Shown piece after piece: positions 1 to 62,080 of a stretch of DNA of 62,080 nt (the stretch's first letter is position 1; each line of letters opens with the position of its first letter). The translations under genes were made by a program, and so were the position numbers. Source of the DNA: Planctomycetia bacterium (lineage in GTDB: Bacteria; Planctomycetota; Planctomycetia; Pirellulales; UBA1268); contig JBJTDB010000168.1 in NCBI GenBank assembly GCA_046092145.1, positions 1 to 62,080 on the forward strand, in the 5' to 3' direction. The notes below the pieces were generated by a model. That model was not told the DNA's origin. It did not search any database and saw only the letters and a list, made by a program, of their open reading frames with translations.

Positions 1-656
1 CGCCGAAGCTGTTGCCGCCCCCGCCCCCTCCTCCGTCGGCGCCGCCGCCGGCCACCACCGCGACGCCGACAGCCGCAGCCCCTGCGCCGGCCGCCCCTGC
101 CGGGCAGGGATGGAAGCCGCTCGTGCCGACTGATTTCAAGAGCATGGCCGGTGCGACGGCTGCGATCGCTGCCGACGGTGCCGTGATGGTGACCGGTTCG
201 CTGGCGAGAGACACCTACACCCTTCGCGTTCCGCTCCCTGCGGGCGTCGTGCCGGCGGCCATCCGCCTGGAGGCCTTGGCCGACCAGGCACTCCCCGGCC
301 AGGGACCGGGTCGCGCGAGCAACGGCAACTTCGTCGTGACCACGTTCGGCGTGCTGTTCGGCGAGCCCGGCAAAACGGAAACACCGACGCCCCTGTCGTT
401 CGCCTCCGCCAAGGCCGACCACGAGCAGCCGAATTTCACCGCCGCCGGCGCGATCGACAGCAATCCGGCCACGGGCTGGGCGATCGGCGGTGGCACGGGC
501 AAGGATCATGCCATCACGTTCGAGCTTTCGCCCGACGCGAAGATCCAGGCCGGGGCGCCTCTGACGATCACGGTCGATCAGCAATATGCCGATGGCCAGC
601 ATGCGGTGGGCAAATTTCGTGTCTCGGTGATGCCGGCAGGAGGGCCTCGGCCGTGA
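1..656 (+). CDS. 3' part of a larger secreted/surface protein (5' end outside window): Pro/Ala-rich linker plus beta-rich C-terminal domain, function unknown
   Basis: The frame is open from the window edge (the track ORF only begins at TTG 12). PPPPPPPSAPPPATTATP linker, then NGNFVVTTFGV...ATGWAIGGGTGKDHAITFELS...GKFRVSV. Strong G/C at codon position 3. Stop TGA 654-656 overlaps the next start (GTGATG). Confidence 0.5.
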   Translation, partial: PKLLPPPPPPPSAPPPATTATPTAAAPAPAAPAGQGWKPLVPTDFKSMAGATAAIAADGAVMVTGSLARDTYTLRVPLPAGVVPAAIRLEALADQALPGQGPGRASNGNFVVTTFGVLFGEPGKTETPTPLSFASAKADHEQPNFTAAGAIDSNPATGWAIGGGTGKDHAITFELSPDAKIQAGAPLTITVDQQYADGQHAVGKFRVSVMPAGGPRP

Positions 657-1225
657 TGACGAATCCTTTTGGAGCATCTGGAAAAACCATGGAACACATG
701 TCGCTCGTCGCCTGTGGAGCGGCGCTCGTGATGGCCGGAATCGGCATCGGTCGCGGCATCATGCCGCCTGGGCATCCGCTTCCCACGGCGCGGGCGATCA
801 CGTCGTTGGCCGACGACTCGTTCGCGGTCTGCACGGCACCGGTCGACGTGACCAACGGCATCGAAGGACTGTTCGTGCTCGATTTCGAGACGGGCGACCT
901 CACCGGGGGCGTTCTCAACGCCGGCTCTTCGACGTTCACCTCCTCCTACAAGTGGAACGTGCTCAACGATCTCGGGTTCCAGCCTGGCCAGGCGAAGAAC
1001 CCGAGATTTCTGCTCGTGGCCGGCCAGGCCGAGCTTCGTGCCAATCCGCGGATCGGGCGGCGGCCACTGGCCCGGTCGGTCCTCTATGTGACCGACTGCT
1101 CCACCGGCGCGACGGCCGCGTATGGCATTCCATGGGCCGCGCAGCAGTCAACGGCGACAGGGCTCGTCATGAGTGAACTCGTGCTTCTGGACGTCGCACG
1201 GCCACGGGGACCGGCGGTGCCGTGA
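653..1225 (+). CDS. hypothetical protein with one N-terminal hydrophobic segment
   Basis: 190-aa ORF with coding-like GC3. Hydrophobic stretch SLVACGAALVMAGIGIG, then a Gly/Thr/Ser-rich, probably beta-rich, domain. I recognise no family. The start could be GTG 653, ATG 656 or ATG 689. Confidence 0.45.
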   Translation: MMTNPFGASGKTMEHMSLVACGAALVMAGIGIGRGIMPPGHPLPTARAITSLADDSFAVCTAPVDVTNGIEGLFVLDFETGDLTGGVLNAGSSTFTSSYKWNVLNDLGFQPGQAKNPRFLLVAGQAELRANPRIGRRPLARSVLYVTDCSTGATAAYGIPWAAQQSTATGLVMSELVLLDVARPRGPAVP

Positions 1226-1470
1226 CCGAGATGCCATTCAATTCCTCCGAACAGGCGCCGGGCAGTCCGTGCGTGCTGGCCGTCAATGGGCAGCGACAGG
1301 ATGTCCCAATCGGCTCCACGGCACTCGACGTGGTGCGAGGGCTCGGTCTCGAGGGGAGGCCGATGGCGGTCGAGGTGAACGGCCGGGTCGTTCCCCGGGC
1401 CGATTTGGGACGGTGTATGCTGTCTTCCGGAGACCGGCTGGAAGTCGTCACGCTCGTGGGTGGCGGCTGA
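1222..1470 (+). CDS. thiS: sulfur-carrier protein ThiS
   Basis: Small ubiquitin-like ORF ending ...GDRLEVVTLVGGG (C-terminal Gly-Gly), directly upstream of thiG. GTGA overlap with the previous stop; ATG 1231 is an alternative start. Confidence 0.8.
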   Translation: MTEMPFNSSEQAPGSPCVLAVNGQRQDVPIGSTALDVVRGLGLEGRPMAVEVNGRVVPRADLGRCMLSSGDRLEVVTLVGGG

Positions 1471-1509
1471 TCGGGCCGGCCATGCCGTCCCCGCGCCCCA
1501 CGACCAGCC

Positions 1510-2352
1510 ATGATCGAATCCGTCGATTCCACCCCTGCCTCCGACACGCTCCGTGTCGGAGGGATCACGCTTGCCAGTCGGCTCGTGGTCGGCACCGGCA
1601 AGTATGCGACGTATGCCGACATGGCCCGTTGCCTCGAAGCCACCGGCGCCGACTGCGTGACCGTGGCGGTGCGGCGGGAGCGACTCACGAATGCCGCCGG
1701 CGAAAACATCCTCGATCATCTCGATCCCTCCCGATACACGCTGCTGCCCAACACGGCCGGGTGTTATTCGGCCGACGACGCCGTGCGGGTCGCCCGCCTC
1801 GGTCGGGAACTGCTTCGCGATCTTGGCAACCCGGGAGCCGAGTGGGTGAAGCTGGAAGTGCTCGGGGACCGCAAGACGTTGCTGCCTGATCCGGTGGGGA
1901 CGCTCGAAGCCACCGCCCGGCTCGTCGAGGATGGCTTCACCGTGCTCGTCTACACCAGCGATGATCCGGTCGTCGCCCGACGGCTGAAAGACCTCGGCGC
2001 CGCCAGCGTGATGCCCGCCGGCAGCCCGATCGGGTCGGGCCAGGGGATCCTCAATCCCAACAACCTGCGGATCTGCATGGAATACCTCAAGGATGGCGAT
2101 CCGGGATATCCGGTGATCGTCGATGCCGGCGTGGGCACAGCCAGCGACGTCGCCGAGGCGATGGAGCTTGGAGTCGATGGAGTGCTGCTCAATACGGCGA
2201 TCGCCCATGCCGCCGATCCGCTGCGGATGGCGCGGGCGATGAAGGCCGCCTGCCACGCCGGCCGCGAGGCGTTTCTCGCGGGCCGCATGCCGCGGCGGCT
2301 CTATGCAACGGCTTCGAGCCCCGACGAGGGCGTCCTTGGCGGAGGCCGGTGA
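1510..2352 (+). CDS. thiG: thiazole synthase ThiG
   Basis: [19 protein letters not shown]...LLPNTAGC...EVLGD...LLPD...[14 protein letters not shown]...[12 protein letters not shown]...GVLLNTAIA are typical ThiG motifs over the full length. Confidence 0.95.
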
Positions 2353-3152
2353 TGCTGGCCCGACGAATCATCCCCTGCCTCGATGTGGAGAAGGGTCGCG
2401 TCGTGAAGGGGACGCGGTTCCTCGAACTCGTCGATGCCGGCGATCCTGTCGCCGTGGCGGCGCGGTACGAAGCGGAGGGAGCGGACGAACTGGTCTTCCT
2501 CGACATCACCGCCAGCCATGAGGGGCGGGCGATCATGCTCGACATGGTGCGACGGGTCGCCGAGACGATCTTCATGCCCTTCACCGTCGGCGGAGGCATC
2601 CGCACGCTCGACGACGCCGTGCAACTGGTCCATGCCGGTGCAGAGAAGGTGAGCATCAACTCGGCGGCGGTGCGGACGCCAGACCTGGTCTCGGCGGTCG
2701 CCGACCGCCTCGGCAGCTGTGCGACCGTCGTCAACATCGACCCCAAGCGGGTCGTCCGCGACGGCCGCGAAACATGGGAGGTGTTCGTCAACGGCGGACG
2801 GGTGCCGACCGGACTCGAGGCGGTCGCATGGGCCAGGCAGGTCGAGCGGCTCGGGGCCGGCGAAATCGTGCTGACCTGCATGGATCGCGACGGAACCCGC
2901 GATGGCTACGACCTTGAAATCACGGCCGCGGTGAGCCGGGCCGTGGGGATTCCCGTGGTGGCCAGCGGGGGAGCCGGGCGGCCGGAGCACCTCGCCGACG
3001 CCATCGAGGCAGGCGGGGCCGACGCGGCGCTGGCCGCTGGAATCTTCCACTTCGGAGAGTGTACGATCCGGCAGGTGAAGGAACTCTTCCAGGCACGCGG
3101 GATTCCCGTTCGTCCCGCCCAGAAGCATGGCAACGCTCGACCCAACGACTGA
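2352..3152 (+). CDS. hisF: imidazole glycerol phosphate synthase cyclase subunit HisF
   Basis: [23 protein letters not shown]...[11 protein letters not shown]...TVGGGIR...[12 protein letters not shown]...[16 protein letters not shown]...ASGGAG. GTG 2349 or ATG 2352 overlaps the thiG stop. Confidence 0.95.
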
Positions 3153-4296
3153 ATCGTCCACGCCGGTGGAGCCGGCCCCCCAGCCGGCCGCCGTCGCGAA
3201 GCCGGCTGCCGCCGGCCTCGAGATCGATCGCCTCTTCGAGGCGATGGTGAAGCTCAACGGCAGCGATCTCCATCTGAAGGTCGACAAGCCGCCCTATATG
3301 CGGGTGAAGGGGGCGCTCACCCCGCTGAAGTATCCGCCGATCGACTCCGATCAGATGAAGCGGCTGCTCTCGCCGATGATGAACGAGCGGCATCGAACGA
3401 TCTTCGAAACCGAAGGGGGCGCCGACTTCGCCTATTCCTGCGTCGTCGATGGCGTGCGGTGGCGATTCCGAATCAACATGCTGACCCAGCAGGGCCGCTG
3501 GGGCCTGGTGGCCCGGCGCGTGAACAACACGATCCCCGACTTCGAGAAGCTCTTCCTGCCCCCGGCGATCGAGCGGCTCTGCCAACTCGATCAGGGGATG
3601 GTGCTGCTCGCCGGCGTGACGGGCTCCGGCAAGAGCACCACGATCGGCTCGATGCTCAATTACATCAACCGAAACTACCGCAAGCACATCCTCACGCTCG
3701 AAGACCCGATCGAATTCGTCTTCACCGAAGACAAGTGCCTGATCAATCAGCGCGAGATCGGCAACGACGTCAAGAACTTCGAGATCGGCATGAAGCATGC
3801 GGTCCGCGAGGATCCCGACATCATCCTCGTCGGCGAGCTTCGCGACGTGGAGACCTTCAAGACGGCGATCCATGCCGCCGAGACGGGGCACCTCGTGTTT
3901 GGCACGATCCATGCCGCGACCGCTCCGAGCACGGTGACCCGCATCCTCGACCTGTTCCCGCAGGAGGAGCATGCCTCCATCCGCAGTGCCATCGCCTTCA
4001 ACATGAAGGGCATCGTGGCCCAGAAATTGCTCAAGTCGATCCGCCCCGGCGTGAGCCGCGTGCCGGTGGTCGAACTGATGTTCTTCGATCCGCTGGTGCG
4101 GAAGTACGTGCTGGAGGGTGAAGACCACCTGCTGGCGGACCACATCAAGAAAGCGGTGCGCGACGGCATGCAGGATTTCACGATGAGCCTCAAGAGCCTC
4201 ATCGACCAGGGGCTCATCGACCGCAACGACGCGCTCGAAATCGCCCCCAACCGCGAGGCGCTGACGATGGCCCTCAAGGGCATCGGGGTCACGTGA
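3127..4296 (+). CDS. pilT: PilT/PilU-family type IV pilus retraction-type ATPase
   Basis: [17 protein letters not shown], Walker [20 protein letters not shown], Walker B/Asp box [10 protein letters not shown], His box [10 protein letters not shown]. The PilT AIRNLIRE motif is diverged (LVRKYVLE). The start overlaps the hisF end by 26 nt. Confidence 0.85.
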
Positions 4297-6182
4297 TGGA
4301 TGGATGGCGCAATGGCATGTCGCGGAGGCTCCTTCGGGTGGCGATCGGGTGCGCGGCGACCATGGCCGCCCGGCCGGCGGTGGCCGAGGGATGGCCGGCG
4401 ATCGCACCGGGCGATTTTTCTCGCGGCGCCGGCGGCGGTCTGGCGATCATCCCGGTCGCCTGCTGGTGGCTCCTGACGCTCGGATGGGTCTTCACCACAG
4501 ACTGGCTTTCGCGGGACAGCGTCCGCCGCGGATTCGGCCCGGCGGTCTGGGGGCCGGTCGCGGCCTTTTCCTTTCCGATCCTGGCGCTCGTCGCCTGGTG
4601 GATTCCGTGGACCTGGGCGGCCTTGGCGCTCACGGCCCTGGCATGGCTGGCGCCCGTGCTCTCCTACACGTTCACCCGCAACCCCAAAGTGCATGCCGCC
4701 GAGCGAGTCCTCACGGTGGGCCACATGAAGCGGCTGCTCGCGCCGCTGTTCGCGCGGTTGGGCGTGGAGATCGAGGTCGAGACACTCGACGACGCGGGAG
4801 GAGACCTGTTGCCGACGGTGCTCATCCGGACCACGGCAGGCGGCGATCCACACTCCGATCCTGCGGTGATGGAGCGGCTGACCACCGCGGCCGCGGCCAT
4901 CAGCAAGGCGCTCGCCGATCCCAATCGGATCATCGAAGGCTACACGGCGGCCTGTGGCGTCATCCAGGGCGGGGTGGCCGATCAGGCGGGTCGGATACGG
5001 CTCGACGTCGCGCCCGGTGCCGTGAACCTGCACCACTTCATGGACGGCACCTGGGTGAAGCCGCGTGTGATGACGGCCCGCGGATCGAAGAAGGTGCCGG
5101 AACAGTGGGCCGACGCACCGCCGCTCCCCCGCCCCGCGGCAGACGCCGTGATCGTCATTCTCAAGGCCGTTGCTGGGATCAACGCCCGCGGCAAGGGGCC
5201 GCAGAAGGGTTCCTTTCTGATCGATGTCGACGGGAAGCCGCGTCCGTGCACGCTGGTCGTGCAAACGGTTCCGACCGGGGAACAGGTGGTCGTCGAGATC
5301 GAATCGAAGCCCGCACCGATGAAGGGCTGCGCCGACATCGGCATGCCCCCCGCGCTGATCGATCGCCTCACCGAAGTGCTGGGGCTCGAGAAGGGGGTGC
5401 TTCTGCTCTCCTCGCCTCCAGCCTCCGGCCTCTCCACGACGTTCGACATCGTCGTGGGGATGACCGATCGCCTGATGCGCGACTTCATTTCGATCGAAGA
5501 CGCGGCCGCGCCGGCAGCCGAGATTCAGAACGTCAAGCCGATCCGCTACGACACGAAGGCGGAGCAGACGTCGCTGTCGGTGCTCGCCAAGGCCCTCCTC
5601 GATTATCCGGCGGCGGTCATCACGCGCGACCTGCGTGAGCCCGCCCTCGGGGTCGAACTCGCCCGACTCGCCGACGAGGAGAAGTTCGTCGTCATCAGCC
5701 TCAAGGGGTCCGACGCCATCGATGCGATAGCACGGCTCGTCGGCTGCAAGGTGCCGGTCGATCAGCTCGGCCGCAGCCTGCTCGGCTCGCTCTCGCAGCG
5801 GCTGGTGCGGAAGCTGTGCCCGAAATGCCGGACCGGCGTTCAGCCATCGCCGAAACAGCTGACGCTCCTCAAAAAGAAGCCGGAGCAGCTTCAGCAGATC
5901 TTTCAGGCATCCCCACAAGGCTGCCGTCTCTGCCACGGCCACGGCTACCTCGGCCGCACCGCCGTCTTCGAACTCGCCTCCGGCCCCACCGTTCGGAAGG
6001 CGATCGCCGCCAAGGCCGATCCGCAAACGATCCGCAAGGCGGCGATCCAGGATGGAATGGTGACGCTGCAGGATGCCGCGCTGGGGCTGGTCTCCGAGGG
6101 CGTGACATCCTTCGAGGAAGTGCAGCGGGTGTTCGCCGCGCCCGCCGCCAAAAAGCCGGTGACCGGAGGGTCACGATCATGA
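4293..6182 (+). CDS. membrane-anchored GspE/PilB-like protein with degenerate nucleotide-binding motifs (probable pseudo-ATPase)
   Basis: N-terminus has 3-4 hydrophobic helices (LAIIPVACWWLLTLGWVFTT, AVWGPVAAFSFPILALVAWWI, WAALALTALAWLAPVLSY). GspE-N2-like GRIRLDV...FLIDVDGKPRPCTLVVQTVPTGEQVVVEI. The Walker A position reads LLLSSPPASGLSTTF (no GxxGxGK[ST]). AAVITRDLRE stands in place of the VGEIRD box. The tetracysteine CPKC...CRLCHGHGY is retained. 4-nt overlap with the pilT stop. Confidence 0.75.
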   Translation: MMDGWRNGMSRRLLRVAIGCAATMAARPAVAEGWPAIAPGDFSRGAGGGLAIIPVACWWLLTLGWVFTTDWLSRDSVRRGFGPAVWGPVAAFSFPILALVAWWIPWTWAALALTALAWLAPVLSYTFTRNPKVHAAERVLTVGHMKRLLAPLFARLGVEIEVETLDDAGGDLLPTVLIRTTAGGDPHSDPAVMERLTTAAAAISKALADPNRIIEGYTAACGVIQGGVADQAGRIRLDVAPGAVNLHHFMDGTWVKPRVMTARGSKKVPEQWADAPPLPRPAADAVIVILKAVAGINARGKGPQKGSFLIDVDGKPRPCTLVVQTVPTGEQVVVEIESKPAPMKGCADIGMPPALIDRLTEVLGLEKGVLLLSSPPASGLSTTFDIVVGMTDRLMRDFISIEDAAAPAAEIQNVKPIRYDTKAEQTSLSVLAKALLDYPAAVITRDLREPALGVELARLADEEKFVVISLKGSDAIDAIARLVGCKVPVDQLGRSLLGSLSQRLVRKLCPKCRTGVQPSPKQLTLLKKKPEQLQQIFQASPQGCRLCHGHGYLGRTAVFELASGPTVRKAIAAKADPQTIRKAAIQDGMVTLQDAALGLVSEGVTSFEEVQRVFAAPAAKKPVTGGSRS

Positions 6183-6760
6183 TCACCCTGCTCCTGCTCG
6201 GCGTGCTGGTCGCGACAGCCGGCCTCTTCTATCGCGATGGACTTTGGAGCGCGCTTGTGGCCGTGGCGAATGTGCTTTTCGCCGCCACGCTCGCCACGGC
6301 GTGGTACGAGTGGCCCGCGGGGCTCCTGGAGCAGTCGCTCCCGTCGGTCGGCTCCTATGCCGATTTCCTCTGCATCTGGCTTCTGTTCGCGGCCATTCTT
6401 GCCGCCGCCGGTGAAGCGACCATCCGAGTGTCGCGGACGCGGGTGATGTTTCCCGGCCACGTCGATCGTTTCGGCGCTCCCATCGCGGGGCTCATCGCCG
6501 GGTGGATCATGGTCTGCTTCACCGCGTTGACGCTCCACCTCGCGCCCGTCACCCGCGACCTCATCCAGCCCACCCCCGAGTCGCGTGTGGTTCTGGGCTT
6601 CGCCCCCGATCGCACATGGGCGAACTTCATGCGACACGCCACCCGCCGAGGTCCGTTTTCGAGCCCCGGCGAGGACGAGGCCAACGTGTTCGACAAGGGC
6701 GAGGATTTCGTCGTGCGGCACGCCGACCGTCGCAAGAAGCTCGAGGGAGGATCGCCATGA
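6179..6760 (+). CDS. CvpA-like small integral membrane protein
   Basis: ATG 6179 overlaps the previous stop (ATGA). MITLLLLGVLVATAGLFYRDGLWSALVAVANVLFAATLATAWY plus two or three more hydrophobic helices. The CvpA-family resemblance is by architecture only. The upstream part of track ORF 5816.. lies inside the previous gene. Confidence 0.55.
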   Translation: MITLLLLGVLVATAGLFYRDGLWSALVAVANVLFAATLATAWYEWPAGLLEQSLPSVGSYADFLCIWLLFAAILAAAGEATIRVSRTRVMFPGHVDRFGAPIAGLIAGWIMVCFTALTLHLAPVTRDLIQPTPESRVVLGFAPDRTWANFMRHATRRGPFSSPGEDEANVFDKGEDFVVRHADRRKKLEGGSP

Positions 6761-7380
6761 CGGAAAGCCTCATGAGTTCGCCGCCGGAAGAGTCGGGCGG
6801 CTATCGGCCCGTCAGCGCGGCCGCGGTGGCGGCCCTCGTGGCGGGGATCGTTTCGGCGGCGGCGCTGGTGAGCCCGGTCTTTTGGGTCCTGCCTTTGATC
6901 GCCATCGGCCTCGCCTGGCTGGGGCTGGCCGACGTATCCCGGCCCGGCTGTGAGAAAGCCGGCCGAGCGGCGGCCCTTGTCGGCCTGGCGCTCGCGATCG
7001 GCTTCGGCGCCCAGGCGGTCTCGTCGACGGCGGCCCGTCATTGGATCATGTCGTCGCGGGCGCGCTCGGCAGCGCTGCTGTGGGTTGAAGCCCTGCGCGA
7101 AGGCCGGATCGACGACGCCAAAAACATGTGCCTGGCCGGCGCCGTGAACCAGCTCGAGCAGTTCTCCACGAGGCTCACGGCCTGCGGGGCCGAAAGCAAC
7201 GCCCACACAGCGGACGTCGGCCGCAACGAAGAAATACCGGAGCAGTGGCGGGTGCACGTCGTCGTCGAGCCATGTCCATCCGGCTCGCTCGATCTCGATG
7301 TCTACGTCGCATCGGAGCTGGCCACCGGTCAGGAAGGCCGGTTCGAACGCTGGAAAGTGGTCACGTGCAACGCACGATGA
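6757..7380 (+). CDS. hypothetical membrane protein (two TM helices, DUF4190-like N-terminus, soluble C-terminal domain)
   Basis: ATG 6757 overlaps the previous stop (ATGA). AAAVAALVAGIVSAAALVSPVFWVLPLIAIGLAWLGL and AAALVGLALAIGFGAQAV helices. Coding-like GC3. Confidence 0.5.
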   Translation: MTESLMSSPPEESGGYRPVSAAAVAALVAGIVSAAALVSPVFWVLPLIAIGLAWLGLADVSRPGCEKAGRAAALVGLALAIGFGAQAVSSTAARHWIMSSRARSAALLWVEALREGRIDDAKNMCLAGAVNQLEQFSTRLTACGAESNAHTADVGRNEEIPEQWRVHVVVEPCPSGSLDLDVYVASELATGQEGRFERWKVVTCNAR

Positions 7381-7487
7381 TCGCTCGTGGCATCATCTGA
7401 GCTGATGGGCCGGCTTCGGGGTCGGTGAATGTCTCAGCTTCGAAGGGCGAGGATACGCCCACTCGCTTCGACATCCCCCGAGCCGCG

Positions 7488-8459
7488 TCAGGCGTCATCG
7501 GATGAAAAGGGGCGGATGCCGTCGATCGAATCGGTGCCGGCGGCGAGCATGACGAGCCGGTCGAAGCCGAGCGCCGCACCGATGCCGTCGGGCATCCCGA
7601 TCCCGTGGGCCTCGAGGAGCCGTGCCGGGATCGGAAGCCGGCTGCGGCCGTCGGCCACGCGGACCCTGTTGGCGGCGTCGATCCGATCGGCGAGCACCTC
7701 GCGGCTCGTCTCTTCCTCCCAGCCATTGGCAAGCTCCACTCCCTCGACGAACAGCTCGAACCGTCGGGCCTGCCGCCGCTCGGCGTGGTCAAGTCGTGCC
7801 AGCGCCGCCTGCGAGGCGGGCCAGGCCTCGAGCATCGTCGGCCTGCCTCGGCCCAGATTCGGCTGCACCACCTCCGCCAGCAATGCCTCGAACCAGCGGT
7901 CCCACAGCGCCGACCGCGCCGCATCGTCGGCAGGCCGGGCATGATGCGACTCCGGCAGACGAAGGCCGGCCCGCCGGCCGGCCGCCATCAGGTCCTCGAG
8001 CGTGGAGGAGAGGGGATCGACGGCCGCGTGGGCGGCGAAGGCGTCGGCGCATGACACCCGTTCGATGCCCGAGGTGCCGAGCGTGGCGGCACAGAGCCGT
8101 TCGAGGATCGTCGCCGTCTCGTCGAGGCCGTTGCCCGGGGCATACCACTCCAGCAGCACGAACTCGACGTCGTGCTGCCGGCCCCGCTCGCCGGCGCGGA
8201 AGGAGCGGGCGAACTGGTAGATCGGGCCCGCGCCGGCCGCCAGCAGCCGCTTCATGAGCGCCTCGGGGCTCGCCTGGAGGTAGCGTGGCGGCAGATGGGG
8301 GCCGCCCACGTGGACGGCCATCGGGTCGATGTGCGCTTCGGGCAGCACCTCCGACGAGATCGTGGGCGTATCGACCTCCACGAATCCGGCCCGGTCGAAG
8401 ACATCGCGGATCCGCGACCGCATCGCGGCGCGAAACTCGAGCATCGGTCGTGTCGGCAT
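7488..8459 (-). CDS. epmA: EF-P--(R)-beta-lysine ligase (truncated class II LysRS paralogue, EpmA/PoxA)
   Basis: FRAAMRSRIRDVFDRAGFVEVDTPT...YLQASPE...FARSFRAGERGRQHDVEFVLLEWY...FELFVEGVELANGW.E...GIGAALGFDRLVM. About 323 aa with no anticodon-binding domain. ATG 8459 chosen because the longer track ORF would run into the uspA-like gene. Confidence 0.8.
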   Translation of the reverse strand: MPTRPMLEFRAAMRSRIRDVFDRAGFVEVDTPTISSEVLPEAHIDPMAVHVGGPHLPPRYLQASPEALMKRLLAAGAGPIYQFARSFRAGERGRQHDVEFVLLEWYAPGNGLDETATILERLCAATLGTSGIERVSCADAFAAHAAVDPLSSTLEDLMAAGRRAGLRLPESHHARPADDAARSALWDRWFEALLAEVVQPNLGRGRPTMLEAWPASQAALARLDHAERRQARRFELFVEGVELANGWEEETSREVLADRIDAANRVRVADGRSRLPIPARLLEAHGIGMPDGIGAALGFDRLVMLAAGTDSIDGIRPFSSDDA

Positions 8460-8508
8460 GAACTGTCCTCGCGCGGCCGTGCGATGAGGTATCGACTCGT
8501 CGCTCGAA

Positions 8509-8970
8509 CTAGAGCGAGAGCGCCGGTTTCTTGGCGGAGAGTTTCTCGGCCATCTCACGGTAAATGAGCACCGGGCACGGCGCCCGCCGCACGATCGCCT
8601 CCGCGACGCTTCCCATGAGGAGCCGCATCATGCCCGTCCGGCCATGAGTGCCGAGCACGATCATGTCGGCCTTCTCCTCCTGGGCGATACGGATCACCTC
8701 GGCGGCCGGGTCGCCCATCGTGAGCCGGTGTGCGAAGGGAATCGCGGGATCGGCGGGCTTGACGTCTTCGAGCATCGCGAGAATCCGCTCCGAACTGGGC
8801 TCGGGGATGCCGTAATAGAGTTCACCCCCGCCGTAGGCCAACGGCGGCTCCTCGACATGCACGATCAGAAGCCTCGCGGCCATCGACGTGGCCAGCGCCT
8901 CGGCATGCGACAGCGCGGCGTCGCTGGCGAGTGAGAAATCGGTCGGGAAGAGAATCGTTTTCTGTGCCAT
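8509..8970 (-). CDS. universal stress protein (UspA family)
   Basis: MAQKTILFPTDFSLASDAAL..A..LA....ARLLIVHV...ADMIVLGTHGRTGMMRLLMGSVAEAIVRRAPCPVLIY. Confidence 0.9.
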   Translation of the reverse strand: MAQKTILFPTDFSLASDAALSHAEALATSMAARLLIVHVEEPPLAYGGGELYYGIPEPSSERILAMLEDVKPADPAIPFAHRLTMGDPAAEVIRIAQEEKADMIVLGTHGRTGMMRLLMGSVAEAIVRRAPCPVLIYREMAEKLSAKKPALSL

Positions 8971-9059
8971 CGCAGGTACTCCGGTGGAGAAGGCGTCCTC
9001 GCACGGAAACGTCCATTCGTGGCAATCCTACCGGCTCGCGGGCCATGCCGTCCGATCAA

Positions 9060-11153
9060 TCAATGCAGCCGCATGCCCGGAAGGGCGCCCGAATCGGGGG
9101 AGAGCAGGAAGACACCTGGGCTGCCGGCACCGCTGGCGGCCACCACCATGCCCTCGCTGAGCCCAAACTTCATCTGCCGCGGTGCGAGGTTTGCCACCAC
9201 GACGACGAGCCGGCCGACCAGTGCCGCCGGCTCGTGAAAACCCTTGATGCCGGCGAACACGGTGCGGGTCGTGTCGCCACCGAGGCTCACCGTGAGCTTG
9301 AGCAATTTCTTCGCCTCGGGCACCTCCTCCGCGGCGATGATCCGCGCCACGCGGAGATCGACTTTTCCAAAGTCGTCGATCGTGCACTCAGCGGCGAGCG
9401 GTTCGGCGGCAAGCGGCTCGGCCGGGTCGGTATGGGGATCGGTCATGACGGTGGATCCTTTCTGTGAGGACGACGAGGATGGGGCGACCGGCTGTGGCTC
9501 TGGCCGGGATGCGGCAAGCATGGCTTCGATCTGGGGCGGTTCGACCCGCCGCATGAGCGGCACGAAGGCGGCGACGGGAAGGCCGGCCAGGGGACGCTGC
9601 GACTCGTCCCACGAGCGGATCGGTCCACCGACGAGGCGGCCGGCCTGCTCTGCAAGGCCGGGAAGCACCGGCGCGAGGAAGATCGCGATCTGGCGGAAGA
9701 GATTGATCGCGACGCTCGCCACGTCTCGAAGCCTGGCTGCGGCGTCGGGCCCGGCCTTGGCGAGCTTCCACGGCTGCTCGGCATCGACATAGGCATTGGC
9801 CCGATCGGCGGCGAGCATGATCGCTCGCATCGCACGGGCGAAATCGCATGCCTCATACGCCGCCGCGATCTCGTCGGCTTCGGCAGCGGCACGGGCGAAC
9901 AGGCCGCCGTCGTCGGGATAGGCGGGGGCGAGCCCGGTGGCCTCGAGCCAGCGGGCGGTGCGGCTGGCGAGGTTCACCACCTTGCCGACGAGGTCGGCGT
10001 TGACCTTCGCGGCGAACTCCTCGAGGTTGAGGTCGATGTCGTCGATGCCGCCGGAGAGTTTGCTGGCGTAGTAGTAGCGGAGTGCGGAGGGGTCGAGGTG
10101 TTCGAGGTAGGTCCGCGCCAGCAGGAACGTTCCGCGGCTCTTCGACATCTTCTGACCGTTGACCGTCAGGAAGCCGTGGATGCGGACCTTGGTCGGAAGG
10201 GAAAGCCCCGCCGCATCGAGCATCGCCGGCCAGAAGAGTGTGTGGAAGTAGGTGATGTCCTTGCCGATGAAGTGATGGATCTCCGCGCGTGGATCGTTGG
10301 CGGAGTCCCGGTGCCACCAGGCGGCGAGGCTCTCGCCATGGGCCTCGCACCACTCGCTCGTGGCGGCGATGTAGCCGATGGGGGCGTCGAACCAGACGTA
10401 CCAGAAATGCCCGGGGGCATCGGGGATCTCGAAACCGAAGTAGGGCGCCGGCCTGGAGACGTCCCAGTCGCGGAGTGGCTCGCCCAGGAAGTGGCCGGCG
10501 AGATAGTTGGCGATCCGCGGATCGAGCGCGTCGGACGCTCTGGTCCACGCGTCGAGGAACCCGTGCAGTGATTCGATCGTCACGAACAGATGCTCGGACG
10601 ACCGCAGTTCCGGCGTCGCCCCCGAGAGCGTGCTCCTCGGATGCACGAGGTCGGTCGGGGCATAGGTGGCACCGCACTGCTCGCAGGAGTCGCCGTATTG
10701 ATCGGCCGCGGCGCACCTCGGGCAGCCGCCGCGGACGAACCGGTCGGCGAGGAAGACACCCGCCTGCGGGTCGTAGAGCTGCTGCACCTGCCGCGCGACG
10801 ACGAGCCCACGGTCACGGAGGGCCTTCCACATCTCGCCGCACAGCCTGCGGTTGGCAGGGCTGTCGGTCGAGCCATAGTGGTCGAACTCGATCTGGAAGC
10901 CGGCGAAGTCGGCGAGGTGGGCCCCCCGCATCGCCGCGATCAATTCCTGTTCGCTGCGACCCTCGGCCCTCGCCCGGATCATGATCGCCGTGCCGTGCGT
11001 GTCGTCCGCACACAGGTAGATGGCCCGGTGGCCTCGGAGCTTCTGGAAGCGGACGAAGATGTCGGTCTGGATGTACTCGACCAGATGCCCGAGGTGGATG
11101 TGGCCGTTGGCGTAGGGCAGGGCCGAGGTGACGAGAATGCGGCGTGCAGGCAT
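9060..11153 (-). CDS. metG: methionine--tRNA ligase with C-terminal tRNA-binding (EMAP/Trbp111-like) domain
   Basis: [36 protein letters not shown] (HIGH motif), Zn knuckles CPRC...CEQCG, KMSKS motif (QKMSKSRGT), C-terminal [27 protein letters not shown] at 11153. The upstream part of the 844-aa track ORF is non-coding-like. Confidence 0.95.
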
Positions 11154-11313
11154 GGGCCGGATTGTATGAACCCGCGTGAAAAGGGGGAAACGGTGTGGAA
11201 ATGGGGGCAACGAGGCAAGCCGGCGGATCTCGAGCCGGTGGTGAAAGTGATCTTGTGGTGGTGCGGCGCCCCCGGCACCATCCGCCCGCTCGCCACCGAC
11301 TTCGGAGTCTTGG

Positions 11314-13032
11314 ATGATCATCGCACGACGAGCGGCCACGTGCGGCCTGTTGGCAGTCGCCTGCTGGGTGGCCGCGATCCCCGGCGCCTGTGCCGATCCG
11401 CCCCGCAACGCCAGGCCTTCCGACGCCGCCATGGCTGCGGTCCAGGCGGCCACGCAAGGCGAGGTGGTGCTCCTCGACTTCGCCGCCTCTTGGTGCGGCC
11501 CGTGCCGACAGATGGCGCCGATCATCGGTGAAATCACGGCGGCCGGATGGGTGGTGCGGCATGTCGATGTCGACCGCGAACCGAATCTCGTCAAGCGATT
11601 CGGAGTGACCGGGGTTCCCTGCTACATACTGCTGGTTCAGGGTGAGGAAGTGGGGCGGATCAACGGTGCGACGACCCGCGCCGACCTGGAACACCTGTTG
11701 GCCAAGAGCCGTCAGCCGCTCGGTCTGCCGGCGGTGCCAGTCGCCGCGGCCCCGGCGGGGCCGACGATTGCCGCCATCCCCGGCATCCCGCTTCCCGCCT
11801 CCACGCCGACCGCCCCGCTGGCCACCGAACCGCCCGCCGGACGACAGGCGATCCCCGAGGCGATCGTTCGCGGGCCATCGCCACCCGCCAAAGCGGGCCC
11901 TCGGGCATCCGCTCGCGAGGCCGTTGCCCCGACCCCTGCAGCGGCCACGAGCCCGACGCGTGGGGCCGATCCGCAGGCACGCGTCGCATGCGAGCAGAAG
12001 CTCCTTCAGGCGACCGCGAGATTGCGTGTCGATGACACACAGGGCATGTCGCGGGGCACCGGAACGGTCATCGACTCCAGGCAGGGCGAGGCGCTCATCC
12101 TCACCTGCGGCCACATTTTCCGCGACTCGGGCGGCAAGGGGCGGATCGAGGTCGATCTCTTCGGGCCCCACGGACCGCGAGGCGTGGCGGGGCAGCTGGT
12201 GGCCTATGACCTGAAGCGCGATCTGGCACTCATCAGCATCTTCACCGACCAGCCGATCGAGCCCGTTCGAGTCGGCGGCGCCGACTGCGACATGAAGGCC
12301 GGTGAGCCGGTGGTGACGGTGGGCTGTAACGGTGGCGACGACCCGACGTTTCACTACAGCAGGATCAACGGCATCGACAAGTATCTCGGTCCCGCCAACG
12401 TGCAAGTCGCCGGGCAGCCGGTCCAGGGCCGCAGCGGCGGCGGCCTCTTCAGCCTCGACGGCACGCTGATCGGTGTCTGCAATGCCGCCGATCCGGCCGA
12501 CAACGAGGGCCTCTTCGCCGCGCTGCCTGCGATTCACGAGCAACTCGACGAGGCGGGGCTGGCATTCGTCTATCGCAGCGTCTATCCGAGCGGTGGCGTG
12601 GCGGGTGCAGCGGCCGATCACGCCTCCATGCCATCGATGCCCGAGGAGATGCCAAAGGTGGCATTCGACCGACGCGACCGGGCCGACGCGGTTCCGACCG
12701 CCTCGACGGCGGCCGATCGCACGACGCCCGTCACCGCCGACCCACGAGCGGCACTCCAACAACCGTCTCCAGCGCAGCCTCCAGCGCAGCCTTCAGGCCA
12801 GCTCTCCAGCGGCGAGGAAGCGCTGCTGCAGCATGTCCGCCAGCACGAGGGGAAGGCCGAGGTGATCTGCATTGTTCGCCCGCATGGAGCCCCGCAAGGG
12901 TCCAGCGAGGTCTTCGTCCTTCAAAACGCCAGCCGCGAGTTCCTCGACGAACTCTCCCGCACCCACCTCGGTGCGGCCACCCGGCCCGATGAAACCACGG
13001 CGACCCTCCCCACCGCGACACGGTCGCGATGA
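11314..13032 (+). CDS. secreted thioredoxin-domain / trypsin-like serine protease fusion protein
   Basis: Signal-like N-terminus. Thioredoxin fold [19 protein letters not shown]...[11 protein letters not shown]. Pro/Ala linker. Chymotrypsin-fold triad candidates LTCGHIF (His), DLALISI (Asp), GRSGGGLF (Ser). Uncharacterised C-terminal ~130 aa. Confidence 0.8.
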
Positions 13033-13045
13033 TGCCACGGCGACC

Positions 13046-13696
13046 GTGAAACAGCTGCAATACCTGATCCGGCACGGTGAAAGCGTCTCCAACCTCGAGG
13101 GCCGGGTGCAGGGCCAAGAGGACGTCGAGCTTTCCTCGCTCGGCCAGCGTCAGGCAGTGGCCGTCGCCTCGTGGAGCATGTCCATGCTCCGTGGCGACAG
13201 CTCGACGATCGAAGAGATCTGGTCGAGCCCCCTTCGCCGCGCCCGAGACACCGCCGCCCCGATCGCGGAGGCCCTCGGCCTGCCTCTGAGGATCGATGAT
13301 CGGCTCCGCGAACTGCATGCCGGCGTCTTTCAAGGCCATCTCTGGGCCGACCTCGAGTCGCGGTTTCCCGACGCAGTGGCCCGCTGGCGGAGCGGCGACG
13401 CCGACTATTGCATCCCGGGGGGCGAATCGAGGGCGGCGCTCGCCGCTCGTGGCCGGGAGGCGCTGGAATCGCTCGCGTCTCGTCCGGTGCGGGGCATGAT
13501 CGTCGTCGCCCACGGCGGCATCCTCACCGCGGCTCTGGGCAGCCTCGTGGGCCGCACGCATCCCCTGCTCGCCGCCGCGGCCGAACGGCCGTTCACAAAA
13601 CTCCCCGCACTCTCCAATGGCTCGATCACGCTGGTCGAGTGGCCCGGACCGTCGCTCGTGTCGTTCAACGAAACGACCCACCTCGACAGCCCGTAA
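13046..13696 (+). CDS. histidine phosphatase family protein (phosphoglycerate-mutase-like)
   Basis: LQYLIRHGESVSNLEGRVQG (RHG motif) ...SSPLRRARDTA...VVAHGG. GTG 13046 proposed as the start; in-frame ATG 12989 would overlap the upstream gene by 44 nt. Confidence 0.75.
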   Translation: MKQLQYLIRHGESVSNLEGRVQGQEDVELSSLGQRQAVAVASWSMSMLRGDSSTIEEIWSSPLRRARDTAAPIAEALGLPLRIDDRLRELHAGVFQGHLWADLESRFPDAVARWRSGDADYCIPGGESRAALAARGREALESLASRPVRGMIVVAHGGILTAALGSLVGRTHPLLAAAAERPFTKLPALSNGSITLVEWPGPSLVSFNETTHLDSP

Positions 13697-13703
13697 GTCG
13701 AGA

Positions 13704-13840
13704 CAGGGGCTGCCCGTGCCCCGAGAGCCGGCGTTGCTGGCCAGCGCAGGCATGGAAGCCGGAGCGCAGCCCGCATCGAGTACGCGAAGGCCCCGGAGGG
13801 CCGTAGCGACCGTCCGGCGACGGGGCACGGGCAGCCCCTG
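13704..13840. repeat. 137-bp element bounded by perfect 20-bp inverted repeats
   Basis: CAGGGGCTGCCCGTGCCCCG (13704-13723) is the exact reverse complement of 13821-13840. 97-nt spacer. Lies in the 243-bp gap after the phosphatase gene. Same build as 48248-48375. Confidence 0.8.
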
Positions 13841-13939
13841 GCGGCGGGTCACATCGTGCCGATTCCATTTCGAATCGACCTGTCGGGCTCTTCCGTGCCA
13901 CCGGTAGACTACGCATGACGCTTCAGGAGTTTCCGACGC

Positions 13940-14872
13940 ATGCCCCGCCCCGCCCCGATCATCGTCGGCATGCTGCTGGTGGCCGCATGCGCGCGGGCCG
14001 ATGAGCCATCGCCGAAGGATGACTTTTCGGGTGCCCGCGCGATGGCGCATCTGGAGGCGATCTGCGATGGTGGGCCACGGCCGAGCGGTTCGCCCGGCAT
14101 GGAGGCCCAACGGGCGATGCTGGTGAAGCATTTCCGCGCCGCCGGCGCCACCGTCACCGGCCAGGCATTCACGTCGCGCGACCGGCGGACGGGCGAGCCC
14201 GTGCACATGGAGAACCTCGTCATCACGTGGCACCGCGACCGTCGGGATCGCGTGCTCGTGGGCGCCCATTACGACACGCGGCCATACCCCGATCGCGACC
14301 CGGTCGATCCCAAGGGCCGCTTCCTCGGGGCCAACGACGGCGCCAGCGGCGTGGCGGCCCTCATGGAACTCGGCCGCTTCATGCCGGGGCTGCCGGGACC
14401 GACCGGCGTCGACTTCATCCTTTTCGATGCCGAGGAATATGTCTTCGGCCCCCGCGACCCCTACTGCCTCGGATCGACCTTTTTTGCACGGCAGTATGCC
14501 GCCGACCGGCGGGCCGATCCGTCGCTGCATCGCTACCGCGCCGGCGTGATCCTCGACATGGTGGCCGACAAGGACCTGCAGATCTGGCAGGAGCAGCAGA
14601 GCGCGACCTGGGCCGACACGCAACCGGTGGTGGACGCGATCTGGGGGGTCGCCACGCGGCTCGGCGCACGCGAGTTCGTGCCCCGCCCGAAGTACACGGT
14701 TCAAGACGACCATGTGCCGCTTCGCATGATCGCCGGGATCCCAACCTGCGACATCATCGACTTCGACTACCCCGCATGGCACACGACCAACGACATCCCG
14801 GCCAACTGCTCCGCGGAATCACTGGAAACGGTGGGGCGGGTGATCCTGGCATGGCTTCGCGAACAGCGGTGA
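13940..14872 (+). CDS. M28-family metallopeptidase / glutaminyl-cyclase-like lipoprotein
   Basis: N-terminus MPRPAPIIVGMLLVAAC has a lipobox-like VAAC. GAHYDTRP, GANDGASGVAALMELGR, DFILFDAEE. Confidence 0.8.
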   Translation: MPRPAPIIVGMLLVAACARADEPSPKDDFSGARAMAHLEAICDGGPRPSGSPGMEAQRAMLVKHFRAAGATVTGQAFTSRDRRTGEPVHMENLVITWHRDRRDRVLVGAHYDTRPYPDRDPVDPKGRFLGANDGASGVAALMELGRFMPGLPGPTGVDFILFDAEEYVFGPRDPYCLGSTFFARQYAADRRADPSLHRYRAGVILDMVADKDLQIWQEQQSATWADTQPVVDAIWGVATRLGAREFVPRPKYTVQDDHVPLRMIAGIPTCDIIDFDYPAWHTTNDIPANCSAESLETVGRVILAWLREQR

Positions 14873-14875
14873 GCA

Positions 14876-15163
14876 ATGACCGGGCACGAATCGAGCCAGG
14901 GTGGGCAAAGCGCCGTTCGGCGAGTGCCCGTGGTGGCGCCCGATCTGGGCATCGACGGCACCGTGACCGTGTCGCTGTGGCTCGTACCCGTCGGCGCCAG
15001 CGTGCTCGAGGGTGATCGGATCGTGGAACTGCTCGCCGGCGCCGCGACCATCGATCTGGAGGCGCCGGTCGCCGGCACCCTCGTGACCCAGCACATCGAG
15101 GAAGACGACGTGGTGCAGCCAGGCGCCGTGCTCGCGGACATCGAGCCCGTGGAGGGGGCGTGA
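14876..15163 (+). CDS. lipoyl/biotinyl-type single hybrid motif domain protein lacking any lysine
   Basis: VSLWLVPVGASVLEGDRIVELLAGAATIDLEAPVAGTLVTQHIEEDDVVQPGAVLADIEP follows the lipoyl-domain pattern (G.xV..GD.l..vE.DKa..e..aP..G.v), but the 95-aa product contains no Lys. Its stop overlaps the lnt GTG (GTGA). Confidence 0.6.
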   Translation: MTGHESSQGGQSAVRRVPVVAPDLGIDGTVTVSLWLVPVGASVLEGDRIVELLAGAATIDLEAPVAGTLVTQHIEEDDVVQPGAVLADIEPVEGA

Positions 15164-16848
15164 GCATCCCGTTCATTTGCCGCCACGTCGATGGGCCGGC
15201 GCTCGAGGGTCGGCGGCTCTGGTTCCTCGCGTTGGCCGGCGCACTGGTGATGTTTCTCGCGCAGCCCCCCGCCGACCTGTGGCCGCTGGCATGGCTGGCG
15301 CCGCTGCCGTGGCTGGCGATCGTCGTTCCATCGACGCTCGCATCGCCCCGACCGTGGCGGGCGATCTGGACCGCCGGCTTCGTGCACTGGCTGCTGACGA
15401 TCCACTGGCTTCGGCTTCCCCATCCGGCGACTGCGATCGGATGGGTCGCGCTGTCGGCCTATCTGGCCTGCTTCGTGCCACTTTTCATCTGGGTGGCCCG
15501 CACGCTCCTGCACCGGTGGCGGTGGCCCCTGACGGCCGCGGCGCCGCTTGCCTGGATCACCTGCGAGCAGCTCCGCGGCGGCCTGCTCGGCGGATTCACC
15601 TTCGGCGGGCTCGGTCACACGCAATGGCGATGGACGACATTCATCCAGGCGGCCGACCTGTTCGGCGCGGTCGGTATCAGCGGCGTCGTCATGCTGGTCG
15701 CGGCGGCGATCGGATCCCGGTCGGGCCGTCAGGCCGCCGTCGCGGCGACCGTGGTGGCGGCGACGCTCGGCTATGGCGCATGGCGGCTTGCCGGGGAGCC
15801 CTCGCCCGTGGGCACGCCGCTCGACGTACTGCTCGTGCAGGGATCGATCGACACAGAGCTCAAGCATGATCCCGCAGCGGCGGGAGACGTGGCGACGCAG
15901 TACGACGAACTGACGATCGCCGGGCTGAAGGCGACGCCCGAGAAGACGCCCGATCTGATCGTCTGGCCCGAGACGATGTGGCGATGGGGCCTTCTTGCGA
16001 TCGATCAGGACGAGATTCTGCCGGAGGATGTGGTCGATCGCATGGTCGGCCCGCGCGGAGAACAGACCGGCCCATCGATGGACGATGAGCGGCAGCGGCT
16101 CTCGCGGGAGGCGCTCGAAGCGGAGCGGCTGGAGGCCCTGGCCGTCTTCGCCAGGCGCTATGGCACCCACTGGCTCGTCGGCGTCGATCGACAGGAGATC
16201 ACACCACGGTCCCCATCGGGTGCCTTCCACTACAACTGCGGACTCTTTCTCGATGCCGACGGCGCCCCGATGGCCCGGTATGACAAGATGCATCCCGTGA
16301 TGTTCGGCGAATACATCCCGTTGGCCAACCGGTTTCGGTGGATCTACTCGCTCACCCCGCTGCCGGCCGGCCTCACGGCCGGCACGCACCCCGTCGCGGT
16401 GCCGATCGCCGGTCACCGGGCGGCCGCAACCATTTGCTACGAAACGGCGCTGCCCGATGCGGTGCGGTCGATGGTCCGCCGCCTGGCCGGGGCCGGCAGC
16501 CGCCCCGACGTGATCGTGAACCTCACCAACGACGGGTGGTTCTGGGGATCGAGCGAACTCGACATGCACCTGACGGCCGCGGTCTTCCGGGCCATCGAGG
16601 TCCGCACGCCCCTGGTGATCGCGGCAAACACCGGTTTTTCAGCATGGATCGACGGCTGCGGCCGCTTGCTGGCCTGCGGCCCACGGCGGTCCACCGCGAC
16701 GCTTCGGGCCCGTGTGCGGCCCGATGGCCGTCCCACGGCATGGCTGGCCTGGGGGAGTCTGCCGAATTGGGGATGTGTCGCGGTTGCGGCGTGTATCATG
16801 ATATGGGACAGACGTCGGGTTGTCGGGGCCTCGCGGCGCACGGGTTGA
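15160..16848 (+). CDS. lnt: apolipoprotein N-acyltransferase
   Basis: N-terminal polytopic membrane domain plus C-terminal nitrilase-fold domain: LIVWPE(T), YDKMHPV.FGEYIP, AATICYE (catalytic Cys context), NLTNDGWF. Confidence 0.9.
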   Translation: MSIPFICRHVDGPALEGRRLWFLALAGALVMFLAQPPADLWPLAWLAPLPWLAIVVPSTLASPRPWRAIWTAGFVHWLLTIHWLRLPHPATAIGWVALSAYLACFVPLFIWVARTLLHRWRWPLTAAAPLAWITCEQLRGGLLGGFTFGGLGHTQWRWTTFIQAADLFGAVGISGVVMLVAAAIGSRSGRQAAVAATVVAATLGYGAWRLAGEPSPVGTPLDVLLVQGSIDTELKHDPAAAGDVATQYDELTIAGLKATPEKTPDLIVWPETMWRWGLLAIDQDEILPEDVVDRMVGPRGEQTGPSMDDERQRLSREALEAERLEALAVFARRYGTHWLVGVDRQEITPRSPSGAFHYNCGLFLDADGAPMARYDKMHPVMFGEYIPLANRFRWIYSLTPLPAGLTAGTHPVAVPIAGHRAAATICYETALPDAVRSMVRRLAGAGSRPDVIVNLTNDGWFWGSSELDMHLTAAVFRAIEVRTPLVIAANTGFSAWIDGCGRLLACGPRRSTATLRARVRPDGRPTAWLAWGSLPNWGCVAVAACIMIWDRRRVVGASRRTG

Positions 16849-16901
16849 GTCGCGTCGACCCGCCGACCGATCACTGAGAAGTCCGGGTGAGAGGGTGAGC
16901 G

Positions 16902-17729
16902 ATGAATAACATCGGCAAAATCTTCGTCTTCGCGGTGTTCATCATGAGCCTCGTGTTCATGAGCTTCGCGATCGCCATCTTTGCCTCCCACACCAACTGG
17001 AAGGCGGAGTCGGAACGGCTGGCCAAGGTGCTCGAGGAGGAAAAGGGCAAACGCGGCAAACTCGTCGAAGAGATCAACCGTCTCTCGACGGAAGTATCGA
17101 CGTCGGAGGCCGAACGCGACCAGGTGGCCGCCAAGTTGCAATACGCGCTCAACGAGCAGATGGGCGAACTCGAGACCCTGCGGAAGGAAAAGGAAGACTT
17201 CGAGAAGAAGCAGCAGGCGGCGATCGCAGAGGCCTCGACCGCCAGCGCCGCCCTGGAGCGGGCGACGGGGACCATCAAGGACCTCCGCGAAGAGATCCGC
17301 ACGATGCGATTGAAGGTCGACGAGGAAATCGAAGGAGCCGTGAAGCTCGCCGCGACGCTCCATGAAAAGCAATCGACCCTCGCCATCGTCGAGGAGCGCA
17401 AGGCGCAGCTGGAGAAGCAGCTTGCCAACGCCCGGACGCTCCTCAAGCAGACCGGCCTGGCCCTGGAAAGCCTTCCCCGAGACCAGGTGCCGACGATCGA
17501 CGGCGTGGTGACGGCGGTGGCCGACGGATCGGTCGAGGTCTCGCTTGGCGGCGACGACGGCCTGCAGCTTGGCCATGTGCTGGAACTGTACCGTGCCGAC
17601 GCCTATCTCGGCCGTGCGGTCGTGAAGGCCGTGAAGCCGGATCGTGCGGTGGCCGTGCTGGTCAAGGAATACGCCCGGGGCGCCGTGCAACGCGGTGACC
17701 GCGTCACCACCCGTCTGAAACCGGCCTGA
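16902..17729 (+). CDS. membrane-anchored coiled-coil protein with small C-terminal beta domain, function unknown
   Basis: N-terminal TM IFVFAVFIMSLVFMSFAIAIFA. About 170 aa of heptad-like, charged, Glu/Lys/Ala-rich sequence. C-terminal VVTAVADGSVEVSLGGDDGLQLGHVLELYR. SD-like GAGGGTGAG upstream. Confidence 0.6.
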   Translation: MNNIGKIFVFAVFIMSLVFMSFAIAIFASHTNWKAESERLAKVLEEEKGKRGKLVEEINRLSTEVSTSEAERDQVAAKLQYALNEQMGELETLRKEKEDFEKKQQAAIAEASTASAALERATGTIKDLREEIRTMRLKVDEEIEGAVKLAATLHEKQSTLAIVEERKAQLEKQLANARTLLKQTGLALESLPRDQVPTIDGVVTAVADGSVEVSLGGDDGLQLGHVLELYRADAYLGRAVVKAVKPDRAVAVLVKEYARGAVQRGDRVTTRLKPA

Positions 17730-17766
17730 TCGGCACGCGGTCTCGGCCCCCGATGAGCAGCCTTCC

Positions 17767-17922
17767 ATGAGTGACGATTCAAAGCCCGCCGCCGACCGTC
17801 GCCGCCCTCCGATGAACGTCTACACGGCGATGCTTGCGATGTCGTTCGTGGCCATGACGATCGCCTGCGTCATCCTCGCGATCGACCTGTTTGCCAAGGA
17901 TCGCCTGCCGCTCAAGCCGTAG
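17767..17922 (+). CDS. candidate 51-aa single-pass membrane protein (below the track's length cutoff)
   Basis: ATG 17767 to TAG 17920-17922 encodes MSDSKPAADRRRPPMNVYTAMLAMSFVAMTIACVILAIDLFAKDRLPLKP: basic N-terminus plus one clean TM helix. It fills the gap between two same-strand genes and has coding-like GC3. Confidence 0.4.
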   Translation: MSDDSKPAADRRRPPMNVYTAMLAMSFVAMTIACVILAIDLFAKDRLPLKP

Positions 17923-17936
17923 GTGGTCTTCCCGAG

Positions 17937-18716
17937 ATGCTCTCCTGGCTTCGGAAACGGCGGCGACGGACGATCCGCGAACGCCCCGTCCCCGCGGCCT
18001 GGGATGACCTGCTCCGCCGGAACGTCCGCCAGACCTCGTGGCTCGGCGACCATGAACGGCAGCAGTTGCGTGAATGGATCGCCGTGTTCATCGACGAGAA
18101 ATCGTTCGAAGGCTGTGGCGGCATGGAGATCTCCGACGAGGTCCGCCTGACGGTCGCGGCGCAAGCCGGCCTCCTCGCGTTGGGGCTCGGCGATGAATAC
18201 TTCGATCGAGTCCGTTCCGTGCTCGTCTATCCGGGCGACTATCTCGTGCCCCGCTCGACGCCGCTGGCGGGCGGAGGCGAGCTCGAGTGGCAGGAGGCGC
18301 GGCTCGGGGAGACATGGTCGGGGGGCAGCGTCGTCCTTTCGTGGCCGCGAGTCGTCGAGGGGGGCCGGCTTCGCGACGGCCCGCGAAGCGTGGTGATCCA
18401 CGAGTTCGCCCACGTCATCGACATGCTCGATGGCGAGATCGATGGCGTGCCACCGCTCGCCCAGGGCCGCCGGGCATGGGCGGCCGACATGGCGGCCTGT
18501 CGGGAGCGGTTCGAGGGGGCGCTCGACGACGGGCGATTCGTGCCACTCGACGAATATGCCGCGGAGGGGCCGGGCGAGTTTTTCGCCGTCGCCACCGAGT
18601 GCTTCTTTCAGGACCCACACCGTCTGGCCCGTGGCGACGGCATGCTCTACGACCTTCTTCGCGCCGCATGGCGCCAGGATCCGAAGGCCCGTGTGCCGAC
18701 GCATCCCGCGAGGTGA
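17937..18716 (+). CDS. mtfA: MtfA-like zinc metallopeptidase (M90 family)
   Basis: WLRKRRRR...W...L......L...E...L.......F..EK.FEG.GG.E.....R..IAAQA and the zinc motif VVIHEFAHVIDMLDG...EFFAV..E.FF. Confidence 0.75.
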   Translation: MLSWLRKRRRRTIRERPVPAAWDDLLRRNVRQTSWLGDHERQQLREWIAVFIDEKSFEGCGGMEISDEVRLTVAAQAGLLALGLGDEYFDRVRSVLVYPGDYLVPRSTPLAGGGELEWQEARLGETWSGGSVVLSWPRVVEGGRLRDGPRSVVIHEFAHVIDMLDGEIDGVPPLAQGRRAWAADMAACRERFEGALDDGRFVPLDEYAAEGPGEFFAVATECFFQDPHRLARGDGMLYDLLRAAWRQDPKARVPTHPAR

Positions 18717-18735
18717 TGGCACGCCCTCGGCGGGT

Positions 18736-20028
18736 TCATGGCCCGGGCATCGCCGGTGCTTCCGCCGGCTCGGGGCCTGCGGGAGTCGGCGTGCCATCGC
18801 TGCGCGGTGCCAACGAAGCCACGATTCCTCCAGGAGAGGCCAGCACGAGGCGATCCGACGCGGTGTTGACGACCGGCAGCCCGAAGGGGCCGAGGCAGAA
18901 GTGCTGCAGCCTCCGACCGTCGGCGGGATCGAGCGTGACGAGCCGCCCCATGGCATCGATGCACCACAGCCTTTGCGACGTGATCGTAAGCAGTCGAATC
19001 GGCTGCTCATGCATCCAGAGCCGCGCGCCGTCCTCGGCAGAGAGGCCGGCCAGCCCTCCGGTGGACAGTGGCACAAGCAGCGTGTCGCCCGCCATGCGCA
19101 GCTCTCCGACCACGGAATCGCCCAGTGGCGCCCGCCATCGATAGACGAGGCCGGTCGGCAGCAGCTCGATACGGATGAGATCCGCCGCCGACCTTCCCGC
19201 ATTCGTCGCGGCGAAGATCGTCTTGTCACGGATCAACAGGCCGCCCGCCGGCGGCCTCCCGAGATCAAACTCATCCCGCTGCCATTCGGGCTGAGCCGGC
19301 AGAAGGGCGGTGATCAGGCCGTCGGTCGTGCACCACAGCACGCCCCGCTGAAACGGAAGTGGCGGCAGATCGACGCGACCGTGGGCACTGATGGAGAGGG
19401 GCTTGATCCGTTCCTCGACCGTCAATGACCGGGGCGGTGCCACCGGGACAGGCTTGGCTTTCTTGCCCTTCGTGGCGGGCGGGGGGATTTCCTGCGGCGT
19501 GCGGTATGGATTGACCGCCCATCGGATCAGCCGGCCTCCCTCGACCGGAAGATACACCCAGTCCCCCGACACGACGGGGGCTGCGGTGGGGGGATGCGAG
19601 AGCGGCTCCTGCCACAGCGTGCGGCCGGTCTGGACATCGATCGCGAACGCATGCAGGGTGCCGGCAACGACCACGATCCCGCTGCCGATGGCCGGCGTGT
19701 GGAAGGTTCCCTCCGCACGACCGAAGTGCCGCGACCAGAGCAGCGTGCCCGGCATTGGCTGGCCCGGCACGGTGCCGCCTGTGGCGATGCCGTGCAGGCT
19801 CCCATCCCCCGCCACGGCCACGACGATGCCATCGCCGACGGCGATCTGTTCCAGCCGCGATGCCGCCGAGTCGAAGGGCAGCTGCACGACCCATTCCCGC
19901 CGCAAACCGACCTCTTCGGCGACGAAGGCGTCGGCGATGGTGCCGCAGACCTGGCCGCGGGCAGTCCCAGCCGCCGACACCATGGCGAGGGCCGCGATGG
20001 CGGCGAGGGTGGCGGCAGGGTATCGCAT
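18736..20028 (-). CDS. secreted PQQ-like beta-propeller repeat protein (BamB-like fold)
   Basis: Signal peptide MRYPAATLAAIAALAMVSAAGTARG. Repeated G.V.V....G.L.A.D...G..LW blades (e.g. GTLHAFAIDVQTGRTLW, LAGLSAEDGARLW). ATG 20028 chosen inside the 469-aa track ORF. Confidence 0.7.
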   Translation of the reverse strand: MRYPAATLAAIAALAMVSAAGTARGQVCGTIADAFVAEEVGLRREWVVQLPFDSAASRLEQIAVGDGIVVAVAGDGSLHGIATGGTVPGQPMPGTLLWSRHFGRAEGTFHTPAIGSGIVVVAGTLHAFAIDVQTGRTLWQEPLSHPPTAAPVVSGDWVYLPVEGGRLIRWAVNPYRTPQEIPPPATKGKKAKPVPVAPPRSLTVEERIKPLSISAHGRVDLPPLPFQRGVLWCTTDGLITALLPAQPEWQRDEFDLGRPPAGGLLIRDKTIFAATNAGRSAADLIRIELLPTGLVYRWRAPLGDSVVGELRMAGDTLLVPLSTGGLAGLSAEDGARLWMHEQPIRLLTITSQRLWCIDAMGRLVTLDPADGRRLQHFCLGPFGLPVVNTASDRLVLASPGGIVASLAPRSDGTPTPAGPEPAEAPAMPGP

Positions 20029-20170
20029 CGGTTCCAGCTCTCCAAAAACTGCCGGCCCGGTTCCCGGGTTCCTGACCCATCTGCTCGTCAGACGGTCGAT
20101 TTTCCCGTCCACGGGGTGACCATCCGAAGAAGCCGTGCCATGCACCCTATCTGGTCAAAGATAGATCGTG

Positions 20171-20186
20171 GTTGCGTGCACGCAAC
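20171..20186. promoter_or_regulatory. perfect 16-bp palindrome GTTGCGTGCACGCAAC, candidate operator
   Basis: Self-complementary over all 16 nt. It sits 33 nt upstream of ATG 20219 of the 1350-aa gene, in the divergent region shared with the beta-propeller gene. Confidence 0.4.
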
Positions 20187-20218
20187 ACGCCCTGACTTGC
20201 GGTAGGATCGTGCGGGAC

Positions 20219-23200
20219 ATGACGCCCTCCCGACCCACCGATCCGGCGGCACTCGTCCTCGGATATCTCAACTTTTCGTCAGGATCGTTCGATCCCGCAG
20301 CCTGGCGGGCCATGAACGACCTCTTCGCCGCGATTGAAACGGCTCCCGGGCCCGACGGCGCGGCCGTCGCGGAGGGTGCCGACTCGTCCGCCGCCGTGGC
20401 CTCCGCCCTGCGGGACAGGCTCGCCGAACTGGAGGCATCGGAGCCGGCATTCCGACAATCGTCCCAGGCGCGGGCCGCGATCGACATGGTCTTGGATGTC
20501 GTCCCCAAAGCCTACCGCGACTACCACTCCGATCTGCTCGAGCACCAGCCACCCGGTGCGATCGAGCGGCCCTTTTTCCTGATGGCCGTCGCACAGGCGG
20601 TGCTGGCCGAAGGGGCCGGAGGCGATGATCTGGGCGACCCGGTTTCCGGTCGGCTCGTCGAGCGTGTTCTCTCGCGGCTCAACGACTACGTGGGCTGGCG
20701 CCCGGTGGCCGTCCTCGAAAACGGCCGCCTGTCGGAGCCCTATCCGCACGAACGGGTGCGGCCGATTCCGATCTTCATCAACGGCGCCGGCCCGGCCCAT
20801 GGCCGCTATCGGGATCTCGTGCAGGGGGCGATCGACATCCTCGCCGCCGCGCCTCCCGACCTCATGCGGCAAGCCGACTTCGATCTTGCGATGCTCGAAG
20901 AACTGGCGATCGATCCTCGTGCCTTCGATTTTCTCCATCCGGCCGCCAGCCGGCCCAACTATCTTTTTGGCCTCTGGGATCCGGGCCGGATCGACACGCA
21001 CGGCTGCTATCGTCGGATGGTCGTGCAGCAGGCGACGCTCGACGGCATCCTGTCGTGGCCATGTGCCGCCGGGCCCGAACAGCCGGAGGCCGGCCTGCTC
21101 GCGGAACTGCGCCGGGAATCCTCGGCCGTTCTCGCGGGCGTCATGCTCATGGCCTCCGGTCTCTCGGGACACGGGCCCGGTGCCCACCAGGCGGGCCTTC
21201 CCCTCGCCGAACTGCTGCCACGGATCGCGGGCTACCGCGATGCGTTCTACCGTTGGCTCATGGAACGGCTTCCGGAGCCGCACCGCGACCGGCTGAACGA
21301 GGAAACCAGCCGGCTTCGACAGCCCTTCGGCGGCGTGCGACGCCACATCAACACGCTGCTTGCCGGCCGTCGGGCAAGGCAGGTGGAGAGCGTCGCCCTC
21401 TCGGCGGTGATGTCTCGTCTTGGCCGTGCCGCCGAGGCGGAGCGGCTGGCGGGCATCGTGCCTGCCGCCTCGGCTCGGATGCTGGCGCGAATCAGCGGCA
21501 GCGTCGTGGCCGCCCGACAGGCGCTCCAGCCAGCCCCCTCGGCCGCCGGTGGAGCCGCAGCCGCGCTCGATCATCTCGACACCGCGGCCGATCTCTTGTT
21601 TCGCGCGGTCGGCTGCGGCGCCACCGTCGATCCGTGGAACATTCTCGGGCTGGCCGGTCAGTTTCCGCTTCATGAGCCGGGCGGGGAGAGCCTGACCGAT
21701 CCCCGGGTCGATGACCTCATCTCCACGACCGGCTCGATCCTCGATGGCTATGCCGCCGTGTGGCGGCAGGCGGCGCTCGGTGGCGCAAGCGCCGATGCCA
21801 CCCGCGCCTCGAATTCACTCGAGCGGCTTGCCACATGGTGGGATCGCTTCGCCACGACCACGGTCTCGGGTGTCGAGCACCTTTCGGGCCGAGAGGTTCG
21901 CGACTCGACGCGCGAGGTGATCGAGTCGCTCGACCGCCGCCACGACTCCGGCCCCGAGCCGCCGCCCCCGGGATTCTGGCGAAAGGAGGTCGCCTCGTTC
22001 TCGTCGCCGAGGAGCCATGCGCAGGCGGCCGATGCGTTGCTGCGGGAAGGCGATCTCGACGGCGCGATGGGGCTGCTCGTCCACTGGGCATCGCTCCTGG
22101 AGGGATCGACTCTCGACCACCTCGGCGGGGAATGGCTGGCGGCGGCGGCCCGCTGGATGGGCCGGGCGTTCACCGACCGATCGCCGGCCGGGAGGTCGCG
22201 AGTCAGGCGGTTTCTGGAACTGGTCGATGCGAATACCAGCGGGATCGCCGACATCATCGAGATGGTCGCGGCGGGGCGGGATCCCGGCGGCCCTCGTGGC
22301 GAGGGCATGGCATCGGCCGGGGAACCCGAAGACGAGCATCCCGACGCGGAGGAGAGCGTCGCCAGCGCCTATGAATCGATGGTGTGGCACGACTCCACCG
22401 ACGACGGCGTCGATGGCGGAATGCTCGAGTTCGACCTGCCGGGCGGCACGTCGGGCACCGGCCCGGCCGCCTTGGAGCAGGCGGCGGAGTTTCTCGCGGG
22501 ATGCGCCCGCCTGGTGCAGCATGCCGTCACGGCATCGTGCGCGGCCGACATCGCCGAGGGAGGCGGGCCGACTCGCGAGGAGATCGATGCGACGGTCGCC
22601 GCGCGGCATTCGATGCGACGGCAGCGACGCGCCATGATCCGGGCGGCCATGCTGATCACGTCGGAGGACATCGCCACCGATCCCGGGATGCCGGCGGCCG
22701 AACTCGAACGGCTGCGGTGGCAGCGGGATGCCGCGGCCGAACGGCTCAGCGAGGCCGCCGTGAAGGCGACCGAGACGTCGTGGATGCTGTCGGCGCGGCT
22801 CCGGATCGACGGGCCGCGGCGGCCTCGCGACGCGGATCGGAGTCCCGAGGGCCGTGGGCTGATCGGCCCTCTCTTCGCCGCGATCCTGCAGGGCGATGCA
22901 CCGCAGGCGCGGGACCTGCTCGACACACTCTGCAGCCGGCTCGTCGGAAAGGCGGTGCTCTACGTGCCGCTGTCACGCGGCGGCCGTCCCGATCGGATCG
23001 TCCGCGCCCGGTGCCGCGAACGGCTGCTGGCGAAGCTCGCCGCCTGCCTGCCGCGGATCGGCCTCGTGACGGAGACCACACGGATCGTCCTCCTGGCCAA
23101 GGGGCTCGAGGGAAAGCGGCCGGCCGGCGGGGCGAGTGTCAGCGAGTTCGATCGCGTGTTCGAGGCGGCAACCATGTCGCTCGTGGAGCGAATCGTCGAA

Positions 23201-24271
23201 AGCGCCCATGTGCCGGCCCCGGGAGAGCCGCCCGTCGATGACGCGACGGCGACCCAGAGGATCCTGGACGGCTTGGCCCTGCTGGTGCCGAGGCTCCTGG
23301 AGACCTGGATGACACACGCCCGTCAGCTCCGGCTCTCGGTGCTCGAGCGGGTGCGTGAGCAGAAGGCCTTCGACGGAGTGCGCGAGTTCGTCGAGCAGTA
23401 TGGCTCGGGCCTGTTCACGCAACACCTGCTCGCACCGCCGTCGCTGCGGGGAGTCCTCCGCGGTGGCGTCAAAGCCTTCCTGGAGCGGCTGCTCGAACGC
23501 GACCAACGCGATCACGGAGACGAGATCGGTCAGGAATCGCCCTCCCGCCGTCCGGCCAAGCTCCTCGACGATCTCGCGTCCGGCAGTCTGACGATGAAAC
23601 TGGCGCAGGCCCGGATACGGCTCGTGTTGGAGAGCGTTGCCGAGAATCATGCCGAATACCGCGACTGGAACTCGACGACGACCCAATCGGACCGCGGTGA
23701 ATGCATCCATGTGTTGCTCGACTTTCTCCGCATCAAGGCGGAGTACGACCGCATCACATGGACGCTGCGACCGGTCACGATGGCCCACCGGGTGCTGGCC
23801 AGACGGGGCGAGGCGGGGGCGGCCACCGCCTGGCGCGGTCGGCTGCGGGACGAGACGGCGGAAACCGCGGCGGGACTGACGAAACGTCTGGCCGACGTGG
23901 AACGCGAGACGGGAGTGCGGCTGGCGAGCATCGGCGATCGCATCCGTCGCGCCTTCACGGCGCCCCTGGAACAGGACGACCTCGAATCGTTCGTCGAGCC
24001 CGCCGTGTCCGAACTCTCGACAGGCTCGCCCCACGGAGCCGGTGCCCGGCTCGAAGAAAAGGCCCGCGGATTCCTCGGCGTCGCCAGCGGGTCGGGCGTG
24101 GAGGTGCCGGAATGGCTCGAGCGGCTCACCATCGCGGTCGACCGCACCCTGGAGCGGGCCGATGTCGAGACGGTCGCAGCAACCGCGTTCTCGCGCTCGG
24201 GCTCTCTTCCCGATGCGGTGGTGTGGGGGGTGATGCCATGGTCGGCCCTCCACGAATCGCTCTCGAAGTAG
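20219..24271 (+). CDS. large (~1350 aa) predominantly alpha-helical protein of unknown function
   Basis: Single uninterrupted ORF with consistent GC3 bias. Leu/Ala/Arg-rich, no TM segment, and I recognise no catalytic motif. The start could be ATG 20219 or GTG 20168. Confidence 0.7.
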   Translation: MTPSRPTDPAALVLGYLNFSSGSFDPAAWRAMNDLFAAIETAPGPDGAAVAEGADSSAAVASALRDRLAELEASEPAFRQSSQARAAIDMVLDVVPKAYRDYHSDLLEHQPPGAIERPFFLMAVAQAVLAEGAGGDDLGDPVSGRLVERVLSRLNDYVGWRPVAVLENGRLSEPYPHERVRPIPIFINGAGPAHGRYRDLVQGAIDILAAAPPDLMRQADFDLAMLEELAIDPRAFDFLHPAASRPNYLFGLWDPGRIDTHGCYRRMVVQQATLDGILSWPCAAGPEQPEAGLLAELRRESSAVLAGVMLMASGLSGHGPGAHQAGLPLAELLPRIAGYRDAFYRWLMERLPEPHRDRLNEETSRLRQPFGGVRRHINTLLAGRRARQVESVALSAVMSRLGRAAEAERLAGIVPAASARMLARISGSVVAARQALQPAPSAAGGAAAALDHLDTAADLLFRAVGCGATVDPWNILGLAGQFPLHEPGGESLTDPRVDDLISTTGSILDGYAAVWRQAALGGASADATRASNSLERLATWWDRFATTTVSGVEHLSGREVRDSTREVIESLDRRHDSGPEPPPPGFWRKEVASFSSPRSHAQAADALLREGDLDGAMGLLVHWASLLEGSTLDHLGGEWLAAAARWMGRAFTDRSPAGRSRVRRFLELVDANTSGIADIIEMVAAGRDPGGPRGEGMASAGEPEDEHPDAEESVASAYESMVWHDSTDDGVDGGMLEFDLPGGTSGTGPAALEQAAEFLAGCARLVQHAVTASCAADIAEGGGPTREEIDATVAARHSMRRQRRAMIRAAMLITSEDIATDPGMPAAELERLRWQRDAAAERLSEAAVKATETSWMLSARLRIDGPRRPRDADRSPEGRGLIGPLFAAILQGDAPQARDLLDTLCSRLVGKAVLYVPLSRGGRPDRIVRARCRERLLAKLAACLPRIGLVTETTRIVLLAKGLEGKRPAGGASVSEFDRVFEAATMSLVERIVESAHVPAPGEPPVDDATATQRILDGLALLVPRLLETWMTHARQLRLSVLERVREQKAFDGVREFVEQYGSGLFTQHLLAPPSLRGVLRGGVKAFLERLLERDQRDHGDEIGQESPSRRPAKLLDDLASGSLTMKLAQARIRLVLESVAENHAEYRDWNSTTTQSDRGECIHVLLDFLRIKAEYDRITWTLRPVTMAHRVLARRGEAGAATAWRGRLRDETAETAAGLTKRLADVERETGVRLASIGDRIRRAFTAPLEQDDLESFVEPAVSELSTGSPHGAGARLEEKARGFLGVASGSGVEVPEWLERLTIAVDRTLERADVETVAATAFSRSGSLPDAVVWGVMPWSALHESLSK

Positions 24272-24313
24272 TTCGCGGAGTCGTGATGACAGCCACGATC
24301 GGGATCGGAATGC

Positions 24314-24322
24314 TGGTACAAT
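24314..24322 (+). promoter_or_regulatory. extended -10-like box TGGTACAAT
   Basis: Matches TGnTAtAAT in 8 of 9 positions, which is rare in this GC-rich DNA. ATG 24330 (second Met of the lipB-like ORF) lies 7-8 nt downstream, which would give a leaderless transcript. Confidence 0.25.
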
Positions 24323-25094
24323 GCGGGGCATGACGAGATCTCGACGCCACGCACCACAGCGCTCGCTCGCCGTCTGGCTGGCGGGAAGGATCGGGCTTGA
24401 AGCCTACGCCGGCATGGCGGAGAGGCTGGCGTGGGACGTTTCGGAGCCGGATGGAAGGCCACCGACGCTCGTGCTCTACGAGCCCGAGCCATCGATCACC
24501 ATCGGCCGGGCCGGCTCGCGCACCGATGTCGATCTGTCCGACGACGAACTCCGGTCGAGGCAGATCGCGATCCGGTTCATCGGCCGTGGCGGCGGCGCGG
24601 TGCCGCACGGACCGGGGCAGGTGGGAATCGCCCTCTTTGCCACGCTCGAGGACCTCGGCCTGGCCCGGCATGATGTCGGAGGCTATCTCGAACGGTTCGA
24701 GGCGGCGATCGAGGGCGCGGTCCGCGGTCTGCGATGTGGCGCCGCCCGCGACTCGCGTGCGGCGGGCATCTTTGGTCGCACGGGCCTGCTGGCCGCCGTC
24801 GGGATCGCCGTGCGACGCGGCGTGGCCTGGCATGGCGGCTTTCTCAACGTGCAGCCACTCGCCTTCCCCATGCACCGCGTGCGGACCGCTCCCATGGCCG
24901 CCGCGGCGGGCATGCGTACCATGTCGTCGGTCGAGACCGACGTGCAACGCCGGGTCCGGGTGCAGGATGCCCGCACGATGATCATCGAGCAGGTGGCCGA
25001 CGCCTTCGGTTTCGCCGAATCGCATGTCCACCCGGGCATGCCTGTGTCCGTCCGTGAAGTCCCTCTCCGGGAGCCTGCGAGCCGTGCCGGATAA
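24321..25094 (+). CDS. lipB: LipB-like octanoyltransferase homologue (catalytic Cys/Lys apparently substituted)
   Basis: GRGGGAVPHGPGQ (compare RGGxxTYHGPGQ), AVGIAVRRGVAWHGGFLNV (compare [17 protein letters not shown]). Sits immediately upstream of and overlapping lipA. See the findings for the missing dyad. Confidence 0.75.
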   Translation: MRGMTRSRRHAPQRSLAVWLAGRIGLEAYAGMAERLAWDVSEPDGRPPTLVLYEPEPSITIGRAGSRTDVDLSDDELRSRQIAIRFIGRGGGAVPHGPGQVGIALFATLEDLGLARHDVGGYLERFEAAIEGAVRGLRCGAARDSRAAGIFGRTGLLAAVGIAVRRGVAWHGGFLNVQPLAFPMHRVRTAPMAAAAGMRTMSSVETDVQRRVRVQDARTMIIEQVADAFGFAESHVHPGMPVSVREVPLREPASRAG

Positions 25095-26001
25095 TCTCCT
25101 TTCCCTCCCGATCGTCGAAGCCTCCGCGCCGGTGACGGCTCCGCCGGCCCGCCGGCTGCCGCCATGGCTGCGTCGCAACCTCGAGCCGGGCGGGGGCCAC
25201 GGCGAGACGGCGCACCTGATCGCCGAACTCGGCCTGGAGACGGTCTGCTCGTCGGCCAAATGCCCCAATCGCCTCGAATGCTGGTCGCAGCGGACGGCGA
25301 CGTTCATGATCCTCGGCAACGTCTGCACGCGGCCGTGCGGCTTCTGCTCGGTGCCACGGGGCAAGACCGAGGAGCTCGAACTCGACGAGCCGCAGCGCGT
25401 GGCCGAGGCGGCACGGCGGCTGGGGCTCGCCCATGTCGTGATCACGAGCGTCACCCGCGACGACCTGCCCGATGGCGGGGCCGACCACTTTCGGCAGACG
25501 GTCGAGGCCGTCCGGGCCGCCACCGGCGCGGTGGTCGAGGTGCTCGTGCCCGATTTTTTGGGCAAGGAAGGGGCGCTCGAGCGGCTCCTGCAGGCGAAAC
25601 CCGACGTCTTCAACCACAACACCGAGACCGTGCCGCGGCTCTATCGTACGGTCCGAGGTCGCAGGAGCGTCTACGCCTGGACGCTCCAGCTGCTCGCCGA
25701 CGCCAAGCACATGCTCCCATCCGTGAAGACCAAGAGCGGCCTCATGCTCGGGCTCGGAGAGACGCGCGACGAATTGCTCGATGTCTTCGCCGACCTGCTC
25801 GACCATGGGGTCGATTTCCTCACGCTCGGACAATACCTGCAGCCCACGCCCGACTCGCTTCCGGTCGAGCGGTATGTCCCGCCCGAGGAATTCGACGAGA
25901 TCGGCGACCTGGCCCGGCGCATGGGATTCGCGAAGGTGGCCTCCGGCCCGTTCGTGCGATCGAGCTACCATGCCCGCGAGATGAACGAGGGGCCGGACTG
26001 A
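25024..26001 (+). CDS. lipA: lipoyl synthase
   Basis: Auxiliary cluster CSSAKCPNRLEC (Cx4Cx5C), radical-SAM CTRPCGFC (Cx3Cx2C), VITSVTRDDL.DGGA, SGLMLGLGET, RSSYHA. The start is uncertain: ATG 25024 overlaps lipB by 71 nt and GTG 25084 overlaps by 11 nt. Confidence 0.95.
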   Translation: MSTRACLCPSVKSLSGSLRAVPDNLLSLPIVEASAPVTAPPARRLPPWLRRNLEPGGGHGETAHLIAELGLETVCSSAKCPNRLECWSQRTATFMILGNVCTRPCGFCSVPRGKTEELELDEPQRVAEAARRLGLAHVVITSVTRDDLPDGGADHFRQTVEAVRAATGAVVEVLVPDFLGKEGALERLLQAKPDVFNHNTETVPRLYRTVRGRRSVYAWTLQLLADAKHMLPSVKTKSGLMLGLGETRDELLDVFADLLDHGVDFLTLGQYLQPTPDSLPVERYVPPEEFDEIGDLARRMGFAKVASGPFVRSSYHAREMNEGPD

Positions 26002-26019
26002 CAGGGTCGGGCGGCCCGC

Positions 26020-27087
26020 CTACTCGCCCGCATCCTCGAGGCCGTGCTCGAGGAGTTTCTTGCGGAGCGTGTTGCGGTTGATGCCGAGGCGGGCGGCAGC
26101 CTTGAGCTGGACGCCGTTGCAGGCGGCGAGCATCTGTGCGATCAGCTCCCGCTCCACACGACTGACGATCCGGTCGAAGAGGGTGTCGTCGTCGGGCCCG
26201 GCCGTCGCCATGCCCTGCTCGACGAGATCACGCGCGAGACTGTCGAGGTCGCCTCCGCGGCCGGGCATCGACACGGTCGGCCGCCCGCCCCGCATGGCGG
26301 GAGGCAGCAGGTCGAGCGTGATCTCGTCGCCCGGCGCCAACACCACGCACCGCTCGACGACGTTTTGCAGCTCGCGCACGTTGCCCGGCCAGTGGTAGGC
26401 GACCAACGCATCCGTCGCCTCCTTCTGGATGTGCACCACGTACCGCTCGCACTCCCGATTGTAGTGCTCGAGAAAATGGGTCAGCAGCAGCGGAATGTCT
26501 TCCCGACGCGACCGCAACGGAGGAATGGAGATCGGCACCACGTTGAGCCGGTAGTAGAGATCCTCTCGAAACGTCTCCTTGGCCACCTCGTCGAGCAGCT
26601 CACGGTTGCTCGCGGCGATCACGCGGGTATCGACGCTGATCGTCTCGGTATCGCCCACCCGTTCGAACTCCCGTTCCTGCAGGACTCGCAGGAGCTTCAC
26701 CTGCAGCTTGGGCGTCGTGGAGTTGATCTCGTCGAGAAAGATCGTGCCGGTATGGGCCGCCTCGAACCGGCCGGCACGGTTGGCCACGGCGCCGGTGAAC
26801 GCTCCGCGGACGTGCCCGAAGAGTTCGCTCTCCAAGAGGCTCTCCGAGAGGGCGCCGCAGTTGACGCGGACGAACGGCCCGGTGTTCCGCGGCGAGAGCC
26901 GATGGATGGCCTTCGCGATCAGTTCCTTGCCCGTGCCGGTCTCGCCCATGAGGAGCACCGAGGCATTGGAGGCGGCCACGCGCCGGGTCATGGCATAGAC
27001 GGCCTGCATCGCCGGGCTCGAACCGATCAGGCCCTCGATGGGGGGCGCGGCGGCGTCATCGCCGGATGAGGCGGGAGTACGGAGCAT
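26020..27087 (-). CDS. sigma-54-dependent transcriptional activator consisting only of an AAA+ domain and a Fis-type HTH (no receiver or sensor domain)
   Basis: [36 protein letters not shown] (Walker A), GAFTGA loop (VRGAFTGA), GTIFLDEI (Walker B), [28 protein letters not shown]-terminal [19 protein letters not shown] 27087 is about 25 aa before LIGSS. The upstream part of the 468-aa track ORF is Arg/Ser/Pro junk overlapping the previous gene. Confidence 0.9.
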
Positions 27088-29458
27088 CGACTCGGGCGGT
27101 TCGGGGGCGGATGCGTGGCGACTCGACGATTTCGAGGAGGGCGCCGGCCTGGTCTCGGCTGTCCGCATCGATCGCCCGATTGTACATGGTGGAGAGCTGG
27201 AGCACGTCGTCACGCTCGAGCAAGAGGCCATACCGCCGCACGCTGGCCGCGAACCCGGCCCGTGCCGAGCCTCGCCAGGCCTCGGGGAGATCGCGCTGCC
27301 CCGCCTCGCGAAAGAGCGCCCGCTGGGCGGCCGGATCGCCCGCCGTCGCGAGGACCGCCACGGCGGCGTTGTGGAGGTCGGGATGAAGGATCGCCGCGCG
27401 GGCCACCTGGACCGCCGCTGAGACATCCCATCCGCGCTCGCCGAGCGAAGCCAGCGTGATCAGCGCCGTGCGTGCCCGGGCCACTCGGGCAGCCGCTTGT
27501 GCGGCACGCCGCGCCGGGTCGCCCGTGCGCGGCCCCGCGGCGATCGCGAGGGCATCGAGAAATCGTGGAGGCCTGGGTGCCGCGCCGTCTGCCACGGGAT
27601 CGGTGGCCGGCAGAAAAAAACTCTCCATCCGATCGACGATCGCCACGCATTCGACATCGGCGAACGACGTGATCAGTCGCGACAGGAACAGGCCTCGAGG
27701 ATTGTCGTCGAGGGGATCGACGACGACGAGCACGGGTGGCGTCTCGAGATCGCTCCCGAGTCGGAGCAGTTCCACGGTCTCCAGGGCCGACGGGCTCCCG
27801 AGTCGGGCCGCCAGGATCACAAGCACCGTGTCGGCTGAATCACGGGCGGCGAGGATCGCATCGCGACCCTTTCGCACACGGATCGTCTCGTACCCATGCC
27901 GCGACAGCCCGGTGGCCAGTTCCTCGACGATCGTGAGATCGGGGTGGGCCACGATGGCCCGATCGGTGCCCGTCGATGTGGCGGCATGGACGAGGTTTCG
28001 CACGACACGGCTGGACCCGCGGTAGGGTGGATCACCGGCGCGGGCGGCCAGCGTGACGGCGGCCTCGAAGGCGAGGGTGGCATCGGGAGCGGAGAGCCCG
28101 CGGACCAGGGCGTCGCGGGCAGCCGGCGTCAACGGAGCCGCCGGCGTCGTGCCGCGTTCCGGTCGGTTCGCCTGCGACAACCGCATGGCCCTCGCGGCCG
28201 CGGCCGCGGCCTGCTTCATCCCATGGGCGGCGGCGTCGTCGAGCACCTCGGCGACGATGGCCGGATCGAAGCCTTCCGGTCCGGAAAGCGCCTCGAGCAT
28301 GGCTTCATCGGGAGGCATTCCATCGACCGCCGCGGGATTCAACGCGGCCAGCGCCGACGCCATCTCGAGCCTGGACACCAGGATGAGCCTGATGTGTGCG
28401 GGATCGGTGGGTCCCATCGCCGCGAGATCACGGGCCAGGTGAATGGCCCTCTCGGCACGCGCCAGTCGCGTCGGCATCGAGATGCGCTGCGCCGCGGCAG
28501 CCTGTGGATTCCATATGACTCGGTCGATCGTCGTTGCATCGAGGCTGTCGGCCGGCGGGAGGCCGGCGGGAGAGAGGAGCTGGTCGAGCCGACGGGCGAT
28601 GAGAACCCGGGCCATGTCGGGCGTCGGCGCGATCCCGTGAGCCGCCAGCGCACGGCCGGCGGCGGCCCGAACCGCAGGCGGCGCATCGGCTGCGAGCGCC
28701 GGGCCGAGCAGATAGTCGGTCTCCTCGCCGCTCCATGGGGCGAGCGCCGCGATCACGCCCGGCCACCGGTCGATGTCGGCCGACCCAAGCCATGCCAGGA
28801 GCGCATCGCGGCCATCCACGCCCATGTCGCGCACGAGACCACGGGCGATGCCGCGGGCGACCTCGCCCGCATCGTCCTCGGTCTGCAGCAGGGCGACCAA
28901 CGCGGGCAGGGCATCGATGCCCATGCGGGCAAGCTGGCCTGCGGCATCGAGCCGCTCAGGGCGGGAATCGCTGCGGAGCCCGTCGATGGCCGCAGACATC
29001 CGCTTCGGGTCGCGGCGCCGCAGGCCCGCGGCGTCGGTGAGCGAGCCGAGCACTCTGGGGGCGTCGGGCTCGTAGCGGGCGATCTCCCGCTCCAGTCGGC
29101 GGATGCCGGCCGCATCGACGGCATCGCCGAGGTCGGCGAGCAGATCGGCCCGGTTCTCTCCGGCCTCCTCCACGGCAGCGACGAAACCCCGGTAGAAGTC
29201 GACGGCATCGGCCACGGCATCGACATCGATGGCGGCGATCGCGGCGTCGAGCCATGCCCGGGCCGTTTTCGGGGGCGGCTGCCGACGCGACTCGACGACG
29301 GCGCGGGCCATCGGATCGAGCGCAACGCGAGGTGGCTGTGGCGACTGCGGCGGATTCTGTCGCTCCGCCGCCCACGCCGGGGCATGGCAGGGCACGGCCG
29401 TGGCCGTCACAAGCGCGAAGACCAGGAGCGTGCCCCGAGATCGAGAAACCGTCGCCAT
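27056..29458 (-). CDS. ~800-aa signal-peptide protein with HEAT-like repeats and a receiver-shaped (pseudo-receiver) segment, function unknown
   Basis: N-terminus [32 protein letters not shown] (AxA site). Ala/Leu/Asp-rich helical repeats ([15 protein letters not shown]...). Segment [56 protein letters not shown]...PPVLVVVDP resembles a REC fold without the phospho-acceptor Asp. Its end overlaps the EBP start by 32 nt. Confidence 0.65.
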
Positions 29459-29593
29459 GCACCGACAACGTCGGCACGCCATGCCGTCACGATCGATCCG
29501 AAGCCGTCTCTCCGCGCAACTACCCGCGATCCACAGGGAGCGGCGGTCGCGCGGCCATCCCAACCGTCAGACCTTCACCATCCCTCGCGGCCG

Positions 29594-30691
29594 TCACTCA
29601 CGGCCAGCCCGACCCCCGCCCATGCGGCCGGCCTGCGGCCTCGTGACCGCTTCGCCCACGGCGGCGGCAATGTCGGGGAGGGGAACGATTCGATCGACGA
29701 CGCCAAGCTCGACCGCCGCCCGGGGCATGCCATAGACGACGCAGGTCGATTCATGCTCGGCGATCGTCGTGCCGCCAGCCGCACGAATCGCCTGCATCCC
29801 AACCGCTCCGTCGCTGCCCATGCCGGTGAGCAGCACGCCCACGGCATGTCGCCCGGCCGCTTCTGCCGCCGACCGGAAGAGCACGTCAACGGCCGGGCGA
29901 CAGTGGTGGATGGGAGGTGTTCGCAAAAGCCGGGTGACATGCACTCCGGCACGGAACTCGACTGCCAGGTGAAAATCACCCGGCGCGATCACGCAACTGC
30001 CCGGCCGGAGTGGCTCGTTATCGCCCGCCTCACGGACATCGATGCCGCTGATTGCGTCGAGCCGATCGGCGACCGCCTTGGAGAAGAAGGCCGAAATGTG
30101 CTGCACGACGGCGATCGGCGGCAGTCCCGATGGAAGCCGCGGAATGATCTGGCGGAGCGCCTCCACGCCGCCGGTCGATGCGCCGATGACGATGAGCTGG
30201 CGGGCGTCGGGCGACACAGCGGGTCGCTCCACCAGCGGGCCGGGCGTCGAGGGGCGGGCCGCGCCACGCCGAAGCCGCGGGGCCGCGGCCGCCGCCGCCT
30301 TGACGTGGAAGGCAAGCTTGTCGGCAAGCGCCCCAATCGACATCGTGCCATCGGGCTTCGCGAGCACATCCACGGCACCGGCCTCGACCGCGTCCAGCGC
30401 GGCCTGCGATCCCTGCTGGGCCAGCGAGCTCACCACGACCACCGGCAACGGGTGGTGCTCCATGAGGATCCGGAGGAAAGTCAGGCCGTCCATCCTCGGC
30501 ATCTCGAGATCGAGCGTGAGGACGTCGGGATCCAATTGCTCGATCTTTTCCCGGGCCACGTAGGGATCGCAGGCCGTCGCCACCACCTCCAGCGCCGGAT
30601 CACGGGCGAGTGCCTCGCTGATCGCACGCCGGACGAGCGCCGAATCATCGACGACGAGGACGCGGATTTTCCGGTCCTGAGTACCGTTCAT
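29594..30691 (-). CDS. cheB: chemotaxis response regulator protein-glutamate methylesterase CheB
   Basis: REC domain IRVLVVDDSALVRR...DPDVLTLDLEMPRMDGLTFL. Esterase domain LIVIGASTGG...HMP..FT..FA.RL, GMGSDG, ES.VVYGMP. Confidence 0.95.
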   Translation of the reverse strand: MNGTQDRKIRVLVVDDSALVRRAISEALARDPALEVVATACDPYVAREKIEQLDPDVLTLDLEMPRMDGLTFLRILMEHHPLPVVVVSSLAQQGSQAALDAVEAGAVDVLAKPDGTMSIGALADKLAFHVKAAAAAAPRLRRGAARPSTPGPLVERPAVSPDARQLIVIGASTGGVEALRQIIPRLPSGLPPIAVVQHISAFFSKAVADRLDAISGIDVREAGDNEPLRPGSCVIAPGDFHLAVEFRAGVHVTRLLRTPPIHHCRPAVDVLFRSAAEAAGRHAVGVLLTGMGSDGAVGMQAIRAAGGTTIAEHESTCVVYGMPRAAVELGVVDRIVPLPDIAAAVGEAVTRPQAGRMGGGRAGRE

Positions 30692-30713
30692 GGTCGTGTG
30701 TCGCTCCGCGTGT

Positions 30714-31556
30714 TCACAGTGGCCTCTCGTAGAGCGAGGGTCCGGCCTGCCGGAACCGGTGCCGCAGCCCGAGCAGGCTCTCGGCATGGCCGATGAAGAG
30801 GAATCCACCCGGAGCGAGCTGATCGAAGAGCCGCTCGACGAGCGCCTGCCGCGATTCGGCGTCGAAATAGATCATCACGTTGCGGCAGAAGATCACGTCC
30901 TGTCCGTGCTGCAGCGGGTAGGACTCCTGAAAGAGATTGATGGCCGCGACCTGGACATGCCGTCGGAGTTCCGGCTTCACCCGATAGAAGCCCTCTCGCT
31001 CACCGAACCCTCGGAGGAAATGACGACCGAGGAACCGTGGATCGGGAAGTTCGACCGCGCGGGCTTCGTAGATCCCCATCCTGCATCGCTGGAGCATTCG
31101 CCGGGAAATGTCGGAGGCCAGCACCGTCCAGCCTCGAGGGAGAGGGGTCGCCTGCTGCTCGGCCAGCACGATGGCGATCGAATAGGCCTCCTCGCCCGAT
31201 GCCGCGGCCGCGCTCCAGATCCGCAGGCCACGGCCGGCCGCGGCTGCGCGGGGGGCCATGGCCGGGAGCACATGGCGTGCGAGAAGATCGAAGTGTGCCG
31301 GTTCCCTGAAGAAACGGGTGTGATTGGTGGAGATGAGGTCGATCAATGCCTCGGCTTCCTCGTCTCCATTCCGTGCCCCGAGGAGGCGGCAGTAGTCGTC
31401 GTAGGTCGCACACCCGAGTTCGCGAAGGCGATTGGCCAGTCGGCTCGCGACGAAGGCCTGCCGATCTGGTCCGAGCCGGATGCGGCTCCGCCGATAGACC
31501 ACGTCGGCGAGAAACGCATAGGCCTGCGGCGAGAGTGCGGCGTCGGGAGAGATCAT
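30714..31556 (-). CDS. cheR: chemotaxis protein methyltransferase CheR
   Basis: LISTNHTRFFREPAHFD, LRIWSAAAASGEEAYSIA (SAM-binding), DVIFCRNVMIYFD, PGGFLFIGHAE. The start overlaps the mcp stop (ATGA). Confidence 0.95.
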   Translation of the reverse strand: MISPDAALSPQAYAFLADVVYRRSRIRLGPDRQAFVASRLANRLRELGCATYDDYCRLLGARNGDEEAEALIDLISTNHTRFFREPAHFDLLARHVLPAMAPRAAAAGRGLRIWSAAAASGEEAYSIAIVLAEQQATPLPRGWTVLASDISRRMLQRCRMGIYEARAVELPDPRFLGRHFLRGFGEREGFYRVKPELRRHVQVAAINLFQESYPLQHGQDVIFCRNVMIYFDAESRQALVERLFDQLAPGGFLFIGHAESLLGLRHRFRQAGPSLYERPL

Positions 31557-33169
31557 GCCGGCCGGTGTTCCCCCTCGAAACTGGTGAAGTGGCGGTCCTC
31601 AGCGTCGGCCGCCACCGTGTCGCCATCACCCGGCATCGGAATTCTGGGGGCAAGCGTCCGGAGCCGGGGCAGCGGGGCCACCGCAGGACGTGGCACTGGG
31701 AGCCTGGCGGGCGTGATCGGTTTCCGCGATCGGATGACGAGCCCTCGCAGGCTCTCGACCTGCTCCTGCATCAGTCCGGCCTGGTCGGAGAGGTCGGCCG
31801 CGGCCCGGGCACCCTCGTCGGCGCGGGCGGCATTGTCCTGGGCGATCTGGTCGAGCTGGGACATCGCCGTCGTGATCTGACGGATTCCCTGGAACTGCTC
31901 CCGGGCGGCGGTGGCGATCTCGGCGACGAGCCCGTCGGCCGCCCTGATGCGTTCGGCGATCTCGTCGAGCGAATGTCCGACACGACCGCAGCTGGTGGCC
32001 CCCTCACGGCTGCTCGTGATGGCCGCCTCGATCCGTTCCGCGGTTTCGCGGGCCGCCGCGGCGCTTCGCTGCGCCAGGAGCCGCACCTCGTCGGCGACGA
32101 CGGCGAACCCGGCCCCCGCTTCGCCCGCACGGGCCGCTTCGACCGCGGCATTGAGAGCGAGGATGTTGGTCTGGAAGGCGATCTCGTCGATCTGCTTGAC
32201 GATCTTCGCGACGTCGCCGCTGGCGGTGGCGATCGCCTGCATCGCGCCATCCATCTCCACCATCGTCCTCGCACCGGCCTCCGCGGCCACGCGGGCCTGC
32301 GTGGCACACTCCTTGGCCTTGGTGGCATTCTCGGCCGTGGCACGGGTCATCGCCGACATCTGCTCGAGGGCCGCGCCGGTTTCCGCGACCGAGGCCCCCT
32401 GCTCGCTGCAGCCGGTGGCGACCGTCTGGCTGACGGAGGCGAGCTGGCTTGACGACGACGACGTCCGCGCGGCGCCGGTCTCGAGCGACGAGGAGATCTT
32501 GATCAAGGTCCGTGAGAGCGACCGTATGATGCCGGTGGCCAACAGCAGTCCGACGAGCACCGTGCCCGCGAGCGTCGCGACGTTGAAGCGGAAGCCCATC
32601 CGGAGCTTCGACTCGGCCCGACCAAGTTCCTGCTCGGAAAGGGCGATGTTGTGGTCGATCACGGCCCTGAATCGCTCGAGACATTCCCGGGCGACAGGCT
32701 CGACGTCGCCCAGCACCGCCCGGCGGGCATCGTCGGCCCGCCCGTCGGCGGCCAGTGCGACCGCCTGCTGCAGCTTCGCGAGGAAGGCTTTCCGGGCGGC
32801 GCGCGCGGCGATGAAGAGCCGCTCGTCCTCGGCATCGCTGAAGAGATCGACATAGCTTCCACACAGCCTGTCGCCACGGTCGATCGCTTTCCGTAGGTCC
32901 ACCGCGGCGGCCGCCATCCGCGCCGGGTCGTCGGTATCCAGGATGGCCGTGCGGGCCGACTGCAGCCCCAGAAGATTGGCCTCGATGATGCGGCTGAGTG
33001 TGGCCACCGACGGCACGATGGTGTCGGAGAGCAACGTGACGTGATGCTTGATCTGCGACAGCCTCCACAACGAGGCCAGTCCGATCGAGAACGCAGCCAG
33101 CACCAGCACCGCAAACCCGACGCCGACGCGATGGGGGATGGTCGAGGTCTTGAACCAGGTCGTGACCAT
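31553..33169 (-). CDS. methyl-accepting chemotaxis protein (four-helix-bundle-type sensor, no obvious HAMP)
   Basis: Two TM segments flank a helical periplasmic region. Highly conserved signalling hairpin [41 protein letters not shown]. Confidence 0.95.
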   Translation of the reverse strand: MVTTWFKTSTIPHRVGVGFAVLVLAAFSIGLASLWRLSQIKHHVTLLSDTIVPSVATLSRIIEANLLGLQSARTAILDTDDPARMAAAAVDLRKAIDRGDRLCGSYVDLFSDAEDERLFIAARAARKAFLAKLQQAVALAADGRADDARRAVLGDVEPVARECLERFRAVIDHNIALSEQELGRAESKLRMGFRFNVATLAGTVLVGLLLATGIIRSLSRTLIKISSSLETGAARTSSSSSQLASVSQTVATGCSEQGASVAETGAALEQMSAMTRATAENATKAKECATQARVAAEAGARTMVEMDGAMQAIATASGDVAKIVKQIDEIAFQTNILALNAAVEAARAGEAGAGFAVVADEVRLLAQRSAAAARETAERIEAAITSSREGATSCGRVGHSLDEIAERIRAADGLVAEIATAAREQFQGIRQITTAMSQLDQIAQDNAARADEGARAAADLSDQAGLMQEQVESLRGLVIRSRKPITPARLPVPRPAVAPLPRLRTLAPRIPMPGDGDTVAADAEDRHFTSFEGEHRPA

Positions 33170-33179
33170 GGGGGGCCTT

Positions 33180-33707
33180 TCAGGACAGGGAGGATTCGGC
33201 GACCGCGTTGCCCGACGTCATCGAATGAATGTCTGCGGCCGCGATGGCATCGATGTCGATCAGCGTCGTCACGCCACGGGTGGTTCTGGCCATCCCGGCG
33301 ATGAAGCGGGCATCGATCGCACCGCCGAAATCGGGGGTCGGCACGAGGTCGTCGGAGGCGTAGGAGACCACCTCCTCGACGCTGTCGACGACAACCGCGT
33401 AGGGCCGCACGCCGCCGCTCGCCGCCGGAACCTCGGTGACGATGAAGCAGGTGCGTTCGTGGTCGGGCGGGGCCGGCAGCCCAAACCGAGCACGCAGATC
33501 GACCAGTGGAATCACCCGCCCGCGCAGGTTGATCACGCCCCTGACATGCGGTGGCATCGTCGCCACCGGCGTGACCGGGCAGAGCCTGATGATCTCCCGC
33601 ACCACCAGCACGCTCATGCTGTAGGTTTCACCCGCGAGGGAGAAGGTGAGGTATTTGCCCGGCCGGGCCATGGCCACGTCGGGGGGCAGTGTCATGGGAA
33701 GCGTCAT
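33180..33707 (-). CDS. cheW: chemotaxis coupling protein CheW
   Basis: YLTFSLAGETYSMSVLVVREIIRL...VRGVINLRGRVIPLVDLR. Start is 13 nt after the cheA stop. Confidence 0.9.
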   Translation of the reverse strand: MTLPMTLPPDVAMARPGKYLTFSLAGETYSMSVLVVREIIRLCPVTPVATMPPHVRGVINLRGRVIPLVDLRARFGLPAPPDHERTCFIVTEVPAASGGVRPYAVVVDSVEEVVSYASDDLVPTPDFGGAIDARFIAGMARTTRGVTTLIDIDAIAAADIHSMTSGNAVAESSLS

Positions 33708-33720
33708 CGTGTGCGGGCGG

Positions 33721-35832
33721 TCATGCCGCCGTCTCCAAAGGCGATGTCGTGAGCCGCACCAGGGCCGTTGTGTCGAGGATCAAGCCGACGCGGCCGTCAC
33801 CGAGGATCGCAGCGCCGGCGAAGCTGCGGGCTCCTCGGAAGGTCTCGCCGAGGGCCTTGATCACGACCTCCTGCCTGCCGACGAGGGAATCGACCAGAAG
33901 GCAGCGGCGGTCGTGGCCCGATTCGACGACGACCACGATGCCCCTGGAGGGATCGTCGATCGCGGTGTCGATGCCGAGGTGGCGACCGAGCCGCAAGAGC
34001 GGCAGCAACTGTCCTCGAACATCGACCAGTTCGCCGCGTCCGTGCACCGTCGTCACGCCGCCCGCGGTCGGCCGAAACGATTCCCGGACCGATACCGCGG
34101 GAATGACGAACTGCTGCTCGCCGACGGCCACGAGCAGCCCCTCGATGATCGCCAGCGTCAGCGGCATGAAGATCGTGAAGGTGGTGCCCTTCCCCGGATG
34201 CGATTCGATCTCGACGGTGCCGCGAAGCCGTTCGATGTTGCGGCGCACGACGTCCATTCCGACGCCGCGACCCGACAGGTCCGAGACCCGCTCCGCGGTG
34301 GAGAACCCCGGCGCGAAGATCAGTTCCAAGGCCGCCCGATCGTCGATCACGGAATCGGCTGCGATGAGCCCGCGTTCGAACCCCTTGGCCCGCAGCCTCG
34401 CCGGATCGAGTCCCCGACCGTCGTCGGCGATCTGGATCACCACGAAGCCGCCCTGATGACGGGCCCGAAGCGTGATCGTGCCGGCCGCCTGCTTTCCGGC
34501 GGTTGACCGATCGGCCGGAGACTCGATGCCATGGTCGGCCGCGTTGCGAACCATGTGCATGAGCGGGTCGCCGATCTCTTCGATCACGGTGCGATCGAGT
34601 TCGGTCTCCTCCCCCTCGACGACGAGGCGGATCTCCTTGCCGAGTTGTGCGGACAGATCGCGGACAAGCCGGCCCATCTTCTGGAACGTTCCCTGGATCG
34701 GAATCATCCGCATGGCCATGGCCGTCCGCTGGAGGTCGGCCGTGATGCCCCGCAGCCGACCGAGCGACCGCGCAAGCGGCTCATCGACTCCGTGAGTCTC
34801 GGCACCGATGGCGACCATCGACTGCGCGATGACCAGTTCGCCGACCAGATCGACGAGCCCGTCGAGTTTCTGGGTATCGACGCGGATGGAGCCCGCAGTC
34901 GATGCGGCCCGAACCGGCTGCGGCGCGGCGGGAGCCTCGGCCGCCACCGGCTCGACGGGAACGGGCGCCGACTGATCGGCCGCCGCAGCCGCGAGGGGCG
35001 TCTCGGCGATCGCAGGAGGTGTGGGAGTCGGCGGCGGAGGACTCGGAGCCGACTCGCCCGCGAGGACGGCCCGCACACGGCCCACCACCGCGGGAATGGG
35101 AAGGTCGATCGATCGGCCCGCGTTCTGGCCGTCGAGCTGCCGAGTCAGTTCCGACACATACCCCGCAAAAACGTCCGCTCCGGCGAGCACCACGTCGATG
35201 GCGTTGCGATCAAGACGCCGCGTCCCCCGGCGGGCGGCATCGAGCAACGACTCCAGTTCGTGAGCCAGCCGCTGCAGCACGACGAGCTTCATGACGGCGG
35301 CGTTGCCCTTGAACGTGTGGAAGGCCCGAAAGACGGTGGCGAGCGTGTCGGGATCGTCGGGCGTGGTTTCCAGACGCAGCACGCCCTGCTCGATCTCCCG
35401 AAGGAGATCCTCCGATTCGGAGCAGAAGAGCCGCATCAGTTCAGCATCGGCCCCCTCGGGCAGCACCGTCACCGGCTGCGATGCGTCGAGAGCCTCGGGG
35501 GTCGCGGGTGCGGTCACGGGGCCGAGTGCCGTCGGCCAGATCGGCAGCGGGAGGCCGCGCTCCCAGGAGGTGACCGCCTCCTCCATCCACGGATGCCAGA
35601 GATTGAATCGCTCCGCCACGTCGGGCGCGATCGACCCGGCATCGGCGAGCCAGCCCGAGGCGGCGGCGACCGCCGAGCGGATTTCCGATGGCGCCGAGCC
35701 GCTCACGCCGCGGGCCAAGGAGGCGAGCATCTCGCGCAGCGGTGCTGGGCCCGCCGTTGAGACAAAGGCGAGTTCGAGGCCGATCTTCTGGAGCAGGCCG
35801 CGGGAAGCGTCGATCGTGGCGTCGGGAGGCAT
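33721..35832 (-). CDS. cheA: chemotaxis histidine kinase CheA (Hpt, dimerisation, HATPase and CheW-like domains; no C-terminal receiver)
   Basis: Hpt FRAFHTFKGNAAVM, dimerisation IRVDTQKLDGLVDLVGELVI, N box DPLMHMVRNAADHGIE, G boxes DDGRGLD and GRGVGMDVV, C-terminal CheW-like LLVAVGEQQFVIP...VDVRGQLLPLLRL. ATG 35832 preferred over TTG 35883. Confidence 0.95.
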   Translation of the reverse strand: MPPDATIDASRGLLQKIGLELAFVSTAGPAPLREMLASLARGVSGSAPSEIRSAVAAASGWLADAGSIAPDVAERFNLWHPWMEEAVTSWERGLPLPIWPTALGPVTAPATPEALDASQPVTVLPEGADAELMRLFCSESEDLLREIEQGVLRLETTPDDPDTLATVFRAFHTFKGNAAVMKLVVLQRLAHELESLLDAARRGTRRLDRNAIDVVLAGADVFAGYVSELTRQLDGQNAGRSIDLPIPAVVGRVRAVLAGESAPSPPPPTPTPPAIAETPLAAAAADQSAPVPVEPVAAEAPAAPQPVRAASTAGSIRVDTQKLDGLVDLVGELVIAQSMVAIGAETHGVDEPLARSLGRLRGITADLQRTAMAMRMIPIQGTFQKMGRLVRDLSAQLGKEIRLVVEGEETELDRTVIEEIGDPLMHMVRNAADHGIESPADRSTAGKQAAGTITLRARHQGGFVVIQIADDGRGLDPARLRAKGFERGLIAADSVIDDRAALELIFAPGFSTAERVSDLSGRGVGMDVVRRNIERLRGTVEIESHPGKGTTFTIFMPLTLAIIEGLLVAVGEQQFVIPAVSVRESFRPTAGGVTTVHGRGELVDVRGQLLPLLRLGRHLGIDTAIDDPSRGIVVVVESGHDRRCLLVDSLVGRQEVVIKALGETFRGARSFAGAAILGDGRVGLILDTTALVRLTTSPLETAA

Positions 35833-36043
35833 CGAACCCCGGCTCGCAGGTCGGTCGGGCCCTCCGCGGACCCTCCTGGTCAATCGTAGCTCGTAATTCC
35901 GCCGACTGGTGGATCTGCGGAAACGGGCGGGGAAAGTCCTGTCGTGCCGGTTGTGCCGGCGTCGGCGTCACGGCCCGAAAACGCGACCTAGACTTCCACG
36001 ACGGGCCCGAATCCGGAGGCCCGATGCCATTCGGGATGCAGCC

Positions 36044-37507
36044 ATGAACGCCATGCAGCGGCTGAAGCTGACGACGATCGCCCCCGTGGCGGGCCTGCTC
36101 GCGCTTTCCCTCGCCGCCTTCGTCAGTCAGCGGTCGCTCAGCCAGGCCCAGACCAACCGGTTCGAATCCTATCGCCTCGCCAACGAGTTGCGGCAGAGTT
36201 CCGACGAACTCACGCGACTGGCCCGCACGTACTGCGTCACGGACGATCCCGAGTTCGAGCGGGAGTTCTGGCATGTGCTCGACGTCCGCAACGGCACGCA
36301 GCCACGCCCCGACGGCCGCACCGTGCCGCTGCGAACGCTCATGGAGCAACAGGGCTTCACAGAGGCCGAGTTCGCGATGCTCGAGCAGGCGGAAGACAAC
36401 TCCAACGCCCTCGTGGCAACCGAGACCATCGCGATGAACGCGATGAAGGGGCTTTTCGCCGACGGACAGGGTGGCTTCACGAAGCGAGGCGAGCCCGACC
36501 GTGAGCGTGCCCGACGGATCATGCATGATTCGCAATACCATGCCGACAAGGCGAGGATCATGGAGCCGATCGGACGGTTCGAGCAGATGATCGACCGTCG
36601 GACCGACGAGGCGGCCCGAACCGCCCGCTGGCGCAGCGACGCGATGATGCTGGTCATGATCGTCGTCGCGGCCGTGGCCGCCGTCATGACGTGGCTGAGC
36701 ATCGGCCGCCATGCACGCACGCTCCGCGGCGCCATCGATCAGCTCGCCTCGACCGCGGAGAACGTCGGCAGTGGGGCGACCGAGACGGCCGCGGCAAGCC
36801 AGTCGCTGGCTCAGGGCGTGACGGAGCAGGTGGCGGCCGTCGAGGACATCTCGCAATCGGCCCGCGAGACCGCCAGCATGGCCTCCGACAACGCCCGACG
36901 CACGCAGTCGGCCAGCGACCTCGTGGCCCGCGAGGAGCGGCAGTTCGCCGAAGCCTCAGGCCGATTGGGAGAAATGGTCACGGCGATGGAGGCGATCAGG
37001 ACGACCGGCGCCCGAATCTCGAAGATCAACAAGGTGATCGACGAGATCGCCTTCCAGACCAACATCCTCGCCCTCAATGCGGCGGTCGAAGCGGCCCGCG
37101 CCGGCGAGGCCGGGCTCGGATTCGCCGTGGTGGCCGAAGAGGTTCGGATGCTCGCCCGTCGATCGGCCGAGGCGGCCCGCGAGACGGCCTCCCTCATCGA
37201 GGAGTCGATCGCCCGTTCCGATGCCGGCAGCGAGAAGGTGGCCGACGTGGCATCCTCCATCACATCGCTCGCGGAGCAGGCGTCGGCGGTGAGGGTGCTC
37301 GTCGACGAGGTGAACGCAGGGAGCCGCGAGCAGCAGCTGGCCGTCTCCCGCATCGGCGACGCGCTCAAGCAGATCGAGGACGTGAGCCAGCAGGCGGCAG
37401 CAGGGGCCGAACAGGGTTCCGCCGCGGCCGAGGAACTCAACGCTCAGGCCGCATCGCTGCTCGACGTCGTCGCGATCCTCGGCCACATGGTCGGGCGCGA
37501 TCGTTAG
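36044..37507 (+). CDS. methyl-accepting chemotaxis protein (second copy, divergent from cheA)
   Basis: N-terminal [21 protein letters not shown], helical sensor region, second TM, then [46 protein letters not shown] 36044. Confidence 0.9.
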
Positions 37508-37536
37508 CGGACTGTGGAGCACGTCTCGTTCGGCCA

Positions 37537-37569
37537 CGTGGAAAAAGGTCATGGATGACTTTTTCCACG
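37537..37569. terminator. AT-rich hairpin between convergent mcp and argH (bidirectional terminator candidate)
   Basis: CGTGGAAAAAG (37537-37547) pairs with CTTTTTCCACG (37559-37569), with an 11-nt loop. A/T runs are built into both arms. It sits in the 67-bp convergent gap. Confidence 0.6.
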
Positions 37570-37574
37570 AACAG

Positions 37575-38972
37575 CTAGCGACTGGAAAGGCGTGCCTTCC
37601 ACGATGCCAGTTGTTCGGTGACGCGGGCAGGGGCGGTCGATCCAAAGCTCTGCATCCGCGCGACGGCCTGCGATGCGCCGAGCGCCGCGCGATACGAGGA
37701 CTTCCAGCCGGGGCATTCATGCCGGCACTCGTCTTCGGAAAGCTCGTCGAGACGCACGCCGCGGTTCATCGCCAGCCGCACGAGCCGTCCGACCGTCTCA
37801 TGCGCGGTTCGCTGGGGCAGCCCGTCGGCGATCAGGGCCTCCATCAGGCTCGTGGCATCGAGATGGCCGCGATCGACCGAGGCGGCGATGCGATCCCTGT
37901 CGAACGACGTACCTTCCACCAGCGGCGCGGCCACACCCAGCATCGCCTCGAGCGTGTCGATCGAATCGAAGATCCGCTCCTTGTCCTCCTGGAGGTCACG
38001 GTTGTAGGCCGTCGGCAGGCCCTTGAGGAGCACGAGCAACGCCTGCACGTTGCCGATCGCGCGGGCCGACTTGCCGCGGACCAGTTCGAGGACATCCGGG
38101 TTGATCTTCTGCGGCATGATCGAACTGCCGGTGCAGAATCCCTCGGGCAGTTTGAGGAAGCCGAACTCGTGCGTGCTCCAGAGGATCCACTCCTCGGCCC
38201 ACTGCGAAAGGTGCACGGCGCACAGCGACAGCACGAACGCCAGTTCACAGGCGAAGTCGCGGTCGCTCGCCCCGTCGAGACTGTTGGCCGCGATGCCGTC
38301 GAAGCCGAGCGACCGCTGCACATGCTCGCGGTCGATTGGCAGGCTCGTGCCCGCTAGCGCCCCGGAGCCGAGCGGCAGGATGTTGGTCCGCCTCCGGCAG
38401 TCGGCGAGCCGATCCCGATCGCGCTGGAGTTTCTCGCACCAGGAGAGGATCTGATGGCTCGCGAGCACCGGCTGCGCCCGCCGCAGGTGCGTGTAGGCGG
38501 GGATGACGAGCCCCTGCTCTCGATCGGCCAGTCCGACGAAGGCCCGCTGCAATCCGGCGATCGCTGCGTCGATCCGGTCGATGGCCCGTCGGCAGAAGAG
38601 CCGAAGGTCGGTCGCCACCTGATCGTTGCGGCTTCGGGCCGTGTGGATTTTTCTGCCGACGTCGCCCAGTTTCGCCGTGAGGGCCGACTCGATGTGGAGG
38701 TGGATGTCTTCATTGGCGATGGTGAATTCGAATCGGCCGGCCGCGATCTCGCGGCGGATCTCCTCGAGCACCGTGGCCACCGCCTCGGCCTCAGCCGACG
38801 TCATGAGCCCGGAGGCGGCGAGCATCCGGGCGTGGGCGATCGAGCCGTCGATGTCGTCGTCGGCAAGCCGCCGGTCGAACGACACGCTTTCGGAAAACCG
38901 CTCGACCCGCTTGTCGGTCGGCTCGCGGAACACGCCGCCCCAGGCTTTTGCATGCGTGGAGGAATGGTCCAT
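37575..38972 (-). CDS. argH: argininosuccinate lyase
   Basis: WGGVF...RL...DI.GSIAHA.ML, TARSRNDQV, YTHLRRAQP, fumarate-lyase signature GSSIMPQKINPD. ATG 38972 (GTG 38975 is an alternative). Confidence 0.95.
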   Translation of the reverse strand: MDHSSTHAKAWGGVFREPTDKRVERFSESVSFDRRLADDDIDGSIAHARMLAASGLMTSAEAEAVATVLEEIRREIAAGRFEFTIANEDIHLHIESALTAKLGDVGRKIHTARSRNDQVATDLRLFCRRAIDRIDAAIAGLQRAFVGLADREQGLVIPAYTHLRRAQPVLASHQILSWCEKLQRDRDRLADCRRRTNILPLGSGALAGTSLPIDREHVQRSLGFDGIAANSLDGASDRDFACELAFVLSLCAVHLSQWAEEWILWSTHEFGFLKLPEGFCTGSSIMPQKINPDVLELVRGKSARAIGNVQALLVLLKGLPTAYNRDLQEDKERIFDSIDTLEAMLGVAAPLVEGTSFDRDRIAASVDRGHLDATSLMEALIADGLPQRTAHETVGRLVRLAMNRGVRLDELSEDECRHECPGWKSSYRAALGASQAVARMQSFGSTAPARVTEQLASWKARLSSR

Positions 38973-39054
38973 CACGATCCCTTTCTGCGGCGGATGTCTC
39001 CCTACTTGTACTGTCGCAGGGTGAAAAATCCATCCGTGCCCGTGACCGTCGTGG

Positions 39055-40050
39055 TCAGGCGATGGTCAGGACCGGCAGTTCGTGTTTGGCCAACCTGTTG
39101 CCGGCTGCGTCGGAGATGAGTCCTCCGTAGCAGAGGCACACATGGGTCGGCATCGCGAGAGTTCCTTGGCCCGCCTGCTGGGCCGTGACGACGAACGTAT
39201 ACTCCAGCCGCTTCGTGCCGCTCCCACCCGTGCACCGGGCGGTGAGCGTCTGGTCACGAAAGGTGAATCGGAGGCCCGGCAGAGTGCCACCGGCCGCCGA
39301 CACGTACATCGGCTTCTCGAATTCGAGCGTCCAGGAGATTCGCTGGCCGGCCCTCGCCTCGAAGGAGCCCGATCGCGGCCCTTCGATCCGCACCACCCGC
39401 TCGTCGCGGGCGGCGTCGAGGTCGAACGCGATCACGACCGGAGTGGATGCATTGCCGGCGACGTCAATCTGACGGACCCGCCATCGGTTCAAGCCTGGCT
39501 GCGGGGCATAGCCGCCCCAGACTGCCGTGGCCGGGTTCCAGGTGCCATTGTCACGGCTGTACTGCACCGTCCCATTCCTCTCCTGACCCGACACCACGAG
39601 ATCCCCGATCGAGGTGATCCGGTCGGTGGGCGACGCGCCGGTATCCTGCCTGAGCGCCACGCGAAGCGGTGCAGCCGCGCGATCCACCTGAAACGTCAAC
39701 GCCGGTCCGAAGGGCATCGACTTTCCGGCGGCATCGACCAGCCGCGCGGCCACCCAGTATCTGCCGTCGGCTCCGACTCCTTCCGGCACGAACCGTCGGG
39801 CGTCGGCCATCACGGCCGTCCGGGTCACCGAGCCGTTGATTCGATATTCGACCCGCTGTCCTGCCGCCAGGGGAGTGCCGATGGTGAGCGTGGGATCCGA
39901 CGTGATGCCATCATTCGCGGCGGAGCCGGTGTCGCGAACCAGCGCGAGCGTGAGGCCGGCGGCGCATACCCGCCGTGGCTCCAAGACTTCACCGGAGAGG
40001 AATCGCGACCCGCACGACCGGGCGCCCTGGTGTTTTGACTGCCGCCGCAT
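39055..40050 (-). CDS. secreted protein with tandem bacterial Ig-like domains, function unknown
   Basis: ATG 40050 is preceded by GAGGAGG. The N-terminal ...GEVLEPRRV motif is typical of planctomycetal secreted proteins. Repeated DTG.S..DGITSD / DTGASPTDRITS Ig-like domain starts. Confidence 0.6.
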   Translation of the reverse strand: MRRQSKHQGARSCGSRFLSGEVLEPRRVCAAGLTLALVRDTGSAANDGITSDPTLTIGTPLAAGQRVEYRINGSVTRTAVMADARRFVPEGVGADGRYWVAARLVDAAGKSMPFGPALTFQVDRAAAPLRVALRQDTGASPTDRITSIGDLVVSGQERNGTVQYSRDNGTWNPATAVWGGYAPQPGLNRWRVRQIDVAGNASTPVVIAFDLDAARDERVVRIEGPRSGSFEARAGQRISWTLEFEKPMYVSAAGGTLPGLRFTFRDQTLTARCTGGSGTKRLEYTFVVTAQQAGQGTLAMPTHVCLCYGGLISDAAGNRLAKHELPVLTIA

Positions 40051-40137
40051 GGATCCTCCTCGCCCCCCATCCTGCGGGGGCTTTTTGGGGTGGTATCGGC
40101 GTTCGGGGACGACATCCTCACTCCGACTCACACGCGT

Positions 40138-40174
40138 TGCCCACTTTGCCCAGCCTCTGCCCAGACTTTGCCCA
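40138..40174. promoter_or_regulatory. four helically phased TGCCCA direct repeats in a divergent promoter region
   Basis: TGCCCA at 40138, 40147, 40158 and 40169 (spacings 9, 11 and 11 bp; three copies are TTGCCCA). They lie between the Ig-like gene (minus strand) and the dinG-like gene (plus strand). Confidence 0.5.
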
Positions 40175-40241
40175 AGCGGGAGCCATCGAGCGGTTCGCAT
40201 CCCACTCACCAGACAGACTCATCGGATAGGATTGCATCATC

Positions 40242-42341
40242 ATGCTTCGCCCCGAAGAGTTTCTCGCGCCCGGAGGTCGACTGGCGGCGCGGCTGCCGGG
40301 CTGGGAGTCGCGGCCTCAGCAGGTGGACATGGCGGGACTGATCTCGCAGGCGATCGCCGAACGGCGGCATGCGATCGTGGAGGCGGGAACGGGCGTCGGC
40401 AAAAGCCTCGCCTACCTCGTGCCGGCCGTGCTGGCGGCCACCGACGACCAGGCCGATCCGCCGACGGATGCCGAGCCCGAGTGGGATGGCGAGGCCGTGG
40501 AAGCCCCCGATGATCCGCCGTCGCGCCGAGGCCCACGACGGATCGTCATCTCCACGCACACGATCGCGCTGCAAGAGCAGCTTGTCACGAAGGACATCCC
40601 GCTCGTGGCCTCGGTGATGCCCCGCGAGTTTTCGGCGGTGCTCGTGAAGGGCCGCGGCAACTATGTCAGCCTCCGACGGGTCGCCCTGGCGGTGGAGCGG
40701 GCTGGGAGCCTCTTCCCCGAGGATGCCGACGTGCGGGAACTGCATGATCTCGCATCGTGGGCACGAACCACGGGCGACGGGTCGCTCGCCGACCTGCCGA
40801 CGGTTCCCTCGGCCGCGGTGTGGGACGAGATCCAAAGCGACGCCGGCAACTGCATGGGCCGGGCCTGCCCCACCTATCAGCGATGCCACTACTACGCGGC
40901 CCGCCGGCGGGTCCAGCACGCGCAGGTGCTGATCGTCAATCATGCGCTCTTCTTTTCCGATCTGGCCCTGCGGCGGAGCGGCGTGAGCCTGCTGCCACGG
41001 TACGACGTCGTCATCTTCGACGAAGCCCACATGGTGGAGAGCGTCGCCGGCGACCACCTCGGCATCGGTGTCTCGGACGCCGCGGTCGATCGCGTGCTGT
41101 CCAAGCTCTACAACGACCGCACGCACCGCGGCCTGCTGGTCCACTATCGGATGGACGACCTCCAGATCGACGTGATGCGATGCCGCCGGGCCGCCGAGGA
41201 TTTTTTCACGGCCGTGCGGGCGAAGGTGGCCGGCCACGGCCCGCCCCCATGGCGGGTGCCGCAGCGGCGGATCGTGGCCGATTCACTCGGTGACTCCCTC
41301 TGTGGCCTGGCCCGATCGATCCGCACGGCCGCGGAGCAGATCTCGAACCAGGCCGAGCGTCATGATTTTCTGTCGCTGGCCGACCGGCTCACGGCCCATG
41401 CCGGCGCCGTGCATGCCTGGCTCGAGCAGAACGAGCCGGGGAGCGTCTGGTGGGTGGAGGCGTCGCGGTCTCGCCGTGGCCGTGAGCGGATCACGCTGGC
41501 AAGTGCCCCCGTCGATGTCGGCGGCCTGCTCCAGCGGGAGCTTTTCAGCAAGGTGGGCACGGTCATCATGGCCAGCGCCACGCTCGCCGTGGGGGCGCAG
41601 CCGCAGGAGGCCACCTTCGACGAGGACCGTGTTGGCTCCGATCCATTCGCTTATTTCCGCACCCGGATCGGACTTCGTGAGCCGCTGTCGAGGCAACTTG
41701 GCAGCCCGTTCGACTATGCCGCCCAGGCGCAGCTCATCCTCGTCGACCGGCTGCCCGATCCGGCCGATCGCGATGCCTACGACACGGCCGTCGTCGCGAT
41801 GATCAAGCGCTACGTCGCGAGGAGCGATGGGCGTGCGATGGTGCTCTTTACGAGCCACGCATCGCTGGCCAAGACCTCGGCCGATCTGGTGGGCTGGTGC
41901 GCTCGAAACAATTTCCGGCTCGTGAGCCAGGCCGAAGGCCTCTCGCGGCAGCAGATGCTCGCCGATTTCAAGGAGGGCCCGGCGAGCGTGCTCTTGGGCA
42001 CCGACGGCTTCTGGCAGGGGATCGACCTCCCCGGAGAGCAGCTCGTCAACGTGATCATCACGAAGCTCCCCTTCGCCGTGCCCGACCGGCCGCTCGTCGC
42101 CGCGCGGATCGACTCCATCAAGGCCGCAGGCGGCAATGCCTTCCGCGACTATCAACTGCCCGAGGCCGTGCTCAAGCTCAAGCAGGGGTTCGGTCGGCTG
42201 ATCCGCACCCATGCCGACCGGGGGAGCGTCGTGATCCTCGACCCACGCATGCTGACGAAGCCGTATGGCCGCGTGTTCCTGGAGAGCCTGCCGCCGGCAC
42301 GAGTCACCGTTGAATCGTTCGCCGAGACCGTCCGCACCTGA
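40242..42341 (+). CDS. DinG/Rad3-related ATP-dependent DNA helicase
   Basis: RPQQ..M, Walker [18 protein letters not shown], Walker B VIFDEAH (DEAH box), C-terminal helicase motifs VLLGT..FWQGID.PG, VII.KLPF..P, QG.GRLIR...D.G.V..LD.R. Confidence 0.85.
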
Positions 42342-42389
42342 TCCCCTCTCGCCGCGGCCGATGGGCCCACGGCCCGCCGGGGCGATTGT

Positions 42390-44060
42390 TCATCCGATCG
42401 TCGCGACCACGTGACGGAGATACCGCTCGAGGTCGGGCGGAATGCCTCCCGATGCGATCGCATCGTCCACCTGCTCCCGCAGCGCTTCCAGGCACTCCGC
42501 CGGCGTGGCGTCGTCGACGAGGTCGATCACCCTGTCGAGCGCGACGTGCGAATCGCCGGTGAGGTATCGGAAGAGCTGCGCGATCGAGGCGAGCCTCGGG
42601 TCGCCGCTGTTGGCCGCCGTGTCGTCGAGCAGCGTGCCGACGAGCGCGGCATTGATCGCAAGCCGCCGCTGCACCTCGGCCGCAGTCGCCGCCCGGAATC
42701 CGGGCTGCTCCTTGAGCGATGCGAACCGCTTGGCGTCGATCACGAGCACGTCGAGCCGGTTGGTCTCCCGCGTCATCACGGTGGCCACGGCCGGCTGGCC
42801 GCGCCACATCCCGATCTCGCCGAGCACCGTCGGCGATGACAGGGTGGCGACCTGCCTCGGCTCGGCCGCCTCGCCCATCGACTGCACGACGATCAAGGGC
42901 GCGGTGGTGGAGAGGAGAACATACATCTCCCCCACGGTCTGTCCCTGACGGATGATGGTTTCACCCGGGGCGAGCTCGATCGACCGCCGCTCGATCGGGC
43001 GGGCATCGTCTCCGTGGGTGTCGAGTTCGTGGAGCAGGATCGAACCGATCAGCCTGTCGGCCGTGAGATCGGACGGCGCGGTGCGGTAGGCAGCCCGCAG
43101 GGCGGCCACGTCGGGCCGCTGCCAGACGATCTGCCGCGTCGCAGCCCGGGCCTTCATCGCGGCCTCGGCATCGTCACGACGGAGCCGACGGCACCACTCA
43201 TCCCGATGCCGCTCGAGCTCCTCGGGAATCACACCCCCGGGAAACAAAAACTGGGCGGTCTCTGGATCGATGTGCCGTCGCACGTGGCCCCGGACCGTCT
43301 CGCCCGATCGCTCGGCGGTGAGCGGAGCGATGCGGTGGGCGATCTCCTGGGCCATCCGCCGGACTCGTGACGACGGCGGCCGCTCGCGAAGCGTTCGGTC
43401 GTAGGCATCTCGAAACCGCTCGTGCGCCGCCAGATCACGGGGCACGCGGGTCAGCCCCGTCAGGCCTGCGACCTGGTAGAGCACCGTACAGAGCTGTTCG
43501 CCGAACGCCCGACCGCGAGCACTCTCGGCCGACAGTCCGCACAGGGCCAGCCCCCGTCGGATCGATTCGATGAAGGCGGTGGCGACATAGGCATAGTCGG
43601 CCTCGTAGCCGTCGATCACACGGGCCCCGTCCGACTGGCGGATCACGACTCCGGCGACATGGTGCCGGAGGTTCACGACCTCCACGAGCGACCGAAGATC
43701 ATTCGAAGACCGTGGGAAGACGAAGGATCCCCAGAAGAAGTCGCTCGTGCCGAAGATCCGCTCGCCCGCGCGAACGAGCCCCTCGTTGCGATAGGAGGTG
43801 GCGACGATCGAGCTCACCAGGAGCGTGCGGTAGATGCCTCCCCAGGCGAATCCGAGCGTATCCCGCAGGAAACGGCCCCGATGGACGACGAGGTTTCGCA
43901 GCGTGAGGAATCGCCAGACGATCTGACGGCCGGCGGCCCGTCGGATCGAGGCCCAGGCCTCGTCGGGAACCGTGGGCAGCGAGATGATGTCGTCCGGGGC
44001 GAGATAGTCGTCCAGCGTGCCGCGTCGATCCGTGGGCCTGGAAGATGAAGCAGTCGTCAT
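42390..44060 (-). CDS. two-domain protein: uncharacterised helical N-terminal domain plus C-terminal cyclic-nucleotide-binding-like domain
   Basis: C-terminal LAPGETIIRQGQTVGEMYVLLS...LGEIGMWRGQPAVATVM follows the cNMP beta-barrel/PBC pattern. The usual PBC Arg (..P-R-[ST]-A-T-V) reads P-A-V-A-T-V. ATG 44060. Confidence 0.65.
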   Translation of the reverse strand: MTTASSSRPTDRRGTLDDYLAPDDIISLPTVPDEAWASIRRAAGRQIVWRFLTLRNLVVHRGRFLRDTLGFAWGGIYRTLLVSSIVATSYRNEGLVRAGERIFGTSDFFWGSFVFPRSSNDLRSLVEVVNLRHHVAGVVIRQSDGARVIDGYEADYAYVATAFIESIRRGLALCGLSAESARGRAFGEQLCTVLYQVAGLTGLTRVPRDLAAHERFRDAYDRTLRERPPSSRVRRMAQEIAHRIAPLTAERSGETVRGHVRRHIDPETAQFLFPGGVIPEELERHRDEWCRRLRRDDAEAAMKARAATRQIVWQRPDVAALRAAYRTAPSDLTADRLIGSILLHELDTHGDDARPIERRSIELAPGETIIRQGQTVGEMYVLLSTTAPLIVVQSMGEAAEPRQVATLSSPTVLGEIGMWRGQPAVATVMTRETNRLDVLVIDAKRFASLKEQPGFRAATAAEVQRRLAINAALVGTLLDDTAANSGDPRLASIAQLFRYLTGDSHVALDRVIDLVDDATPAECLEALREQVDDAIASGGIPPDLERYLRHVVATIG

Positions 44061-44089
44061 CGGAGCGATCGGCCTTTCATCGGGCGAGT

Positions 44090-44740
44090 CTATGTCACGA
44101 GCTGCAGCTCGGCCCAGGTCGTCGGGTCGCTGTCCCACGGAAACTCCGGCGGGGCAAGGCAGGGCACGCGACCGAGACGACGGTCGATGAGCGCCGCGAA
44201 GAAGCCGAGCCGCGGAATCTCGGACGGATCCCATCCGGGAAGCGCGGCGGCCGAGATGAATGCGTCGATCTCCCAGCCATCGGCCAGGAGCCTGCTTTCG
44301 ATCGGAATCGAGCCGGCGGGCAATTCAGCCGGCATCTCGCTGGTGCGCGGGATCACTGCCGGCACGGCCACCGGCATGTCGGCGTTGCGACCGCCACCGG
44401 TGGGCAGCAGTGCGAGCCGCCGGCAGAACCGTCCGGCGCGGTGGCTCTCGCCGGTGGGCCGCGTGGCGATCCAGAGGTGGAGGCCGTCGCTATCCTCGGG
44501 CTTGGCCGGCTGGCACCATCGCGAGGCTCCGACGCCCCGGGCCACCCCCCGCACGCCGAGCCCCTCCTCGCTCCACGCCATCCACAGGCCGAGCAGGTCG
44601 GGCACCCCGGCTACGGCCGCCAGCGAGGGCAGGCGACAGTCGTCGTCGAGGTCTCGCGATCGGGCAGGCCAGAGTTTTTTTCGTTTCCGGCAGGGAAACC
44701 GGAACGTAAACAGCGCGGCGGGATTGACGAGCGGGCTCAT
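44090..44740 (-). CDS. hypothetical protein (possibly a carbohydrate-binding-module-like beta-sandwich)
   Basis: 216-aa ORF from ATG 44740 with coding-like GC3. Trp/Asp/Gly-rich beta-type sequence (LHLWIATRP, GWEIDAFISAAALPGW). Only weak resemblance to CBM9-type domains. Divergent from glgA. Confidence 0.4.
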   Translation of the reverse strand: MSPLVNPAALFTFRFPCRKRKKLWPARSRDLDDDCRLPSLAAVAGVPDLLGLWMAWSEEGLGVRGVARGVGASRWCQPAKPEDSDGLHLWIATRPTGESHRAGRFCRRLALLPTGGGRNADMPVAVPAVIPRTSEMPAELPAGSIPIESRLLADGWEIDAFISAAALPGWDPSEIPRLGFFAALIDRRLGRVPCLAPPEFPWDSDPTTWAELQLVT

Positions 44741-44762
44741 GAGGCGTGTCCAAACATGTTCT

Positions 44763-44768
44763 ATACTA
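44763..44768 (+). promoter_or_regulatory. -10-like hexamer TATACT in an AT-rich patch upstream of glgA
   Basis: AAACATGTTCTATACTAGTGTG is a conspicuous AT-rich island about 80 nt upstream of the glgA ATG. No convincing -35 element. Confidence 0.3.
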
Positions 44769-44846
44769 GTGTGAGGCAGCCGTTTCGATGATTCCACGAC
44801 GGACGAGCCAGGAACCCGCGGCGCCCGCAGGGGACGCAGATCGCCG

Positions 44847-46334
44847 ATGCGAGTGTTGTTCGTAGCCAGCGAGGCGGCCCCCTTCGCCAAGACCGGTGGC
44901 CTTGCCGACGTGGCCGGCGCCCTTCCGGCAGCCCTGGCGCGGCTGGGCTGCGACGTCACGCTCGTGATCCCTGCCTACCGCGAGGCGCTCGCCCAGGCGG
45001 CCGCCCGTGGTCTGCCGATCGAGCCGACCGACATGGTCTTCCGCGTGCCGATTGGCACGCTCGACGTGGAGGCCCGGGTGCTCCGCAGCCGGCTTCCGGC
45101 GTCCGAGGGCGGCGGCTCGCCGACCGTGCTCCTCGTCTCCAACGACGCCTGCTTCGACCGCCCGACGCTCTACGGCGGCAGCGAGGACTACCCCGACAAC
45201 GCCGAGCGGTTCACCTTCTTCTCGCGCGCCTGCATGGAGCTGGCCTGCCGACAGGAAAAGCCCTTCGACGTCATCCACTGCCACGACTGGCAGACCGGTC
45301 TCGTGCCGGCCTACCAGAAGCTCCTCTACCAATCATGGCCGTCGGTGCGCAACGCCCGCACGGTGATGACGATCCACAACATGGCCTACCAGGGACTGTT
45401 CTGGCACTGGGACATGCTGCTGACGGGCCTCGACTGGAAATACTTCAACTGGCAGCAGATGGAGTTCTACGGCCAGCTCAACCTGCTCAAGACGGGCATC
45501 GTCTTCGCCGACGCGCTCACCACCGTGAGCCCGACGTACGCCCGCGAGATCCAGTCCGCCCCCGGCGGCTGCGGGCTGGAGGGCGTGCTCGCCTCGCGGG
45601 CCGACGTGCTCACGGGCATCGTCAATGGGATCGACATCGACGCCTGGAACCCGCGGACCGATCCGCACATCCCACGGCCCTACGATGCCGCCACCGTGGC
45701 GGACGGGAAGTATGCCGCCAAGGTCGCACTGGCGGCGCGGCTCGGGCGTGCCGCGCCCGACGCCCGTCCGTTGGTCGCCTTCGTCGGCCGGCTCGCCGAG
45801 CAGAAGGGGGTCGATCTGGTCATCGAACTGCTCGGCCGGATGGCCGGCACGGGCCGCGCGCACTTCGTCGTGCTCGGCACCGGCAACAACGGCATCGAGG
45901 ACTCACTGCGGCGGGTGGCGGCGTCGTTTCCCGGAACAGTCGATGTCGCCGTCGGATTCGACGAGGGTCTCGCCCATCTCGTGCAGGCGGCTGCCGACAT
46001 GTCGCTCGTACCGAGCCGCTACGAGCCGTGCGGCCTCACCCAGCTCTACGCGATGCGATACGGATCGATCCCCATCGTGCGGGCCACAGGCGGCCTGGTC
46101 GATACGGTCATCGACAGCACGCCGGAGACGCTCCGGGCCGGCACGGCCAGCGGGTTCGTGTTCGAGGCATTCGATGCGGTCGCGCTGGAGCATGCGGTCC
46201 ATCGGGCGCTCGAGGCGCATGCCGACGGTCCACTGTGGCAGGGGCTCGTGCAGCGTGTCATGGCCCAGGACTGGTCGTGGGATGCCAGTGCCCGCGACTA
46301 TCTCTCGCTCTACGAACGAACGCTCCGCTCGTGA
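44847..46334 (+). CDS. glgA: glycogen synthase (ADP-glucose type)
   Basis: [22 protein letters not shown] (KTGGL motif), [23 protein letters not shown]...[29 protein letters not shown]. Confidence 0.95.
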
Positions 46335-46441
46335 GCCGCGAAGCTGCGAGGGGATGTCACACTGGGCAAAAGGCCGGCGGGAATGCGGCCCCGGCAGCCG
46401 AAGGGTGAACCGGTCATGCCCTCTCGGCCGATTCCAAGGTC

Positions 46442-46801
46442 ATGCGTTGCATCATGCTCCGTCTTTGCGGAATCGTCTCGGTCGCCCTGGCCATGGCCGC
46501 CGGCTCGGATGCCGGGGCGGGGGGATTCTCGAAAGCCTTTCACTGCAAGGCGTGTGGCTGCGGGGCGGGTGGGTCGCCCTATGGCAACACCGGCTGTGGG
46601 CCGAGGTACTGGGGCGCCGTTCCCGAGGAGGGCTGGTGCCCGGATCCATGCGACCGCTGTGCACGGTGGCGGGGCTGCCAGGGTGCCGGGCCCGGGCTCG
46701 ACATGCTGGCCCCGTGGCAACTCCCACCGGGCAGGGGCTTCATGAACGCCGAGCAGATGGGCTACGACACCCGCCACGGCTGCGATCGCTGTCACAGGTA
46801 A
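46442..46801 (+). CDS. small secreted Cys-rich protein, function unknown
   Basis: Signal peptide MRCIMLRLCGIVSVALAMAAG. The mature ~95 aa contain 11 Cys, partly in CxxC-type pairs (CKACGC, CDRC, CDRC). The 3' end overlaps the convergent gene by 10 nt. Confidence 0.5.
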   Translation: MRCIMLRLCGIVSVALAMAAGSDAGAGGFSKAFHCKACGCGAGGSPYGNTGCGPRYWGAVPEEGWCPDPCDRCARWRGCQGAGPGLDMLAPWQLPPGRGFMNAEQMGYDTRHGCDRCHR

Positions 46802-47973
46802 CTGGCGGCGAACGTGATTTCGTCTCCTCGCTCCCGGCATGCCTCGCGGAGCGAGTCGAGAGCGTCGCCCGCGACGGCGAGTTCGACCAGCGACGGCAGC
46901 ATCCCGCTGGCCTGCATGATGCTCGGCATGCCGTGATCGGTCGGCCGTGACAAGGCCGCCCGCAACGCCTCGGCATTGCGGCCAAGCTTCCAGAGCATAT
47001 AGACGAGCGTGTCGGCCGGCAGTGTGCCCGCCTCCTCGAGGCGGGCCGCCGTGGCGGCCCGCTGAAAAAACGCGAGCGAGCGATCGATCTCGCGGCCCAT
47101 GAGCGCCCCGAAGAAGAGCCGCGACGCCTCGGCCACATTCTCAAACGGCGACTCTCCCGGATAGTTCACCTCCTCGGGCAGGCGGCAGGCATACACCGCC
47201 AGTTCCCATGCCTTCTCGAGAATCGGCCGGTCGATGCAGACCCTGCCGATCCGCAGCACCGACTGCAGGTGCGAGACATCGACATGGATGCTCGGGTCGT
47301 TCGTCAGCCCTCCGGCCGCGTCGAGGAGCGCCACGATCGACTCGGCGGCATCACCGCGGTCGGCCGGCACGATCCCCCGGCGCCCGAGATCCGCGGCCAG
47401 CGATGCCGCAACCTCGTGATGCAGATGCTCGACGAGCACGGCCGCCGCATCCCGTTGCCGCACGGCCGGGAGCCTCGCCACCGCCTGCTCATACGCCGTG
47501 ATCGAATTGCAGGTACCCTGCGACTCGATCACCAGACGGATGCCGAGAGCGGGATCGACTCCCTCCCACAGCGCGATCTGAACGATGTCCTGAAGCCGAC
47601 CCGCGGCGATCTCGTCGTCGTCTGGCATCACACGAGCCAGCGCGGCGAGCCTGTGCGACACCTCCGACGGCTCCGCGGCCGCCCGCAGATACATCCATCC
47701 GGCGGCGACCTGCCCCTCGTCGAGAAGCGGCCAGCCCACCTCACGGCAGGCGGCAAGCGACTTCTCGTCGAGCTTCTCACGGGTTGCTTCGTCGAGCGTT
47801 CCGACGTCGCCCGTGGTGGGTAGCCCGAGCGCCGCGCGGGCTTCGAGCAATCGCAGATCGAAGAGCGCATGCCAGCGACGGCGGGTCGTCAGCGATTCGG
47901 CGAGCATGGCGAGCATCGCCGGCGTGCCCTGCGTGGCGGCGGCGTCGGCGAGGGTGTCGAAGAAATCATTCAT
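46792..47973 (-). CDS. hypothetical helical-repeat protein
   Basis: ~393-aa ORF with good GC3 bias. MNDFFDTLADAAATQGTPAMLAMLAESL...; I recognise no motifs. ATG 47973 (the track uses TTG 47982). Confidence 0.6.
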   Translation of the reverse strand: MNDFFDTLADAAATQGTPAMLAMLAESLTTRRRWHALFDLRLLEARAALGLPTTGDVGTLDEATREKLDEKSLAACREVGWPLLDEGQVAAGWMYLRAAAEPSEVSHRLAALARVMPDDDEIAAGRLQDIVQIALWEGVDPALGIRLVIESQGTCNSITAYEQAVARLPAVRQRDAAAVLVEHLHHEVAASLAADLGRRGIVPADRGDAAESIVALLDAAGGLTNDPSIHVDVSHLQSVLRIGRVCIDRPILEKAWELAVYACRLPEEVNYPGESPFENVAEASRLFFGALMGREIDRSLAFFQRAATAARLEEAGTLPADTLVYMLWKLGRNAEALRAALSRPTDHGMPSIMQASGMLPSLVELAVAGDALDSLREACRERGDEITFAASYL

Positions 47974-48208
47974 GGCATACAACCTTGAGCTTCCGAGAGT
48001 GACGGTTCAGGGTGACGGTTCGGGGCGGCCCACGCCCCGTCGCCGGTCGTTCGCGTCAGACATCCTGTCCTCCGCTCACTCGGATCCTGACGGCGCGTCG
48101 CCATCCTGGCTGCGCTTGTCAGCATACGCCGGCTCTCGGGGCATGGGCCGCCCCTCACGGATTGTGCGAGTCGGTGAGCCCAGTCACAACGTAACACCAC
48201 GCCCCGCT

Positions 48209-48238
48209 GCCCGCCTGGAGGGCGGGCGTTTCTTGCTT
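48209..48238 (+). terminator. orphan Rho-independent-terminator-like hairpin plus T-rich tail
   Basis: GCCCGCC (48209-48215) pairs with GGCGGGC (48221-48227), followed by GTTTCTTGCTT. There is no plus-strand CDS upstream within about 1.4 kb. Confidence 0.4.
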
Positions 48239-48247
48239 CACGAAACC

Positions 48248-48375
48248 CCTCGCCATCCTGGCCTCGGGTTTCTTCGCGAACCTCCGTTCGCTCTTGAGGG
48301 CCCTCCTTCCAGTCGGGCAGTCAATCTTTCGGCAAGCCCGGAGGCCGCAAGCGGGCCGAGGCCAGGATGGCGAGG
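48248..48375. repeat. 128-bp element bounded by perfect 20-bp inverted repeats
   Basis: CCTCGCCATCCTGGCCTCGG (48248-48267) is the exact reverse complement of 48356-48375. 88-nt spacer. A third, direct copy of the 13-nt core TCGCCATCCTGGC lies at 48098-48110. Confidence 0.8.
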
Positions 48376-48396
48376 CCCGCGCTCAAGACAGAAGGC

Positions 48397-48431
48397 CGCG
48401 TAGACGAGGCTTGGGCTTCCTCGTCTACGCG
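48397..48431. repeat. perfect 13-bp-stem hairpin
   Basis: CGCGTAGACGAGG / CCTCGTCTACGCG with loop CTTGGGCTT. Similar in style and loop to the 15-bp hairpin at 57732-57768 (loop CCTTGGC). Confidence 0.7.
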
Positions 48432-48665
48432 CCCTGGATCGGGCCGACCGGTCTGCCCGACGACCCGTCTTGTAGACCACCACCTGCCAATCCTCAACGG
48501 GCGAATTTTGGCCCGCGGCCCGGCCGGCGAATCCTGCCAAGCGAGGCAAAAAAGGATAACCCGGAAGGGGGGTCTTCCGTCGCGGCCGCGCGGGTGGGGC
48601 AGGCTGCGGGGGAAGGCCGGCGGATCACGGCATGCTGGCGCCAGCATGCTTCGCATGCACGTCGA

Positions 48666-49304
48666 TCACCAGCGGTCGGTGGGCCGCTCGAACAGTTCGC
48701 GCATCAGGATCGCACGACGAATCGAGGCCGGATCACGCAGCATGCTCGCGATCTGCACGGCCAGCGGCGATCCACTCTGATGCGGCGTCGCATCGCCTCG
48801 CGACGAAGCCGTCTCGTGGGCGAGGTCGTGGGCAAACGCCTCCTCGACATGCTTCGCGATGCCCGAGGCGGCAAGCGTTCCACCGTCCGACAACGATGGC
48901 GCCGGATGTGCAAGAGATCTCGGCACCAGCGGCGTCGCGCCAGCGGCGCGCGTCGAAGACGACGGCGTGGGGCTGGCCCGCCGCGTGCCACCATCGCGCT
49001 GCGTCGCTGGCCGCCGGCCTTCCGGCGTGCTGCGACGCGGCGGGGAAGGACGTGGCGATTGCTCCCGCTTGGGCTCGCGTCGTGTCGCTTCCTGCAGCTG
49101 CTTGAGCTGCTCGATCTCTCGCTCGAAAAGCGCCCGCACATCGACGATCTCGCCAGGCAGTTCCAAGGGCCGTTTCGGCGCCACCGGCTTCGCCACGCGG
49201 CGGACGAGGCCGAACACCTGCGAGAGCACCCACACGACGAAGAAGATCGCGGGGACGAGACCCTCGAGCCAGTCGAAACCGGCGGCGAAGCAGGTGAGCA
49301 CCAT
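48666..49304 (-). CDS. hypothetical membrane-anchored protein (last gene of the nfeD-floA operon)
   Basis: ATG 49304 is 13 nt after the floA stop. N-terminal TM LVPAIFFVVWVLSQVFGLV, charged helix EREIEQLKQLQEA, Pro/Arg/Ser-rich disordered middle, conserved-looking C-terminus. Confidence 0.55.
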   Translation of the reverse strand: MVLTCFAAGFDWLEGLVPAIFFVVWVLSQVFGLVRRVAKPVAPKRPLELPGEIVDVRALFEREIEQLKQLQEATRREPKREQSPRPSPPRRSTPEGRRPATQRDGGTRRASPTPSSSTRAAGATPLVPRSLAHPAPSLSDGGTLAASGIAKHVEEAFAHDLAHETASSRGDATPHQSGSPLAVQIASMLRDPASIRRAILMRELFERPTDRW

Positions 49305-49317
49305 GTGGTCCTTCGCC

Positions 49318-50337
49318 TCAGCTGGTGGCCACCGCGGCCGTGGGCATGCTCCCGGTCGCGATCGTGCGGCGCATTTCCGTGTCGGCCTGGAGATTCTTGA
49401 GCTTGAAATAGTCGAAGATGCCGAGCTGGCCCGAGGTGAGCGAATCGGCGACGGCCTTGGGCACCTCTGATTCGGCCTCGACGAGCCCGGCCCGGCTCTC
49501 TTCGATGCTCGCGATCATTTCCTGCTCCTTCGCGACGGCCATCGCCCGACGCCCCTCGGCGTTGGCCCGGGCCACCCGCGTGTCGGCCTCGGCCTGATCG
49601 GCCTGGAGGCGGGCGCCGATGTTGGCCCCCACGTCGATGTCGGCGATGTCGATCGACACGATCTCGAACGCCGTGTTGGCGTCGAGCCGTCGGGCAAGCA
49701 CCGTCTTCGAGATCACGTCGGGGTTTTCCAGGACGTCCGAATGGCTTTCGGCCGATCCGATGGCCGACACGATTCCCTCGCCCACGCGGGCGATGATCGT
49801 CTCCTCGGTCGCGCCGCCGATGAGCTGGTTGAGATTGGTCCGCACCGTCACGCGGGCCTTCACCTTCAGCTGGATGCCGTTCTTGGCGACGGCGTCGAGT
49901 GATTCACGGCCGCTGTTCTTGCCCGGGCAGTCGATCACCTTCGGATAGACGCTCGTTTGAACAGCCTCGCGGACATTGCGGCCCGCGAGGTCGATCGCCG
50001 TGGCCAGCTTCCAGTCGAGCTCCTTGATCTTCGCCTTGTTGGCGGCGATGAGCGCCTGGATCACCAGTGGCACACGACCGCCTGCCAGGAAGTGGGCCTC
50101 CATCGCCTGCCGCGTCACACCCGACGCGTCGCCGAGGCCTGCCTGCACCGCCATGATCTTGCTCCGCACGATCACGGTCGGGTTGATCTTCTTGAAGCTC
50201 ATGGCCACGAGGTCGAAGAGCCCGATCCCGGCGCTCGAGGCATACGACTGCAGCCACAGCCGCAAGTAGCTGCCGAGCATGCCGAAGACGACAAGCAGGG
50301 CGAGGATGCCAAGGCCCAGAAGGATCAACGTCGGCAT
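49318..50337 (-). CDS. floA: flotillin-like protein FloA (SPFH family, UPF0365/YqfA type)
   Basis: Matches the B. subtilis FloA pattern along its length: [30 protein letters not shown]...[77 protein letters not shown]...KN.QADTEMR. ATG 50337. Confidence 0.9.
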
Positions 50338-50428
50338 GGAGGCTCTCCGAAAACGGGACAGACCGGGCGGGCGGCGGCACCGTGTGGCCCGCGCTCTTGA
50401 GCAAGCGTGGTTCGGGGGTGGCCCGCAG

Positions 50429-51079
50429 TCAAGCGCGTGGCGGCTCGAGTTTCTCGAATTCGAACGACTCAAGCGCCGTTGAAAGCCCGGAATTCCCCTG
50501 CGTGCCCCCCTGCCCTGCGGCATCGGCGTCCTGGCCGGCCGCATCGGACGGCCCGGACCGTGTCGCGGCATCGCCCGGCGGTCCCGTCCGCTCGGCGCGG
50601 CGCACGATGAGCGAAAGCCCCTGAACGCCCGCCACCTCCACCAGGCCACCCGCTGCGATCGGCCCGCTCTCACTCATGGCGTCGATGAGGGCGTCGCCCA
50701 CCCGGATGCGTCCCCACGGGAGCAGTTCGCTCACGGCCAAGCCGCTGCGGCCGACCAGGTCGCGGAGTTGGCGACGGCGGTCAGCCTCCGGAAGCACGTC
50801 GGTCGGATCGGGCGGCGGAGGCAGCACGCGACGACCGAGCGGCGTCTCCGGAAACCAGCGAAACGCCACTGCCAGCACCAGCGGCGCAGCGATGACCGTG
50901 ATCGCCAGCACGACCATGCCGGCCGTCACGCCGATCTGAAGGAATGCCGCGGCAACGGCGGCAACGAGCGCCGCCACGCTGACGAACCCGAGGATGCCCC
51001 CCGACGGGATGAACACCTCGAGCACCATCACCGCCAGCCCGATGACCAGCAGCACCGCGATCCAGCTGATCGGGCTCAT
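50429..51079 (-). CDS. NfeD-family membrane protein (short form, C-terminal OB-fold)
   Basis: [41 protein letters not shown]... (NfeD membrane helices) and C-terminal [40 protein letters not shown]. Confidence 0.8.
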
Positions 51080-51116
51080 GCGTATCGGGTTCCTGAGGCG
51101 GCGGACTCGGGGCGCA

Positions 51117-53309
51117 TCATCGTGCCAGAGATCGTACCACCAGCTTCCGCCCACGCACCTCGACCACACGGACGGGCATGCCCGGCTCGATCAGCTCCGC
51201 CTCTGCGACGACATCATGGATCGCGTTGCCGAGTCGGGCCTTCCCAGCGGGAGCCAGTCGTGTCGTCGTCGTTCCGTTCGTCCCGAGCAGCTCGTCGAGC
51301 GGCTCGACGTCGGCGGCATCGTCGGCCGCGGGGGGCACGAGGAGCACGTTCCGCAGCATCGGCGCCGATGGCAGCCACCGCCTCGCCACCATGGCGAAGA
51401 GACCCACTCCCACGACTGCGCCGAGAATGCCCATCAGCGACCACTGCACCTGCCGGATCTGATAGTCGTTGGCCGGGATCACGAACGACTGGCTGGCGAG
51501 CACCAGCGACGCGATCACCAGGATGCCGCCGCCGAGTCCGAGCACGCCGAATCCCGGCAGCACCAAGATCTCCAAGGCGAGGCAGATCAGCCCGGCGAGG
51601 AAGAGCATCACCTCCAGCCAGCCGGCCGTACCGTGCAGATACTGGCTCCAGAAATAGACGATGAAGGCGACCATCGACACGAAGCCCCCGATGCCGAAGC
51701 CGGGCGTGTGCAGTTCGATGTAGAGCCCGACGCCGCCGATCACCAAGAGCAGCCAGGCAAGCCCAGGGCTGGCCAATGCGTCGAGCAGCGTGTCGCTCCA
51801 CCGCGGCTCGGCCATCGGAATGTCGCCCGAGAGCCCATAGGCCGCGCGAAGCCCGCCGAAGGTGTCGACGAGATGCGTGACGAGACCCAGCGGTTCCGCG
51901 GTGCGGCCGGTGAGCCGGATCGGCCCCACGCCCACGCGGCCTCCCGTCTGCCAGGCATCGCGGTCGTCGCGGGCGGCGAGTTCCTCGGCGCTCAGGTATT
52001 CGACCCGCCCCGTGGCCGGCTGCGAGGCCCGCTCGACATCGATCCCCGGCACGGCCAGCGCCACCGGCAGCGACCAGGTGCGACCCCGCCTCCGCGCCAC
52101 GCCCTCCCGCCATGCGACGGCCACCGCCTGCGCCTGGCGCTCGCCCAACGTCGCCGCGCCCTCGCCACCGAGAATGGCATCGGGATGCATCACGAGATCG
52201 TCGCACGCAGCGGCGACAAGCGCCGCATCGGCGCGGGCCTCCTTCGGCACATAGGCGACGGTCCGCACCCGGGCGGGATCGAGATCGGCAAGCCATGTGG
52301 CCAGCACGAGGCTTTGCTCGGGGCTCCCCCCCGGGCTGTCGATCCGAAGGCACACGAGCGTGGCCCCCTCGGCCATCGCCGCTGCGATCCTTCCCTTGGC
52401 GCGGACGACCGCATCGGCCGTGATCGGCCCGCTGATCGCCACGACCGCCGGCCTCCAGCCTCCGCCCGTCGAAGGATCGATCTCGAGGGCCGAGGCATCG
52501 AGTCCGAGGCCCGTTGCCAGATCGGCCGGCGTGTCGGCGAGCCGTCGCACCAGTCCCAATTCACGGCCGCGCCTGCCGGTGAGTTCAAGCGGGGTGGGCC
52601 CCAGTTCCTCGGTGTCGAGAACGGTCACCCGCTCCCGCAGTCCGGCGATATCCGCGGCTTCCACATACTGCTCGCCCGACTCGGTCGACGCACGGATCAC
52701 CCGCGCCGCGGGATCGAGAAGGGCCACGGCCACCGCCGTCGGCACCGCCCGCCGCCGCATGGCGATCTCGCGGTAGGCTGCCCGCATCGCATCGTCCACG
52801 ACGGGCTCGTCGGTATTGGCGGGCCCGAGCACCGCGTCGGGAGCCATCACGATCTCCTCGCAGGCCAGCACCGCGAGCACCGCATGCCCCTGAATGCTCC
52901 GCGGCAGGAAGGCCACGGTCTTCACGCCGGCCAGTTTGTTCGACGAGAGAAATCTTGCCAGGTCGAGCGCGCGGCCAAAATCGCTCCCCACGAGGGCGTC
53001 GTCCTCGGGGGCATCGAACCGCAGCACGAGCACGCTGCGACCAGCCGCGTCGGGCGTGGGCTGTTCCCCGAACTGACCCCCAGGCCGATGCTTGAGCCGG
53101 TCGAGTTGCCTGAGGATCGCCGCCTCGAGCTGCGTGTCGCGGCTGCCGGTGATCGGCAGCTGCACCGGGAGCATCACCGCCTGCGGCTTCGGATCCTTCG
53201 CGAGCCCTGGCGCCGGGAAGGCGGCGGCGAGGGCGACCCCGAGCAGCACAGCCCGCGGAACCGCAGGCCATCCCAGGACGGCTCGGGATCTCGGTATACT
53301 CCGTCGCAT
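51117..53309 (-). CDS. NfeD-family membrane-bound ClpP-class serine protease homologue (long form, two tandem periplasmic ClpP-like domains)
   Basis: Signal peptide MRRSIPRSRAVLGWPAVPRAVLLGVALAAAFPAPGLA. The first ClpP-like domain is degenerate (LVLRFDAPEDDA). The second has LVCLRIDSPGGS...AALVAAACDDLVMHPDA.LG. C-terminal NfeD membrane region LEIHTPGFGIGGFVS plus OB-fold GKARLGNAIHDVVAE.ELIEPGMPVRVVEVRG.KLVV. Confidence 0.8.
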   Translation of the reverse strand: MRRSIPRSRAVLGWPAVPRAVLLGVALAAAFPAPGLAKDPKPQAVMLPVQLPITGSRDTQLEAAILRQLDRLKHRPGGQFGEQPTPDAAGRSVLVLRFDAPEDDALVGSDFGRALDLARFLSSNKLAGVKTVAFLPRSIQGHAVLAVLACEEIVMAPDAVLGPANTDEPVVDDAMRAAYREIAMRRRAVPTAVAVALLDPAARVIRASTESGEQYVEAADIAGLRERVTVLDTEELGPTPLELTGRRGRELGLVRRLADTPADLATGLGLDASALEIDPSTGGGWRPAVVAISGPITADAVVRAKGRIAAAMAEGATLVCLRIDSPGGSPEQSLVLATWLADLDPARVRTVAYVPKEARADAALVAAACDDLVMHPDAILGGEGAATLGERQAQAVAVAWREGVARRRGRTWSLPVALAVPGIDVERASQPATGRVEYLSAEELAARDDRDAWQTGGRVGVGPIRLTGRTAEPLGLVTHLVDTFGGLRAAYGLSGDIPMAEPRWSDTLLDALASPGLAWLLLVIGGVGLYIELHTPGFGIGGFVSMVAFIVYFWSQYLHGTAGWLEVMLFLAGLICLALEILVLPGFGVLGLGGGILVIASLVLASQSFVIPANDYQIRQVQWSLMGILGAVVGVGLFAMVARRWLPSAPMLRNVLLVPPAADDAADVEPLDELLGTNGTTTTRLAPAGKARLGNAIHDVVAEAELIEPGMPVRVVEVRGRKLVVRSLAR

Positions 53310-53889
53310 GACACCACCCTCATCCACGTCGCGCTCGCCGCTCCTGGCGGAACTGATCGAACTCGTCGGCACCAAGGCCCTGAAGCGGGGCACGTTCACG
53401 CTCGCCTCGGGTCGCACCGCGTCATTCTACCTCGACGCAAAACAGGTCGTGCTCGATGCGCACGGCTCCATGCTGGTCGGCAGGGCGATTCTCGAGCGGC
53501 TCCAGTCGCTCGGGAGCCTGCCGCAGGCCGTCGGCGGGATGTCGATCGGCGCCGATCCGGTGACCAGTGCCGTGGTGACGATGGCCGGCGTCGCTGGGCT
53601 GCCGCTCAAGGGATTCATGGTCCGCAAGGAGGCCAAGGGCCATGGGATGCAGCGGTATGTGGAGGGACCGGTCGAATCCGGCCAGCGGGTCGTGATCGTC
53701 GAGGATGTGATCACGACGGGTGGCTCGTCGCTGGTGGCGATCGACCGTGCGCAGGAGTTTGGCCTGGTGGTCGAGCGGGTCGTGACGGTGATCGACCGGC
53801 TGGCCGGGGCCGAGGCGGCGCTCGCGGCCCGCGGGATCCCGCTGGAGTCGCTCGTGACGATCCGGGATCTCGGCCTGAATCCTGAGTGA
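53308..53889 (+). CDS. pyrE: orotate phosphoribosyltransferase
   Basis: LKRGTFTLASGRTASFYLD, GG.S.GADP, PRPP loop VVIVEDVITTGGS. ATG 53308 shares the tetranucleotide CATG with the divergent nfeD start. Confidence 0.9.
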   Translation: MTPPSSTSRSPLLAELIELVGTKALKRGTFTLASGRTASFYLDAKQVVLDAHGSMLVGRAILERLQSLGSLPQAVGGMSIGADPVTSAVVTMAGVAGLPLKGFMVRKEAKGHGMQRYVEGPVESGQRVVIVEDVITTGGSSLVAIDRAQEFGLVVERVVTVIDRLAGAEAALAARGIPLESLVTIRDLGLNPE

Positions 53890-53945
53890 CCGCCACGGGG
53901 CCCACCCGTTGCCCCGGGAGCGGCCGCGACCGTAGGCTTGCAGGC

Positions 53946-55790
53946 ATGGCGTCTGCCCTCCGTCTTTGCATCGCCGCCTTCGCATCGGCTGCCGCCTGTG
54001 CCGTCCTGGCCGCCGTGCCGACCGACGACGAGATCGCGGCGCTGGTGCGCCAGCTCGGCGACCCCGACTACGCCCGTCGTGAGATCGCCGCTGCGAAGCT
54101 GGAAGCGGTCGCCACCGAGGCCATCGACCACCTGCTGGCGGCGGCCGAGAGGAGCGACGATCTCGAGGTCTCGCTGCGGGCGGGCTGGCTGGTGGAGACG
54201 ATCCCACTCGATGCCCCGACCGATTCTGCAGAGGTCGCCTCGCTCTTGGAGGGCTACACCGCGAAGAGCCTCGGCGAGCGGATCGTGATCATGCATCGGC
54301 TGCTCCGGCTCGACGACGACGCCGGCATCGCCGCTTTGGCACGCATCATCCGGCTCGGCCGGGATCCGACCGGAGCGAGGGTGGCCGCGGCGATCCTGGT
54401 GCGCGAATGGAGCCCCGGGGATCCCGCCTGGCCTGTCATCGTCGGCCACATGGGCCGCGGGCTCATTGAGAGCAGGCGCCTCCCGGCGAGGCTGCTTGCG
54501 TCGCTCATCGATTTTTCCCAGGCCGAGTCGGTCGATGGCCGCATTCGGGCCCTCGAGGCCGCCCGCGAACTGGTGGCCCTCCTCGATCGCCAGCGGCCAG
54601 ACGACGATCGACGCGGAAAGGGACGAGACATTCCCGTGGAGGAAGAGGCCGCCTCCCCCGACCCGGCGCTGCTCACGCGGGATCTCGGCCGCACGACCCA
54701 GCGCATCTTCGAGCGGTGCCTCGTCCAGATGCTCGTGGAAGCCGGCCGCCGTGACGAGGCCGCCACCATCCTTCGCGCGACGCTCGCCGATTCACTCAGG
54801 CTCCCCGACGACGACCCGACCAAGCTCGCGATGATCGCCGACACGCTCGTGTGGGCCGCATCGCACGGCGTTCCCGAGGTGGTCGGCGGCATGCCGCCGG
54901 AGGCGTCGGAGATCGTCGCCAAGCCGATGATCCGCTACGCGATGGCCGTGTGTGAACGGGCGAGAGAGCAGGAGAACGAGGCGGAGCGGCTGGCGCGGAG
55001 CGCCTTCGAGGCCGGCAACGGCGATGCGATCGCCCGGCAGCGGGCCGGCATCTTGCTCGTGCGCTGGGGTGCCGGCGACTGGGCCTGCCGCGAATATGAA
55101 GCCGTGGTCAACGACGAATCGTTTCCCGTGACACAACGGGTCGATGCGTCGATATTCTATTCGGAGTTTCTCCACGACCGGGGCCGTGACGGCGAAGCGG
55201 CGGGCGTCCTCCGCGCGCTCGATCTCGGCGAGCATCGACCACGACACGACGTCCTCAGGCAGATGGGCCGCGATCCCGACGCCACGGAGGCCCGCATGTT
55301 TTATTTCGAGGCATGCGACGCCGCCGCCCGTGGGGATGCCGAGGCGGAGCGGAAGGCCCTGGAGAAGGCCACCCGCACGCCCCGGGGGAAGGATGTCGAT
55401 GCCCTGATCGCCCTCTACCGTTCGGGCGAAGGCAGTCCCGAGGCGAGAGCGATCGCCGTCACACGGATCAACGAGGCGCTCAAGCAGATGGAGGCCCGGA
55501 TCAAGGAGACGCCCGACGAGACCAACGCCTACAACGAGTATGCCTGGCTCGTCGCCAACACCGAGGGGGATGTCGCCAAGGCGCTTCGCTATTCGAAGCG
55601 CACGCTCCGCGACTCGTTCGACAATGCCAGCTACCTCGACACGCTCGCCCACTGTCACGCCGCCACGGGCAACATCGCCGCGGCCATCCGAACGCAGCGG
55701 CTCGCCCTGCGACAGGAGCCGAACACCCGCATGATCCGTGTGAACCTCGAGCAGTTCGAGCGGCGTGCCGCAGCCGCGACATCCGAGTGA
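53946..55790 (+). CDS. secreted HEAT/TPR-repeat protein, function unknown
   Basis: Signal peptide MASALRLCIAAFASAAACAVLAA. Module LVRQLGDPDYARREIAAAKLEA......LL.A. C-terminal TPR-like NAYNEYAWLVANTEGDVAKALRYSKRTL......ASYLDTLAHCHAATGN.AAAI..Q..AL. Confidence 0.65.
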   Translation: MASALRLCIAAFASAAACAVLAAVPTDDEIAALVRQLGDPDYARREIAAAKLEAVATEAIDHLLAAAERSDDLEVSLRAGWLVETIPLDAPTDSAEVASLLEGYTAKSLGERIVIMHRLLRLDDDAGIAALARIIRLGRDPTGARVAAAILVREWSPGDPAWPVIVGHMGRGLIESRRLPARLLASLIDFSQAESVDGRIRALEAARELVALLDRQRPDDDRRGKGRDIPVEEEAASPDPALLTRDLGRTTQRIFERCLVQMLVEAGRRDEAATILRATLADSLRLPDDDPTKLAMIADTLVWAASHGVPEVVGGMPPEASEIVAKPMIRYAMAVCERAREQENEAERLARSAFEAGNGDAIARQRAGILLVRWGAGDWACREYEAVVNDESFPVTQRVDASIFYSEFLHDRGRDGEAAGVLRALDLGEHRPRHDVLRQMGRDPDATEARMFYFEACDAAARGDAEAERKALEKATRTPRGKDVDALIALYRSGEGSPEARAIAVTRINEALKQMEARIKETPDETNAYNEYAWLVANTEGDVAKALRYSKRTLRDSFDNASYLDTLAHCHAATGNIAAAIRTQRLALRQEPNTRMIRVNLEQFERRAAAATSE

Positions 55791-55802
55791 GCACCCGACC
55801 CG

Positions 55803-56648
55803 ATGCCCCCGACACACCGGCTTGACATCGGCGGCACACCCTTCGCCGTTCATACGCGGGGCGCGGGCGTGCCGCTCCTCCTGCTCCATGCGTTTCCGCT
55901 CGACCATGGCATGTGGGAGGCCCAGGAGCCGCTTGCCGAGTCGGTGCGGCTGATCGCGCCCGATCAGCGCGGCTTCGGTGGCACCGCTGGAGATCCACCC
56001 ATCGCGAGCATCGCCGGCATGGCCGACGATGCCGTCGCCCTGCTCGACAGCCTGCATATCGACGAGCCGGCCTTCGTCTGCGGCGTGTCGATGGGAGGCT
56101 ATGTCGCCCAGCATGTCGCCGCGCGGCATCCGGATCGTGTGCGTGGGCTGATCCTCTGCGACACGAAGCTCGATGCCGACACGCCCGAGGCCCGGGCCGG
56201 CCGGGAGGCCCTCTCAGCGAAGGTCGGTCGCATCGGAACCTCGATCCTGGCCGATGCGATGCTCGGAAAATTGCTCGGGCAATCGGAGGCGGCTCGGGCA
56301 GCCGTTCGGCGGCCGGCGATCGAGGATCTGCTCAGGCGGACGATCGAGCGGCAGCCTGTGGAGACGATCCGTGCGTCACTGGCCGCGATGGGTGGCCGGC
56401 CCGACATGACCGCGGTGATGCGGACCGTCCACGTGCCGACGCTTCTGGTCGTCGGCGAGGAAGACACGTTCACGCCGCCAGACGTGATGCAGCGGATGCA
56501 ATCCGTTCTCCCCGATGCGACGCTGCTCGTCGTGCCCCATGCGGGGCATCTCGTGCCGCTTGAGGCGCCCGAGGTGTTCAACGCGGCGGTGGTGGACTTT
56601 CTCGGGGTGGTTGCGGCCCGCGACGCGGCGGCCGCTCCCACTCGTTGA
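55803..56648 (+). CDS. alpha/beta-fold hydrolase
   Basis: PLLLLHAFPLDHGMW, nucleophile elbow GVSMGGYVA, VPTLLVVGEEDTFTPP, PHAGHL..LE.P..FN..V.DFL. Confidence 0.85.
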   Translation: MPPTHRLDIGGTPFAVHTRGAGVPLLLLHAFPLDHGMWEAQEPLAESVRLIAPDQRGFGGTAGDPPIASIAGMADDAVALLDSLHIDEPAFVCGVSMGGYVAQHVAARHPDRVRGLILCDTKLDADTPEARAGREALSAKVGRIGTSILADAMLGKLLGQSEAARAAVRRPAIEDLLRRTIERQPVETIRASLAAMGGRPDMTAVMRTVHVPTLLVVGEEDTFTPPDVMQRMQSVLPDATLLVVPHAGHLVPLEAPEVFNAAVVDFLGVVAARDAAAAPTR

Positions 56649-57012
56649 ACGGCCGCGGCGGCAGTCGCGGCTGGCGGTCGAGGCGTTCGAGCCGCTCCCG
56701 CAGCAGGTCGATCTGTTCGAGCACGCGAGGATCGACGCCGGGGGCCGTGAGTCGGCCGACGGCAGCCCCTCCGAGAAACGCGGCGACGACCAGCCCCACG
56801 GCGACCAGCCACGAGCGGGTCGAGGGCGATGCCGCATGACGCCGGGCCGAGAGGGCCACCATCTCGATCGTCGAGGCGGTCGCGTTCGGCGGGGCGGCCG
56901 ACCGTGGCAGGGCATCGAGCGCGAGCCACACATCGCCAAGCGCCGCGGCCGGATCATCGCCGCGATCGGCGGCGGAAACATTCAGGTGGTGATCTCCCGA
57001 GGATCTGGTCAT
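56578..57012 (-). CDS. putative anti-sigma factor (single-pass membrane protein)
   Basis: ATG 57012 overlaps the sigma-factor stop (ATGA). One TM WLVAVGLVVAAFLGGAAVG and a Pro/Arg-rich tail. The assignment rests on position and topology only. The 3' end overlaps the convergent hydrolase gene by 71 nt. Confidence 0.5.
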   Translation of the reverse strand: MTRSSGDHHLNVSAADRGDDPAAALGDVWLALDALPRSAAPPNATASTIEMVALSARRHAASPSTRSWLVAVGLVVAAFLGGAAVGRLTAPGVDPRVLEQIDLLRERLERLDRQPRLPPRPFNEWERPPRRGPQPPRESPPPPR

Positions 57013-57626
57013 GAAGCCCCTCCGTCCATGTAGGCCGCCAGCGCCTCGCGAAGCTGGTCGCGTGCCCGGAAGAGGAGCGACTTGACCGCCGGCACGGTGA
57101 TCTCCATGGCGGCGGCGATTTCCTCGTAGGAACACTGCTCGAATTTTGCCAGGAGCACGGCCATCCGTTGCCGATCGTTGAGCGTGAGCATGGCCTGCTG
57201 CACGATCGCCTGCAGTTCGGTGCGGCCGGCGAGCCGTGCGGGGAGCAGTCCGCTGGCGGCCACGGCTATTTGGTCGAGGCCGATTCCGCTCGACGACGCC
57301 GACACACTGACGGGCATGCCCCGTTCCTTGCGGCGGTAGGCCCGTTGCCGCAGGTCGCTGGCGACGTTGTTGGCGATCGTGTGGATCCAGGTCGTGAACT
57401 TGGCCGACGGCGTGTAGGTCGTGCGGGCTCGGTAGACCCGCATGAAGACCTCCTGGGCGAGGTCTTCGGCGGTGGAATGGTCACCGGTGTGGTGGAGGAA
57501 AAGCGTGACGAGCCGATCCTGCCAGAGCGAGACCAACTCCTCGAACGCCTCCGCATCCCCATCCCGCACCCGAACCATGAGCGCCGTCGAGGGATCAAAC
57601 GACGAAATGTTGCTGGTCGCCGTCAC
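57009..57626 (-). CDS. ECF-type RNA polymerase sigma factor (sigma-70 group 4)
   Basis: Region 2 DAEAFEELVSLWQDRLVTLFLHHTGDHSTAEDLAQEVFMRVY. Region 4 L..RQRMAVLLAKFE.CSYEEIAAAMEITVPAVKSLLFRAR. GTG start at 57626. Confidence 0.9.
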   Translation of the reverse strand: MTATSNISSFDPSTALMVRVRDGDAEAFEELVSLWQDRLVTLFLHHTGDHSTAEDLAQEVFMRVYRARTTYTPSAKFTTWIHTIANNVASDLRQRAYRRKERGMPVSVSASSSGIGLDQIAVAASGLLPARLAGRTELQAIVQQAMLTLNDRQRMAVLLAKFEQCSYEEIAAAMEITVPAVKSLLFRARDQLREALAAYMDGGAS

Positions 57627-57678
57627 TCACACCGCCACATTTCAGTGCCAGGACTGGAGCACCCCTCGATCCGCCTCA

Positions 57679-57804
57679 CCGCCGTGCCGCCGCCCCACGG
57701 CGGCCCCGCTCGCCCGGATGTGCGAGCGGCCGCTCGTCGAGCGAAACCTTGGCTTTCGCTCGACGAGCAAGGCCTGCGGGGGCCATGGATGGCCCCGCAG
57801 GCCT
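57679..57804. repeat. array of four consecutive GC-rich hairpins immediately 3' of tRNA-Ala (minus strand)
   Basis: Stems: 57679-57686/57696-57703 (8 bp), 57706-57713/57722-57729 (8 bp), 57732-57746/57754-57768 (15 bp, perfect), 57770-57781/57793-57804 (12 bp). Confidence 0.75.
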
Positions 57805-57809
57805 AAAAC

Positions 57810-57882
57810 TGGAGCGGAGGAGGATCGAACTCCCAACCTCGGCATTGCGAACGCCGCGCTCTCCCAGTTGAGCTACCGCCCC
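57810..57882 (-). tRNA. tRNA-Ala (anticodon CGC)
   Basis: The reverse complement folds as a 73-nt cloverleaf: GGGGCGG TA GCTC AACTGGGA GAGC G CGGCG TTCGCAA TGCCG AGGTT GGGAG TTCGATC CTCCT CCGCTCC A. It has the G3:U70 alanine identity pair, anticodon CGC and a GTTCGATC T-loop. CCA is not encoded. Confidence 0.9.
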
Positions 57883-58007
57883 GATCGGGGAATGGTTGTG
57901 AAACCGGTTTCCCTCGGGAAATTTGATCCTACGGCACCCCCGACGGCCTGTCCAGCATCATCGGCTCTTCCCCCATCGCACGGGCCGCGACGCGCTACAA
58001 TGGTCCC

Positions 58008-61000
58008 ATGCACGTCCCCCCCATCGTTGTCCGCGGCGCACGGGAGCACAACCTGCGCGACGTCACGGTGGGGCTGCCCCGGGGGCGGCTGGTCTGCCTG
58101 TCGGGCGTGAGTGGCTCCGGAAAATCGAGCCTCGCCTTCGACACCCTCTATGCCGAGGGTCAGCGTCGATACGTCGAGAGCCTCTCCACGTTCGCCCGAC
58201 AGTTCCTGGGCCAGCTCCCGCGGCCCGACGTCGATTCCGTCACGGGGCTCTCGCCATCGATCTCGATCGCCCAGAAGTCGGCCGGCACCAACCCGCGCTC
58301 GACGGTCGCGACGATGACCGAGATCCACGACTTCCTCCGCGTGCTCTATGCCCGCGTCGGCACGGCCCATTGCCCGGAGTGCGATGCGGTGCTCGAGGCC
58401 CAGCCACGTGATCAGATCGTCGAGCGGATTCTCGCCGCCCGCGGCGGCGAGCAGGTGATGGTGCTGGCGCCGCTGGTTCGCGATGCGAAGGGAGAACACC
58501 GCGATCTTTTCACCGACCTGGTGCGGCAGGGCTTCACACGGGCGCGGGTCGATGGCGGGGTCTGCCGCGTCGAGGATCCGCCGGCACTCGAGAAACTGCT
58601 CAAGCACACGATCGACGTGGTGGTCGATCGCCTGGTGCCATCGGAAGCGTCCCGCAGTCGCGTGGCGGAGGCGGTCGAGCTGGCCCTGCGGACCGGCGGA
58701 GGACAGGTGATCGTGGCTCGCGACGGCGACGAGCCCGACGATCTCATCCTCTCGAGCCACTATGCCTGCGTGCGGTGCGGCGTCAGCTACTCCGCGCCTG
58801 AGCCGCAGCTGTTCAGCTTCAATAGCCCCCAGGGGGCCTGCCCCACATGCGATGGCCTCGGCGACATCTACGGCATCGATCCGGAGAAGCTCGTCACGGC
58901 CCCGGAGAAGTCGCTGAAGAAAGGCTGCATGGGCGTCCTCGGATCGTTCCGCGACATGCCCCGATGGATGCGGCGGCTCTTCAACGGCGTGGCGGTGCAT
59001 GCCGAGAAGAAGCGGAAGTGGCCGGCGGGCACGCTCCTCGACACGCCGTGGCAGGATCTCACGGCGGTGCAGCAGAAGGTGTGGCTCACGGGCACGGGCG
59101 TCGAGGAGATCTCGATCTCGTGGCGGCGTGGCCGGGCCGAACGGGGCGCGCGAACGAAGTTCGAGGGCATCCTCGCGATGCTCGCCAACCGCTGGCGCAA
59201 CGCCAAAAGCGGCATCATGCGGCGGATGCTCGAGAAGCTGATGCGGGTCACGCCCTGCCACGACTGCATGGGGGCGAGGCTCTCCCGACAAGCCCGTGCG
59301 GTGAGGATCACCAGCCGTTCGGGAGCGGGAACCGTGCAGCCGGCGACGAAGTCCCGGGCCCGCCGCTCGGCGGGAGTCGATCTCTCTCTCGATGCGCTCT
59401 GCGCGCTCCCGATCGCCGATGCCCGGTCATTTCTTTCCGACCTCGTCCTCGACGACACGCAGCAATTGATCGCGGCGGAACTCTTGAAGGAGATCCGCTC
59501 CCGTCTTCAATTCCTCGACGAGGTCGGCCTCGGGTATCTCGCCCTCGATCGCAAGGCCCCCACGCTCTCCGGTGGCGAGAGCCAGCGGATCCGGCTCGCC
59601 GCCCAGATCGGCTCCGGCCTCTCGGGAGTGCTCTACGTGCTCGACGAACCCTCGATCGGCCTCCATCCGCGGGACAACGTGAAGCTGCTCGGGGCGCTGG
59701 AGCAACTCCGCGACAAGGGCAACACGGTCGTCGTGGTCGAGCATGATGAAGACACGATCCGGGCCGCCGACTGGGTGGTCGATTTCGGGCCCGGCCCCGG
59801 GAAGCGCGGCGGCGAGGTCGTGGCGGAGGGCACGCCCGACGCGATCGCCCGCAGCGACCGCAGCGTCACGGGGCGTTTTCTCTCCGGCCGCGACGCGATC
59901 GAGGTGCCCGAGAAGCGGCGAAAACCATCGGGCGTGTCGCTCAGGCTCGAGGGCGTGCGGCACAACAACCTCACCGGCATCGATATCGACATCCCGCTGG
60001 GGCTCTTCGTCTGCGTGACGGGCGTGTCGGGAAGCGGGAAGAGTTCGCTCGTCGGCGACGTGCTCGAGCCGGCGCTGCGGCAGCTTCTCGGCAGCGAGGT
60101 GGCGAGCCCCGGTGCCTTCAACTCGATCGACGGCGCGTCGCATCTCGACAAGGTGATCGTGATCGACCAGTCGCCGATCGGGCGGACGCCCCGGAGCAAT
60201 CCGGCGACGTATGTGAAGGTCTGGGACGACATCCGCAATCTCTTCACGATGCTGCCCGAGTCGAAGAAGCGGGGCTGGAAGGCGGGCCGCTTCAGCTTCA
60301 ACGTGGCCGGCGGCCGGTGCGAGGCCTGCGAGGGTAACGGCTCGACTCGGCTCGACATGGATTTTCTCGCCGATGTCTGGATGACCTGCGAACAGTGCGG
60401 CGGCGCGAGGTTCGCGAAGGACACGCTCGAGGTCCGCTGGAAGGGAAAAAATGTCGCCGAGCTGCTGAACATGGAGGTCGGCGAGGCACGAGAGATCTTC
60501 GCCGACGCGCCCGACATCGCCCGCAAGCTCGAGACGCTCTGCGACGTCGGCCTCGACTACCTGCACCTGGGCCAGCCCTCTCCGACGCTTTCCGGCGGCG
60601 AGGCCCAGCGGGTGAAGCTCTCGCGGGAGTTGGCCAAGCGATCGACGGGTAGGACGCTCTACATCCTCGACGAGCCGACGACGGGCCTCCACATGGCCGA
60701 TGTTCGGCAGTTGATCACGGTGCTCGAGCGGCTGGTGGAGGCCGGCAATACCGTGCTCGTGGTCGAGCACAACCTCGACGTCGTGAAGCGTGCCGACTGG
60801 GTGATCGACCTCGGGCCCGAGGGTGGCGCCGGCGGCGGCAGGATCGTGGCGGAGGGCACGCCCGAGAAGGTGGCGAAGGTGAAATCGTCGCACACCGGCC
60901 GCGCCCTCGGCCCGGTGCTCGCGGCTGCCAAGGATCGGGAGGCGGCCTCCCGAAAATCGCCTGCGGTGCGGCGTCGCAAGGCGACCGATGCCGCCGCCAT

Positions 61001-62080
61001 CCGGCAGGCGACGCTCGACGCCGTCGCGAAGGCATCGCGGGATCCCGGCCCTCCGGCGATCATGATCCGCGGTGCGTCGCAGCATAATCTCAAGCAGGTC
61101 GATGCCGACATTCCGCGTGGCGCGATGACCGTCTGCTGCGGCCCGAGCGGCTCGGGGAAGACGTCGCTGGCGTTCGACACGCTCTATGCCGAGGGGCAGC
61201 GCCGCTATGTCGAGAGCCTCTCCCCCTATGCCCGGCAGTTCGTCGGCCAGGTGCCGAAGCCGGTCTTCGAGCGGATCGAGGGGCTTTCTCCCGCCGTGGC
61301 GATCGAGCAGCGGGCGGGAGGGAGCACGCCGCGATCGACCGTCGGCACGCTCACGGAGATGTACGACTTTTTCCGCGTGCTCGCCGCCCGGCTCGGGGTG
61401 ATGCACTGTCCTGATTGCAGCACGCCCGTCGGGGCCCAGAGCGTCGATCAGATCGTCGAGCGGCTGCTCGCCTTTCCGGCGGGCACGCGGCTGCTTCTGC
61501 TTGCGCCGGCGGAGCTGCGTGTCGGCCAGTCCCCGGAGGCGTTTTTTGCCAGTCTGCGGGCGGCGGGCTACGTGCGGGTGCGGATCGACGGCACGACCAT
61601 GCACCTCGACGACAAGCCCTCGCTCGACCGAAAGCGGAAGAGCCGGATCGAGATCGTGCTCGACCGGGTGACGGCCAATCCTGCCGACCGCAGCCGGCTC
61701 GCGCAGAGCGTCGAGGCGGCCTTCGACGCCGGTGGCGGCACGATGCTCGTGGCCCGCGCGAACGACGGGGCCGACGAGCCCGAGTGGCCGGTCGAGGTGC
61801 ATAGCCGGAAGCTCGCCTGCCCGTCATGCGGCCGGGGGTTCAAGCCGCTCGAACCGCGGCAGTTCTCGTTCAATAGCCCGCTCGGCTGGTGCCCCGGCTG
61901 CGATGGCCTCGGCACACGGACGGGCGTGGAGCATGCCTCACTCGTGCGGGATCCATCCGTCTCGCTCGGCGAGGGGGCGCTCGAACTGTGGCCGTCGCTC
62001 TCGGCGCCGGTGGGCCGGGCGATGCTCGAATCGCTCTGCCGGGCGACGGGCCTGCCGATCGACGTGCCGCTGGCCGATCT
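58008..62080 (+). CDS. uvrA: tandem-fused double UvrA (excinuclease ABC subunit A-A), 3' end outside window
   Basis: Read directly from the DNA, because the frame has no stop in the window and is therefore absent from the ORF track. Unit 1: MHVPPIVVRGAREHNLRDV...GVSGSGKSSLAFDTLYAEGQRRYVESLS, CPECD, LSGGESQR, second ABC GVSGSGKSSLV, LSGGEAQR, VIDLGPEGGAGGGRIVAEGTPEKV (~60870). About 60-aa linker. Unit 2 from ~61062: MIRGASQHNLKQVDADIPRG...GPSGSGKTSLAFDTLYAEGQRRYVESLSPYARQF, CPDCS, CPSCG, CPGCDG, continuing to the edge. Confidence 0.9.
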   Translation, partial: MHVPPIVVRGAREHNLRDVTVGLPRGRLVCLSGVSGSGKSSLAFDTLYAEGQRRYVESLSTFARQFLGQLPRPDVDSVTGLSPSISIAQKSAGTNPRSTVATMTEIHDFLRVLYARVGTAHCPECDAVLEAQPRDQIVERILAARGGEQVMVLAPLVRDAKGEHRDLFTDLVRQGFTRARVDGGVCRVEDPPALEKLLKHTIDVVVDRLVPSEASRSRVAEAVELALRTGGGQVIVARDGDEPDDLILSSHYACVRCGVSYSAPEPQLFSFNSPQGACPTCDGLGDIYGIDPEKLVTAPEKSLKKGCMGVLGSFRDMPRWMRRLFNGVAVHAEKKRKWPAGTLLDTPWQDLTAVQQKVWLTGTGVEEISISWRRGRAERGARTKFEGILAMLANRWRNAKSGIMRRMLEKLMRVTPCHDCMGARLSRQARAVRITSRSGAGTVQPATKSRARRSAGVDLSLDALCALPIADARSFLSDLVLDDTQQLIAAELLKEIRSRLQFLDEVGLGYLALDRKAPTLSGGESQRIRLAAQIGSGLSGVLYVLDEPSIGLHPRDNVKLLGALEQLRDKGNTVVVVEHDEDTIRAADWVVDFGPGPGKRGGEVVAEGTPDAIARSDRSVTGRFLSGRDAIEVPEKRRKPSGVSLRLEGVRHNNLTGIDIDIPLGLFVCVTGVSGSGKSSLVGDVLEPALRQLLGSEVASPGAFNSIDGASHLDKVIVIDQSPIGRTPRSNPATYVKVWDDIRNLFTMLPESKKRGWKAGRFSFNVAGGRCEACEGNGSTRLDMDFLADVWMTCEQCGGARFAKDTLEVRWKGKNVAELLNMEVGEAREIFADAPDIARKLETLCDVGLDYLHLGQPSPTLSGGEAQRVKLSRELAKRSTGRTLYILDEPTTGLHMADVRQLITVLERLVEAGNTVLVVEHNLDVVKRADWVIDLGPEGGAGGGRIVAEGTPEKVAKVKSSHTGRALGPVLAAAKDREAASRKSPAVRRRKATDAAAIRQATLDAVAKASRDPGPPAIMIRGASQHNLKQVDADIPRGAMTVCCGPSGSGKTSLAFDTLYAEGQRRYVESLSPYARQFVGQVPKPVFERIEGLSPAVAIEQRAGGSTPRSTVGTLTEMYDFFRVLAARLGVMHCPDCSTPVGAQSVDQIVERLLAFPAGTRLLLLAPAELRVGQSPEAFFASLRAAGYVRVRIDGTTMHLDDKPSLDRKRKSRIEIVLDRVTANPADRSRLAQSVEAAFDAGGGTMLVARANDGADEPEWPVEVHSRKLACPSCGRGFKPLEPRQFSFNSPLGWCPGCDGLGTRTGVEHASLVRDPSVSLGEGALELWPSLSAPVGRAMLESLCRATGLPIDVPLAD

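Follow-up and report, generated by a model that had tools for sequence, protein, structure and literature searches.

The window analyzed here is a 62,080-nt stretch of DNA from a Planctomycetia bacterium (contig JBJTDB010000168.1). On its minus strand, an array of seven genes begins with cheA (33721-35832; Pfam Hpt, H-kinase_dim, HATPase_c, and CheW) and continues with cheW (33180-33707; Pfam; 13-nt gap to cheA), an mcp with a 4HB_MCP sensor module (31553-33169; Pfam; 10-nt gap to cheW), the methyltransferase gene cheR (30714-31556; Pfam CheR_N and CheR; 4-nt overlap with mcp), and cheB, encoding a receiver and a methylesterase (29594-30691; Pfam Response_reg and CheB_methylest; 22-nt gap to cheR). 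After a spacer of 135 nt follow the gene for an 800-aa protein, here called X800 (27056-29458), and, overlapping it by 32 nt, the gene for a 355-aa sigma-54 enhancer-binding protein (EBP; 26020-27087). A second mcp (36044-37507, plus strand; Pfam MCPsignal) is divergent from the array. The locus is flanked by argH, encoding argininosuccinate lyase (37575-38975, minus strand; Pfam Lyase_1 and ASL_C2 recorded for the L001 and L003 orthologues), and by lipA, encoding a radical SAM lipoyl synthase (25024-26001, plus strand), which is convergent with the EBP gene and is a conserved downstream neighbor. The boundaries, gaps, and overlaps of the seven minus-strand genes and the divergent mcp all match those given in a preliminary description of this DNA, which proposed that the Che kinase signals to the EBP.

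A receiver HMM applied to all six-frame ORFs of the 62-kb window identified CheB as the sole canonical receiver and detected no stand-alone CheY, and no fused receiver was found among the Pfam domains of CheA, as had been described. NCBIfam CheA models match the window CheA with scores under their cut-offs. None of the six che genes is disrupted in the window or in the relative L005. Between the two, their dN/dS is 0.12 to 0.18 (0.13 for cheB), similar to the 0.11 of argH, which indicates continuing purifying selection on them.

The EBP matches Pfam Sigma54_activat (E = 4e-71), AAA_lid_14, and HTH_8. The Walker A motif GETGTGKE and the GAFTGA motif can be read in its translation, and it has a Fis-type HTH and no N-terminal regulatory domain. 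Its 120 closest homologues are each 327 to 417 aa long, and all are without REC, GAF, or PAS domains, so that the sensor-less architecture of the PspF/HrpS type suggested earlier was confirmed. Between the window and L005, dN/dS for the EBP is 0.024. The likeness to Escherichia coli PspF, HrpR, and HrpS lies in an AAA+ sigma-54 domain that is preceded by only about 20 residues and followed by the Fis-type HTH, and the NCBIfam model of PspF aligns with the EBP from end to end (positions 1 to 334 of 336). The EBP is nevertheless not a PspF orthologue: it reaches 287.6 bits with the PspF model, for which the cut-off is 443.55, and the NifA and NtrC central domains outscore that model. The EBP also falls under the cut-off of every NCBIfam equivalog. 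PspF docks PspA through a YLW patch (PMC3791423), the positions of which read R-L-N in the window EBP. In further contrast to PspF and to the HrpR/HrpS proteins of Pseudomonas syringae, the EBP gene sits in the housekeeping argH/lipA neighborhood, and its neighbor encodes a predicted exported solenoid/pseudo-receiver protein rather than a cytoplasmic inhibitor resembling PspA or HrpV.

X800 itself has no Pfam or NCBIfam match, although Pfam Arm or HEAT_2 is recognized in homologues. A homologue search gave more than 285 sequences, and 436 clusters (50% identity) were obtained at E ≤ 1e-30. The AlphaFold2 model (pLDDT 84.9, pTM 0.77) comprises a disordered N terminus, an alpha-solenoid, a five-stranded beta-alpha domain (residues 500 to 609), and a C-terminal helical domain, and a Foldseek search with the full model returned generic HEAT/ARM solenoids only. 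By sequence heuristics, residues 1 to 30 (29369-29458, minus strand) form a putative Sec signal peptide, in which a positive n-region (MATVSRSRG) is followed by a core of 13 hydrophobic residues and an AxA motif, with cleavage expected after AWA and before AE. Residues 1 to 37 have pLDDT values below 50. The pattern recurs in all but a few of 49 close homologues and in distant ones, and X800 appears to be exported. The signal peptide and HEAT-like repeats of the preliminary description were thus recovered by the N-terminal pattern and the modeled solenoid, respectively.

The beta-alpha domain (27632-27961, minus strand) consists of five alternating strands and helices in the full-length model and is the most conserved portion of X800. 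Relative to CheY, His505 and Pro506 occupy the positions of D12 and D13, and Ala550 that of the phospho-acceptor D57; Asp581 follows beta4, and Arg610 follows beta5. With a model of the domain only (pLDDT 58), the top 50 Foldseek matches are all receivers, but the matches are weak (E ≥ 7e-3, TM 0.32 to 0.47). An hhalign comparison with nine receivers, which also placed Ala550 at D57, gave a nonsignificant probability of 8%, and 3 of 25 distant homologues have sub-threshold Pfam Response_reg matches (best E, 7e-4). The domain is receiver-like in predicted fold and topology, with no significant sequence match; structure prediction therefore agrees with the receiver-shaped stretch lacking a phospho-acceptor Asp that had been read from the sequence. 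It resembles pseudo-receivers in its (beta-alpha)5 fold, its closest structural neighbors, and the replacement of the acceptor by Ala, and it differs from them in occupying the center of an 800-aa HEAT/ARM solenoid with a predicted signal peptide ahead of it and in the lack of significant sequence similarity between the window protein and receivers.

The EBP gene lies directly after the X800 gene in all 72 species-level loci with enough downstream sequence, and a distant subfamily, in which X800 is about 25% identical, has this order at 71 of 75 metagenome loci. The adjacency is therefore conserved across relatives, and its strength makes some functional link between the two proteins plausible. 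Directly upstream of X800, argH is present in 59 of 70 scored loci and in nearly all loci of the distant subfamily. In the nearest che-less relative, L014, argH, X800, and the EBP gene overlap one another (argH and X800 by 40 nt). These distributions indicate that argH-X800-EBP is an old, vertically inherited, deeply conserved, and uncharacterized trio of Planctomycetota.

One account of the X800-EBP pair holds that X800 regulates the EBP in trans, independently of Che, by means of its receiver-like domain, much as PspA acts on PspF or HrpV on HrpS; either a cytoplasmic pre-export pool of X800 would report the state of secretion or the envelope, or X800 would not really be exported. Gene order is suggestive here, with frames that often overlap or nearly abut, usually with argH upstream, down to about 25% X800 identity, as is the concentration of X800 conservation in the receiver-like domain. 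The EBP itself carries no sensory domain, and where activators without one have been characterized, control acts in trans (PMC3791423, PMC3105312). Nevertheless, the Sec-type signal peptide is conserved throughout the family, X800 resembles neither PspA nor HrpV, the PspA-docking patch is not retained in the EBP (PMC3791423), and adjacency of genes alone is no proof of regulation. We consider this account unlikely.

The che cluster occurs between argH and X800 in one small planctomycete clade only. In a simple neighbor-joining tree of one highly conserved protein, the EBP, all che-bearing loci fall within one clade, which also includes two che-less members, L014 and L011. The divergent mcp (36044-37507) is part of the inserted che block: it is found in every che-bearing relative, and a remnant of 140 nt persists in L011. 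Within the cheB-X800 spacer, directly upstream of X800, local alignment identified a relic of the argH 3′ end (29470-29530, minus strand). It matches the 3′ end of the window's own argH at 33 of 39 nt (z = 5.3) and, at collinear positions, the true argH 3′ end of L014 at 46 of 59 nt (z = 9.4). The relic is also present upstream of X800 in L005, L006, and L015; by the same alignment test it is weak or absent, without significance, in L003, L008, L009, and L013. We read it as the footprint of insertion of the che genes into an ancestral argH/X800 junction.

In L003, L006 to L010, L012, L013, L015, and L168 to L170, a gene encoding a receiver fused to a nucleotidyl cyclase (REC and Guanylate_cyc) lies between cheB and X800. 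Among che-bearing relatives, only the one nearest to the window has no such gene at this site, and the receiver residues of the gene product (DD, D, S, and K) are intact. Homologues outside the che-bearing clade (67 to 76% identical) adjoin corA and the atp operon, with no che genes. At the window locus, the gene is absent and no remnant was found; cheB directly adjoins X800 in the window and L005 only, and elsewhere the receiver-cyclase gene intervenes or che is absent, so that the cheB-X800 adjacency is not conserved. Some Che-like pathways have outputs other than motility (ACF type); in Wsp, for example, a receptor-CheA complex drives second-messenger synthesis via a REC-enzyme fusion. The sister-genome che cluster follows the same logic, but in place of GGDEF it has an adenylate/guanylate cyclase of class III (Pfam Guanylate_cyc), and the gene is missing from the window. 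Gene neighborhood suggests that the receiver-cyclase is likely the Che output in the sister genomes, where the che cluster closes with the gene for a bona fide REC partner, which speaks against the proposed wiring of the kinase to the EBP.

These observations bear on the proposal of the preliminary description that the seven genes form one unit with a transcriptional output, in which Che signals to the EBP through X800 as an adaptor or pseudo-receiver. The genes are co-oriented and tightly packed, and a search for a terminator in the 135-nt spacer detected none, so that read-through co-transcription from the che operon into X800 is possible. The receiver-like fold of X800 and the absence of CheY from the window also fit, and continued selection on the che genes after loss of the cyclase implies that some output exists. 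Che3 of Myxococcus xanthus is a known chemosensory system that acts on transcription, and its output, CrdA, carries a receiver domain (PMC3147164); the window EBP has none, and it is linked to che in one clade only, by the accident of an insertion. About 60 related species and all 80 loci of the distant subfamily have the X800-EBP pair with no che genes, and in sister genomes the convergent receiver-cyclase gene stands between cheB and X800, which adjoin only in the window and L005. X800 also lacks the acidic pair, and its conserved export signal together with the missing acceptor Asp argues against a role as a CheA substrate or cytoplasmic adaptor. Wiring of Che to the EBP is not supported, and we regard the proposal as very improbable.

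Equally doubtful is decay of the che cluster in this genome into an orphan that signals to nothing after loss of the receiver-cyclase: the cyclase gene has left no remnant at the locus and the 62 kb holds no receiver besides CheB, but the whole set of six che genes survives undamaged both here and in L005 and is constrained to about the same degree as argH.

The locus is probably best explained as two unrelated modules lying side by side, the old argH-X800-EBP trio and an inserted che block. In the first, the EBP has never had a sensory domain, and X800 is a HEAT/ARM solenoid, probably exported, whose degenerate receiver domain cannot be phosphorylated; the X800-EBP pair would ancestrally have been co-transcribed with argH, and EBP activity would not be set by phosphotransfer. 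The second comprises mcp, cheA, cheW, mcp, cheR, and cheB, after which the convergent gene for a receiver and class III nucleotidyl cyclase stood ancestrally, and, as the tree and the argH 3′ relic indicate, it entered the argH/X800 junction once, at the base of one small clade. With the che genes inserted into an older trio, no new wiring between kinase and activator is needed. If the receiver-cyclase is the output of CheA, the pathway would control a cyclic nucleotide and not transcription via the EBP. The cyclase gene has been lost from the locus in the window and its closest relative, purifying selection on the che genes has continued, and the Che response regulator of this lineage may now be encoded elsewhere in the genome.

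The locus comprises, on the minus strand, cheA (33721-35832), cheW (33180-33707, after a 13-nt gap), mcp (31553-33169, 10-nt gap), cheR (30714-31556, overlapping mcp by 4 nt), cheB (29594-30691, 22-nt gap), the gene for an 800-aa HEAT/pseudo-receiver protein, X800 (27056-29458, 135-nt gap), and that for a sigma-54 enhancer-binding protein (EBP; 26020-27087), the start of which shares 32 nt with the end of X800. A second mcp (36044-37507) is divergent from cheA. All of these boundaries, gaps, and overlaps, as set out in the preliminary description, were reproduced from the ORF listing, translations, and junction sequences. The core Che set of MCP, CheA, and CheW and the adaptation enzymes CheR and CheB are complete in the window by Pfam. 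CheB combines Response_reg and CheB_methylest domains, and CheA consists of Hpt, H-kinase_dim, HATPase_c, and CheW, ending at CheW with no fused receiver, as described previously. The reported lack of CheY was also confirmed: when every six-frame ORF in the 62 kb was scanned with a receiver HMM, the CheB receiver was the only one detected, and no other cognate output, either CheY or a REC fusion, was found in the window. Between the window and its nearest relative (L005), dN/dS is 0.12 to 0.18 for the six che genes and 0.11 for argH; the six che genes are under purifying selection, so the system is presumably still in use.

The preliminary description read this layout as an unexplained coupling, in which the Che kinase would act on a sensor-less EBP by a different mechanism or through an unrecognized adaptor, with X800 as the candidate partner. 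Comparison with related genomes does not support that reading. The window proteins were located by tblastn in 80 species-level loci encoding X800 relatives. A short EBP directly follows X800 in all 72 loci with enough downstream sequence; the EBP is 81 to 99% identical to that of the window, and X800 only 40 to 65%, except in L005 (90%). In 59 of 70 scored loci, argH (37575-38975 on the minus strand of the window) lies directly upstream of X800 with no che genes between, and lipA (25024-26001, plus strand) is usually convergent downstream. A distant subfamily, of about 750 aa and about 25% identical to X800, has a signal peptide, HEAT repeats, a receiver-like domain, and a C-terminal QYxRYN motif in common with it. 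With seven closer sequences as the query alignment, 80 metagenome loci of this subfamily were retrieved; a short EBP starts within 400 nt after the X800 homologue in 71 of the 75 with room, and argH is upstream in nearly all. Among the exceptions, the EBP of L130 (11634-12641) lies 3.5 kb downstream, and in L100 none occurs within 6 kb. The EBP match of L129 (8157-9187) is split into two pieces that overlap, pointing to either a frameshift or an error in assembly.

Adjacent che genes, by comparison, are confined to 9 of the 80 species-level loci, which all belong to one clade, and occur in none of the 80 distant loci. Thus, of the cheB/X800/EBP adjacency, the X800-EBP part is kept across relatives and the che part is restricted to one clade, and the Che-to-EBP linkage is not conserved. 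The che cluster lies between argH and X800 only in the window and in relatives L003/L004, L005 to L010, L012, L013, and L015. On a neighbor-joining tree of the EBP, the che-bearing loci form a single clade that also includes the che-less loci L014 and L011. L011, otherwise without a che cluster, holds a 47-codon (140-nt) mcp remnant between argH and X800 (507-647, minus strand); this fragment matches the C-terminal end of the divergent mcp at 68% identity and looks like a deletion scar. In L016, which is che-less at argH, cheR-cheB (1-1355) is found on the upstream side of argH at a distance of about 6 kb, past a DinG-like helicase, so che clusters occupy different positions in this neighborhood depending on the lineage.

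The history of the junction can be read from its sequence. In L014, the nearest che-less relative, argH and X800 overlap by 40 nt (9896-9935), and X800 and the EBP by 11 nt (12054-12064), which suggests that a housekeeping gene of arginine biosynthesis is translationally coupled to the two regulator genes. In the window, a relic of the 3' end of argH occupies about 60 nt directly before the X800 ATG, matching the window's own argH 3' end at 33 of 39 nt (z = 5.3) and the real argH end of L014 at 46 of 59 nt (z = 9.4). The same signal is present in L005, L006, and L015 and was not seen by the same test in L003, L008, L009, and L013. This relic and the ancestral overlaps in L014 indicate that the che block was inserted into a preexisting argH/X800 junction. 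The argH-X800-EBP trio is a separate unit, much older than the che block, and the insertion explains the layout that had been taken to indicate a coupling.

The relatives also offer a candidate for the missing response regulator. Every che-bearing relative except L005 has a convergent gene with Response_reg and Guanylate_cyc domains, a receiver-cyclase with intact receiver residues, between cheB and X800. The gene is absent from the window and from L005, and no remnant was found in the window. Related planctomycetes commonly encode homologues of the receiver-cyclase (67 to 76% identical), which adjoin corA and the atp operon and have no che genes with them, and a copy elsewhere in the window's genome is plausible. 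Outside the che-bearing clade, it occupies a conserved site in L165 (10001-11083), L166 (10001-11056), and L167 (2446-3561), convergent with corA and immediately 5' of the F-type ATP synthase operon; a cyclic nucleotide monophosphate (cNMP)-binding mechanosensitive channel is also encoded nearby in L166. The window encodes a 644-aa protein with a cNMP_binding match (E = 1.5e-8; 42390-44324, minus strand) about 3.4 kb beyond argH, which is noteworthy because the che clusters of sister genomes end in a receiver and class III cyclase gene. A search of the literature on Che clusters with cyclase output returned nothing specific.

Transcription signals were searched in the window and across the loci. 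A promoter and terminator scan of 25.9 to 37.7 kb detected no terminator in the cheB-X800 gap, so read-through from cheB into X800 is possible in the window. Such read-through is impossible in the sister genomes, where the convergent cyclase gene intervenes; a separate promoter for X800-EBP must therefore exist, and it plausibly lies inside the retained argH relic. The sigma-54 promoter pattern TGGCAC-N5-TTGCW occurs 16 times in the window against 17.8 expected, which is chance level. Matches over all 1.2 Mb of loci were likewise at chance level with no conserved site, and none of the 80 loci yielded a conserved sigma-54 site upstream of X800. No RpoN box was found within the 62-kb window.

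The EBP was described as sensor-less, with the PspF/HrpS-type architecture, and this holds. It matches Sigma54_activat (PF00158; E = 4e-71), AAA_lid_14, and a C-terminal HTH_8 (E = 6e-12), and the Walker A sequence GETGTGKE and the GAFTGA loop are visible in its translation. Only about 20 residues precede the AAA+ core, and the sequence 5' of the start codon codes, in a different frame, for the X800 C-terminus. Independent gene calls in other assemblies give orthologues of 340 to 353 aa, and the 120 best database homologues, 327 to 417 aa (118 of them 327 to 365), are equally short and contain no REC, GAF, or PAS domain. Control by phosphotransfer in cis is not possible for the EBP. A fused or frameshifted X800-EBP gene was ruled out, as the overlap or gap varies in length among genomes and both ORFs are intact everywhere. 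The EBP scores under the cutoff of every NCBIfam equivalog; the PspF model TIGR02974 aligns end to end but reaches 287.6 bits against a cutoff of 443.55, which rules out a PspF orthologue. The PspA-docking patch of PspF (W56 loop, YLW) reads H-Y-L-S-S-R-W-Q-G-P-F (PMC3791423). By-eye alignment on the GPF anchor shows R-L-N in the window EBP in place of the YLW patch. Thus, the EBP has in common with PspF/HrpS-type activators the lack of an N-terminal regulatory domain and differs from PspF in not being orthologous and in lacking the PspA-docking patch. A search of the literature on planctomycete EBPs returned nothing specific.

The window X800 itself has no Pfam or NCBIfam match. More than 285 homologues, 780 to 850 aa long and all from uncultured Planctomycetota, were retrieved by a word-indexed search, and an exhaustive profile search found 436 clusters (50% identity) at E ≤ 1e-30. 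Pfam detected Arm in 30 and HEAT_2 in 24 of 49 close homologues and HEAT_2 in all 25 distant ones. An AlphaFold2 model built from the 49 homologues (pLDDT 84.9, pTM 0.77) has disordered residues 1-37, an alpha-solenoid at 49-295 followed by a beta-hairpin and more helices, a compact five-stranded beta-alpha domain at 500-609, and a helical C-terminal domain at 632-783. Foldseek of the full model against the PDB returned generic HEAT/ARM solenoids only (beta-catenin, karyopherin; TM < 0.35). The homologue profile matches and the predicted solenoid identify X800 as a HEAT/ARM repeat protein. Its N-terminus has the shape of a Sec signal peptide, with a positive n-region, 12 to 20 hydrophobic residues, and an AxA motif; X800 is most probably exported, because this pattern is kept in nearly all close homologues and in distant ones despite sequence drift. 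Tat export was rejected as a general feature: some homologues have RR before the hydrophobic core, and many members, including that of the window (SRSRG), lack a twin arginine.

The receiver-shaped stretch noted previously in X800 stands at the level of fold and is not borne out by significant profile matches. In the full-length model, residues 500-609 (pLDDT about 82 to 95) adopt a (beta-alpha)5 arrangement with exact receiver topology. With a domain-only model, all 50 best Foldseek matches were response regulator receivers, which lends weak support given the E values (≥7e-3) and the poor model (pLDDT 58). Alignment of the domain with nine receivers by hhalign was not significant (probability 8%), and Pfam Response_reg matched neither the window X800 nor any of the 49 close homologues. 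Sub-threshold Response_reg matches occur in 3 of 25 distant homologues (best E = 7e-4), and one family member is named "CheY-like" by JGI. The catalytic positions are degenerate, with His505/Pro506 at the acidic pair and Ala550 at the acceptor Asp, so the term pseudo-receiver is apt as a fold-level statement; some distant homologues retain the Asp at beta3. As judged from these residues, the canonical site of X800 cannot be phosphorylated.

Elsewhere, the window is ordinary chromosome, encoding MetRS, Lnt, UvrA, lipB/lipA, argH, a DinG-like helicase, glycogen synthase, and FloA/NfeD, the flotillin gene floA being paired with the NfeD gene at 49318-53426 (minus strand). Two successive genes for T2SSE-family (PilB/PilT-like) secretion ATPases (3079-6182, plus strand) lie about 20 kb from the che cluster. 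A 1,367-aa ORF without a Pfam match adjoins lipB (20168-24271, plus strand) and is syntenic with a 1,390-aa protein, also without Pfam matches, in the related locus L001 (15584-19756). An Rfam scan matched a tRNA only.

In the arrangement we favor, the che block is a self-contained chemosensory module, whose ancestral output was probably the receiver-cyclase and a cyclic nucleotide signal, as read from gene neighborhood only. The trio is a much older, separate unit, with X800 probably extracytoplasmic and the EBP not set by phosphotransfer in cis. CrdA, the output of Che3 in Myxococcus, is described as having a receiver domain (PMC3147164). The window locus resembles Che3-CrdA only superficially: neither the EBP nor its 120 closest homologues has the receiver of an NtrC-like Che output, and the che linkage is not conserved. 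The che block of the sister genomes follows the same logic as nonmotility Che pathways with a REC-enzyme fusion, the difference being that the enzyme is a class III cyclase.

There is thus no need to invoke an unexplained link from a Che kinase to an activator without a receiver, and the juxtaposition is a datable insertion event. A secondary interest is the possible Che-to-cyclase pathway in relatives, where the apparent target of a Che-like system is a receiver joined to a class III cyclase, suggesting that cAMP or cGMP is under chemosensory control. What remains of interest is the uncharacterized, deeply conserved trio of argH, a HEAT/pseudo-receiver protein with a predicted export signal, and a sensor-less EBP. 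By sequence comparison, the EBP is more than 80% identical across the close family and always follows the putatively exported X800, usually with argH. Gene order is generally poorly conserved among planctomycetes, and the stability of this trio therefore probably marks it as an important regulatory unit. A speculative and rather improbable proposal is that X800 represents a new kind of trans-acting regulator of a sensor-less EBP, a degenerate receiver on an export-competent HEAT solenoid, of which either a cytoplasmic fraction awaiting export or a retained form would bind to the AAA+ ring, the trio being an ancient, phylum-wide regulatory unit of Planctomycetota. If this were true, the output of the EBP would report secretion or envelope state.
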